Assembly (NCBI GenBank): GCA_038087875.1
Contig: CM075987.1
Span: 18,044,001 to 18,108,000 of the forward strand
Direction: 5' to 3'
DNA from: Malacoraja senta
Lineage: Eukaryota
DNA length: 64,000 nt
The notes beneath the pieces were generated by a model. The model was not told the DNA's origin. It was given only the letters and a program-made list of their open reading frames with translations, and searched no databases. The position numbers and the translations under genes are program-made. Below, one piece after another: positions 1 to 64,000 of this stretch (its first letter is position 1; each line of letters starts with the position of its first letter).

Positions 1-507
1 GTAAGAGATCCGCACAGGCCAGTTAATACTACCTGTTTTTGCCACCACCAAGGCACAGGTGTATTCTTGGGAAACAGTACTTGTACGTCAACTCAGGCAG
101 CCACCATTATCGGCCCACCCCGACCAGTTAATGGCACATATTTTGTATGTGGATCCTGGGCCTACCCATGGTTACCAGGAATGCCGCCGGCTGACGGGGC
201 AGCTTGGGAACGACTAAAAGGACCCCATCACTGGACAGGGTGTTGTTATGTTGCATATGTGGTCCCACGTATGAGAAGCATGAGCCAGTTGCACCGGCAC
301 ACGAGGATTTCCAAGCGAAGCCTAGCAAAGGCTGAGCAATTTTTTATGATACTCTTCCCGTCCTTTGGTAGTATAATAGTGTCACGGGAACTAATTAAAA
401 TGGCCTCCATTTTAGAGACACTTGCTAATGCCACTGCCATCTCCTTGAGTGCAACCCAGGAGGAGGTAGAAGGGGTGACAGCTGAGATGGTAGCTATTAG
501 GACCGTA
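1..507 (+). pseudogene. env: Endogenous retrovirus env fragment (SU C-terminus, furin site, fusion peptide, start of TM heptad repeat), probably class I (gamma/epsilon-like)
   Basis: ORF 67..624 has GTYFVCG..AYPWLP..WTGCCY, then the basic site RISKR, hydrophobic FFMILFPSFG and heptad ILETLANATAISLSATQEEV..EMVAIRTV. It is cut by CR1 sequence at ~508, where the immunosuppressive domain would start. Confidence 0.8.
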
Positions 508-1082
508 GAACTGGCCTCAACTACCCTCTGTGGCAGAGAGTTCCAGAGATTCACCACTCTCTGTGTGAAAAAAGTTCTTCTCATCTCGGTTTTAAAGGAT
601 TTCCCCCTTATCCTTAAGCTGTGACCCCTTGTCCTGGACTTCCCCAACATCGGGAACAATCTTCCTGCATCTAGCCTGTCCAACCCCATAAGAATTTTGT
701 ACGTTTCTATAAGATCCCCTCTCAATCTCCTAAATTCTAGCGAGTATAAGCCAAGTCTATCCAGTCTTTCTTCATATGAAAGTCCTGACATCCCAGGAAT
801 CAGTCTGGTGAACCTTCTCTGCACTCCCTCTATGGCTATAATGTTCTTCCTCAGATTTGGAGACCAAAACTGTACGCAATACTCCAGGTGTGGTCTCACC
901 AAGACCCTGTACAACTGCAGTAGAACCTCCCTGCTCCTATACTCAAATCCTTTTGCTATGAAAGCTAACATACCATTCGCTTTCTTCACTGCCTGCTGCA
1001 CCTGCATGCCTACTTTCAATGACTGGTGTACCATGACACCCAGGTCTCGCTGCATCTCCCCTTTTCCTAGTCGGCCACCATT
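508..1082 (-). mobile_element. CR1 LINE (lineage A) internal ORF2 fragment without 3' tail
   Basis: ORF 246..1055 (MQRDLGVMVHQSLK...[14 protein letters not shown]...LWNSLP) is near-identical to the other lineage-A copies. Confidence 0.92.
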
Positions 1083-1706
1083 GGATTATGGTGACATATA
1101 GCTGGAAGGGTCGGTCATACAGTGGGCGTCCCACAGTGGGTGCCAAAGCCAGTGCTTGTTTCAAAGCTGCGAAGGCTTTGGTCTGCTCCTCATAAGTGTG
1201 AACTGCCGTGCTGCTTTAGCGGAGGCTAATGGTGATAGATGCTTGGTGTAAAGAGCCACATCTGGGATCCATTGTCGGCAGAAATATACTAACCCCAGGA
1301 ATGCTCTCATTTGTTTAGACGTCTCTGATTTTGGATGGTGGACAATGGGGTCCACTCTGGCAGGGGTGAGGGCAATTTCCGTGGCACTAATCATCACCCC
1401 GAGAAATGTTACTTTTTTCTGCCCCTCAGTGACTTTTCGCTAAAGTATCACATATCCCCATTTGAGTAAGGCTTTTAATAGAGTGGTCCTGCCTTCGGCA
1501 TTGCTAGCCTTATCACTGCTGGCCAATAGCAGGTCATCCACGCACTGGACAATGGCTGAAGCTTTTGGTGGGGCAAGAGTCTTTAACTGGTCTGCCAAGA
1601 TCTGGGAGAAGATTGTAGGTGAATGTACAGGGCCCTGGGGTAACCGTGTCCATGTGTATTGCTGTCCATACGTAAAGGCAAAAAGGTGTTGGCAGTCGGG
1701 GTGCAA
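1083..1706 (-). pseudogene. pol: Endogenous retrovirus pol fragment (RT core and connection domain), frameshifted
   Basis: FAFTY..QYTWTRLPQG..HSPTIF and QCVDDLLLAS (degenerate YVDD) in 1440..1706; KQMRAFLGLVYFCRQWIP in 1161..1397; KQALALAPTVGRPLYDRPFQLYV in 943..1164. Confidence 0.88.
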
Positions 1707-1721
1707 TGTGTGGGCGTGGGA

Positions 1722-1863
1722 GGGGGACTGGTGACGTGGGAGGGGCTGGAGACGTGTTAGGGGCTGGTGACGTGGGAGGGGCTGGGGACGTGGGAGGGGC
1801 TGGTGACGTAGGAGGGGCTGGTGACGTCTAGGGGCTGGTGACGTGCTGGGGCTCGTGACGTCA
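1722..1863. repeat. ~18-bp tandem repeat (GGTGACGTGGGAGGGGCT-like, ~8 units), most units carrying a TGACGT CRE/ATF-type core
   Basis: Visible in sequence; ends in a full TGACGTCA palindrome at ~1856-1863. Confidence 0.85.
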
Positions 1864-2255
1864 ATTCCGGGCCGTGGCCCTGCGCTGCGCGGTCACTTCC
1901 GGTTTGGTCTCGTCTCCCCCCCCCCCGGGAGGGTCAACGCTCCATCCGCGCTCTCTCTCTCTCGGTCCTCCGGTCCGGTCCTCCAGGCGGGCGGGCGGGG
2001 TGAGTGAGCCGTGAGTACCCGGGTGGGCGGGGGGGGGGGGGGGCCGGGCGCGGTGAGTGGCTCCGGTGGATCAGGGAGGGAGGGCGCATGCGCTGGGATT
2101 CGGTGCCGGGGGCGGCTCCAGTCTCCGGCCTCGCACCGGGAGACTCACAGTGACCGGGCCTGGGGTTGGGGTTGGCGGAGCGGGGAGCCGGGCCGGGCCG
2201 GGCCGGGGCCGCAACAACACGGTCTCGGGGCTGATGGTGGGATGAGGGGGGCGGG
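1855..2255 (+). promoter_or_regulatory. CpG-island promoter with probable non-coding first exon
   Basis: Very GC/CpG-rich. CRE TGACGTCA at ~1856, ETS ACTTCCGGT 1895-1903, GC boxes, NRF1-type GCGCATGCGC 2084-2093, and + strand donor consensus GTGAGT at 2000, 2011 and 2053. Confidence 0.7.
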
Positions 2256-2357
2256 AGATTGATAGAGAGAGATAGAGAGATGGATAGAGACAGAGAGAGA
2301 CACAGAGACAGAGAGAGATAGAGATAGAGAGATAAAGTCAGAGAGAGAGAGTGAGAA

Positions 2358-2800
2358 ACATAGAAACATAGACAATAGGTGCAGGAGGAGGCCATTCGGC
2401 CCTTCGAGCCAGCACCGCCATTCATTGTGATCATGGCTGATCGTCCCCAATCAATAACCTGTGCCTGCCTTCTCCCCATATCCCTTGACTCCACTAGCCC
2501 CTAGAGCTCTGTCTCTTAAATCTATCCAGTGATTTGGCCTCCACTGCCCTCTGTGGCAGGGAATTCCACAAATTCACAACTCTCTGGGTGAAAACGTTTT
2601 TTCTCACCTCAGTCTTAAATGGCCTCCCCTTTATTCTTAGACTGTGGCCGCTGGTTCTGGACTCGCCCAACATTGGGAACATTTTTCCTGTATCTAGCTT
2701 GTCCAGTACTTTTATAATTTTATGTTTCTATAAGAATCACCCCCTCATCCTTCTGAACTCCAGTGAATACAAGCCTAGTCTTTTCAACCTTTCCTCATAT
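2358..2800 (-). mobile_element. CR1 (lineage C-like) 3' end; continues at 19416
   Basis: Tail repeat (TTCTATGT/TTGTCTA on element strand), 3' hairpin region and ORF2 C-terminus FPMLGESRT..LWNSLPQ. TCATAT at 2795-2800 recurs at 19416-19421, where the element resumes. Confidence 0.85.
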
Positions 2801-3321
2801 TCAGATTCAGATTCAGATTCAACTTTATTGTCATTGTGCAGTGTACAGTACAGAGACAACGAAATGCAGTTAGCATCTCACTAGAAGAGCGACATAAATA
2901 TGAGCAATAAATAAATCTAATAAATCCTGGTGGGAGGAGTGTCCGGGGTGGGGGTGATTGGCAGTCACCGAGGTACAGTTTTGAGTAGTGTAACAGCCGC
3001 AGGGAAGAAGCTGTTCCTGGACCTGCTGGTCCGGCAACGGAGAGACCTGTAGCGCCTCCCGGATGGTAGGAGGGTAAACAGTCTGCTTGGGGTGAGAGGG
3101 GTCCTTGGCGATGCTGAGCGCTCTTCGCAGACAATGCTTGCTTTGGACAGACTCAATGGAGGGGAGTGAGGAACCGGTGATGCGTTGGGCAATTTTCACC
3201 ACCCTCTGCAGTGCTTTCCGGTCGGAGACAGAGCAGTTGCCATACCATACTGTGATGCAGTTGGTAAGGATGCTCTCGATGGTGCAGCGGTAGAAGTTCA
3301 CCAGAATCTGAGGAGACAGAT
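2801..3321 (-). mobile_element. Rex1/Babar LINE, 3' piece of a split element
   Basis: (GAATCT)n tail at 2801-2821; peptides LSPQILVNFYRCTIESILTNCITVWYG and LLPSGRRYRSLRCRTSR. Confidence 0.8.
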
Positions 3322-5502
3322 ACATAGATACATGGAAAATAGGTACAGGAGTAGGCCATTCGGCCCTTCGAGCCTGCACCGCCATTCAATATGATCATGG
3401 CTGATCATCCAACTCAGTATCCCGTACCTGCCTTCTCTCCATACCCCCTGATCCCTTTAGTACAAGGGCCACATCTAACTCCCTCTGAAATATAGCCAAT
3501 GAACTGGCCTCAACTACCCTCTGTGGCAGAGAGTTCCAGAGATTCACCACTCTCTGTGTGAAAAAGTTTTTTCTCATCTCGGTCTTAAAGGATTTCCCCC
3601 TTATCCTTAAGCTGTGACCCCTTGTCCTGGACTTCCCCAACATCGGGAACAATCTTCCTGCATCTATCCTGTCCAACCCCATAAGAATTTTGTACGTTTC
3701 TATAAGATCCCCTCTCAATCTCCTAAATTCTAGCGAGTATAAGCCAAGTCTATCCAGTCTTTCTTCATATGAAAGTCCTGACATCCCAGGAATCAGTCTG
3801 GTGAACCTTCTCTGCACTCCCTCTATGGCTATAATGTCCTTCCTCAGATTTGGAGACCAAAACTGTACGCAATACTCCAGGTGTGCTCTCACCAAGACCC
3901 TGTACAACTGCAGTAGAACCTCCCTGCTCCTATACTCAAATCCTTTTGCTATGAAAGCTAACATATCATTCGCTTTCTTCACTGCCTGCTGCACCTGCAT
4001 GCCTACTTTCAATGACTGGTGTACCATGACACCCAGGTCTCGCTGCATCTCCCCTTTTCCTAATCGGCCACCATTTAGATAATAGTCTGCTTTCCTGTTT
4101 TTGCCCCCAAAGTGGATAACCTCACATTTATCCACATTATACTGCATCTGCCAAACATTTGCCCACGCACCCAGCCTATCCAAGTCACCTTGCAGTCTCC
4201 TAGCATCCTCCTCACAGCTAACACTGCCCCCCAGCTTAGTGTCATCCGCAAACTTGGAGATGTTGCCTTCAATTCCCTCATCCTGCTCATCAATAAAAAT
4301 TGTAAATAGCTGGGGTCCCAGCACTGAGCCTTGCGATACCCCACTAGTCACTGCCTGCCATTGTGAAAAGGACACGTTTACTCTTACTCTTTGCTTCCTG
4401 TTTGCTAGCCAGTTCTCTATCCACATCAATACTGAACCCCCAATACCGTGTGCTTTAAGTTTGTATACTAATCTCTTATGTGGGACCTTGTCGAAAGCCT
4501 TCTGTAAGTCCAGATACAACACATCCACTGGTTCTCCCCTATCCACTCTACTAGTTACATCCTCGAAAAATTCTATAAGATTCGTCAGACATGATTTACC
4601 TTTCGTAAATCCATGCTGACTTTGTCCAATGATTTCACCACTTTCCAAATGTGCTGCTATCCCATCTTTAATAACTGACTCTAGCAGTTTCCCCACTACC
4701 GATGTTAGACTAACTTGTCTGTAATTCCCCGTTTTCTCTCTCCCTCCCTTCTTAAAAAGTGGGGTTACGTTTGCTTCCCTCCAATCCTCAGGAACTACTC
4801 CAGAATCTAAAGAGTTTTGAAAAATTATCACTAATGCATCCACTATTTCTGGAGCTACTTCCTTAAGTACTCTGGTATGCAGCCTATCTGGCCCTAGTGA
4901 TTTATCGGCCTTTAATCCATTCAATTTACCCAACACCACTTCCCGACTAACCTGGATTTCACTCAGTTCCTCCATCTCCTTTGACCCGCAGTCCCCTGCT
5001 ATTTCCAGCAGATTATTTATGTCTTCCTTAGTGAAGACGGAACCAAAGTAGTTATTCAATTGGTCCGCCATATCCTTGTTCCCCATGATCAATTCACCTG
5101 TTTCTGACTGCAAGGGACCTACATTTGTTTTAACTAATCTCTTTCTCTTCATATATCTATAAAAACTTTTGCAGTCAGTTTTTATGTTCCCTGCCAGTTT
5201 TCTTTCATAATCTATTTTCCCTTTCCTAATTAAGCCCTTTGTCCTCCTCTGCTGGTCTCTGAATTTCTCCCAGTCCTCTGGTATGCTGCTTTTTTCTGGC
5301 TAATTTGTACGCATCATCTTTTGCTTTGATACTATCCCTGATTTCCCTTGTTATCCACGGATGCACTACCTTCCATGATTTATTCTTTTGCCAAACTGGG
5401 ATGTACAATTTTTGTAGTTCATCCATGCAGTCTTTAAATGCCTTCCATTACATATCCACCGTCAACCCTTTTAGAACTAATTGCCAGTCAATCTTGGCCA
5501 AT
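3322..5502 (-). mobile_element. CR1 lineage A, 3' part (RT and tail); continues at 8964-9264 and 14069-14140
   Basis: ORF 3395..5152 has RT motifs ([22 protein letters not shown]); tail at 3322-3340. Confidence 0.93.
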
Positions 5503-8500
5503 AGAGAATGCTATTAGGCAGGAGGCAGAGAAGGAAAGCCCTCAGACCCAACATGTAGGGGGGAAAGAAGAAAACAATAATAAACAGAGAATAAGAAGTG
5601 GTGGGGTTCTTAAATGGGTGAGCAGAGAAACAGAGGGGTGTAAAATGCAGGTGGAAGCAATAGGTAGCAAGGTGACAATTAAAAGTGGCAGCAGACAAAT
5701 CCAGGGCAAAAATCAAAAAGGGCCACTTTTCAACATAATTGTATAAGGGGTAAGAGCGTTGTAAAAACAAGCCTGAAGACTTTGTGTCTCAATGCAAGGT
5801 GCATTCGTAATAAGGTGGATGAGTTGAACGTGCAGATAGCAATTAATGATTATGATATAGTTGGGATCACGGAGACATGGCTCCAGGGTGACCAAGGCTG
5901 GGAGCTGAACATCCACGATATTCAATATTCAGGAGGGATAGAGAGAAAGGAAAAGGAGGTGGGGTAGCGTTGCTGGTTAGAGAGGAGATTAACGCAGTGG
6001 AAAGGAAGGACATTAGCTTGGAGATGTGGAATCGGTATGGGTAGAGCTGCGAAACACTAAGGGGCAGAAAACGCTGGTGGGTGTTGTGTACAGGGCACCT
6101 AGCAGTAGTAGTGAAGTTGGGGATGGCATCAAACAGGAAATTAGAAATGCGTGCAACAAAGGCAAAACAGCTATAATGGGTGACTTCAATCTACATATAG
6201 ATTGGGTGAATCAAATTGGCAGGGGTGCTGAAGAAGAGGATTTCTTGGAATATATGTGGGATAGTTATCTAAACCAACATGTAGAGGAACCAACGAGAGA
6301 GCAGGCTATTCTAGACTGGGTATTGAGTAATGAGGAAGGGTTAGTTAGCAGTCTTGTTGTGCGTGCCCCCTTGGGCAAGAGTGACCATAATATGGTTGAG
6401 TTCTTCATTAGGATGGAGAGTGACATTGTTAATTCAGAAACAACGGTTTTGAACTTAAAGAAAGGCAACTTTGAGGGTAAGAGACGTGAATTGGCCAAGA
6501 TTGACTGGCAATTAGTTCTAAAAAGGGTTGACGGTGGATATGCAATGGAAGGCGTTTAAAGACTGCATGGATGAACTACAAAAATCGTTCATCCCAGTTT
6601 GGCAAAAGAATAAATCAGGGAAGGTAGTGCATCCGTGGATAACAAGGGAAATCAGGGATAGTATCAAAGCAAAAGATGATGCGTACAAATTAGCCAGAAA
6701 AAGCAGCATACCAGAGGACTGGGAGGAATTCAGAGACCAGCAGAGGAGGACATGGGGCTTAATTAGGAAAGGGAAAATAGATTATGAAAGAAAACTGGCA
6801 GGGAACATAAAAACTGACTGCAAAAGTTTTTATAGATATGTGAAGAGAAAGAGATTAGTTAAAACAAATGTAGGTCCCTTGGCAGTCAGAAACATGTGAA
6901 TTGATCATGGGGAACAAGGATATGGCGGACCAACTGAATAACTACTTTGGTTCCGTCTTCACTAAGGAAGACATAAATAATCTGCCGGAAATAGCAGGGG
7001 GGCGCGGGTCAAAGGAGATGGAGGAACTGAGTGAAATCCAGGTTAGTCGGGAAGTGGTGTTGGGTAAATTGAATGGATTAAAGGCCGATAAATCACCAGG
7101 GCCAGATAGGCTGCATCCCAGAGTACTTAAGGAAGTAGCTCCCAGAAATAGTGGAAGCATTAGTGATAATTTTTCAAAACTCTTTAGATTCTGGAGTAGT
7201 TCCTGAGGATTGGAGGGTAGCAACGTAACCCACTTTTTAAGAAGGGAGGGAGAGAGAAAACGGGGAATTACAGACCAGTTAGTCTAACATCGGTAGTGGG
7301 GAAACTGCTAGAGTCAGTTATTAAAGATGGGATAGCAGCACATTTGGAAAGTGGTGAAATCATTGGACAAATTCAGCATGGATTTACGAAAGGTAAATCG
7401 TGTCTGACGAATCTTATAGAATTTTTCGAGGATGTAACTAGTAGAGTGGATAGGGGAGAACCAGTGGATGTGTTGGTGGCAAAAACAGGAAAGCAGACTA
7501 TTTTCTAAATGGTGGCCGACTAGGAAAAGGGGAGATGCAGCGAGACCTGGGTGTCATGGTACACCAGTCATTGAAAGTAGGCATGCAGGTGCAGCAGGCA
7601 GTGAAGAAAGCGAATGGTATGTTAGCTTTCATAGCAAAAGGATTTGAGTATAGGAGCAGGGAGGTTCTACTGCAGTTGTACAGGGTCTTGGTGAGACCAC
7701 ACCTGGAGTATTGCGTACAGTTTTGGTCTCCAAATCTGAGGAAGACATTATAGCCATAGAGGGAGTGCAGAGAAGGTTCACCAGACTGATTCCTGGGATG
7801 TCAGGACTGTCTTATGAAGAAAGACTGGATAGACTTGGTTTATACTCTCTAGAATTTAGGAGATTGAGAGGGGATCTTATAGAAACTTACAAAATTCTTA
7901 AGGGGTTGGACAGGCTAGATGCAGGAAGATTGCTCCCGATGTTGGGGAAGTCCAGGACAAGGGGGTCACAGCTTAAGGATAAGGGGGAAATCCTTTAAAA
8001 CCGAGATGAGAAGAACTTTTTTCACACAGAGAGTGGTGAATCTCTGGAACTCTCTGCCACAGAGGGTAGTCGAGGCCAGTTCATTGGCTATATTTAAGAG
8101 GGAGCTAGATGTGGCCCTTGTGGCTAAAGGGATCAGAGGGTATGGAGAGAAGGCAGGTACGGGATACTGAGTTGGATGATCAGCCATGATCATATTGAAT
8201 GGCGGTGCAGGCTCGAAGGGCCGAATGGCCTACTCCTGCACCTAATTTCTATGTTTCTATGTTTCTATGTTGTATCTGGACTTTCAGAAGGCTTTCGACA
8301 AGGTACCACATAAGAGATTAGTATACAAACTTAAAGCACACGGTATTGGGGGTTCAGTATTGATGTGGATAGAGAACTGGCTGGCAAACAGGAAGCAAAG
8401 AGTAGGAGTAAACGGGTCCTTTTCACAATGGCCGGCAGTGACTAGTAGGGTACCGCAAGGCTCAGTGCTGGGACCCCAGATATTTACAATTTATATTAAT

Positions 8501-8963
8501 GAGCTGGATGAGGGAATTGAAGGCAACATCTCCAAGTTTGCGGATGACACTAAGCTGGGGGGCAGTGTTAGCTGTGAGGAGGATGCTAGGAGACTGCAAG
8601 GTGACTTGGATAGGCTGGGTAAGTGGGCAAATGTTTGGCAGATGCAGTATAATGTGGATAAATGTGAGGTTATCTACTTTGGTGGCAAAAACAGGAAAGC
8701 AGACCGAGATGAGGAAAAACTTTTTCACACAGAGAGTAGTGAATCTCTGGAACTCTGCCACAGAGGGTAGTTGAGGCCAGTTCATTGGCTATATTTAAGA
8801 GGGAGTTAGATGTGCCCCTTGTGGCTAAAGGGATCAGGGGGTATGGAGAGAAGGCAGGTACGGGATACTGAGTTGGATGATCAGCCATGATCATATTGAA
8901 TGGCGGTGCAGGCTCGAAGGGCCGAATGGAATACTCCTGCACCTATTTTCTATGTATCTATGT
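5503..8963 (+). mobile_element. CR1 lineage A, 5'-truncated and frameshifted, with a nested CR1 3' fragment (7476-8267) and an internal deletion at ~8704
   Basis: APE peptides (CLNAR, ITETWL, MGDFN, SDHN) and RT peptides; tails at ~8250-8267 and ~8950-8963; TGTTG duplicated at 7471-7475 and 8268-8272. Confidence 0.9.
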
Positions 8964-9264
8964 AATTCACGTCTCATACCCTCAAAGTTACCTTTCTTTA
9001 AGTTCAGAACCGTTGTTTCTGAATTAACAATGTCACTCTCCATCCTAATGAAGAACTCAGCCATATTATGGTCACTCTTGCCCAAGGGGGCACGCACAAC
9101 AAGACTGCTAACTAACCTTTCCTCATTACTCAATACCCAGTCTAGAATAGCCTGCTCTCTCGTTGGTTCCTCTACATGTTGGTTTAGATAACTATCCCGC
9201 ATACATTCCAAGAAATCCTCTTCCTCAGCACCCCTGCCAATTTGATTCACCCAATCTATATGTA
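8964..9264 (-). mobile_element. Continuation of the minus-strand CR1-A (endonuclease C-terminal part)
   Basis: Resumes GCCAAT|TCACGTCTC from 5502; peptide LHIDWVNQIGRG..GKSDHN. Confidence 0.88.
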
Positions 9265-9331
9265 ACCATATAACCATATAACCATAACAGCACGGAAACA
9301 GGCCATCTCGGCCCTTCAAGTCCGTGCCGAA

Positions 9332-9373
<42 letters not shown>

Positions 9374-9394
9374 AAATAAATACTTCCCCTAGTC

Positions 9395-12348
9395 CTATCT
9401 ACCTGCACTCAGACCATAACCCTCCATTCCTTTCCCGTCCATATACCCATCCAATCTATTTTTAAAGGATAACATCGAACCTGCCTCCACCACTTCCACT
9501 GGAAGATCATTCCACACAGCTACCACTCTCTGAGTAAAGAAGTTCCCCCTAATGTTCCCCCTAAACTTCAGTCCCTTAATTCTCAAGTCATGTCCCCTTG
9601 TTTGAATCTTCCCTACTCTCAATGGGAAAAGCTTATCCACGTCCACTCTGTCTAACCCGCTCATAATTTTCAAGACCTCTATCAAGTCCCCTCTTAACCT
9701 TCTGCGCTCCAAAGAATAAAGACCTAACTTGTTCAACCTTTCTCTGTAACTTAGTTGCTGAAACCCAGGCAACATTCTAGTAAATCTCCTCTGTACTCTC
9801 TCTATTTTGTTGACATCCTTCCTATAATTAGGCGACCAAAATTGTACTCCATACTCCAGAATTGGCCTCACCAATGCCTTGTACAATTTTAACATTACAT
9901 CCCAACTTCTATATTCAATGCTCTGATTTATAAAGGCCAGCACACCAAAAGCTTTCTTTACCACCCTATCTACATGAGATTCCACCTTCAGGGAACTATG
10001 CACAGTTATTCCTAAATCCCTCTGTTCAACTGCATTCCTCAATTCGCTACCATTTAGCGTGTACGTCCTATTTTGATTTGTCCTGCCGAGATGTAGCACC
10101 TCACATTTGTCAGCATTAAACTCCATCTGCCATCTTTCAGCCCACTCTTCCAAATGGCCTAAATCTCTCTGTAGACTTTGAAAATCTACTTCATTATCCA
10201 CAACACCACCTATCTTAGTATCATCTGCATACTTACTAATCCAATTTTCCACACTTTCATCCAGATCATTGATGTACATGACAAAGAACAGTGGACCCAA
10301 CACAGACCCTGAGGCACCCCACTAGTCACCGGCCTCCAACCTGACAAACAGCCATCCACCATTACTCTCTGGCATCTCCCATTCAGCCACTGTTGAATCC
10401 ATCTTCCTACTCCACCATTAATACCCAACAATTGAATCTTCTTAACCAACCTTCCATGAGGAACCTTGTCAAAGGCCTTACTGAAGTCCATATAGACAAC
10501 ATCCACTGCTTTACCCTCATCAATTTCCCTAGTAACCTCTTCGAAAAATTCAAGAAGATTAGTCAAGCATGACCTTCCAGGCACAAATCCATGTTGACTG
10601 TTCCTAATCAGACGCTGCTTATCCAGATGCTTATATATATTATCTTTAAGTATCCTTTCTATTAATTTGCCCACCACTGACGTCAAACTAACAGGTCTAT
10701 AATTGCTAGGTTTACTCTTCGAACCCTTTTTAAACAACGGAACAACATGCGCAGTACGCCAATCCTCCGGCACTATTCCCGTTTCTAATGACATTTGAAA
10801 TATTTCTGTCATAGCCCCTGCTATTTCTACACTAACTTCCCTCAATGTCCTAGGGAATATCCTGTCAGGACCTGGAGACTTATCCGTTTTCATATTTTTC
10901 AAAAGTGTCCGCACCTCCTCTTCTTTGAATCTCACAGTTTCCATTGCTACTCTGCTCGTTTCCCTTACCTTACATAATTCCATATCCTTCTCCTTCGTGA
11001 ATACCGAAGAAAAGAAATTGTTCAATATCTCCCCCATCTCTTTTGGCTCTGCAGATAGCTGTCCACTCTGTCTCTCTAATGGACCGATTTTATTCCTTGT
11101 TATCCTTTTGCTATTAATATAGCTGTAGAAACCCTTTGGATTTACTTTCACCTTACTTGCCAAAGCAACCTCATATCTTCTTTTAGCTTTTCTAATTTCT
11201 TTCTTAATATTCTTTTTACATTCTTTATACTCCTCAAGCACCTCATTTACTCCATGCTGCCTATAATTATTGTAGATCTCTCTCTTTTTCCGAACCAAGT
11301 GGCCAATTTCCCTTGAAAACCATGGCTCTTTCCATTTTTTACTATTTCCTTTCAACCGAACAGGGACATAAAGATTCTGTACTCTTAAAATTTCACCCTT
11401 AAATGTCCTCCATTTTTCTTCTACATCCTTCCCATAAAACAACATGTCCCAATTCACTCCTTTTAAATCCTTTCGCATCTCCTCAAAGTTAGCCTTTCTC
11501 CAAACAAAAATCTCAACCCTAGGTCCAGTTCTGACCCTCTCCATAATTATATTGAAACTAATGGTATTGTGATCACTGGACCCGAAGTGCTCCCCGACGC
11601 ATACCTCCGCCACCTGCCCTGTCTCATTTCCTAACAGGAGGTCCAGCACTGCCCCTTCTCTAGTAGGTACCTCTATGTATTGCTGCAAAAAACTATCTTG
11701 CACACATTTTACAAACTCCAAACCATCCAGCCCTTTTACAGAATGTGTTTCCCAGTCTATGTGTGGAAAATTGAAATCTCCCACAATGACTACCTTGTGC
11801 TTACTACTAATATCTGCTATCTCCTTACATATTTGCTCTTCCAATTCTCGCTCGCCATTTGGCGGTCTATAATACACCCCTATAAGTGTTGCTACACCTT
11901 TCCCATTTCTCAGTTCCACCCAAATAGCCTCCCTAGACGAGCCCTCTAATCTATCCTCCCAAAGCACTGCTGTAATATCTTCCTTGACAAGCAATGCAAC
12001 ACCCCCACCTCTTGCCCCTCCAATTCTATCACCCCTGAAGCAACGAAATCCTGGAATATTTATTTGCCAATCACAGCCCTCCTGCAACCATGTTTCACTG
12101 ATCGCCACAACATCATACTTCCAGCTGTCAATCCAGGCTCTAAGCTCATCCACCTTTCTTACAATGCTCCTAGCATTAAAATATACACATTTAAGTAACC
12201 CACCACCACTTATTCTCTGTTTATTATCTTTTTCTTCTTTCTCCCCTACATTTTGGGTCCGAGTGCTTCCCTTCTCTGCCTCCTGCCTCCCACATTTTCC
12301 ACTAGCTTTCTCTATTTGAGTCCCTCCCCCCAACCGTTCTAGTTTAAA
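9395..12348 (-). CDS. CR1-B ORF2 (APE endonuclease plus reverse transcriptase), one frameshift near 10305
   Basis: ORFs 10210..12333 (FNARS, ISETWL, VGDFN, SSDHN, DFSKAFD) and 9395..10303 (YADD). The sister copy reads ACAGATCCCTGAGG at 33431, versus ACAGACCCTGAGG here (1-bp deletion). Confidence 0.9.
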
Positions 12349-13274
12349 GTCTCCCCAGTAGCCTTTGCAAATCGCCCCGCCAGGATATTGGTCCCCCTCG
12401 GGTTCAAGTGCAACCCGTCCTTTTTGTACAGGTCACTCCTTCCCCAAAAGAAATCCCAATGATCCAGAAATTTGAATCCCTGCCCGCTGCACCAGTTCCT
12501 CAGCCACGCATTTATCCTCCACCTCACTCCATTCCTACTCTCACCGTCACGTGGCACAGGTAGTAATCCTGAGATTGTTACCTTTGTAGACCTTCTCCTT
12601 AACTCTCCTCCCAACTCCCTAAATTCTCCTTTCAAGACCTCTTCTCTTTTTCTACCTATGTCATTGGTACCTATATGTACCACAACCTCAGGCTCCTCTC
12701 CCTCCGATTTCAGGATATCTTGGACGCGTTCAGACACATCCCTGACCCTGGCACCAGGGAGGCAAACTACCATCCAGGTCTCCTGACTGCGTCCACAGAA
12801 TCGCCTATCCGACCCCCTAACCATAGAGTCCCCTATTACTATTGCCCTCCTCTTCTTTTCTCTACCCTTCTGAGCAATAGGGCTGGTCTCTGTGCCGGAG
12901 GCCCGGCCGCTGTTGCTACCCGCAGGAAGGCTGTCCCCCTCAACAGTACTCAAACAGGAGTACTTATTTTCAAGGTGTACAGCCACCGGGGTACTAACTA
13001 GTCCCTGCCTCTGCCCCTTGCCCTTCCTAACCGTGACCCACTTGTCTGCCTCCCGTGGTCTTGGAGTGGCCACCTCCCTATAACTCTTTTCTATGACCTC
13101 CTCACTCTCCCTGATCAGACAGAGGTCATCGAGCTGCTGCTCCAGGTTCCTAACACGGTCCCTTAGGAACCCCATCTCTATGCACCTGACACAGATGTGA
13201 ACGTCTGGAGGGGTATCAGACTCCATGACCTCCCACATCTGACATCCAGAACAGTAAACTGCCCTGGCCCTCAT
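12339..13274 (-). CDS. CR1 ORF1 protein (N-terminal zinc finger, coiled coil, SGNH/GDSL esterase-like domain)
   Basis: 311-aa intact ORF with CSGC..HICVRC, LRDRVRNLEQQL, VIGDSMV, HIGTNDIG and DGLHLN. Confidence 0.92.
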   Translation of the reverse strand: MRARAVYCSGCQMWEVMESDTPPDVHICVRCIEMGFLRDRVRNLEQQLDDLCLIRESEEVIEKSYREVATPRPREADKWVTVRKGKGQRQGLVSTPVAVHLENKYSCLSTVEGDSLPAGSNSGRASGTETSPIAQKGREKKRRAIVIGDSMVRGSDRRFCGRSQETWMVVCLPGARVRDVSERVQDILKSEGEEPEVVVHIGTNDIGRKREEVLKGEFRELGGELRRRSTKVTISGLLPVPRDGESRNGVRWRINAWLRNWCSGQGFKFLDHWDFFWGRSDLYKKDGLHLNPRGTNILAGRFAKATGETLN

Positions 13275-13449
13275 TCTCCCCCCTTACCCTGGATACAATA
13301 CAAAACTGGTGGAGGAAATCAGCAGGGATCTGACTCCCAATCAGCTGCTTTCTCTTTGTCCTCTTCCACCAATCAGCTGCTTTCTCTTGGTCCTCTTCCA
13401 CCAATCAGCGGCTTCCTCACTTATAGGAAACTTGAATGGAACGTTGCAG

Positions 13450-14068
13450 TTTTGGTCCGCGCCGTTTATCTACTCCCTACCCGGACGCTGCTCCTCCTTC
13501 TGCAACGGTCCCTGGGCGTCTGGAAAGCAAAGCCCCGCGCTGTTTAACTACTCACCACCCGGACGCTGCTCCTCCTTCTGCAACGGTCCCTGGGCGTCTG
13601 GAAAGCAAAGCCCCGCGCTGTTTAACTACTCCCTACCCGGACGCTGCTCCTCCTTCTGCAACGGTCCCTGGGCGTCTGGAAAGCAAAGCCCCGCGCTGTT
13701 TAACTACTCACCACCCGGACGCTGCTCCTCCTTCTGCAACGGTCCCTGGGCGTCTGGAAAGCAAAGCCCCGCGCTGTTTAACTACTCACCACCCGGACGC
13801 TGCTCCTCCTTCTGCAACGGTCCCTGGGCGTCTGGAAAGCAAAGCCCCGCGCTGTTTAACTACTCCCTACCCGGACGCTGCTCCTCCTTCTGCAACGGTC
13901 CCTGGGCGTCTGGAAAGCAAAGCCCCGCGCCGTTTATCTACTCACCACCCGGACGCTGCTCCTCCTTCTGCAACGGTCCCTGGGCGTCTGGAAAGCAAAG
14001 CCCCGCGCCGTTTATCTACTCACCACCCGGACGCTGCTCCTCCTTCTGCAACGGTCCCTGGGCGTCTA
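13450..14068 (-). repeat. 78-bp tandem monomer array (~7.5-8 copies) forming the CR1-B 5' UTR
   Basis: Unit starting CCGGACGCTGCTCC recurs at 13481, 13559, 13637, 13715, 13793, 13871, 13949 and 14027. Confidence 0.92.
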
Positions 14069-14161
14069 ATGTAGATTGAAGTCACCCATTATAACTGTTT
14101 TGCCTTTGTTGCACGCATTTCTAATTTCCTGTTTGATGCCTTTCTTTAAGTTCAGAACCGA

Positions 14162-15760
14162 AGATGGACCTTCTTTAGTCTCCTCAGGAAGAAGAGACGC
14201 TGGTGAGCCTTCTTGACCAGTGTTGATGTATTGTGGGTCCAAGAGAGGTCATCGGAGATGTTGACCCCCAGGAACCTGAAGCTGGAAACGCGTTCCACCT
14301 CCGTCCCGTTAATGTGGATGGGGGTGTGCGTGCCGCCCCTACACTTCCTGAAGTCTACAATGAGCTCCTTGGTCTTCTTGGAGTTAAGGGCCAGGTTGTT
14401 GTCAGCGCACCATGCTGCTAGGAGCTGGACCTCCTCCCTATAGGCCGACTCATCGTTGTTGTTGATGAGGCCAATCACCGTTGTATCATCTGCATTCTTG
14501 ATGATGGTGTTAGTACCATGTACAGGTGTGCAGTCGTAGGTGAAGAGGGAGTAGAGGAGGGGGCTCAGCACACAGCCCTGTGGAACGCCGGTGTTCAGGG
14601 TGAGGGCTGAAGAGGTGTGCTTGTCTAACCGAACAGACTGGGGTCTGTTGGTTAGAAAGTCCAGTATCCAGTTGCAGAGGGAGGGGTCGATGCCCAGGTC
14701 ACCGAGTTTGGTGATCAGTTTAGAGGGTATGATGGTGTTGAATGCTGAGCTGTAATCGATGAACAGCATTCTTACGTAAGTGTCTCTGTTGTCGAGGTGG
14801 GAGAGGGCGGAGTGAAGTGCCGTTGTGATGGCATCCTCCGTACTCCTGTTCTTGCGGTAGGCAAACTGATAGGGGTCCAATGTGGGGGGTCGGCAGCCTT
14901 TGAGGTGTGCCAGGACCAGCCTCTCGAAGCACTTGGCGATGATGGGAGTAAGTGCAACTGGGCGGAAGTCGTTGAGGCTTGCCGCAGTGGAGTGGTTTGG
15001 CACCGGCACGATGGAGGTGGATTTAAGGCACGTGGGCACAACTGCTTGGGCAAGTGACAGGTTGAAGATGTCAGTCCAGACGTCTGTCAGCTGCGCAGCA
15101 CATGCCCTGAGGACGCGCCCGGGGATGCCGTCAGGGCCAGCAGCCTTACGTGCATTAGTCCTACTCAGTGCCACGTACACGTCGTAGGGGGTGAGTGTGA
15201 GGGGCTGGTGAGCGGCAGGGAGCACCGCCTTGATGGCCATCTCTAGATTGTCCCTATCGAAGCGGCCATAGAAGTAATTAAGCTCCTCAAGGAAGGAGGC
15301 GTTGCTGGATGTGGTGCTGGTGGGTCTAAAGTCCGTGATGGCCTGGATGCCTTGCCACATGCGTCGGGGGTCGGAGTTGTTATTGAAGTGCTCCTCAATC
15401 CTGAGCTTATGGCAGTGCTTGGCCTTCTTTCTGCCACTCTTCAGGTTAGCCCTGGATGAACTGTAGGCTCGGGCATCGCCTGACCTGAAAGCGGTGTCCC
15501 GTGCTTTCAGCAGTAGCCTGACCTCGCTGTTCATCCATGGCTTCTGATTCGGGAATATGGTCACCCGTTTGAGGGAGGTGACACTGTTGATGGCGGAGTT
15601 TATAAAGTCCAGAACAGAGGATGTATAGGAGTCAATGTCCGTGTGGGAGTCAAGGGTGGCCTGGGCTGCAAACGCCTTCCAGTCAGTGTTTCCAAAACAC
15701 TGCTGAAGTGTAGAGTCCGCCTCCTCTGACCAGACTTTAACTGTCCTCACAGTGGGTTTA
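14162..15760 (-). mobile_element. Rex1/Babar LINE, middle piece (RT)
   Basis: ORF 14152..15810 has [39 protein letters not shown] and HQRLFFLRRL. It joins in register to 3321 (..VHL|SPQ..) and 19181 (..IRRV|KPT..). Confidence 0.88.
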
Positions 15761-18700
15761 GCCACGCGACAGTGAGAGTAGGAATGGAGCGAGGTGGAGG
15801 ATAAATACATGGCTGAAGGACTGGTGCAGAAGGCAGGGATTCAAATTTCTGGATCATTGGGACCTCTTTTGTGGAAGGTTCGACCTGTACAAAAAGGATG
15901 GGTTGCACTTGAACCTGAGGGGGACCGATATCCTGGCGGGGAGATCTGCAAAGGCTACTGGGGAGACTTTAAACTAGAATGGTTGGGGGGAGGGACTCAA
16001 ATAGAGAATGCTATTAGACAGTGTGTGAGGCAGGAGGCAGAGAAGGAAAGCACTCAGACCCAACATGTAGGGGGGAAAGAAGAAAACAATAATAAACAGA
16101 GAATAAGAGGTGGTGGGGTTCTTAAATGGGTGAGCAGAGAAACAGAGGGGTGTAAAATGTGGGCGGAAGCAATAGGTAGCATGGTGAAAAGTAAAAGTGG
16201 CAGGCAGACAAATCCAGGGCAAAAATCAAAAAGAGCCACTTTTCAACATAATTGTATAAGGGGTAAGAGCGTTGCAAAAACAAGCCTGAAGGCTTTGTGT
16301 CTTAATGCAAGGAGCATTCGTAATAAGGTGGATGAGTTGAACGTGCAGATAGCAATTAATGATTATGATATAGTTGGGATCACGGAGACATGGCTCCAGG
16401 GTGACCAAGGCTGGGAGCTGAACATCCAGGGATATTCAATATTCAGGATAGAGAGAAAGGAAAAGGAGGTGGGGTAGCGTTGCTGGTTAGAGAGGAGATT
16501 AACGCAGTGGAAAGGAAGGACATTAGCTTGGAGGATGTGGAATCGGTATGGGTAGAGCTGCGAAACACTAAGAGGCAGAAAACGCTGGTGGGTGTTGTGT
16601 ACAGGCCACCTAGCAGTAGTAGTGAAGTTGGGGATGGCATCAAACAGGAAATTAGAAATGCGTGCAACAAAGGCAAAACAGTTATGATGGGTGACTTCAA
16701 TCTACATATAGATTGGGTGAATCAAATTGGCAGGGGTGCTGAGGAAGAGGATTTCTTGGAATGTATGAGGGATAGTTATCTAAACCAACATGTAGAGGAA
16801 CCAACGAGAGAGCAGGCTATTCTAGACTGGGTATTGAGTAATGAGGAAGGGTTAGTTAGCAGTCTTGTTGTGCGGGCCCCCTTGGGCAAGAGTGACCATA
16901 ATATGGTTGAGTTCTTCATTAGGATGGAGAGTGACATTGTTAATTCAGAAACAACGGTTCTGAACTTAAAGAAAGGTAACTTTGAGGGTATGAGACGTGA
17001 ATTGGCCAAGATTGACTGGCAATTAATTCTAAAAGGGTTGACGGTGGATATGCAATGGAAGGCATTTAAAGACTGCATGGATGAACTACAAAAATTGTTC
17101 ATCCCAGTTTGGCAAAAGAATAAATCAGGGAAGGTAGTGCATCCGTGGATAACAAGGGAAATCAGGGATAGTATCAAAGCAAAAGATGATGCGTACAAAT
17201 TAGCCAGAAAAAGCAGCATACCAGAGGACTGGGAGAAATTCAGAGACCAGCAGAGGAGGACAAAGGGCTTAATTAGGAAAGGGAAAATAGATTATGAAAG
17301 GAAACTGGCAGGGAACATAAAAACTGACTGCAAAAGTTTTTATAGATATGTGAAGAGAAAGAGATTAGTTAAAACAAATGTAGGTCCCTTGCAGTCAGAA
17401 ACAGGTGAATTGATCATGGGGAACAAGGATATGGCGGACCAATTGAATAACTACTTTGGTTCCGTCTTCACTAAGGAAGACATAAATAATTTGCCGGAAA
17501 TAGCAGGGGGCCGCGGGTCAAAGGAGATGGAGGAACTGAGTGAAATCCAGGTTAGTCGGGAAGTGGTGTTGGGTAAATTTAATGGATTAAAGGCCGATAA
17601 ATCACCAGGGCCAGATAGGCTGCATCCCAGAGTACTTAAGGAAGTAGCTCCAGAAATAGTGGATGCATTAGTGATAATTTTTCAAAACTCTTTAGATTCT
17701 GGAGTAGTTCCTGAGGATTGGAGGGTAGTAAACGTAACCCCACTTTTTAAGAAGGGAGGGAGAGAGAAAACGTGGAATTACAGACCAGTTAGTCTAACAT
17801 CGGTAGTGGGGAAACTGCTGGAGTCAGTTATTAAAGATGGGATAGCAGCACATTTGGAAAGTGGTGAAATCATTGGACAAAGTCAGCATGGATTTACGAA
17901 AGGTAAATCGTGTCTGACGAATCTTATAGAATTTTTCGAGGATGTAACTAGTAGAGTGGATAGGGGAGAACCAGTGGATGTGTTGTATCTGGACTTTCAG
18001 AAGGCTTTCGACAAGGTACCACATAAGAGATTAGGATACAAACTTAAATCACACGGTATTGGGGGTTCAGTATTGATGTGGATAGAGAACTGGCTGGCAA
18101 ACAGGAAGCAAAGGGTAGGAGTAAACGGGTCCTTTTCACAATGGCAGGCAGTGACTAGTGGGGTACCGCAAGGCTCAGTGCTGGGACCCCAGCTATTTAC
18201 AATTTATATTAATGATCTGGACGAGGGAATTGAAAGCAACATCTCCAAGTTTGCGGATGACACTAAGCTGGGGGGCAGTGTTAGCTGTGAGGAGGATGCT
18301 AGGAGACTGCAAGGTGACTTGGATAGGCTGGGTGAGTGGGCAAATGTTTGGCAGATGCAGTATAATGTGGATAAATGTGAGGTTATCCACTCTGGTGGCA
18401 AAAACGGGAAGGCAGACTATTATCTAAATGGTGGCCGATTAGGAAATGGGGAGATGCGGCGAGACCTGGGTGTCATGGTACACCAGTCATTGAAAGTAGG
18501 CATGCAGGTGCAGCAGGCAGTGAAGAAAGCGAATGGTATGTTGGCCTTCATAGCAAGAGGATTTGAGTATAGGAGCAGGGAGGTTCTACTGCAGTTGTAC
18601 AGGGTCTTGGTGAGACCACACCTGGAGTATTGTGTACAGTTTTGGTCTCCAAATCTGAGGAAGGACATTATAGCCATAGAGGGAGTGCAGAGAAGGTTCA

Positions 18701-19180
18701 CCAGACTGATTCCTGGGATGTCAGGACTTTCATATGAAGAAAGACTGGATAGACTTGGCTTATACTCGCTAGAACTTAGGAGATTGAGAGGGGATCTTAT
18801 AGAAACATACAACATTCTTATGGGGTTGGACAGGCTAGATGCAGGAAGATTGTTCCCGATGTTGGGGAAGTCCAGGACAAGGGGTCACAGCTTAAGGATA
18901 AGGGGGAAATGCTTTAAGACCGAGATGAGGAAAAACTTTTTCACACACAGAGTGGTGAATCTCTGGAACTCTCTGCCACAGAGGGTAGTTGAGGCCAGTT
19001 CATTGGCTATATTTAAGAGGGAGTTAGATGTGGCCCTTGTGGCTAAAGGGATCAGGGGGTATGGAGAGAAGGCAGGTAGGGGATACTGAGTTGGATGATC
19101 AGCCATGATCATATTGAATGACGGTGCAGGCTCGAAGGGCCGAATGGCCTACTCCTGCACCTATTTTCTATGTATCTATG
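15761..19180 (+). mobile_element. CR1 lineage A, 5'-truncated in ORF1, ORF2 nearly intact
   Basis: ORF1 ends ..ATGETLN* at 15977. ORF2 runs 15968..19089 with one 4-bp deletion near 16447 (869-aa ORF 16480..19089). Tail TTCTATGTATCTATG. Confidence 0.95.
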
Positions 19181-19415
19181 TAACCCGTCTGATGAGTGGG
19201 AAGTAGTTTGGGAGCAGGAACAATGAGAGGTGATCAGACTGTCCAAGGTGGGGGAGGGGGACGGCTTTGTAAGCTTCAGCCATGTTGGTGTAGACTTTGT
19301 CCAGTGTCTTGTCTTCTCCAGTGGCGAAGGAGACATGTTGGTGGAATTTGGGGAGTACAGTCTTCAGGTTGGAGTGATTGAAGTCACCCACAACAATGTT
19401 GAAGTCACCCACAAG
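19181..19415 (-). mobile_element. Rex1/Babar LINE, 5' piece (endonuclease C-terminus)
   Basis: [32 protein letters not shown]. Confidence 0.85.
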
Positions 19416-19825
19416 TCATATGACAGTCCCACCATCCCAGGGATCAATCTCGTGAACCTACGCTGCACTGCCTCAATTACAAGGATGTCCTTCCTCAAAT
19501 TAGGAGACCAAAAATGTACACAATACTCCAGATGTGGTCTTACCAAAGCCCTATACAACTGCAGAAGAACCTTTTACTGCTATCCAAATGCCCCATTATT
19601 ACCTCTTTAATAATTGACTCCAGCATCTTTCCCACCACCGAAGTCAGGCTAACTGGTCTGTAATTCCTCATTTTCTCTCTCGCTCCTTTCTTGAAAAGTG
19701 AGATAACATTACCTATCCTGAACTGATCCTGAATCTATTGAACATTGGAAAATGATCACCAATGTGTCCACTATTTCTAGAGCCACCTCCCTGAGGACCA
19801 TGGGATGCAGTCCATCAGGCCCAGA
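19416..19825 (-). mobile_element. CR1-C continuation, internally deleted
   Basis: [18 protein letters not shown], then fragments including GPDGLHPMVLREVA. Confidence 0.8.
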
Positions 19826-20389
19826 GGCAGAGATAGAGAGTGAGACAGAGAATGATACAGAGAGACAGACAGACAGAGAGAGTGAGACAGAGAGAAACAG
19901 ATAGAGACAGAGAGAGAGACAGGGAGAGAAAGAGAAAGAGAGAGAGAGACAGAGAGAGAGAGAGGCAGAGTGAGGGAACAGAGAGAGAGACGGAGAGAGA
20001 GAAAGAGATGGATAGAGAGTGATAGATAGAGAGAGAGAGAGAGTGAGAGACAGAGATAGATAGAGAAAGACAGAGAGACAGGGAGAGGGAGAGAGAAAGA
20101 CAGAAAGACAGACACAGAGGGAGAGAGAGAGAGAGAGAGAGACGGAGAGAGACAGACGGAGAGACAGAGACAAGAGAGGGAGAGAGATATAGAGAGAGAG
20201 GAGAGAGACAGAGACAGACAGTGAGACAGAGACAGAAAAAGAGATAGACATAGAGGCAGAGAGAGAGAGAGGGAGAGACAGAAAGACAAAGAGAGAGACA
20301 TAGAGAGAGAGAGACAGAGAGAGAGACAGAGGGAGACAGACAGAGAGAGAGGGGCAGATAGCGAGGGAGAGAGACACAGAGAGCAAGAG

Positions 20390-20434
<45 letters not shown>

Positions 20435-21083
20435 GAGAGAGAGAGACAGAAAGAGAGAGACAGAGTGAGATAGAGGGAGACAGAGAGAGAGACACACACA
20501 GACGCAGAGAGAGAGAGACACAGACAGAGAGAAAGAGACAGACAGACACAGAGGGAGAGAGAGACGGACAGAGAGACAAAGAGAGAGACCGAGAGAGAAA
20601 GATCAAGAGAGATAGACAGAGAGGGTGAGAGACATAGAGCGAGAGATACAGAGAGAAACAGCAGGATGGTGAGAGAGACAGAGCGAGAGACAGGGAGAGA
20701 GAGAGTGAGAGACAGACAGACAGAGAGAAACGGAGAGAGAGAGACAGTCAGACAGAGAGACAGACACAGACAGTGGGACAGAGAGAGAGAGTGAGACAGA
20801 GAAAGAGAGCGACAGAGCGAGATACACACAGAGAGAGAGAGAGACACAGAGAGAGCGAGGGACAGGGAGAGAAAGAGAGATACAGAGAGACAGACAGTGG
20901 GACAGAGAGTGAGACATAGAGAGAGCGATACAGAGAGAGAGAAAGAGAGTGAGAGACAGAGAGAGAGAGATAGAGTGACAGAGAGGGAGACAGAGAAGGG
21001 GAGGGACAGGCACAGAGGGAGAGAGACAGATAGACAGAGAGGTGGAGACAGAGTTACAGACAGACAGGCACAAAGTGAGAGGC

Positions 21084-21123
<40 letters not shown>

Positions 21124-21390
21124 ACAGACAGAGAGACAGAGTGAGATAGAGAGAGAGACAGAGAGACACAGTGAGAGAGCGAGAGGGAGACGGAGAGACA
21201 GAAAGAGAGAGGGAGTGAGAAACAGACAGAGACAGGTGAGTGGAGAGGGTGAGACAGAGGGAGGGAGAGGGAGATCGAGAGACGGGGAGCGACAGAGAGA
21301 GTAAGAGAAGGGGAGACAGAGAGAGAGAGTGAGAGACAGACAGTGAGAGAGACACACACACAGAGGGGGCGAGAGAGAGAGAGACAGAAA
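19826..21390. repeat. Degenerate (AG/AC) purine-rich simple-repeat array
   Basis: Visible; the long SL/ER-rich ORFs here are compositional artefacts. Confidence 0.95.
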
Positions 21391-22097
21391 TATAGAAACA
21401 TAGAAAATAGGTGCAGGAGGAGGGCATTCGGCCCTTCGAGCCAGCACCACCATTCATTGTGATCATGGCTGATTGTCCCCAATCAATAACCTGTGCCTGC
21501 CTTCTCCCCATATCCCTAGATTACATTAGCCCCTAGAGGTCTATATAGCTCTCCCTTAAATCCATCCAATGATTTGCCCTCCACTGCCCTCTGTGGCAGG
21601 GAATTCCACAAATTCACAACTCTCTGGGTGAAGAAGTGTTTTCTCACCTCAGTCTTAAATGGCCTCCCCTTTATTCTAAGACTGTGGCCCCTGGTTCTGG
21701 ACTCGCCCAACATTGGGAACATTTTTCCTGCATCTAGCTTGTCCAGTCCTTTTATAATTTTATGTTTCTATAAGAATCCCCCTCATCCTTCTAAACTCCA
21801 GTGAATACAAGCCTAGTCTTTTCAATCTGTCCTCATATGACACTCCCGCCATCCCAGGGATCAATCTCGTGAACCTACGCTGCACTGCCTCAATCACATG
21901 GATGTCCTTCCTCAAATTGGGAGACCAAAACTGTACACAATATTCCAGATGTGGTTTCACCAGAGCTCTATATAACTGCAGAAGAACCTCTTTACTCCTA
22001 TACTGAAATCCTCTTGTTATGAAGGCCAACATTCCATGAGTTTTCTTCACTGCCTGCTGTATCTGCATGCCAACTTTCGGTTACCGGTGTACAAAGA
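21391..22097 (-). mobile_element. CR1-C 3' fragment
   Basis: Tail ATAGAAAC repeats on +; ORFs 21516..21722 and 21760..22068. Confidence 0.88.
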
Positions 22098-25000
22098 CAA
22101 AGTGATCTCTGGAATGCTTCCAGTACCTCGTGCTAGTGAGGACAGGAACACTGAGATAGGGGATCTGAATGTGTGGCTGAGGGGCTGGTGCAGGGAGCAA
22201 GGATTTAGATTTATAGACCACTGGGATCTCTTCTGGGGTACGGGTGACCTATACAAAAGGGACGGGTTGCACCTTAACTGGAGGGGGAGTGACATTCTGG
22301 CAGGCAGGTTTGCTAGGGCTACACTTGTGGGTTTAAACTAAATAGTGGGGGTGAGGGATTAACAAACTGGGAGTATAAAGATGGAGTTGAAGGGGAAGTG
22401 ACTACAGGAAAAATTTCAAAAGATTCCCGAATTAATGGGAAGCAAAGCTCGAGAAGGGACAACAGAGTAAGGTCAGGGTCAATTGAGAGCGGTGCGAGGG
22501 GGGAGGTGAATACGGAGGTCAAAGTACTGTTTATGAATGCGCAAAGTATAAGGAATAAAGTGGACGAGCTTGAGGCTCAGTTAGAAACTGGCAAGTATGA
22601 TGAGACATGGCTGCAAGAGGGCCAGGGCTGGGAACTGAATATTCAAAGGTATACCTCCTATCGAAAAGACTGACAGGTGGGCAGAGGGGGTGGGGTTGCT
22701 CGGTTGGTGAGGAATGAAATTCAGTCCCTTGCAAGGGGTGACATTGAAACAAGATGTGGAGTCAGTATGGATAGAACTAAGGAATTGTAAGGGTTAAAAG
22801 ACCCTCATGGGACTTATCTCCAGGCCCCCAAACAGTAGCCAGGACATAAGGTACAAGTTGAATCAGGAGTTAAAATTGGCATGTAGCAAAAGTAATGCTG
22901 TGGTTGTTATGGGAGATTTCAACATGCAGGTAGACTGGGAAAATCAGGTTGGTACTGGACCCCAAGAAAGAGACTTTGTAGAGTGCCTTTGTGATGGATT
23001 CTTAGAACAGCTTGTATTGGTGACTACCAGGGAGGAGGCAATTCTGGATTTAGTGTTATGTAATGAACCGGATTTGATAAAGGACCTCGAGGTTAATGAG
23101 CCATTAGGAGGCAGTGACCATAACATGGTTAGGTTTATTCTACAATTGGAGAGGGGGAAGGGTAGATCGGAGGTGTCAGTGTTACAGTTGAATAAAGGGG
23201 ACTATGGGGCCATGAGGGAGGAGCTGGCCAAAGTTGACTGGAAAGATACACTAGCAGGGATGACAGTGGAACAAAAATGGCAGGTATTTCTCGGTATACT
23301 ACAGAAGGTGCAGGATCAGTTCATTCCTAGGAGGAAGAAAGATTCCAAGGGGAGAAAGAGACGACCATGGCAGACAAGGGACGTCAGTGACAGTATAAAA
23401 ATTAAAGCGAAGAAGTACAACGTAGCAAAGATGAGCGGGAAGCAAGAGGATTGGGTAATGTTTAAAGAACAACAGAAGATAACCAAATAGACAATACGGG
23501 GAGAAAAGATGAGGTACGAAGGTAAGCTAGCCAAGAATATAAAGCAGGATAGTAAAAGCTTCTTTAGGTATGTGAAGGGGATAAAAATAGTTAAGACCAA
23601 AGTTGGACCCTTGAAAAGGGTGAATTAATTATGGGGAACAAGGAAATGGCAGATGAGTTGAACAGGTACTTTGGATCTGTCTTCACAAAGGAGGACACAA
23701 ACAATCTTCTTGATATAGTAGTGGCCAGAGGATCTGGGGTGACAGAGGAACTGAAAGAAATCCACATTAGGCAGGAAATGGTTTTGGATAGACTGATGGG
23801 ACAGAAGGCTGATAAATCCCCAGGGCATGATGGGTACTTAAGGAAGTGGCTCTAGAAATCGTGGACGCATTGGTGATAATGTTCCAATGTTCTATTGACT
23901 CAGGATCAGTTCTTGTGGATTGGAGGATAGCTAATGTTATCCCACTTTGCAAGAAAGGAGCAAGAGAGAAAACGGGGAATTATAGACCAGTTAGCCTGAC
24001 TTCGGTGGTGGGGAAGATGCTGGAGTCAATTATAAAAGATGAAATAGCCGCACATTTGGATAGCAGTAACAGGATCGGTCCGAGTCAGCATGGATTTACG
24101 AAGGGAAAATCATGCTTGACTAATTTTCTGGAATTTTTTGAAGATGTAACTCGGAAAATGGACAAGGGAGTGCCAGTGGATGTAGTGTACCTGGACTTTC
24201 GGAAAGCATATGATAAGGTCTCACATAGGAGATTAGTGGCCAAAATTAGGGCACATGGTATTGGGGGTGGAGTGCTGACATGGATAGAAAATTGGTTGGC
24301 AGACTGGAAACAAAGAGTGGGGATTAACGGGTCCCTTTCAGAATGGCAGGCAGTGAATAGTGGGGTATCGGCAGGCTCGGTGCTGGGACCGCAGCTATTT
24401 ACAATATACTTCAATGATTTTAATGAAGGGATTCAAAGTAACATTAGCAAATTTGCAGATGACACAAAGCTGGGTGGCTGTGTGAACTGTGAGGAGGATG
24501 CTATGAGAATGCAGGGTGACTTGGACACGTTAGGGAGTGGGCAGATGCATGGCAGATGAAGTTTAATGTGGATAAATGTGAGGTTATCCACTTTGGTAGC
24601 AAAAACAGGAAGGCAGATTATCTAAATGGCGTGAAGTTGGGAAAAGGGGAAGTAGAACAGGATCTTGGGGTCCTTGTTCATCAGTCTATGAAAGTAAGCA
24701 TGCAAGTACAGCAGGCAGTGAAGAAAGCGAATGGCATGTTGGCCTTTATAACAAGAGGTGTCGAGTATATGAGCAAAGAGGTCCTTCTGCAGTTGTACAG
24801 AGCCCTAGTGAGACCACACCTGGAGTATTGTGTGCAGTTTTGTTCTCCTAATTTGAGGAAGGACTTTCTTGCTATTGAGGGAGTGCAGCGTAGGTTTACA
24901 AGGTTAATTCCCGGGATGGCGGGACAGGCTGAGAGAATGAAGCAGCTGGGCTTGTACACTGGAGTTTAGAAGGATGAGAGGTTATCTTATTGAAACATAT

Positions 25001-25369
25001 AAGATTGTTAAGGGTTTGGACACGCTGGAGGCAGGAAACATGTTCCCGATGTTGGGGGAGTCCAGAGCCAGGGGCCACAGTTTAAGAATAAGGGGTATGC
25101 CATTTAAAACGGAGACGAGGAAACATTTTCTCACAGAGAGTTGTGAGTGTGTGGAATTCTCTGCCTCAGAGGGCGGTGGAGGCAGGTTCTCTGGATGCTT
25201 TCAAGAGAGAGCTGGATAGGGCTCTTAAAGATAGCGGGAGTCGGGATATGTGGAAAAGGCAGGAACGGGGTACTGATTGGAGATGATCAGCCATGATCAC
25301 ATTGAATGGCGGAGCTGGCTCGAAGGGCCGAATGGCCTACTCCTGCACCTATTGTCTTTTGTCTATTGT
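22098..25369 (+). mobile_element. CR1 lineage C, decayed (ORF1 C-terminus to 3' tail)
   Basis: DGLHLNWRG..LVGLN* ending at 22341; APE and RT peptides across ORFs 22398..25219; TATTGTC-type tail at ~25350-25369. Confidence 0.9.
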
Positions 25370-25860
25370 CACACACTCAACCTGTCCAGGTCACCCTGCA
25401 ACGTCCTAACATCCTCTTCACTGTTCACACTGCCACCCAGCTTTGTGTCTGCCTTCAAGGGACTCACATTTGACTTTGCTACTCTTTTTCCCTTAACATA
25501 TCTAGCTTTTACTATCCTTTTAATATTCCTGGCCAGCTTCCCCTTGTACTTCATCATTTCAGCCCGCATTGCCCGTTTTCTTTCCTTCTGTTGTCCTATG
25601 AAAGTTTCCCAATCCTCTGTCTGCTGTGTTATACATCTTTTCTTTTAGTTTTATTCGATCCCTAACTTCTCTTGTTAGCCACGGTTGCCTCCTACTCCCC
25701 TTAGAATCTTTCTTCCTTTTTGGAATGAAATGATCCTGCTTCTTCTGGATTATGCCCACAAATTCCTGCCATTGCTGTTCCACCGTCATTCCTGCTAGGA
25801 TCCGTTTCCAGTCTACCTTGGCCAGCTCCCCTCTCATGCCTTCATAGTTCCCTTTGTTCA
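25370..25860 (-). mobile_element. Rearranged CR1 fragments
   Basis: ADTKLGGSVNSEED and LNKGNYEGMRGELAKVDW peptides. Confidence 0.75.
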
Positions 25861-26847
25861 GAGACAGAGAGAGAGAGAGACAAAGACACAAATAGAGAGA
25901 GACAGAGAGAGTGAGAGAGAGTAACAGAGATAGAAAGATAGAAAGAAACAGAGAGAGACAGAGAGAGAGGGAGAATGGAGAGAGTGAGATGGAGAGAGAG
26001 AGACAGAGGGAGAGTGAGAGACAAAGAAAGAGAGAGAGTGAGAGACAGAGTGAGAGATAGAGAGAGAGACAGACAGAGAGAGTGAGAGACAGATATATAT
26101 AGAGAGAGACGGACAGAGAGACAGAGAGGGTGACAGACGGCGAGAGAGAGACGGAGGAGATGGGGAGAGACAGAGAGAGTGCGAGACGGAGACAGAGAGA
26201 CACAGAGACAGAGAGAGAGAGAGAGAGAAAGAGAGACACTGAGATAGAGACAGGGAAAGAGAAAGAGAGACAGCGAGACACAGAGAGAGAGACCGAGAGA
26301 GAGTAAGAGAGGGAGAGACAGAGAAAGAGAGACACAGAGAGAGAGACAGAATGAGGCAGAAAGAGACAGAAAGAGAGAGATATAGAGATAGAGAGGGAGA
26401 GACAAAGAGAGAGAGACGGAGAGGGAGACAGAGAGAGAGACACAGACAGAGGGACGGAGAGAGAGAGAGAGAGTGATAGACAGATAGAAACAGAGAGAGA
26501 GAGAGAGATACAGAGAGAGAGATGGAAAGACAGAGACAGAGGGGGAGAGACAGGCACAGAGCGAGAGAGAGACAGACAGACAGGTAGAGAGAGGTATAGA
26601 CAGAGAGACAGACAGAGAGAGAGATAGAGAGGAAGAGAGAAATGAGAGAGACAGTGAGAGAGAGACAGAGAAAGAGAGACAGAAAGAGAGTGACAGACAG
26701 ATAGATAGAGAGAGACAGAGAGGTGGACAGAGAGACAGAAAGAGGGAGACAGATGGAGAGGGAGGGAGAGACAGAGAGAGAGAGAGTGACAGAGCGACAG
26801 AGAGAGACAGTGGAGAGAGAGAGTCAGAGAGAGGGAGAGTGAGAGAC

Positions 26848-26888
<41 letters not shown>

Positions 26889-27474
26889 ATAGGTGCAGGA
26901 GTAGGCCATTCGGCCCTTCGAGCCAGCACCGAGACAGATAGAGAGAAAGAGAAAGAAAGTGAGAGAGACAGAGATATATATAGAGAGAGACGGACAGTGA
27001 CAGAGAGGGAGACAGAGAGTGAGAGACGGAGACAGAGAGAGAGAGAGAGAGACAGACACAGAGAGACACACAAACAGAGAGAGAGACAGTTAGAGAGAGA
27101 GAGACAAATGAGAGACGGAGATAGACAGAGAGAGGGGGAGGGAGAGACAAAAAGAGAAAGACACAGAGGGAGAGGGAGAGACAGACACAGAGAGATACAG
27201 AGGCAGACAGAGAGCGTGAGAGAGAAAGATTGAGAGAGAGTCAGAGGGAGAGACAGGGAGAGAGAGACAGAAAGACAGAGAGAGAGATAGACAGACAAAG
27301 AGAGAGACAGAAAGAGAGAGAGATACAGTGAGAGACAGTCAGAAAAATAGAGAGATAGAGACAGAGTGAGATAATAATAAAACATTTTATTTATATAGCG
27401 CTTTTCAGGACTCAAAGTCGCTTTGATAGAGAGAGGGAGAGAGAGGGAGAGAGAGACACACAGATGGAGAGAGA

Positions 27475-27526
<52 letters not shown>

Positions 27527-30500
27527 CACACACACAGAGGCAGAGAGAGGCAGAGAGGGACAGAGAGAGAGGTGAGATGGAGAGAGAGAAAGAGGGAGCG
27601 GGAGAGCGAGAGACGGGGAGAGAGACAGAGAGAGTGAGAGAGAGAGCGAGAGAGAGAGACGAACAGTGAGAGGGGGGCAGAGAGAGACAGAAAAAGAGAA
27701 TAGACAATAGGTGCAGGAGTACCTTCGAACCAGCACCGCCAATTAATGTGATCATGGCTGATCATCCCCAATCAGTACCCCAATCCTGCCTTCTCCCCAT
27801 ATCCCCTGACTCCGCTATTTTTAAAAGCCCTATCTAGCTCTCTTGAAAGCATCCAGAGAACCTGCCTCCACCGCCTTCTGAGGCAGAGAATTCCACAGAC
27901 AGAGACAGAGAGACATAGAGAGAGAGTGAGAGAGAGAGACAGAGACAGACAGACAGAGAGAGAGAGTGAGATAGAGACAGAGATAGAGGGAGACAGATAG
28001 GGAGAGAGACAGGAACAGAGGGAGAGAGAGACACAGAGAGGCGGACAGACACAGAGAGAGATACAGATAGAGAGAGAGACAGAGAGAGAGAGAGGGACAG
28101 AGAGAGACAGTAAGAGACAGGGAGGGAGAGAGACAGAGAGATAGACACACAGAAGGAGAGTGCGAGGGAGACAGACAGCGAGAGAGAGAGAGACAGTGAC
28201 AGTCAGTGATAGAGAGACAGAGAGAGAGAGACAGAGAGAGAGGGACAGTGAGAGAGTCAGAGCGAAAGAGACAGAGACAGCGAGAGTGAGAGACAGACAG
28301 AGAGAGAAAGAGAGACACAGAGGGAGAGAGACAGAAAGAGAGATGGGGAGAGAGAGAGAGAGCGAGAGAGACAGAGAGCGAGTGACAGAGAGAGTGAGAT
28401 AGAGACAGTGAGAGAGAGAGAGAGACAGAGAGAGAATATAACAATGTATTTTTATCCTGCCAATAAAGTTTTTTAATTGAAAATCGAAATTGAATTGAGA
28501 GTCAGAGAGAGACAGGGGGAGAGTAAGACAGAGAGAAAGAGAGAGACAAAGACAGAGACAGAGAGAGAGAGAGAGGGAGACAGAGAGATAGAGAGAGACA
28601 GAGGAGAGAGAGACAGGGAGAGAGAGTGTGAGAGGGACACAGACAGCGAGAGAGAGACAGAGAGAGAGAGAGATAGAGAGGAGACACAGTGAGAGAGAGA
28701 CAGACAGATAGATAGAGAGACAGAAATAGAGAGACAGAGAGATACAGAGGGAGAGACCGAGATGGAGAGAGACATAGAGTGAGGGAGAGAGAGACAGAGA
28801 GAGAGTGACAGACAGAGAGAGAGAGAGAGACACAGAGAGAGGCAGAGAGAGTGAGACGGACACAGACAGCGAGAGACAGAGGGACAGAGAGATAGAGACA
28901 GACAGAGAGAGTGAAAGAGAAAGAGAGAGAGAGACACACAGAGATAGATAGAGAGACACAGAGAGAGAGGCAGAGAGATGGAGAGACAGAAAGAGAGGCA
29001 GAGGGGGCCAGAGGGAGAGACACAGTGAGAGAGAGAGAGAGAGACGGAGCGAGAGGGCGACAGAGAGAGAGAGAGACAGAGAGAGTGACAGAGACAGAGA
29101 GAGAGAGAGGGGGAGACAGAGGGGGAGAGAGAGACGGACAGAGACGGAGAGGGAGAGGGAGAGAGAGAGAGTGACAGACAGAGAGACAGAGAGAGATGGA
29201 TAGAGACGGAGGGTGACAGAGAGGGGCAGAGAGAGACAGACAGCGAGAGAGTGAGTCAGAGAGAGAGACAGACGCAGAGAGAGATACAGGGAGAGACAGT
29301 GAGAGAGAGACAGAGCGGGTGACACAGAGAGAGTGAGAGAGAGGGAGAGAGAGATACAGAGAGACAGATATAGATACAGTGAGAGAGAGAGACAGAGTGA
29401 CACAGAGAGAGAGAGACAGCGAGAGACAGAGTGAGAGAGAGACTGAGCTGCAAGAACGTGTAGCAATCAATAAAGGGCTATAGGCCTCTTGCGAGTTTAT
29501 GTACAGGGACATATCTATCCATGCACTGTATACTTGTATTTATACTTATGCATTTTAAATATGTATGTCATGTTTTATACTTTGGCAATATAACAATGTA
29601 TTTTTTATCATGCCAATAAAGTTTTTTAATTGAATTGAATTGAATTGAGAGAGAGACAGAGAGAGACAGACGGAGAGACAGAGACAAGAGAGGGAGAGAG
29701 ATATAGAGAGAGGGGAGAGAAACAGAGACAGACAGTGAGACAGAGACAGAAAAAGAGACAGACATAGAGGCAGAGAGAGAGAGAGAGAGAGAGGGAGAGA
29801 CAGAAAGACAAAGAGAGAGACATAGAGAGAGAGAGAGAGAGCCAGTGAGAGGAAGTGAGAGACAGATAGATAGAGAGATAGGGAGAGAGACAGAAACAGA
29901 GGGGGAGAGACCGAGAGAGAGACAGAGGGAAACATAGATAGAAACATAGAAAATAGGTGCTGGAGGAGGCCATTCGGCCCTTCGAGCCAGCACCGCCATT
30001 CATTGTGATCATGGCCGATCGTCCCCAATCAATAACCCGTGCCTGCCCATATCTCTTGATTCCACTAGCCCCTAGAGCTCTATCTAACTCTCTTAAATCC
30101 ATCCAGTGATTTGGCCTCCACTGCCCTCTGTGGCAGGGAGGCCACAGGGAGAGAGAGACCGAGAGAGAGAGAGACTGGGAGAGAAAGAAACGGAGAGAAA
30201 GAGAGAGTGAGGGAAAGAGACAGGGAGAGAGTGAGCGGCAGAGAGAGTGAGACAGACTGAGAGAGAGAGAGAGGGGGGGGAGAGAAACAGAGAGAGATAC
30301 AGAGAGAGACAGATAGAAATACAGAGAGAGAGAGTGATACTGAGAGAGAGAGACGGAGAGAGAGAGTGATACTGAGAGAGAGAGACAGAGAGAGAGAGAC
30401 AGAGAGAGACAAAATGAGAGAAACAGAGAGGGAGGCAGAGACAGATTGAGACAGACAGTGAGAGGGAGAGAGAGACAGAGAGACGAGAGACAAAGAGAGA

Positions 30501-30541
30501 GAGACGGAGAGAGAGAGAGACAGTGAGAGAGGGACAGAGAG

Positions 30542-30578
<37 letters not shown>

Positions 30579-30949
30579 AAGAGATCCAGAGAGAGAGAGA
30601 CACACACAGAAACAGAGAGAGAGGGGGGACAGAGATAGAGAGAAACAGAGAGTGAAAGAGTGATAGAGACAGGGAGAGACAGTGAGAGGAAGTGAGAGAT
30701 AGAGATAGATAGAGACAGATAGACGCAGAGAGAGACACAGAGAGAGGCAGAGGAGGACAGATAGAGAGACAGAGAGAGAAACAGAGGGGGAGACAGACCG
30801 AGAGAGACAGAGGGAAACATAGAAAATAGGTGCTGGAGAAGGCCATTCGCCCCTTCGAGCCAACACTGCCATTCTTTGTGATCATGGCTCATCGTCCCCT
30901 ATCAATAACCCGTGTCTGCCTTCTCCCCATATCTCTTGATTCCACTAGC

Positions 30950-30988
<39 letters not shown>

Positions 30989-31978
30989 GGAGGGAGAGAA
31001 AGAGACAGAGAGAAAGAGACAGAGAGAGAGGCAGAGAGAGAGAGACAGAGAGAGAGGGAGACAGCGAGTGAGAGAGAAAGAGACAGACACAGGGAGAGAG
31101 ACAGAGCCCAGAGAGAGAGAGAGTGAGAAACAGACAGACAGAGAGAGACAGTGAGAGATACAGAGCGAGACAGTGAGAGAGAGCGAGTGACACACAGAGA
31201 GAGAGAGAGACATGGAGATAGAGAGGAGTGACACAGAGAGAGAACAGAGCCAGAGTGAGCGAGAGAGAGTGAGAGACAAAACGAGAGAGAGGGAGACAGA
31301 CTGAGTGAGAGACAGAGAGGGAGAGAGAGCGAGAGAGAGAGACAGCAAGAGAGTCACGGAGAGAGGGACAGAGAGAGAGAGATAGAGAGAAACAGAGAGA
31401 GACAGTGGGAGATAGTGATAGAGACAGTGAGAGACACAGAGAGAGACAGAGAGGCAGAGAGAGAAACAGACAGGGGAGAGACCGAGAGACAGAGGGAAAC
31501 ATAGATAGAAACATAGAAATAGGAGCTGGAGGAGGCCATTCAGCCCTTTGAGCCAGCACCGCCATTCATTGTGATCATGGCTGATTGTCCCCAATCAATA
31601 ACCGGTACCTGCCTTCTCCCCATATCCCCTGATTCCACTAGCCCTAGAGCTCTATCTCTCTTAAAATCCATCAGTGATTTGACCTCCACTGCCATCTGTG
31701 GCAGGGAGGCCACAGGGAGAGAGAGAAACAGAGAGACAGAGAGAGAAAGTCAGAATGAGAGAGTGAGGGAGAGAGAGACAGAGAGAGACAGGGAGAGAAG
31801 AGAGACTGAGGAAAAGAGACAGAGTGAAAGCGAGAGAGAGGGACAGAGAGAGACAGAGAGAGAGGGGGAAGGGAGAGAGAGACAGAGAGAGAAACAGGCA
31901 GAGAGGCAGAAAGAGACACACAGAGTGAGAGAGAGAGAGACAGGGAGAGAGAGAGAGAGAGAGGCAGATAGAGAGAAA
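25861..31978. repeat. Long AG-rich array with embedded short LINE 3' tails (CR1 at ~26886, 27700, 29930, 30815, 31500; RTE-X-like at ~28435 and 29447-29648; L2-type tail at ~27370)
   Basis: CR1 tail motif AATAGGTGC..GGCCATTCGGCCCTTCGAGCC recurs; GCCAATAAAG..(TTGAA)n tails present. Confidence 0.85.
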
Positions 31979-32102
31979 GTGCTGGAGTAATTCGGGTCTG
32001 GCAGCATCTGTGGAGAAGATAGACACAAGTGCTGGAGTAATTCAGCGGGTCAGGCAGCATCTGTGGAGAGAATGAATGAGTGATGTTTTGGGTCGAGACC
32101 CT
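31975..32102 (-). mobile_element. Probable Penelope-like element terminal-repeat remnant
   Basis: Inverse of 41262-41395 (GGGTCTCGACCC.AAAC..AGATGCTGCC..CTCCAGCAC). Family assignment is from recollection of elasmobranch repeats. Confidence 0.55.
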
Positions 32103-32117
32103 TTGGATTAATGTAGG

Positions 32118-32414
32118 TTAGAGATGCAGCGCGGAACAGGTCTTTCAGCCCGCGGAGTTCGCGCCGACCAACGATCACCCCGTACACTAGCACTATCCTA
32201 CGCACATTAGGGACAATTTAACAATTTTGCGGAGGCCGATTTATCTACAACGCTGAATGTCTGAAATGTTGGAGGAAACCGGAGCACCTGGAGTAAAAAC
32301 CCACGCAGGTCAAGGGGAGAACGTACAAACTCCGCACAGACAGCACCTATAGTCAGGATCGAGCCAGGGTCTCTGGCGGTGAGGCAGCAACTGTACCGCT
32401 GCGCCACTGTGCCG
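32118..32414 (-). mobile_element. tRNA-derived V-SINE (HE1-like)
   Basis: Head GGCACAGTGGCGCAGCGGT (A box), B-box-like CGATCC, V core GAGTTTGTACGTTCTCCCC..GTGCTCCGGTTTCCTCC and a CR1-like 3' tail. Confidence 0.85.
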
Positions 32415-32459
32415 CGCAAAATTATATAATAGTTTCCTCCGCCATAAAAGCACCAAATA

Positions 32460-33750
32460 ACCATATAATAACAATTACAGCTCGGAAACAGGCCATCTCT
32501 GCCCTTCTAGTCCGTGCCGATCACTTACTCTCACCTAGTCCCATCTACCTGCACTCAGACCATAACCCTCCATTCCTTTCCCGTCCATATACCTATCCAA
32601 TTTATTTTTAAATGATAAAATTGAACCTACTTCCACTGGAAGCTCATTCCACACAGCTACCACTCTCTGAGTAAAGAGCTCCCCCTCATGTTACCCCTAA
32701 ACTGTTGTCCCTTAATTCTCAAATCATGTCCTCTTGTTTAAATCTTCCCCACTCTCAATGGAAAAAGCTTATCCACGTCAACTCTGTCTATCCCTCTCAT
32801 AATTTTAAAGACCTCTATCAAGTCCCCCCCTTAACCCTTCTGAGCTCCAAAGAAATAAAGACCTATCTTGTTCAACCTCTCTCTGTAACTTAGGTGCTGA
32901 AACCCAGGCAACATTCTAGTAAATCTCTGTACTCTCTATTTTGTTGACATCTTTCTATAATTTGGCAACCAAAATTGTACACCATACTCCAGAATTGGCC
33001 TCACCAATGCCTTGTACAATTTTAACATTACATCCCAACTTCTATACTCAATGCTATGATTTATAAAGGCCAGCACACCAAAAGCTTTCTTTACCACCCT
33101 ATCTACATGAGATTCCACCTTCAGGGAACTATGCACAGTTATTCCTAGATCCCTTCTCTTCAACTGCATTCCTCAATTCGCTACCATTTACCATGTACGT
33201 CCTATTTTGATTTGTCCTGCCAAGAGGTAGCACTTCACACCTCAGCATTAAACTCCATCTGCCATCTTTCAGCCCACTCCTCTAATGGCCTAAATCTCTG
33301 TAGACTTTGAAAATCTACTTCATTATCCACAACACCACCTATCTTAGTATCATCTGCAAACTTACTAATCCAATTTACCACACCATCATCCAGATCATTG
33401 ATGTATATGACAAACAACAGTGGACCCAACACAGATCCCTGAGGCACCCCACTAGTCACCGGCCTCCAACCTGACAAACAGTTATCCACCATTACTCTTT
33501 GGTATCTCCCATTCAGCCACTGTTGAATCCATCTTGCTACTCCACTATTAATACCCAACAATTGAATCTTCTTAACCAACCTTCCATGTGGAACCTTGTC
33601 AAAGGCCTTACTGAAGTCCTTATAGACATCCACCGCTTTGCCCTCATCAATTTCCCTAGTAACCTCTTCAAAAAATTCAAGATTAGTCAAGCATGACTTT
33701 CCAGGCACAAATCCATGTGACTGTCCTAATCAGACCCTGTTTATCCCGAT
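32460..33750 (-). mobile_element. CR1-B 5'-truncated copy inserted ~55 bp upstream of the ZNF splice acceptor
   Basis: RT peptides in ORFs 32936..33708; absent at the paralogous site ~40910. Confidence 0.9.
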
Positions 33751-33937
33751 GTGCTAGTAATGTCCTGTTTGCCAGCTTGTTAACCCTCTGTGTTTCCCTC
33801 CTACAGGGTTTAGGAGCCGTTGCTGTGGACGGGGACGTGAGCGGCCATTGAGGGCGGCCAGGGTGATGGTGAGGCCCCCACCCCCCCTCACCCCATCTTC
33901 TCAGTGTGCGGGCTGAGCTTCGAGGGGCTGAGCTTCG

Positions 33938-35710
<1,773 letters not shown>

Positions 35711-35879
35711 TAGGCGCTGTTTAGGTAAACACAAAATGCTGGAAGGAATGGGTAACGCTTCAGGGTCGTTTCTTCAGTCACCCATTCCTTCTCTCCAGAG
35801 ATGCTGCCTGTCCTGTGAGTTTACTCGAGCACTTTGTGTCCTTTTTTGTAAACCAGCATCTGCAGATCCTTGTTTTTAA

Positions 35880-35997
35880 ACCATTCTGGGTAACATCTCT
35901 GCACCTTCCCCAGAGCACATCAGTCCTGTAATGGGGTGACCAGAACTGCATGCAATACTCCAAATGTGACCTGACCAATGTCTCTTAAAGCTGCACA
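35880..35997 (-). mobile_element. Old CR1 fragment
   Basis: VRSHLEYCMQFWSPHYR. Confidence 0.75.
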
Positions 35998-35999
35998 TA

Positions 36000-36615
36000 T
36001 ACATTCCTCTCTCCCCTCTCCCTCCACTTTCCCCCCCACTTGTACACAAATTCTCTCCACTCCACCCTCTCGTGCCGCCCTCCTCTCACACACTCCCTCT
36101 CTCGCTCCGTCTCTCTCACACACTCCCTCTCTCGCTCCCTGTCTCTCTCACACACTCCCTCTCGCTCCCTGTCTCTCTCACACACTCCCTCTCTCGCTCC
36201 GTCTCTCACACACAACCTCGACACCCCTTCCTTCCGGTGCATCTACCATGCAGAAATAAATACCTTCCCCCCCTCCCCACATATTCTCCGTCCCTCTCCC
36301 CCACCCCTTCTCTCTGTCTCTGTCTCACACATACTCCCTCTATCTGACACACACTACCTCTTTCTCTTGTTCTCTCTCACACCCACACCCTCTCTCTGTC
36401 CCTCTAACACTCATACACATACTCCGTCTCTCTTGTTCTCTCTCACACACATACACCCTCTCTCTCACACACGCTCTCACGCACTTTCTCACACACTCAC
36501 TCATACAAGCATCTTCTCTCACACTCACACACGCTGTCTCACACACACTCACACATTCAAACACACACTCTCACACACGCTCTTTCTCTCAAACATGCTC
36601 TCCCTCTCCTTGTAT
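36000..36615. repeat. CT/CA low-complexity tract with a short ~30-bp periodicity
   Basis: Visible (CACACTCCCTCTCTCGCTCC units). Confidence 0.85.
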
Positions 36616-36619
36616 CTCG

Positions 36620-37320
36620 GCTAGGCGTGCATTTCACCCTACACTTGCACTCAGTCTGCCAAGGCCTGCTGGATCTCCCGGTTGCCAACCATTTTAACTC
36701 CCCTTCCCACTCCCACACTGATGTTTCTATCCTGGGCCTCCTCCATTGCCAGAGTGAGGTTGAAAGAGCTAATAGTCAAATCTAAAATGGAGTCGTTCTT
36801 CTACAAAAGCATGGTCTAGTATAACAAAACAATGGCTCGGTGCCAAGTCGGAATGACTGCAAATTATATGGAACACAATATGGAGGACAGGTCTTTTTAA
36901 TAAAGACATTAAGATGGAACCCTGCGTAATAATATGTGCTTCTTTCAAGGCCATAAAGAAGCCAAGTGAAAAAAGTAGCTGACGCTCCATATATAAGTAA
37001 TAACTTGTTATTGAATGAGCTTGATTTGGACCCAGCTTTTCCTAAATTCTGAAAGGCTACAGAATATTTCAGTCTGCCATATTCAGACTTGGTAGGAGTG
37101 TTTTACTGATAAGAAAAATGTATAATTGTGCTAACTTTCCTTTGTTCTGAGAGTGGAGCCCGAGAAGCACTGAGCAACGTTTGTGCTCATTGTAGATCTT
37201 GCCACTCCTGCCTGACGAATCAATTAAAGATTGTCATGGTTTAACTTTAACAATTTTGTTGCTATCTACTTTTTAAGAGACAAACTTTGACAAGGTGACA
37301 TGCAAGCTGGAGGAACAGCA
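36620..37320 (+). mobile_element. Penelope-like element GIY-YIG C-terminal remnant, split by a solo LTR
   Basis: Hand translation gives HLHSVCQGLLDLPVANHFNSPSHSHTDVSILGLLHCQSE up to 36760, resuming TCKLEEQ after 37296. Confidence 0.75.
36761..37292 (+). mobile_element. Solo LTR (532 bp), ERV class I-like
   Basis: Starts TGAAAG and ends CTTTGACA; 4-bp TSD AGGT at 36757-36760 and 37293-37296; TATA-like TATAAT ~37121; ATTAAA ~37223. Confidence 0.85.
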
Positions 37321-37443
37321 GTGTTCTGACCCAACACGTCGCCCGTCCATTCCACTCCAAAGTGCCGGTAGAACTCAGCAGGTCAACCATCCGTGGTGGA
37401 AAACGGATGGAGAAATGTTCCGAATATAAGCCCTCCTTGCCCC

Positions 37444-37870
37444 TGTCGAGGAGCAGATAATCAACAGTACAAGCATCTTCTCATTCATACTGTACCCAAG
37501 TGAAAATGCCAAAAGTGAGCCAAGCTAGACACAGCCGACTGCTCGCTACCAGCTGGCTGCCACTGGCCCAAAAACGTAAAGGCATTTTAAAGTGCTTTTT
37601 AAAGGTTTTGAAGCATTTGTGCCTTACGTAACAAATTAAGCTAGTTTATCCTGACCTCACTGTGAAAGAGTTTAATTAGGTCGAGTTTGGTTCGCAAATT
37701 TAAAATGATTTGTTGAAAATCAAAAAGTCTTTGAGTGGAGCCCGAGAAGCACTGAGCAACGTGTGTGCTCTTTGTAGATCTCGCCACTCTCGTCTGACAT
37801 ATTGATTAAAAGATTTGCTTTGGTTTAATTTTAACAATTTTGTTGCTTCTTTAAGAGACAAACTTTGACA
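37444..37870 (+). mobile_element. Second LTR-like element sharing R/U5 with the first
   Basis: 37733-37870 closely matches 37151-37292 and ends CTTTGACA. Candidate start TGTCGAG is an imperfect inverted repeat of the end. No TSD seen. Confidence 0.65.
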
Positions 37871-37959
37871 ACTGTGCTCTTTGGAATTCTTCAGAATTCA
37901 GGTTGTACTATTAATAATGACAGAAAATGCCAACCATCTCCAGAAATGATAAGAAATTA

Positions 37960-38186
37960 TTAGAAACATAGAAAATAGGTGCAGGAGTAGGCCATTCGAG
38001 CCTGCACCGCCATTCAGTATGATCATGGCTGATCATCCAACTCAGTATCCTGTACCTGCTTTCTCTCCATACCCACTGATCCCTTTAGCCACAAGGGCCA
38101 CATCTAACTCCATCTTAAATATAGCCAATGAACTGGCCTCAACTACATTCTGTGGCAGAGAATTCCAGAGATTCACCACTCTGTGT
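37960..38186 (-). mobile_element. CR1-A short 3' fragment
   Basis: Tail plus RVVNLWNSLPQ..KAGTGY. Confidence 0.88.
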
Positions 38187-38247
38187 AAAATTCTCGCCTC
38201 CATGCATATCTGTAGCCATAGGGCAGTCGCACACCTCCCCACTACTT

Positions 38248-38720
38248 CAAAGATACAAGATACATTTATTTGTCACATGTACCAATCGGTACAGTGAAAT
38301 GTGTTGTCACCATACAGCCATATGAATAATAAAGAGCACAGAACACAATAGACTTTAACAGACATCCCCACACAGATGAATCAAAATTTCCCACTGTGAG
38401 GGAAGGCTCTAAAATTCAGTCATCCTCCGTTGTTCACCCGTGGTCGGGGGGCTCCCGGACCCCTCGCAGGACGGCCCGATGTTCAGGCCCTACGCTGGGA
38501 TGATGGAACTCCGACGTTGAAACTGGAGAACCACCTCAACGGCTAGGACATCCGAATCGGCCGCTTCTTACTGGAGTCCGCGGCTCCCGAAGTCCACAGG
38601 CTGCGCTGGTAGGAGATTCAATGCTGGCGACCCTCGGCAAAATGTCCCAGGACTCCTCGATGTTGGTCAGCGCCGCCCGTGCTGGGAGCTCTCCAAACCC
38701 CAGCTCCGAGAGTTCCTGAC
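38248..38720 (-). mobile_element. Unclassified GC-rich non-autonomous retroelement with GTGACAAATAAA(TGTATCT)n tail
   Basis: Tail AAGATACAAGATACATTTATTTGTCAC on +; shares a GCCTTCC.TCAC motif with 56090-56757. Confidence 0.45.
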
Positions 38721-38979
38721 GTGGGGGTCGGTGGGGGGCAAATCACCCCGGTGTGTGGGTCGGGGTGGGGATGAATCACCATGGTAGGGGGGTCGTCGTG
38801 CCGGTGCAGCGCAGTCAGTGACTCTGGGTGGGCGGGGGGACCAGACTGTCCAACTCTGATGCAGCTGACGGGGATGTTGCTGGGTTTCTGGCCCCGTGTG
38901 TGTGACCGCTGCCAGGAGCCGTAGCCGCGCTCTACCCGGCCCCGTATGTGGGCGCTGCCGACCCACAGCCCATCACAGT

Positions 38980-39192
38980 GCGGGAGCCAGCTTGGGGGAG
39001 TAAGGGGAATGGGATGCTGCCGGATTGGGGGGGTGGTAATGGATGGGAGGCAGCCAGCTTGGGGGAAGATGGGATGGGAGGGATAAGGGATGGGAGGCAG
39101 CCAGCTTCTGGGAGAATGGAATGGGAGGTAGCCAGCTTGAGGGGTAACGGATGGAGGTAGCCAGCTTGGGGGAGTATGGGATGGGAGGTAAC
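38980..39192. repeat. G-rich imperfect minisatellite (GGATGGGAGG.AGCCAGCTTGGGG)
   Basis: AGCCAGCTT recurs 5 times with GGG runs. Confidence 0.8.
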
Positions 39193-39257
39193 GACAATCC
39201 ACGACACGTACGCCTGCAGGCCCGGGGCCCCACCTGTGGCCCGCTCCGAACACCCTA

Positions 39258-40767
<1,510 letters not shown>

Positions 40768-40959
40768 CGAAGCTCAGCCCGCTCACCGGCACCCTGGCCG
40801 CGCTCAATGGCCGCTCACGTCCCCGTCTCTCCATCCACAGCAACGGCTCCTAAACCCTGCAGGAGGGGAGCACAGAGGGTCAACAAGCTGGCAAACAGGA
40901 CATTACTAGCATATATTTGGTGCTTTTATGGCGGAGGAAACGGTTATATAATTCTACGT

Positions 40960-41245
40960 GGCACAGTGGCGCAGCGGTGCAGTTGCTGCCTCATCGCCAA
41001 AGACCCAAGGTCAATCCTGACTATGGGTGCTCTCTGTGCGGAGTTTGTACGTTCTCCCCTTGACCTGCGTGGGTTTTTACTCCGGGTGCTCCGGTTTCCT
41101 CCAACATTTTAAAGACGTTCAGGGTTGTAGATTAATCAGCCTCCGCAAAATTGGTAAATTATCCCTAATGTGCGTAGGATAGTGCTAGTGTACGGGGTGA
41201 TCGCTGGTCGGCGCGGACCCCGCGGGCCGAAAGACCAGCATCTCT
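40960..41245 (+). mobile_element. V-SINE (HE1-like), paralogous to 32118-32414
   Basis: Same head, core and tail, and the same flanks in inverted orientation. Confidence 0.85.
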
Positions 41246-41261
41246 ACACTAAATTAATGCA

Positions 41262-41395
41262 AAGAAGGGTCTCGACCCAAAACATCACTCATTCATTCTC
41301 TCCACAGATGCTGCCTGACCCGCTGAATTAGTCCAGCACTTTGTGTCTATCTTCTCCACAGATGCTGCCTGACCCGCTGAATTACTCCAGCACTT
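41262..41395 (+). mobile_element. Probable Penelope-like terminal-repeat remnant
   Basis: AAGGGTCTCGACCCAAAAC, then a duplicated CTCCACAGATGCTGCCTGACCCGCTGAATTA.TCCAGCACTTT. Confidence 0.55.
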
Positions 41396-41416
41396 TCTCT
41401 CCCCCTCCCTCTCACT

Positions 41417-41448
<32 letters not shown>

Positions 41449-41534
41449 TCTATCTCACTATCTCTCTCTCGCTCAGTCTCTCTCTCACTCTCTCTCTGTC
41501 TCTTTCCCTCATTCTGTCTCTTTCTCTCTGTCTC

Positions 41535-41582
<48 letters not shown>

Positions 41583-41650
41583 TCTGCCTCTCTCTTTCCC
41601 TTTCTCTCTCCTTGTGGCCTCCCTGCCACAGAAGGCAGTGGATGCCAAAA

Positions 41651-42155
41651 CACTGGATGGATTTGAGAGTTGGATAGAGCTCTAGGGGTTAGTGGAATCA
41701 AAGGATATGGGGAGAAGGCAGGCACGGGTTATTGATTGAGGACGATCAGCCATGACCACAATGAATGGCGGTGCTGGCTCGAAGGGCTGAACGGCCTCCT
41801 CCAGCACCTATTTTCTATGTTTCTATCTATGTCTCTTGCTCGGTCTGTCCCCCTCCCTCTCTGTTTCTCTCTGTCTCTCTATCTGTCCCCCTCTGCCTCT
41901 CTGGTTCTGTCTGTCTCTCAATTCAATTCAATTTCAATTAAAAAACTTTATTGGCATGATAAAATACATCGTTATATTGCCAAAGTATAAAACATGACAT
42001 ACATATTTAAAATGCATAAGTATAAATACAAGTATACAGTGCATGGATAGATATGTCCCTGTACATAAACTCGCAATAGACCTATAGCCCTTTATTGATT
42101 GCTACACGTTCTTCCAGCTGTAAGTAGTACAACAGAGTAGCAAGTTTAGCAATTT
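41651..42155 (+). repeat. ~505-bp direct repeat, left copy (right copy 48436-48940); contains a CR1 tail and an RTE-X-like tail
   Basis: Identical by eye at constant offset 6785; ORFs 41736..41990 and 48521..48775 are identical. Confidence 0.95.
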
Positions 42156-42672
42156 TTTTTTTTTTTTTTTTTTTAATTTTTATTTATTAGAAGTACATTA
42201 CATCACAGCCACATACATTAATACTCGTCATTTATATCTTCTTACAATTAATGTACTCCCTTTATTTATTTTTTTACACTAAAGAAAGAAAAGATTGAAA
42301 GAGAGAAGAAAGTGAAGGAAAAAGCGCAAGTGTAGAAAAGTGTAGAAAATGTAACAACAAAAAAGGACGAAGACCCTATGAGAGCGAAATTAAAAACAAA
42401 AAGAAAAAGAGTTAAGAAATAGGCCCTAAGAAAAGAAAAGAGAGAGAGAAAAAAAGAAAAACAAATGTTTTTTTTTTTTTTTTGAGCATCACGTAAATAG
42501 GACATACCAACTCTTCAACTATCATCCCCCCTTACCCGACCTCAATTTTTTATTTTTTTAAAGTACTTTTGCACCCTATATTTGTAATAATTCTATAAAT
42601 GCAGACCACGTCAGGTGGAAGTGATCTGGTTTACCTGCTAGGAGGAGTCTTATCTCTTCAAGGTGTAGTGTT

Positions 42673-45600
42673 TCAAACATATTTGAAAATCCACATATTT
42701 ATAGTTGGTATTGGAGCCTTCTTCCAAAATTTTAGAATTAGCTTTTTTCCAGTTATTAACCCATAATCCATTAATTTCTTTTGAAACACATTTAGTTCTG
42801 GATCATCTTCCGTTATTCCGAAGATAATCCATTCTGCTTTGGGTATCAGTCTTGTTTTAAATAACTTTGTAAAGATTTCAAAAATTTTCATTCCAAAATT
42901 TTTGAATTTTTGTACAGAAGACAAATGAGTGCGCTATAGTTGCTTCTTGGGATTGACATTTATCACAAATAGATGATACGTTTGGGAAAATTTTATGAAT
43001 TTTAGTTTTCGAATAATATAATCTATGTAAAATTTTAAATTGTATTAAAGTGTGTCTTGCATTAATCGAGCATTTATGTACTTTTAATAAGTATTCATTC
43101 CAACTTTCCTTTGAAATTTTAATAGCTAACTCTTGTTCCCAGTCTCTTCTGATACCCTCCGTAGATGGTATTTGTACATTTAAGATAATATTGTACAAAT
43201 ATGATATTAAGTTTGCTGATTCCGCTTTTATCTGCATTGCCTCGTCCAGTACATCTGCTGGGTTATTATGACGATCTTTTATATATTTTTTCAAATAGTC
43301 GCATATTTGAAAGTATTTAAAATATTGATTATTTCCGAGTTTATATTTTATTTGTAATTGTTGAAATGAAAGTAATTTTCCAGTTTCATACAAGTCACCA
43401 AGCGTTTTAATTCCTAGTCTATCCCATTGTGTATAAGCTTTATCTATAATAGAAGGACTAAACGAAGGGTTATTGACTATAGGTAATAAAAGTGATAAGT
43501 TTCTTAATTTTAAATTTTGTTTTATTTGTTTCCAAATACGGATTGTACTATGAATAATTGGGTTCTTATTATAGTTTATGTTATTCAATTTCATTGGAGA
43601 GAGGAGGATCGCTCCAATGTTTCTAGAGGAGCAATCCTCTTTCTCCATTACAATCCAGTCTACTTGCTGGGCGGAGTTATCCATCAGTTGAATCATGTTT
43701 TTAATATTTACTGACCAATAATAATACATAAAATTGGGTAGTGCTAGACCCCCCAATACTTTAGATTTATTCAGATGGGTTTTTTGTATTCTATGTGATT
43801 TATAGTCCCATATAAAATTAGTGATATCTGAGTCGAGTTTTTTAAAAAACTTCTTAGGTAAGTATATAGGAATTGATTGAAATAGGTATAAAATTTGTGG
43901 TAAAAAGATCATTTTTATTGCGTTTATTCGGCCTATTAAAGACATCGGAAGCGTTTTCCAGAATTTAATTAATGTATTCAGTTTATTAAGTAGGGGGTCA
44001 AAATTTGCCCTGAGCATACCTTGATATGCTCTGGTAATTTCGATTCCCAAATATTTAAATTTTTCTGTAGCTATTTTAAAAGGGAATTTTAAAAGATGTG
44101 TTGAATCTTTCGGTTTTATTGACATAATTTCACTTTTATTCCAATTTATTCTATATCCAGAAAAAGATCCGAAGTCTTCAATTAAATTTAATATATTTGG
44201 TATAGTGATTTGAGGTTTTGTAATATACAATAATATATCATCCGCGTATAAAGATATTTTATTATATGAGTCTTTAGTATTATATCCATGAATATCAGGG
44301 TGTATTCTAATTTTTTCTGCTAGCGGTTCAATAATGAGAGCAAACAGCTGTGGTGATAATGAGCATCCTTGTCTATTTCCCCTTGATAGTTGAAATTTCG
44401 AGGATAATATGTTATTAGTAAGTATTCTAGCTGTAGGTTTGTTATATAGTAACTTAATCCATAAAATAAAATTCTCTCCCAGTTGAAATTTTTGTAATAC
44501 TTTATCCATATAATTCCATTCTACTTGATCAAATGCTTTTTCAGCATCCAGCGAAATAATTGATAATTCTTGATCTTCAGATTTGTGTGAGTGCATTATG
44601 TTGAGTAGACGTCTCATATTATTAGAAGAGTATCTCTTAGGGATAAACCCTGTCTGATCTGGGTTTATTAATTTACTAATGTATTTACTTAATCTTCTGG
44701 CTAATGTTTTCGCTAATATTTTTTGATCTGTGTTTAACAATGCTATAGCTCTATATGAGCCAGGTTCTTCTAAATCCTTATTTTTCTTAGGTATTAATGT
44801 AATCGTTGATTCCGCTAATGTATCAGGTAGTATTCGTTTTTTAAAAGCGTATTGGTACATTTTTTGTAATCTTGGTATTATTTTATCATAAAAGTTTTTA
44901 TAAAATTCATTAGTAAATCCATCAGGGCCTGGTGTTTTTCCATTTTTTAGTGAGTTTATTGTATCTTCTAATTCCTTAATTGAGATTTGTGCACCCAGTT
45001 CCTCTTGTTCCTTCAGCTCTAACTTTGGAAGATTACAGGTATCCAAGAACTTTGTGATATTATTGGAATCAATTATCGTTTTAGATGTATACAAATTCTC
45101 GTAAAATTGCGCAAATCTTTTATTAATATCCTTCGGTGTTGTTAATAATTCCCCTTTATCTGATTTAATCTTTGGTATAGTATGTTCCTTTTCTCGTTTT
45201 TTTAGCTGGCGAGCCAAAAGTTTATGCGGTTTATCCCCAAATTCAAAGTGCTCTTGTTTTGTAATTTGAAAAAGTCTTATAAGTTTGGCAGATAATAATT
45301 TATTTAATTTAAATTTTTAAAATTATTATTTTATTATGTTTATCTATTGATGGATCTTTAGCATTATCTATATCCATTTGTCTAATAAGTTCTTCTAACT
45401 GTCTTTGTTCATTCTTATTCTTTTTATTTTGAAAAGCTTGATATGAAATTATAATACCCCTAATGTATGCTTTAAAAGATTCCCAAAGTAAAGTAGGCGA
45501 TATATCTGAAGTATCATTTGTTTGAAAAAAGACCTCCATTTGTTCTTTTAAATATATACTCGCTTGTGGATCTTTTAAAATTTGAGAGTTAAATCTCCAG

Positions 45601-46370
45601 AATGAATTATTCTTAGACAATCCTTCCAGTTTTAAAAAGAAAGTTAGTGGAGAATGGTCTGAAATTGAATTTGTATGATATATTGCATTAGATGTTTGGG
45701 GGATTAATTTTGTATCCAGCAGAAAGTAGTCTATACGTGAGTATGTCTTATGTACCATTGAGTAAAACGAATATTCCCTGCCAGTTGGATTCACAATTCT
45801 CCAAACATCTGCTATATTAGTGTTGTTTATGTAGGTATTGAGGAGTTCCCCAGTTTTCGATTTCATATTCCCTCTCTGTTTTTGACTTGATTTATCTAAG
45901 TACGGGTCTAAAACACAGTTAAAGTCTCCGCCTATTATAACATTTTGATAGTTTGACTCTGCAATTATATTGAAGATTTTATTGAAAAAGTGGGGGTTAT
46001 CAAAGTTAGGGGCATATATATTTACCAAAGTAAGTGGAGTGTCATGGATTTCTCCATTAACTATTAGGTATCTCCCTTCTATATCTGTTATAATATTCTT
46101 TGCTTTAAATGGTATACCTTTTCTTATGATAATTGACGTGCCTCTAGATTTTGAAGTGAATGAAGAGTGGTATGTTTGACCTATCCATTTCGCCCTCAGC
46201 CTAACTTGGTCCTGAGGTTTTAGGTGTGTTTCTTGTAGGAAGGTAATGTCAGAATTATACATTTTTAGCTGAGCTAATATCTTACCCCTTTTGATAGGTT
46301 CATTAATACCTCTTATATTCCAACTACAAAATGAGACTCCTCCTAGGTTCTTTTGTGTGGTGTCATGCAT
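42673..46370 (-). CDS. L1 ORF2 (APE endonuclease, RT, C-terminal Cys/His motif), broken by homopolymer indels
   Basis: SWNIRG, FLQETH, NIYAPN, GGDFN and SDH in 45309..46370; PGPDG, SLDAEKAFD, RQGCSLSP, LYADD and CDKC..H..C in 42878..45217. Exact C-terminus uncertain. Confidence 0.9.
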
Positions 46371-47175
46371 TTTGAATAATTATAGTACCTTTGAATCTTG
46401 TGGTGCGTCCATATCCCAGGTCTTTAGGTATTGGGGGAGTTTTTGAATTATTAACTTTTGTTGGTATGTCCATATTATTCTTATCACTAAACACAAAACA
46501 CAAACAAGTGATTTTATGTAATAAAAAAAAAACTAAAAAAGTGAGGCTACAGTGTCTATAGTCGGCACTGTAGCAAGTGACCCACCTGTAGGTGGGAAAA
46601 AACCTTATTTTGACTTCCATTGCGTTGTTGCTCAACTCGCTCCGCTCTCTTAGTTAATCATAACATATTAAAATATTAAAACGAGGCCTCACATTCATAT
46701 ATATAATACAATTTTACCCTGATATTTCCTTATAACATATATATATATCAGAGTTTAATTATTAAACCAATATTTTTGATTTCAATAAGAATCAGCTGTT
46801 GGTTGAAGGGGTTAACGAGACGTGCTCCTGGACATAAGCCAGGAGCTCGTTTCTCATCCCCTCCTCCCGCTTATAGACAAGGTTACAATTTATTAAAAAT
46901 TCATATTAGTATGTTAGTTCATTATTTTTTTGTTTTTTTTGTTAGTATTCTAATCTAACCTGCATAACTTTTAAAGTTGTTAATAGGATACGTTCTTACA
47001 ATTGGTTATAACATTTTAATCAATAAGCAATTATTTTCTAATTCATATCCCGTTATAAAGTTGTTTACACGTTTTGAACAGAAAATGTCCTTGCTTCAAC
47101 ATTCCGGAGATAACAGTATAACTATCCCCAGACAAAACATAGCTGAGAATTATTCGGATCTGCCAAAGCTCCCTT

Positions 47176-48247
47176 TTATTTCTGTTTTTCAACAATTGTT
47201 TGGGCATATTTGAAAGCGTCTTCAGGCTTAACAAATGACTTTTCAAGACCATTAAAAGAAATACGCATTTTAGCGGGATAAAAAAACCCCGAATCTGACC
47301 CCTTCTCTCCCTCTTAAAAGATCTTTAACCTTATCAAATTTGTTTCTTTTTTGCACAATTTCATGTGGGTAGTCCCTGAATATCTTAATAGTGTCTTTGT
47401 CCAGCCGTAATTGTACACCATATTTGATTTTGGTCATAACATATTCCAGTTCTGCAGTGTCTCGAAATTTCACTATAATATGTCGTGGATAAGCTTTTCC
47501 CGCATCAAATCTTTTTCCAAATCTTGGGACACGATGAGCCACTTCGATTTTCGGTTCCTTGGGAAGATTCAACAGTTGTTTCAACAAGCCCATGGCAAAT
47601 TCACGTACCTGTTCCCCTTCTGCCCCCTCTGAAACACCAAGAATCCTCAGATTCTGGTGTCTAGAACGAGCTTCCAGGTCCAGGCATTTGAATGAGACTT
47701 TCTCTAATTGAGTCCCCATTTGTAGTGATGCTTGTTCGTTTTCTCGCCTCATTTGCTCATGTTCTTGCCTCAATTTCGTCATGTCTTCAACCAGTCGTGC
47801 CGTATTTTTCTCCAATTCCGTAATTGTCTGCATACTTGCAGCTACTGTTTCAAGTACAGCCGTGAACTTATCCGTAGTAATTACATCCATCTTATCCATT
47901 TTCTCTGATAGTCCATCTTTCACCTCATCAATTCGTTTATTCATAGTGTCCAGTAAATCCGTCATATTCTTCTGGTTACCAGCATTTAAATCCTTCATCA
48001 TCTTCTGCATTCCTTCCATCATTTTTGCCGAATTTTCCTTCATTTCCTTCTTATCTTCCACCCTATTATCCGAGATCTCTTCTTTCAAATTTTTCATTGA
48101 TTTTTTCAAGTCATCAAAGTCTTTCTTAGATCTTGTATCCATTTCTGCAGCCACTTCAGAGACTTCAGAGGTAACTTCAGTTTCGAACTGTTTCGACAGT
48201 TTATTCACAGCTCTCTGAGGGCTCACAGCTGGAGGCAATTTACTCAT
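47176..48247 (-). CDS. L1 ORF1 (coiled coil, RRM, CTD); 1-bp frameshift near 47283
   Basis: DLEARSRHQNLRILGVSEG, AHRV and PRHIIVKF. Removing one base from the G4T7 run gives ..YPAKMRISF..EKQK* ending at 47176. Confidence 0.88.
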
Positions 48248-48703
48248 TTAAAGGGCTTCAAACCACCGTTTAAAACATCGCGTTTAACGATGACGTCATC
48301 AGCGCGGTAACCAGAAGCTCCGGTAAGGTTTTTAAAAACAATCCCGATTTTCGGACCCGTTTTACACGATAAATCGTGAAGTTTTTCGGGAGAGGAGCTG
48401 GAGCTGGGTGCACGTCTGTTAGTCTAACATGACGCCACTGGATGGATTTGAGAGTTGGATAGAGCTCTAGGGGTTAGTGGAATCAAAGGATATGGGGAGA
48501 AGGCAGGCACGGGTTATTGATTGAGGACGATCAGCCATGACCACAATGAATGGCGGTGCTGGCTCGAAGGGCTGAACGGCCTCCTCCAGCACCTATTTTC
48601 TATGTTTCTATCTATGTCTCTTGCTCGGTCTGTCCCCCTCCCTCTCTGTTTCTCTCTGTCTCTCTATCTGTCCCCCTCTGCCTCTCTGGTTCTGTCTGTC
48701 TCT

Positions 48704-49135
48704 CAATTCAATTCAATTTCAATTAAAAAACTTTATTGGCATGATAAAATACATCGTTATATTGCCAAAGTATAAAACATGACATACATATTTAAAATGC
48801 ATAAGTATAAATACAAGTATACAGTGCATGGATAGATATGTCCCTGTACATAAACTCGCAATAGACCTATAGCCCTTTATTGATTGCTACACGTTCTTCC
48901 AGCTGTAAGTAGTACAACAGAGTAGCAAGTTTAGCAATTTGATATTAATTTCTTAGTGTCAGTTAATGTCAATTAGTGTGTGCGTGCATATTGGTCATTC
49001 ACCGTCTCTCAGGTTATGGCATGCTGTTACGTATTGTGCACCAAGATGTGCCGTATTTCCTTCACCAAGGATTATTCTTAGTTTTGATGTATCATCTAGT
49101 TCTTTAAAATCAGGTGTTGCCAGACTGCCAAAGTA
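48704..49135 (-). mobile_element. RTE-X-like LINE 3' fragment
   Basis: GCCAATAAAG..(TTGAA)n tail; matches 55032-55440. Confidence 0.6.
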
Positions 49136-49494
49136 TGTTTTCCTTTCTCTCTCTCTCTATATATATATATACATCTCTCTCTATCTATCTATCTCTATCT
49201 CACTTCCTCTCACTGTCTCTGTCTCTCTCACTATCTCTCTGTGTGTCACTCTCTCTCTCTGACTCTCTTGCTGACTCTGCTCTGCTCTGTCTCTCACTGT
49301 CTCTCTCGCTGACTGCTCTCCCTCTGCTGTCTCTCTCGCCGTCTCTCCTCTCTCTGTGTCTCTCTCTCTCCTTCTCCCTGTCTCAGTCTCCCTATCTCTC
49401 TCATTTTCTCTCTCTCTCTGTCTCACTCTGTCTCTCACTCTTTCTCTGTCTCTCTCTCTCTCTCCGTCTGTCTCCCTCAATCCCTTTCGTCTTC

Positions 49495-51549
49495 TGATGA
49501 TGATGAAGATGATGAAATTCTTTATTGTCATTATAACTTGTAAACATGTACAACAAAATTAAAAATGCCAACCAGTCAGTGCACCAGTCACACATTATCT
49601 AAAAGCTAACGATACGTAAAAGAGAAATATCTAAAATAAACAACTAGAATAAATAACTTGAAAAAAACCCAAGCATAAACACACAACCATACATTCTTCT
49701 GTCGATTTCACAATCCCTTTGGTGTGTAGCGCACCTGCGCTCATTTGGTGGCTACATTAAGTGTAGTTATTGCTGTGGGATAAAAACTGTTTTTGAGTCT
49801 GTTTGTCCTTGTCCTCATTGATCTGTACCGTCTGCCTGACGGCAACAGTTCAAACAGGGAGTGTCCGGGGTGGTAAATGTCCTTTATAATGTTCTGGGAT
49901 TTCTTGAGACAGTGGGAACTGTGTAGGTCCTCCAAGGTGAGGAGAGGGCAGCCGACAATCTTCTGGGCGTTGTCAATAGCCCTCTGGAGCGCTTTCCTCT
50001 TAGCCGCTGTGCAGCTGCTGTACCACACGCATACACAGTATGTTAAGATGCTCTCTATGGAGCACCGATAAAAGGATAGCAGCAGTCTCTGGATGATGTT
50101 GTTCTTCCTGAGCACCCTCAGGAAGTACAGTCTCTGCTGGACCTTTTTCAGCAGCGGAGAGGTGTTCACGCTCCATGTCAGGTCCTCCTCAATGTGGATT
50201 CCCAGGAAGCGGAAATCCGCCACCCCCTCCACACAGTCCCCTCTGATGATTAGTGGTGTAATGTCCGTTTTCTTCTTCCTGTAATCTATTATGAGCTCCT
50301 TGGTCTTTGAGGTGTTGAGGAGCAGGTTATTCTCTCCACACCACACTGTCAGCTGCTCCACCTCATCCCTGTAGGCGTACTCATCCCCCCCAGAGATGAG
50401 CCCCACCACCGTGGTGTCATCCACGAATTTGACAATGGTGTTACTGTGGTGGGCGGGGGTTGCAGTCATATGTGTAGATGGTGTAAAGCAGGGGGCTCAG
50501 CACGCAGCCCTGTGGAGAGCTGGTACTGAGGCTGAGGGCCGTGGATGTGTGATGGCCCACTCTGACTCTCTGGCTGCGACCCGACAGGAAACTATTTATC
50601 CACATGCAGGTGGAGTGTGGAAGTCCCAGGTCCCCCAGTTTGTCCACCAGTTTGTGGGGAAGGATGGTGTTAAAAGCAGAGCTGTAGTCCACAAAGAGCA
50701 TCTGCACGTAGCTCCCCCGCTGTTCCAGGTGGGACAGTGCAGCATGGAGAGCTGTGGCTACAGCATCCTCTGTGGATCTGTTCGCTCTATACGCAAACTG
50801 GTGGGGGTCAAAGCTTCGGGGCAGGATTGATGTAATGTGTCCCCGGACCAGTTTTTCAAAGCACTTCATCACCACTGGTGTGAGTGCGACTGGCCGGTAG
50901 TCGTTGAGGCTGGAAATGTGGGTTTTTTTTATGGCAAGGGGACTATGGTGGAGGACTTCAGACAGGGTGGGACAGTGAAGTGGGCCAGGGACTGGTTGAA
51001 AATCCTCGTAAAGACTCCAGCCAGCTGGTCTGCGCAGTCCTTCAGCACGCGTCCAGAGATGCCGTCGGGTCCAGCAGCCTTCCTCGGATTGATGGCCCGC
51101 AGCGTGCGCCTCACCTCATGCTCCTCTATTTTGAGGGATAAGCTGCTGTGGACCATGTGATGTGATATGGCTGTCTCTGGTGGCTCCACTTCAAAGCGAG
51201 CAAAGAAGAGGTTCAGCTCCTCTGCCAACGAGGCGTCACCTTCAGCAGCTCCAAGGTTCGTCTTGTAGTTGGTGAGATACTGGATCCCCTGCCACACCTG
51301 CCTGCTGTTGTTACTGTCCAGGTGGTCCTCTATCCTCCTCCTGTAGTCTGATTTGGCCTCTCTGATGCCTCTCTTCAGGTTAGCTCGGGCCGTGCTGTAT
51401 AAAGCCCTATCGCCAGACCTAAAAGCGGTGTTCCTCTCTTTTAACAGCCGCTGGACCTCCCGGGTCATCCAGGGCTTCTGGTTGGGGTAGACCCGGATGC
51501 GTTTGTCCACTGTGACAGTGTCCATGCAGTTTTTAATGTAACATAGTAC
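49495..51549 (-). mobile_element. Rex1/Babar LINE, second subfamily, 5'-truncated, (CAT)n tail
   Basis: ORFs 50929..51591, 50441..50875 and 49741..50469 with KAAGPDG, DYSSAFNTI, FVDDTT and LLPSGRRYRS. Confidence 0.88.
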
Positions 51550-51807
51550 ACTCTCTCTCGCTCTCTGTCTCTCTCTCTCTCTGTCTCTCACTCTCTCTGT
51601 GTCACTCGCTCTGTCTCTTTCTCACATGTCCCTCTCTGTATTTCTATCTGTCTCTCTCTGTATCTATCTGTCTCTCTCTCTATGTCTCTCTCTGTCTCTC
51701 TCACTCTCTCTCTCTGTCACTCGCTCTCTGTCTCTCTCTCACTCTGTATCTCTGTCTCCCTCTCTATCTCTCACTGTCTCCGTCTCTCTCTCCGCCTCTC
51801 TCGCTCC

Positions 51808-51849
<42 letters not shown>

Positions 51850-54719
51850 CTCTCTCTCTCTCTGTCTCTCCCCGTCCCCCTCTGCTTCTCTCTATCTCTG
51901 TCTCTCTCGCTCGTCTCTCTCTGTGTCTCTCACTCTTTCTCTTTCAATCTCTTTGTCTCCCTGTTTCTCTCTCTGTCCCTCACTCTGTCTCCCTCTCTCT
52001 CTCGCTGTCTGTGTCCGTCTCTCACTCTCTCTCCCCCACTTGATCTCTCTGCCTCTGTCTCCCGCTCTGTCTCCCGCTCTCTCTCTCTCTGTCTGTCACT
52101 CTCTCTCTGTCTCTCTATCTCTCTCACTCCGTCACTCTCGCTCCGTCTCTCTCGCTCCGTCTCTCTCTCTCTATCTCTCTCTCGCTCCGTCACTCTCTCT
52201 CTATCTCTCTCTCGCTCCGTCACTCTCTCTCTATCTCTCTCTCGCTCCGTCACTCTCGCTCCGTCTCTCTCTCTCTCTATCTCTCTCTCTCTCTCTCTGT
52301 CTCTCTCGCTCCGTCACTCTCTCTCTGTCTCTCTATCTCTCTCACTCCGTCACTCTCGCTCCGTCTCTCTCGCTCTGCCTCTCTCATTATCTCTCTCTCG
52401 CTCCGTCACTCTCGCTCCGTCTCTCTCTCTCTATCTCTCTCTCGCTCCGTCACTCTCGCTCCGTCACTCTCGCTCCGTCTCTCTCTCTCTATCTCTCTCG
52501 CTCCGTCACTCTCTCTCTGTCTCTCTATCTCTCTCGCTCCGTCTCTCTCTCTCTATCTCTCTCTCGCTCCGTCACTCTCGCTCCGTCACTCTCGCTCCGT
52601 CTCTCTCTCTCTATCTCTCTCGCTCCGTCTCTCTCTCTCTATCTCTCTCTCGCTCCGTCACTCTCGCTCCGTCACTCTCGCTCCGTCACTCTCGCTCCGT
52701 CTCTCTCTCTCTCTATCTCTCTCGCTCCGTCTCTCTCTCTCATTCTCTCTCTCGCTCCGTCACTCTCGCTCCGTCACTCTCGCTCCGTCTCTCTCTCTCT
52801 ATCTCTCTCGCTCCGTCACTCTCTCTCTGTCTCTCTATCTCTCTCGCTCCGTCTCTCTCTCTCTATCTCTCTCTCGCTCCGTCACTCTCGCTCCGTCTCT
52901 CTCTCTCTATCTCTCTCTCGCTCCGTCACTCTCTCTCTATCTCTCTCTCGCTCCGTCCTCTCTCTCTATCTCTCTCTTGCTCCGTCACTCTCGCTCCGTC
53001 ACTCTCGCTCCGTCTCTCTCTCTCTCTATCTCTCTCTCTCTCTCTCTATCTCTCTCTCGCTCCGTCTCTCTCTCTCTATCTCTCTCGCTCCGTCTCTCTC
53101 TCTCTATCTCTCTCTCGCTCCGTCACTCTCGCTCCGTCACTCTCGCTCCGTCTCTCTCTCTCTATCTCTCTCGCTCCGTCTCTCTCTCTCTATCTCTCTC
53201 TCGCTCCGTCACTCTCGCTCCGTCACTCTCGCTCCGTCTCTCTCTCTCTATCTCTCTCGCTCCGTCACTCTCTCTCTGTCTCTCTATCTCTCTCGCTCCG
53301 TCTCTCTCTCTCTATCTCTCTCTCGCTCCGTCACTCTCGCTCCGTCACTCTCGCTCCGTCTCTCTCTCTCTATCTCTCTCTCGCTCCGTCACTCTCTCTC
53401 TATCTCTCTCTCGCTCCGTCACTCTCTCTCTATCTCTCTCTCGCTCCGTCACTCTCGCTCCGTCACTCTCGCTCCGTCTCTCTCTCTCTATCTCTCTCTC
53501 TCTCTCTCTGTCTCTCTCGCTCCGTCACTCTCGCTCCGTCTCTCTCGCTCTGCCTCTCTCATTATCTCTCTCTCTCGCTCCGTCACTCTCGCTCCGTCTC
53601 TCTCTCTCTATCTCTCTCTCGCTCCGTCTCTCTCGCTCTGCCTCTCTCTCTATCTCTCTCTCGCTCCGTCTCTCTCTCTCTATCCTCCTCTCGCTCCGTC
53701 TCTCTCTCTCTATCTCGCTCCGTCACTCTCGCTCCGTCACTCTCGCTCCGTCACTCTCGCTCCGTCTCTCTCTCTCTCTATCTCTCTCTCGCTCCGTCTC
53801 TCTCGCTCCCTCTGTCTCTGTCTCTCTGTCATCCTCTGCATCTCTGTCTCTCTAGCTCCCTCTCTCGCTGTCTCTGTGTCTCTTCCCTATCTCTCTCTGT
53901 CTCTCTCTCACTGTCTGTCTCTCTGTTTCTCTCTATCTCTCTCTCTAACTCATTCTCCCTCTCTCTCACTGTCTGTGTTCCTCTCACTCTCTCTCTCTCT
54001 CTGTCATCTGACTGTCTCTCTCTCTCCTTCTCTCTGTCTCTATCTCTGTCTCCCTCTCTCTGTCTCTCTCTTCCTCTTTGTCTCTCTTTCTCCGTCTCTC
54101 TCCATCTCTCTCTCTCCGTCTTTCTCTATCTCTGTCTCTCTCCGTCTCTCTCTCCTCTCACTGTCTGTTTCTCGCTATCTCTCTGTGTCTGTCTCTCTGA
54201 CTCTGTCTCTCACTCTCTCTCTGTCTCTCTCTCCCTCTGTCACTCGCTCTCGCTCTGTCTCCCCTCTCTGTCTCTCTCGGTCTCTCTCCCTCTCTGTCTC
54301 TCTCTCTCGCTCTCTGTCTCTCTCTCTGTCACTCGCTCTCCGTCTCTCTGTCTCTCACTGTCTGTCTCTCTCTGTCTGTCTCGCTCTCGCTCCGTCTCTC
54401 TCTCGCTGTCTCTGTCTCTCCCTCTGCCCCCCTCTGCCTCTCTCTCTGTCTCTCTCTCTCTGTCTCGCTCCATCTCTCTTGCTCCGTCTATCTGTGTCTC
54501 TCTCTCACTGTCTCTGTCTCCCTGTTCTCTCTCACTCTGTCCCTCTCTCTGTCTCCCTCTCTCTCGCTATCTGTGTCTGTCTCTCTGTCTCTCTAGCTCT
54601 CTCTCTCTCTCTGGCTCCCCATCGCTCTCTCTGTCTCTGTCACTCTCTATCTCTCTCGCTCCATCTCTCTCGCTCCGTCTCTCTCGCTCCGTCTCTGTCT
54701 CTGTCATCCTCTGCCTCTC

Positions 54720-54766
<47 letters not shown>

Positions 54767-55031
54767 GTCTTCCCTCTCTATCTATCTCTGTCTCTCTCTC
54801 ACTGTCTCTCTGGTTCTCTCTATATCTCTCTGTCTCTCACTCTCTGTCTCTCTCTGTGTCTCTCTCTCTCCCTCTCTGTCTCTCACTCTGTCTCTCTCTG
54901 ACTGTCTCTCTCTCTGTCTCCCTCCTTCTCTCTGTCTCTCACTATCTCTCTCTGTCTCTCATTCTCTCGTTTTTTCTCTCGGTATCTCTATCTCTGCTCT
55001 CTCTCTCTACTCTCTCACTCTGTCTCTCTCT
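51550..55031. repeat. CT-rich array with a homogeneous core (~52130-53800) of CTCGCTCCGTCACT 14-mers and (CT)n-AT spacers
   Basis: Visible; the >1000-aa Ser/Leu ORFs are artefacts. Confidence 0.95.
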
Positions 55032-56046
55032 CAATTCAATTTTAAAACTTTATTGGCATGATAAACTACAACGTTATATTGCCAAAGTATAAAACATGAC
55101 CTACATATTTAAAATGCATAAGTATAAATACAACTATACAGTGCATGGATAGATATGTCCCTGGACATAAACTCGCAATAGGCCTATAGCCCTTTATTGA
55201 TTGCTACACATTCTTACAGCTGTAAGCAGTACAACGGAATAGCAAGTTTAGCAATTCAACATGAATTTCTTAGTGTCAGTCAATATTAATTAGTGTGTGT
55301 GTGCATATGTGCATATTGGTCATTCACCGTCTCTCAGGTTATGGCATGACATTACGTATTGTGCACCAAGGTGTGCCGTATTTCTTCACCAAGTTTTGAT
55401 GTATCATCCAGTTCTTCAAAATCAGGGGTTGCCAGACTGAGTTTGTCAAAGTAAGTTTTCCTTGTTTTGTCAATTTTTTGTATTTTAGGAGGAAGTGCAC
55501 CTCTGTTTTAACCTCATCTGTCAAACAGTGGCCGCATATTCTGTTTTCTCTTGGTTGCCAGAATCTGTCTTCCTTTTTCAACTGCCAAATAGTGGTCACT
55601 TAACCTGTATTTGGTGAGGGTCTGTCTCTGCTTTATGTCTCTAACAGTCGAGAGATATTCTGCCAATTATAATCTCTTTTTAGGGCACAGTAGCATTCTA
55701 ATCTGCTTTGGCTTTTGGTTTCTTTATCCAATGTTCCAAATACATTTCTTAACATTGTTTGATAATTTGGTTCACTCTAACTGTGATTGGGGATCAGTAT
55801 TGATCTGAGGCTGGTCAGGGTTTAACTGAATTGGGGTAGTTAGTCTCAGTAACAGCTGTCACAGGGAACTCTTTTCTGGACTCCCCTCTTGTGTTTTAAG
55901 GGCTTTAAACTGGAGGGTATCTGGGGGGCTAGATTAAGGTGATCCCAAAAATTTAGTGTTCTTTTCTGGATATTTATTATCAGTGGGTATCAGCCTAATT
56001 CCGCCCTACATGCGTTTGTTGGTGTTTTCCTTTGGATACGGAGGAT
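55032..56046 (-). mobile_element. RTE-X-like LINE 3' fragment, decayed
   Basis: WQPRENRICGHCLTDEVKTEVHFLL (C-terminal Cys/His motif); TTGAA tail. Clade call is from recollection. Confidence 0.65.
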
Positions 56047-56089
56047 GTCTCTCTCTCCCTCTCTGTCTCCCTCTGACTCATGTCACAGC

Positions 56090-56757
56090 GGCCTCTGCAG
56101 TCCGTCTGTCTTTTTTTATTTTTTGTCTCGTTTGAGTGTAGTTATAATGTTTTTTTAACTGGGTATGTGCGTGGGGGGCGGGGGGTGGGGAAACTTTTAT
56201 AATCTTTTCCCTGTATGGTGGACCCGACCTTTTCCCTGTCGGGTCTCCGTTGTCGTTGGGGCTAGCACCGTGGAGAGGCCTCCAACCGGAACGACCTGGG
56301 GCTCCAGTCGCGGAGCCTGCGGACTACTCATCATCGTGGAGCTGGCCGAGATCGGAGCGTGGAGAGCTGCGGTAGCGCGCGGCTGCAACCCGACCCCGGA
56401 GATTCGGAGGCTCCAGCCGCAGGTCTGGTGGATGGTGACATCGGGAGCTCGCGGGTCCCAGGTGGGAGACCGCTTTTCGGAACTCCCGCAACGGCAACTT
56501 CTCCTGCCCGAGTTGCGGGGTTGAAAATGACCTGGAGCGGGGTCTTACATCGCCCGGTCCGGCTTTAATTGGCCGCGGGACTTGCTAGCGCCCGCCGGGG
56601 GGCTCCAACATCAAGACCCGGAGCGCGGCCTTGCATCGCCCGGCGCGGCTTTAATGGCCGCGGGACTTATTTACCATCGCCCGCCGGGGGTTTTGACTTT
56701 GACATCGGGAGGAGAATGGGGAGTGCAGGGGAGAGATAAGACTTTGCCTTCCATCAC
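56090..56757 (+). mobile_element. Unclassified GC-rich repeat with an internal ~87-bp duplication, truncated by CR1
   Basis: CATCGCCCGG..GGCTTTAAT.GGCCGCGGGACTT at ~56548 and ~56633. Confidence 0.45.
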
Positions 56758-59700
56758 CCGGATGGTAGTTTGCCTCCCTGGTGCCAGGGTCTGTGATGTG
56801 TCTCAACGTGTCCAAGATATCCTGAAAGGGCAGGGAGAGGAGCCCGAGGTCGTGGTACATATAGGTACCAATGACATAGGTAAAAAAGGAGAAGAGGTCC
56901 TGAAAGGAGAATTTAGGGAGTTAGGAGGGGAGTTAAAGAGAAGGACAGCAAAGGTAACAATCTCGGGATTACTGCCTGTGCCACGCGACAGTGAGAGTAG
57001 GAATGGAGCGAGGTGGAGGATAAATGCGTGGCTGAAGGACTGGTGCAGAGGGCAGGGATTCAAATTTCTGGATCATTGGGACCTCTTTTGTGGAAGGTGC
57101 GACCTGTACAAAAAGGATGGGTTGCACTTGAACCTGAGGGGGACCGATATCCTGGTGGGGAGATCTGCAAAGGCTACTGGGGAGACTTTAAACTAGAATG
57201 GTTGGGGGGAGGGACTCAAATAGAGAAAGCTATTAGACAGTGTGTGAGGCAGGAGGCAGAGAAGGAAAGCACTCAGACCCAACATGTAGGGGGGAAAGAA
57301 GAAAACAATAATAAACAGAGAATAAGAGGTGGTGGGGTTCTTAAATGGGTGAGCAGAGAAACAGAGGGGTGTAAAATGCGGACGGAAGCAATAGGTAGCA
57401 AGGTGAAAAGTAAAAGTGGCAGGCAGACAAATCCAGGGCAAAAATCAAAAAGGGCCACTTTTCAACATAATTGTATAAGGGGTTAGAGCCTGAAGGCTTT
57501 GTGTCTCAATGCAAGGAGCATTCGTAATAAGGTGGATGAGTTGACCGTGCAGATAGCTATTAATGATTATGATATAGTTGGGATCACGGAGACATGGCTC
57601 CAGGGTGACCAAGGCTGGGAGCTGAACATCCAGGGATATTCAATATTCAGGAGGGATAGAGAGAAAGGAAAAGGAGGTGGGGTAGCGTTGCTGGTTAGAG
57701 AGGAGATTAACGCAGTGGAAAGGAAGAACATTAGCTTGGAGGATGTGGAATCGGTATGGGTAGAGCTGCAAAACACTAAGGGGAAGAAAACGCTGGTGGG
57801 TGTTGTGTACAGGCCACCTAGCAGTAGTAGTGAAGTTGGGGATGGCATCAAACAGGAAATTAGAAATGCGTGCAACAAAGGCAAAACAGTTATAATGGGT
57901 GACTTCAATCTACATATAGATTGGGTGAATCAAATTGGCAGGGGTGCTGAGGAAGAGGATTTCTTGGAATGTATGCGGGATAGTTATCTAAACCAACATG
58001 TAGAGGAACCAACCAGAGAGCAGGCTATTCTAGACTGGGTATTGAGTAATGAGGAAGGGTTAGTTAGCAGTCTTGTTGTGCGTGCCCCCTTGGGCAAGAG
58101 TGACCATAATATGGTTGAGTTCTTCATTAGGATGGAGTAAAGTAAAGTAAAGTAAGTTTATTTATATAGCGCCTTTCAATCAGATTACTGAAACCAAAGC
58201 GCTTTACAGACAATTAACCATATAAATAAAAAATAAAAAGGTAGAATAAAAAAGACACGACACACTATTTAGAGATTCAACATGAACATTGTTAATTCAG
58301 TGACAATGTTAATTCAGTGACATTGTTAATTCAGAAACAACGGTTCTGAACTTAAAGAAAGGTAACTTTGAGGGTATGACGTGAATTGGCCAAGATTGAC
58401 TGGCAATTAGTTCTGAAAGGCTTGACGGTGGATATGCAATGGAAGGCATTTAAAGACTGCATGGATGAACTACAAAAATTGTTCATCCCAGTTTGGCAAA
58501 AGAATAAATCAGGGAAGGTAGTGCATCCGTGGCTAACAAGGGAAATCAGGGATAGTATCAAAGCAAAAGATGATGTGTACAAATTAGCCAGAAAAAGCAT
58601 ACCAGAGGACTGGGAGAAATTCAGAGACCAGCAGAGGAGGACAAAGGGCTTAATTAGGAAAGGGAAAATAGATTATGAAAGAAAACTGGCAGGGAACATA
58701 AAAACTGACTGCAAAAGTTTTTATAGATATGTGAAGAGAAAGAGATTAGTTAAAACAAATGTAGGTCCCTTGCAGTCAGAAACAGGTGAATTGATCATGG
58801 GGAACAAGGATATGGCAGACCAATTGAATAACTACTTTGGTTCCATCTTCACTAAGGAAGACATAAATAATCTGCCGGAAATAGCAGGGGACCGCGGGTC
58901 AAAGGAGATGGAGGAACTGAGTGAAATCCAGGTTAGTCGGGAAGTGGTGTTGGGTAAATTGAATGGATTAAAGGCCGATAAATCACCAGGGCCAGATAGG
59001 CTGCATCCCAGAGTACTTAAGGAAGTAGCTCCAGAAATAGTGGATGCATTAGTGATAATTTTTCAAAACTCTTTAGATTCTGGAGTAGTTCCTGAGCATT
59101 GGAGGGTAGCAAACGTAACCCCACTTTTTGAGAAGGGAGGGAGAGAGAAAACGTGGAATTACAGACCAGTTAGTCTAACATCGGTAGTGGGGAAACTGCT
59201 AGAGTCAGTTATTAAAGATGGGATAGCAGCACATTTGGAAAGTGGTGAAATCATTGGACAAAGTCAGCATGGATTTACGAAAGGTAAATCATGTCTGACG
59301 AATCTTATAGAATTTTTCGAGGATGTAACTAGTAGAGTGGATAGGGGAGAACCAGTGGATGTGTTGTGTCTGGACTTTCAGAAGGCTTTCGACAAGGTCC
59401 CACATAAGAGATTAGTATACAAACTTAAAGCACACGGTATTGGGGGTTCAGTATTGATGTGGATAGAGAACTGGCTGGCAAACAGGAAGCAAAGAGTAGG
59501 AGTAAACGGGTCCTTTTCACAATGGCAGGCAGTGACTAGTGGGGTACCGCAAGGCTCATTGCTGGGACCCCAGCTATTTACAATTTATATTAATGAACTG
59601 GATGAGGGAATGGAAGGCAACATCTCCAAGTTTGCGGATGACACTAAGCTGGGGGGGCAGTGTTAGCTGTGAGGAGGATGCTAGGAGACTGCAAGGTGAC

Positions 59701-60565
59701 TTGGATAGGCTGGGTGAGTGGGCAAATGTTTGGCAGATGCAGTATAATGTGGATAAATGTGAGGTTATCCACTTTGGTGGCAAAAACAGGAAAGCAGACT
59801 ATTATCTAAATGGTGGCCGATTAGGAATAGGGGAGATGCAGCGAGACCTGGGTGTAATGGTACACCAGTCATTGAAAGTAGGCATGCAGGTGCAGCAGGC
59901 AGTGAAGAAAGTGAATAGTATGTTAGCTTTCATAGCAAAAGGATTTGAGTATAGGAGCAGGGAGGTTCTACCGCAGTTGTACAGGGTCTTGGTGAGACCA
60001 CACCTGGAGTATTGCGTACAGTTTTGGTCTCCAAATCTGAGGAAGGACATTATAGCCATAGAGGGAGTGCAGAGAAGGTTCACCAGACTGATTCCTGGGA
60101 TGTCAGGACTTTCATATGAAGAAAGACTGGATAGACTTGGCTTATACTCGCTAGAATTTAGGAGATTGAGGGGGGATCTTATAGAAACGTACAAAATTCT
60201 TATGGGGTTGGACAGGCTAGATGCAGGAAGATTGTTCCCGATGTTGGGGAAGTCCAGGACAAGGGGTCACAGCTTAAGGATAAGGGGGAAATCCTTTAAG
60301 ACCGAGATGAGAAAAATCTTTTCCACACAGAGAGTGGTGAATCTCTGGAACTCTCTGCCACAGAGGGTAGTTGAGGCCAGTTCATTGGCTATACTTAAGA
60401 GGGAGTTAGATGTGGCCCTTGTAGCTAAAGGGATCAGGGGGGTATGGAGAGAAGGCAGCTACGGGATACTGAGTTGGATGATCAGCCATGATCATATTGA
60501 ATGGCGGTGCAGGCTCGAAGGGCCGAATGGCCTACTCCTGCACCTATTATCTATGTATCTATGTA
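56758..60565 (+). mobile_element. CR1 lineage A, 5'-truncated in ORF1, frameshifted, with a ~150-bp L2-type tail insert at 58138-58285
   Basis: ORF1 ends ..ATGETLN* at 57196; ORFs 57499..58140, 58386..59666 and 59539..60582; tail TCTATGTA. Confidence 0.93.
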
Positions 60566-60567
60566 GC

Positions 60568-61430
60568 TACCATGTGCTTTAAGTTTGTATGCTAATCTCT
60601 TATGTGGGACCTTGTCGAAAGCCTTCTGAAAGTCTAGATATGACACATCCACTGGTTCTCCCTTATCCACTCTACTAGTTACATCCTCGAAAAATTCTAT
60701 AACATTCGTCAGACATGATTTACCTTTCATAAATCCATGCTGACTGTCCAATGAACCCACCATTTTCCAAATGTGCTGCTATCCCATCTTTAATAATTGA
60801 CTCCAGTATTTTCCCCACCACCGATGTTAGACTAACTGGTCTGTAATTCCCCGTTTTCTCTCACCCTCCCTTTTTAAAAAATGGTGTTACATTAGCTACC
60901 CTCCAGTCCTCAGGAACTACTCCAGAATCTAAAGAGTTTTGAAAAATTATCACTAATGCATCCACTATTTCTGCGGCTACTTCCTTACGTACTCTGGGAT
61001 GCAACTTATCCGGCCCTGGGGATTTATTGGCCTGTAATCCATTCAATTTACCTAACACCACTTCCCGGCTAACCTGGATTTCACTCAGTTCCTCCATCTC
61101 ATTTAACCCCCGGTCCCTTGCTATTTCCAGCAAATTATCTATGTCTTCCTTGGTGAAGACAGAACCAAAGTAATTATTCAATTGGTCTGCCATGTCCTTG
61201 TTCCCCATGATCAATTCGCCTGTTTCTGACTGCAAGAGACCTACATTTGTTTTAACTAATCTTTTCCTCTTGACATATCTATAAAAACTTTTGCAGTCAG
61301 TTTTTATGTTCCCTGCCAGTTTTCTTTCATAATCTATTTCGCCTTTCCTAATTAAGCCTTTTGTCCTCCTCTGCTGGACTCTGAATGTCTCCCAGTCCTC
61401 TGGTAGGCTGCTTGTTCTGGCTAATTTGTA
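60568..61430 (-). mobile_element. CR1-A-like internal fragment
   Basis: ORFs 60551..60763 and 60861..61235. Confidence 0.88.
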
Positions 61431-61431
61431 G

Positions 61432-64000
61432 CTAATGTATAATTGGGTTATTCTTATGTATTGTGTTGTTCAGTTTTATCGGGGAGAATAGGATCGCTCC
61501 TGTGTTACAAGGAGAACAATCCTCTTTCTCCATTCTTATCCATTCTGTCTGTTGGATAGAACTGTCCAACCAGTAAATTATATTCTTAATATGCACTGCC
61601 CAATAGTAATACAAAAAGTTTGGAAGTGAGTCCCCCAATGTCTTTTGGTTTACACAAGTGTTTTCTTTGAATTCGGTGTGTTCTATAGTCCCAAATAAAA
61701 TTAGTAATATTAGTCTAGTTTTTTTTTAAACGTTTTTTGGTATATATAATGGTATAGATTGAAATAGGTATAATAATTGTGGTAAAAGATCCTTTTTATA
61801 GCGTTTATTCTACCTATTAATGATAACGGAAGTGTTTTCCAGAATTTAATCAACGCGTTGAGTTTATTTAATAAAGGCATAAATTTTAGCATTAAATAAT
61901 GCTTTATATTTTCTAGTAATTTAAATACCCAAATACTTAATTTTTTCTGTTGCGATTTTAAAGGAGAATTTTAATAGGTGTGTAGCTTCTTGAGGTTTTA
62001 ACGTCATGATTTCACTTTTATTCCAATTTATTCTATATCCAGAAAAGGAACCGAATTCCTCTATTAAATTTAATAAGTTTGGTATGCTCGTTTGTGAATT
62101 TGTAATGTATAAAAGTATATCGTCTGCATATTATTATTTGAGTCCCTAGCATTATATCCCTGAATATTTGGATGGATTCTTATACTTTCAGCCAGGGGCT
62201 CTATCATAAGGGCAAATAGCAGAGGTGATAAAGCACATCCCTGCCTATTGCCCCTTGATAATTGAAATTTTGGAGATAACATATTATTGGTTAATATTCT
62301 TGCCGTCGGTTTATCATATAATAATTTTACCCATCCAATAAAATTCTCTCCCATATTAAATGTTTGCAGTACTTTATATAAATACTGCCACTCTACCTGA
62401 TCAAATGCTTTCTCTGCATCCAGGGAAACAATTGATATATCTTCTTCCTCCGTTTTATATGAGTACATTATATTAAACAGGCGTCTCAAATTATTAAATG
62501 AATGTCTTTTGGGTATAAACCCCGTTTGATCAGAATTTATCAATTTACCAATGTATTTACTCAATCTTCTTGCTAAGATCTTTGCTAAAATTTTCTGATC
62601 TGTATTTAAAAGTGATATGAGCCTGGTTCATCTAGATCTTTATCTTTTTTTGGTGTAAGCATAATAGTTGATTCAGCTAATGTTTCTGGTAGTTTATTTT
62701 CTTTAAAGGCGTGAGTATATAAATTAAGTAAGCATGGAGCCGTTATCTCGTGAAATCTTTTATAAAATTCATTACTAAAACCATCTGGCCCAGGCGTCTT
62801 ACCATTTTTCAACGATTTTAATGTTTCACCTATTTCTTCAAGTGTAATCTGAGCTCCTAATTCCTCTTGTTCCGAAAGATCAAGTTTTGGAAGATTACAG
62901 TTATCTAAAAAATGTATAATTTTACTATCTTCTATGTTAGTTTTAGATGTATATAAATTTTGATAAAATTGAGCAAATCTATTGTTAATATCCTTAGGTA
63001 ATATTAATAATTCACCTTTCTCTGATTTAATTTTAGTGATAGTGTTTTCCTTTTCTTGTTTTTTCAATTGACGAGCTAAGAGTTTATGTGGCTTGTCACC
63101 AAATTCGAAATGTTCCTGTTTTGTAAGTTGGAATAATCTTATGACTCTTGCCGATAAAATTCGATTAAGTTTAAATTTCAGTAGTATTATGTTTATCTGT
63201 AGTTGGATCTTTGGCATTATCTAACTCTAATTGTCTAATTTCTTGTTCTAGCATCAGTTGTTCTGTCTTATTCTTTTAATTTTGAAAAATTTGATATGAG
63301 ATTATAACTCCTCTGATAAATGCCTTGAAAGTTTCCCATGATCAAGAAGGTGAAATACCTGGTGTTTCATTTGTCTCAAAAAAAAATTTCATTTGTTGTT
63401 TTAAATATTTATAACCTTGTTGGTCGTTTAGAATTTGTGTGTTAAACCTGCAAAAGGATTTTTTACCCGGCATTCCCTCAAATTTTAATAGAAAAGTCAA
63501 TGGAGAATGATCGGAAATAATACTGGTGTGGTAAGAAGGATTAATTGTATATGGAATTAATTTTATATCCACTAAAAAATAATCAATTCGTGAATAAGTT
63601 TTATGTGCCGATGAGTAAAACGAGTATTCCCTTCCAGTTGGATTAGCAGTTCTCCATACATCTGTTATATTAGTATTTTTTATATATGTATTTAGAAGTT
63701 CACTAGTCTTAGATTTTAAATTACTCCTCCTTTGTTTTGCTGATTTGTCTAGATATGGATCTAAAGCGCAATTGAAGTCCCCCCTATTATTACATTTTGG
63801 TAATTAAACTCTGATATTATATCTATAATTTTATTAAAAAATTGGGGGTTGTCAAAATTCGGAGCGTAAATATTTATCATAGTCAGTGGGTTAAATAAAT
63901 TTCTCCCGAAACTATAATTTCCCTCTTTATCTGAAATAGTATTCTTTAATTTAAATGGTATACCTTTCCGAATAATAATAGCCTTACCTCTAGATTTAGA
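61432..64000 (-). mobile_element. Second, more decayed L1 ORF2 (related subfamily), running off the window
   Basis: SLDAEKAFDQVEW, RQGCALSPLLF, KTPGPDGF and ISDHSP; stops and frameshifts present. Confidence 0.9.

What the first reader, a model, noticed from the sequence alone, without database searches (positions are those of the whole stretch)
12325..12360. Conserved U-UUA-AAC slippery site at the CR1 ORF1/ORF2 junction: candidate -1 ribosomal frameshift in a non-LTR retrotransposon
Seen: in the near full-length CR1-B, ORF1 ends ACT TTA AAC TAG (minus strand, heptamer at 12348-12342). ORF2 is open across it in the -1 frame (TTT AAA CTA GAA CGG TTG) and has no AUG between the junction and the end of the endonuclease motifs. 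The same T-TTA-AAC-stop with an open -1 frame occurs at 15968-15977 and 57187-57196 (lineage A) and at 22332-22341 (lineage C, otherwise divergent flanks). Each site is followed within ~10 nt by a G-rich run. Established: X-XXY-YYZ heptamers, UUUAAAC in particular, drive -1 frameshifting in coronaviruses and some retroviruses, while L1 ORF2 is thought to use termination-reinitiation. Inference: these CR1s may make a Gag-Pol-like ORF1-ORF2 fusion. Caveats: A and B share ORF1 ancestry, so there are only about two independent examples; lineage A has an in-frame AUG in its linker; I cannot check whether this has been reported before.
Basis: partly seen in the sequence, partly recalled or inferred. 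Interest (0 to 1): 0.9.

Follow-up and report, generated by a model that had tools for sequence, protein, structure and literature searches.

The report
Frameshift site joining CR1 LINE genes
A family of jumping genes (CR1-like LINEs) in this cartilaginous-fish genome keeps a coronavirus-type "slippery" seven-letter site right at the stop of its first gene, which suggests that ribosomes reach the second gene by slipping back one base, a route not established for vertebrate LINEs.

Summary
ACT TTA AAC TAG ends ORF1 of a CR1-like LINE on the minus strand (heptamer 12348-12342). ORF2 (endonuclease + reverse transcriptase) is open across it in the -1 frame, with no AUG before the end of the endonuclease domain.

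In the window's own genome, five ORF1 lineages (54-82% nucleotide identity next to the site) all carry T_TTA_AAC directly before the stop.
- The stop varies: TAG, TAA or TGA.
- The preceding codon encodes five different amino acids but always ends in T.
- Nine of ten other conserved, degenerate codons vary synonymously.

Of 137 ORF1 homologues with an intact-looking C-terminus, 76 end in Leu-Asn and 9 in Gly-Asn. I predicted G_GGA_AAC for the Gly-Asn class. Two metagenome contigs showed exactly G_GGA_AAC-TAG, both with the downstream G run; the one long enough to read has an endonuclease ORF in -1.

No stable downstream hairpin is predicted. A G run instead starts 7-12 nt after the heptamer in all nine junction sequences examined.

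My best reading is programmed -1 frameshifting that makes an ORF1-ORF2 fusion (about 0.75). The main rival is termination-reinitiation. I found no report of this for CR1 in the papers I could search. Nothing here was tested at the protein level.

The parts
12339..13283 (-). ORF1 of the near full-length CR1-like element (lineage B). It is 314 codons from stop to stop, with the first ATG at 13274. It has a Cys-rich N-terminus, then a GDSL/SGNH esterase, and ends ...GETLN-stop.
   Evidence: PF13472, E 3.8e-15
12342..12348 (-). Slippery heptamer T_TTA_AAC, with the last two ORF1 codons in the 0 frame.
   Evidence: It is invariant in 5 genome lineages.
12339..12341 (-). ORF1 stop TAG, directly abutting the heptamer.
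   Evidence: The stop is TAG, TAA or TGA in other lineages.
12322..12331 (-). G-rich tract GGGGGGAGGG, beginning 10 nt after the heptamer. It is a candidate stimulatory element.
   Evidence: A G run of 4 or more starts 7-12 nt after the heptamer in 9 of 9 junction sequences.
10210..12348 (-). ORF2 in the -1 frame, entered at the heptamer. It holds a 56-codon linker, the APE endonuclease and the first part of the reverse transcriptase, and has no Met before the end of the endonuclease.
9395..10321 (-). Rest of the reverse transcriptase and the ORF2 C-terminus, in another frame. This copy carries one frame break inside RT.
15968..15994 (+). Lineage A junction, copy 1: TTTAAAC (15968-15974), TAG (15975-15977), G6 (15985-15990), GGG (15992-15994).
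57187..57213 (+). Lineage A junction, copy 2: TTTAAAC (57187-57193), TAG (57194-57196), G6 (57204-57209), GGG (57211-57213).
22332..22357 (+). Lineage C junction: GGT TTA AAC TAA, with the heptamer at 22332-22338, the stop at 22339-22341, G5 at 22347-22351 and GGG at 22355-22357. The -1 frame runs on into the APE domain.

Best explanation
The heptamer is a programmed -1 ribosomal frameshift site of CR1-like LINEs whose ORF1 is of the esterase type.

Most ribosomes translating the bicistronic LINE RNA decode ...UUA AAC and terminate at the next codon, which gives ORF1p. A minority slip back one base on U_UUA_AAC: the Leu tRNA re-pairs UUA to UUU and the Asn tRNA re-pairs AAC to AAA. This may happen as a tandem P/A-site slip, or while the Asn tRNA waits in the P site opposite the stop. 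Those ribosomes read on as UUU AAA CUA..., through a 56-111 codon linker into the endonuclease and reverse transcriptase. The product would be an ORF1p-ORF2p fusion made at a fixed low ratio, as with Gag-Pol of retroviruses.

Shown here:
- the phase of the heptamer;
- its invariance at synonymous and non-coding-constrained positions across five lineages;
- its replacement by a second canonical heptamer (G_GGA_AAC) in distant relatives;
- the stop codon always abutting it;
- ORF2 always in the -1 frame;
- the absence of any conserved start codon;
- a conserved G run 7-12 nt downstream.

Inferred:
- that slippage occurs at all;
- its efficiency;
- that the G run (as a G-quadruplex, a protein-binding site or otherwise), the adjacent stop, or both stimulate it;
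- that the fusion protein is the active form.
For: (a) Anatomy in the window. ACT TTA AAC TAG ends ORF1. ORF2 is open in -1 for 712 codons from the heptamer, with no Met before the endonuclease motif. The other two frames hold 4 and 5 stops in the 56-codon linker.

(b) The family is young. 39 of 40 scored genomic matches to the 201-nt junction are 99% identical; the 40th is the window itself. The layout is therefore that of a recently active element.

(c) Five ORF1 lineages in the same genome (A/B, C, D, E, F) were found with divergent protein queries. They share 54-82% nucleotide identity over the 116 nt upstream. All read NNT TTA AAC stop. The preceding codons are ACT, GGT, TCT, GTT and GAT, and the stops are TAG, TAA, TAA, TGA and TAA.

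(d) Synonymous-site test on the last 41 codons, aligned without gaps.
- 12 amino-acid-invariant degenerate columns were found, and 3 of them are codon-invariant: one Asp, plus the terminal TTA and AAC.
- The three other invariant Leu columns all vary.
- Of the 5 columns with four or more different amino acids, only the codon before TTA keeps one third base (T) in all five lineages.

(e) The window in which the frame can change is narrow. In C, D and F only 5 codons of the -1 frame are open upstream of the heptamer.

(f) Met codons in the linker are absent (B and the window's C copy) or sit at non-homologous positions: codons 63/71, 41, 39, 56 or 25, and 3/19.

(g) Protein-level breadth.
- 137 of the 204 homologues have the last esterase motif 20-45 residues from their end.
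- Of these, 94 end in Asn: 76 LN, 9 GN, 3 EN, 2 KN, 2 SN, 1 IN and 1 FN. 67 of the 94 end exactly 26 residues from the start of the motif.
- The residue before LN is compatible with an NNT codon in 75 of 76.
- The residue before GN is Q (8) or P (1), both compatible with NNG.
- Named sources include skates, rays, sharks, a coelacanth and a frog.

(h) A prediction was tested. GN endings should be G_GGA_AAC. Two of the 3 metagenome loci found with the GN/KN-type alignment reach the junction. Both read (CA)G GGA AAC TAG or (GC)G GGA AAC TAG followed by a G run. In L096 the -1 frame is open for 235 codons to the locus end and carries Exo_endo_phos, E 6.8e-12.

(i) A G run of 4 or more begins 7-12 nt after the heptamer in 9 of 9 junction sequences from 7 lineages.

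(j) PolyA RNA-seq reads of a related species cover the junction at about 370 reads per strand class. They show no insertion, deletion or splice joint there, and no listed base difference in the heptamer or stop. More than 40 other positions of the 501 nt differ.
Against: No frameshift product, ribosome-profiling data or reporter data exist.

No stable downstream Watson-Crick structure is predicted. The minimum free energy of the 45, 80 or 120 nt after the heptamer is within -1.5 to +2.1 SD of mononucleotide shuffles in all 8 sequences folded. The region has only 6-13% C. With G-quadruplexes allowed, only 3 of 8 sequences (B, A and one C copy) gain energy. The tool cannot predict pseudoknots.

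Lineage F has an AUG in the -1 frame overlapping the stop (UAAUG). This is the SART1-type stop-start arrangement. Lineages A, D, E and F have in-frame AUGs in the linker, so AUG initiation is not excluded for them.

43 of the 137 homologues do not end in Asn. Some look like decayed stops (LN-Y, LN-C, GN-L), but others may use another route.

The five genome lineages descend from one ancestor, so the shared heptamer is partly inheritance. The argument rests on the contrast with neighbouring sites.

The copies behind the B and C counts were retrieved with queries that included the site. The RNA reads lie on both strands about equally, so sense-strand LINE transcription is not shown.
Confidence: 0.75

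Rival explanations
1. Termination-reinitiation (translational coupling), as shown for SART1 (UAAUG) and proposed for mammalian L1. The ribosome terminates at the ORF1 stop, and the 40S subunit stays on the RNA and restarts nearby in the -1 frame, at AUG or at a non-AUG codon. ORF1p and ORF2p would then be separate proteins.
For: The stop codon is always within a few bases of the point where the ORF2 frame must be entered. Lineage F has UAAUG with the AUG in the ORF2 frame. The published view for LINEs with two ORFs is reinitiation or 'not clear' (passages of PMC3708506; passages of PMC5009743).
Against: No AUG lies near the stop in 6 of the 7 lineages. There is also no shared near-cognate codon: the -1 codons after the site differ between lineages. 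Reinitiation does not predict X_XXY_YYZ phasing, a fixed T or G at the third base of the preceding codon, or the swap of TTT for GGG as a block. A TGGGA motif of the calicivirus type lies about 118 nt upstream in B, C and E only, within His-Trp-Asp codons, and is absent in D and F (read by eye).
Confidence: 0.13
2. ORF2 is started independently, by leaky scanning, an internal entry site or non-AUG initiation in the linker. The terminal Leu-Asn of ORF1p would be conserved for the protein's own function.
For: In-frame Met codons exist in the linker of lineages A, D, E and F. Leu-Asn is conserved at the protein level.
Against: Lineage B, the youngest and most homogeneous family, has no Met before the end of the endonuclease. 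Met positions are not homologous between lineages. Protein function cannot explain the single Leu codon (TTA, 5 of 5), since other invariant Leu columns vary. It also cannot explain the fixed third base of a codon that encodes five different residues. The Gly-Asn class uses exactly GGA, preceded by G.
Confidence: 0.05
3. Coincidence or hitch-hiking. The heptamer is inherited from a common ancestor and has no role.
For: All five genome lineages are related. TTTAAAC is only about twice as common in the window as expected.
Against: Flanking sequence has diverged to 54-82% identity and the stop codon itself has changed, while 7 of 7 heptamer bases are fixed. Decayed copies do lose the site: 3 of 20 sampled A/B copies, 1 of 4 E copies and 1 of 3 F copies carry single substitutions in it. 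The site is therefore not mutationally protected. A different canonical heptamer occupies the same place in distant relatives.
Confidence: 0.02

Closest known systems
Coronavirus ORF1a/1b -1 frameshift signal (U_UUA_AAC plus pseudoknot)
   Same: The heptamer and its phase are identical, and so are the presumed tRNAs (Leu on UUA, Asn on AAC). The downstream frame encodes the polymerase.
   Different: In the LINE the 0-frame stop directly abuts the heptamer. No pseudoknot or hairpin is predicted; a purine-rich region with a G run follows instead. The details of the coronavirus signal are recalled, apart from listings.
Retroviral and LTR-retrotransposon gag-pol -1 frameshifting
   Same: A nucleic-acid-binding structural ORF is followed by the RT ORF in -1, with a heptanucleotide shift site in the overlap. 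The presumed result is a fixed ratio of structural protein to fusion protein (passages of PMC5009743).
   Different: This is a non-LTR element with no protease to cleave a fusion. ORF1p is an esterase-type protein, not Gag. The usable overlap is only 5 codons plus the heptamer in lineages C, D and F.
Luteovirus and dianthovirus shift sites (G_GGA_AAC in beet western yellows virus; G_GGU_UUU-UAG in barley yellow dwarf virus)
   Same: The second LINE heptamer found here is G_GGA_AAC. In BYDV-type signals the 0-frame stop abuts the shift site.
   Different: Those viruses use a compact pseudoknot or a long-range kissing interaction. This comparison is recalled from memory and was not checked in any call.
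Dictyostelium TRE5-A / TRE3-A (APE-type LINEs)
   Same: [quoted passage not shown]
   Different: They belong to a different LINE clade and host. I saw no shift-site, conservation or stimulator analysis in the passages read.
SART1 (Bombyx) UAAUG termination-reinitiation, and mammalian L1 unconventional ORF2 translation
   Same: A bicistronic LINE RNA in which ORF2 entry is tied to the ORF1 stop. Lineage F also carries UAAUG.
   Different: SART1 depends on the AUG and a downstream structure (passage of PMC3708506). Here the AUG is missing in 6 of 7 lineages, and a phased slippery heptamer is the conserved element.
   Same: The layout is the same: a seven-letter site ending in AAC beside the ORF1 stop, with ORF2 lacking a usable AUG.
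   Different: It comes from another genome, and its heptamer is not a perfect X_XXY_YYZ. I did not examine that DNA. Three of the 137 homologues here end in Glu-Asn, which would fit it.

Membership tests
Eukaryotic programmed -1 ribosomal frameshift signal | X_XXY_YYZ heptamer in phase with the upstream (0) frame | tested here: met
   T_TTA_AAC in 5 genome lineages and G_GGA_AAC in 2 metagenome loci, always as NNX XXA AAC.
Eukaryotic programmed -1 ribosomal frameshift signal | The downstream ORF is in the -1 frame, open across the site, and has no conserved start codon of its own | tested here: met
   The -1 frame is open for the 56-111 codons up to the endonuclease motif, against 4-12 stops in each other frame. 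Met codons are absent or non-homologous.
Eukaryotic programmed -1 ribosomal frameshift signal | The shift site is conserved beyond what the protein sequence requires | tested here: met
   TTA and AAC are fixed in 5 of 5 lineages, while 9 of 10 other invariant degenerate codons vary. The third base T is fixed in a codon encoding T, G, S, V or D. 75 of 76 residues before LN are compatible with NNT.
Eukaryotic programmed -1 ribosomal frameshift signal | Exchange between permitted heptamers among relatives | tested here: met
   TTTAAAC versus GGGAAAC at the same position. AAAAAAC, predicted from the Lys-Asn endings, was not tested at the DNA level.
Eukaryotic programmed -1 ribosomal frameshift signal | A stimulatory RNA structure (hairpin or pseudoknot) 5-9 nt downstream | tested here: inconclusive
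   Minimum free energies are no better than shuffles (z from -1.5 to +2.1). A G-quadruplex is predicted in 3 of 8 sequences. Pseudoknots cannot be predicted with these tools. A conserved G run lies 7-12 nt downstream.
Eukaryotic programmed -1 ribosomal frameshift signal | A trans-frame protein is observed | not testable with these tools
   This needs a reporter assay, ribosome profiling or mass spectrometry.
CR1-group LINE (CR1/L2) with esterase-type ORF1 | ORF2 with an APE endonuclease followed by a reverse transcriptase | tested here: met
   PF03372 (E 1.9e-16) and PF00078 (E 6.5e-20).
CR1-group LINE (CR1/L2) with esterase-type ORF1 | ORF1 with an SGNH/GDSL esterase domain | tested here: met
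   PF13472, E 3.8e-15. A 2026 survey states that esterase-type ORF1s are the only identifiable ORF1 type in vertebrate CR1 and L2 lineages (passage of PMC13343379).
CR1-group LINE (CR1/L2) with esterase-type ORF1 | The RT phylogeny places the element in the CR1 clade rather than L2 | not tested
No tree was built.
CR1-group LINE (CR1/L2) with esterase-type ORF1 | A 3' end with a short hairpin and a microsatellite tail | tested here: inconclusive
   ggcc-gagat-ggcc followed by TATGGT-type repeats (two clean units, then variants) lies downstream of ORF2 at about 9310-9262. That this layout is typical of CR1 is recalled, not checked.
Termination-reinitiation signal (SART1 or calicivirus type) | A start codon overlapping or within a few bases of the upstream stop | tested here: not met
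   Only lineage F has UAAUG. B, A, C, D, E, L096 and L097 have no AUG there.

The most novel reading that the evidence does not exclude
Esterase-ORF1 LINEs of the CR1/L2 group, in vertebrates and in unidentified eukaryotes seen only as metagenome contigs, share an ancient recoding cassette. It consists of X_XXA_AAC, an abutting stop codon and a G tract 7-12 nt downstream. On this reading ORF2p is made only as an ORF1p-ORF2p fusion. This would be a Gag-Pol logic in non-LTR elements, and it would tie the polymerase physically to the ORF1p particle and to its own RNA. It would also use a stimulator unlike the usual pseudoknot: a stop-assisted slip, a G-quadruplex, or a bound protein.
Probability: 0.4. 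Interest if true: 0.9.

Novelty: new variant of a known kind. Interest (0 to 1): 0.78.

Why it matters
How LINEs translate ORF2 from a bicistronic RNA is an open question. The 2013 paper read calls the mechanism 'not clear'. The 2016 recoding review (passages) mentions only HeT-A, TART and L1 among non-LTR elements.

CR1-group elements are the dominant retrotransposons of most vertebrates (abstract of PMC13343379). A conserved, phased slippery site gives a concrete hypothesis that one reporter construct can test.

If it is true:
- The ORF1p:ORF2p ratio in these LINEs would be set by recoding.
- The active polymerase would be a fusion protein, which bears on cis-preference and particle assembly.
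- Annotation pipelines should join ORF1 and ORF2 of these elements across a -1 shift.
- The missing downstream hairpin and the conserved G tract could point to a non-standard frameshift stimulator.

Tried and rejected
**Downstream structure.** ViennaRNA folding of the 45, 60, 80, 90 and 120 nt after the heptamer found no shared hairpin and nothing better than shuffles in 8 sequences. G-quadruplex-aware folding helped in only 3 of 8. My 2-tier regex scan was flawed, because greedy G runs were consumed, and I do not use it. A possible long-range pairing of the G run with a CCC-containing motif 75-100 nt downstream was seen in the folds of B/A and E. I also saw it by eye in the window's C copy. 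It is weak in D and F, and I did not pursue it.

**More DNA from other species.**
- The alignments A1 (40 sequences) and A2 (15 sequences) were too diverse for the search for related loci.
- A4 (the '...RRALN' class) found nothing in genome contigs or viral contigs.
- A3 and A5 found nothing in viral contigs.
- A5 in genome contigs gave one 506-nt contig that does not reach the junction.
- The third metagenome locus, L098, ends before the junction.
- As a result the LN class has DNA-level evidence from one genome only. The KN, EN and SN classes have none.

**More lineages in the own genome.** Queries P0055, P0050, P0013 and P0128 only retrieved lineages already seen.

**RNA.** No RNA holder was listed by the index. 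The one raw-read RNA run I laid belongs to a related species and covers both strands.

**Literature.** Nine searches were answered, and a tenth failed on syntax. I read passages of PMC5009743, PMC3708506, PMC13343379, PMC4120745, PMC3905857, PMC4255032 and PMC5911963. None mentions a frameshift or slippery site for CR1 or L2. PMC1190309 and PMC3255789 are not held. Subscription papers of the 1990s-2000s on chicken and turtle CR1, Maui, ZfL2-1 and jockey could not be searched. They may discuss overlapping ORFs. I read no supplements.

**Earlier notes of this scan.** There are none for this genome. One note from another genome is relevant.


Full report
**1. What is in the window**

On the minus strand, 12350-12339 reads ACT TTA AAC TAG. 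The 314-codon frame 12339..13283(-) is an ORF1 with a GDSL/SGNH esterase domain (PF13472, E 3.8e-15). The frame one base back (TTT AAA CTA GAA CGG TTG...) is open from 12432 to 10210. It carries an AP-endonuclease domain (PF03372, E 1.9e-16) and the start of a reverse transcriptase (PF00078, E 6.5e-20). The rest of the RT follows at 9395..10321(-) after a single frame break in this copy.

Counting from the heptamer, the -1 frame runs 712 codons, and the endonuclease motif begins at codon 56. There is no Met codon before it, while the other two frames hold 4 and 5 stops over that stretch. The first Met in the ORF2 frame lies after the endonuclease domain.

The same TTTAAAC + stop is found at 15968 and 57187 (+), in lineage A, whose flanks are almost identical to B. 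It is also at 22332 (+), in lineage C, which reads GGT TTA AAC TAA. The string TTTAAAC occurs 14 times in the window against 6.1 expected, which is weak on its own. The case rests on position and phase.

**2. The family is young, and the genome holds five junction lineages**

The window's assembly is held (1.94 Gb). A 201-nt query across the junction gave 40 scored matches out of 469 candidates, and 39 of them are 99% identical. Lineage B was therefore active recently, and its layout is that of a working element.

I searched the genome with divergent ORF1 proteins taken from public databases and fetched short stretches. This gave five junction lineages:
- A/B: GAG ACT TTA AAC TAG
- C: GTG GGT TTA AAC TAA
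- D: AGG TCT TTA AAC TAA
- E: GTG GTT TTA AAC TGA
- F: GAG GAT TTA AAC TAA

Counts of individual copies carrying the intact site:
- B: 30 of 30, retrieved with a DNA query that contained the site, so biased.
- C: 30 of 30 with the heptamer, and 29 of 30 with TAA.
- D: 2 of 2.
- E: 3 of 4, plus 4 of 4 in a mosaic sub-lineage.
- F: 2 of 3.
- A/B copies taken from an unrelated hit list: 17 of 20.

The copies that lack the site differ from it by single substitutions. The site is therefore not immune to mutation in dead copies.

**3. Is the heptamer conserved beyond coding need?**

The last 41 ORF1 codons of one copy per lineage align without gaps. Nucleotide identity over the 116 nt before the heptamer is 54-82%.

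Twelve columns have an invariant amino acid with a degenerate codon. Three of them are codon-invariant: one Asp (GAC), the terminal Leu (TTA) and the terminal Asn (AAC). The three other invariant Leu columns use TTG, TTA, CTT or CTG.

The codon before TTA encodes Thr, Gly, Ser, Val or Asp, yet always ends in T. Five columns have four or more different residues, and this is the only one with a single third base. The stop codon itself varies (TAG, TAA, TGA).

The opposite is seen.

**4. Where can the frame change?**

In lineages C, D and F the -1 frame has a stop 5 codons upstream of the heptamer. Entry into the ORF2 frame must therefore happen within about 22 nt ending at the ORF1 stop.

In every copy that can be read as far as the endonuclease motif, the -1 frame stays open over the 56-111 codons from the heptamer to that motif. 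The other two frames hold 4-12 stops each over the same stretch.

Met codons in this linker are absent in B and in the window's C copy. Elsewhere they sit at non-homologous codons: A 63 and 71; another C copy 41; D 39; E 56 or 25; F 3 and 19. No start codon is conserved.

**5. Breadth, and a prediction that was tested**

A word-indexed search gave 63 homologues, and an exhaustive HMMER search listed the best 150 of 2718. Together they give 204 proteins.

In 137 of them the last esterase motif (DGLHL-like) lies 20-45 residues from the C-terminus.
- 94 of these end in Asn: 76 in Leu-Asn, 9 in Gly-Asn, 3 in Glu-Asn, 2 in Lys-Asn, 2 in Ser-Asn, and 1 each in Ile-Asn and Phe-Asn.
- 67 of the 94 end exactly 26 residues from the start of the motif.
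- The residue before Leu-Asn is G, A, T, S, Y, D, C, H, N, F or V in 75 of 76. All of these can be NNT codons; the exception is one Glu.
- The residue before Gly-Asn is Gln (8) or Pro (1), both of which can end in G.

Named sources include skates, rays, sharks, a coelacanth and a frog.

I predicted that the Gly-Asn class would read G_GGA_AAC-stop with ORF2 in -1. A scan of JGI metagenome contigs with a GN/KN-type alignment returned 3 loci, and 2 of them reach the junction.
- L096 reads CTG CAG GGA AAC TAG gtaaggataggggtgaaggg. Its -1 frame is open for 235 codons to the locus end and carries Exo_endo_phos (E 6.8e-12), and its ORF1 carries the GDSL domain.
- L097 reads GCG GGA AAC TAG gatggattgggggacaggg before its contig ends.

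The three X positions thus change together (TTT to GGG) while the phase, the AAC, the abutting stop and the downstream G run are kept. That is what tandem-slippage sites do. Neither protein function nor reinitiation predicts it.

Forty-three of the 137 do not end in Asn. A few look like mutated stops (LN-Y, LN-C, GN-L), and the rest may use other means.

**6. What lies downstream**

The 100 nt after the stop are purine-rich (A+G 63-77%) and poor in C (6-13%). Folding finds no shared hairpin. The minimum free energies at 45, 80 and 120 nt are within -1.5 to +2.1 SD of shuffled sequences in all 8 sequences.

A run of four or more G begins 7-12 nt after the heptamer in 9 of 9 junction sequences from 7 lineages. 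A second G run of 3 or more usually follows within 1-4 nt, and in D and E after 9 and 13 nt.

G-quadruplex-aware folding predicts a quadruplex in B, A and one C copy only. Among the C copies the G run varies from 6 to 17 bases. In RNA reads of a related species, one G of the run is a C (position 12327).

The tract also encodes a Gly-rich stretch of the linker. I regard it as the best candidate stimulator. Whether it acts as a quadruplex, as a protein-binding site, or together with the adjacent stop is inference only.

**7. RNA**

The index listed no holder on record as RNA. One polyA RNA-seq run of raw reads from a related species (reads 90-99% alike) covers the junction at about 370 reads in each strand class. 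It shows no insertion, deletion or splice joint anywhere in the 501 nt, and no listed difference in the heptamer or stop. More than 40 other positions differ.

The two ORFs are therefore out of frame in RNA as well. Coverage of both strands means that sense LINE transcripts are not demonstrated.

**8. Mechanism and rivals**

The best reading is a programmed -1 frameshift on X_XXA_AAC that yields an ORF1p-ORF2p fusion (confidence about 0.75).

The constant adjacency of the stop suggests that it is part of the signal. It may only set the default product. It may also allow a slip while the Asn tRNA sits in the P site opposite a slowly decoded stop.

The rivals, with my confidence in each:
- Termination-reinitiation (about 0.13). 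The stop's position favours it, and so does UAAUG in lineage F. It explains neither the phasing nor the fixed third bases.
- Independent initiation in the linker (about 0.05).
- Coincidence (about 0.02).

**9. Comparison with what is known, and novelty**

The heptamer is the one used by coronaviruses, and G_GGA_AAC is the one recalled for beet western yellows virus. The gene logic is that of retroviral gag-pol.

For non-LTR elements:
- The 2016 recoding review mentions HeT-A, TART and L1 only (passages).
- A 2013 paper on CR1-clade 2A peptides calls ORF2 translation 'not clear' and cites SART1 reinitiation (passages).
- A 2018 review states that Dictyostelium TRE5-A and TRE3-A 'require a -1 frameshift' (passage).
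- A 2026 survey of vertebrate CR1-group elements, a 2014 survey of 448 Jockey-superfamily ORF1s and the 2013 esterase structure paper contain none of the words 'frameshift', 'slippery' or 'overlap' (term counts).

I therefore found no report of this signal for CR1 or L2 in nine answered searches. Older subscription papers could not be searched, and two papers I asked for are not held.

I class it as a new variant of a known kind. Frameshifting at -1 is classical, and it has been claimed for some LINEs. This cassette differs in three ways: the stop abuts the heptamer, a G tract stands where a hairpin would be expected, and the signal is conserved across deep CR1-group lineages. It does not appear to be described. 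I did not test whether the elements belong to the CR1 clade proper rather than L2, because I built no RT tree.

**10. Limits**

All evidence is comparative. DNA-level evidence for the Leu-Asn class comes from one genome, and evidence for the Gly-Asn class from two anonymous contigs. C-termini in protein databases depend on gene callers.

Noticed in passing
L090-L092 and L094 (own genome); window 5504-5800 (+): Mosaic elements. An E-type ORF1 end and junction is joined to an F-type linker (...GCKMRVEAIGSKVKSKSGRQT...). In the window, an A-type linker fragment runs into the same F-type segment. This suggests that LINE lineages exchange 5' modules.
   Followed up: partly
L031-L060 (lineage C copies): The G run after the junction varies from 6 to about 17 G among copies. 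It is a hypervariable homopolymer that shifts the ORF2 frame in dead copies.
   Followed up: partly
L067-L069 (lineage F): The ORF1 stop and an AUG in the ORF2 frame overlap as UAAUG right after the heptamer. This is the arrangement shown to drive reinitiation in Bombyx SART1, so this lineage may combine two routes.
   Followed up: partly
window 9262-9366 (-): Downstream of ORF2 there is a run of about 33 A, then a short ggcc...ggcc hairpin and TATGGT-type repeats (two clean units, then variants). This is probably the true 3' tail of the element.
   Followed up: no
proteins P0031, P0052, P0054, P0062: Database proteins named as host genes are matched by the LINE ORF1 over part of their length: 40S ribosomal protein S24 isoform X2, transmembrane protein 204 isoforms and an ABHD14A-like protein. 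These are probably gene-model artefacts or exonised LINE pieces.
   Followed up: no
protein P0028: A protein labelled 'SGNH/GDSL hydrolase family protein [Pseudomonas aeruginosa]', on a 4159-nt contig, is 56% identical to this fish LINE ORF1 and ends ...REGLN. It is probably vertebrate DNA contaminating a bacterial assembly.
   Followed up: no
protein P0033: A predicted ray protein of 425 aa continues from ...LN straight into an endonuclease-like start (...LYLNARSVRNKADEL...) in one frame. It is either a copy with a deleted linker or a corrected gene model.
   Followed up: no
window 28001-32000 and 52001-56000: Base skews are extreme: GC skew +0.50 with AT skew +0.62, and GC skew -0.53 with AT skew -0.61. 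Frames of 1119 and 1181 codons are open at 51542-55092. This is probably long purine/pyrimidine-rich simple sequence.
   Followed up: no
window, throughout: The window is packed with CR1-like ORF2 fragments on both strands, about 60 tblastn segments, including nested and truncated copies. There are also RT hits of only 20-31% identity at 14575-15546, 44354-45199, 50558-51480 and 62226-63061, which likely belong to other LINE clades.
   Followed up: no
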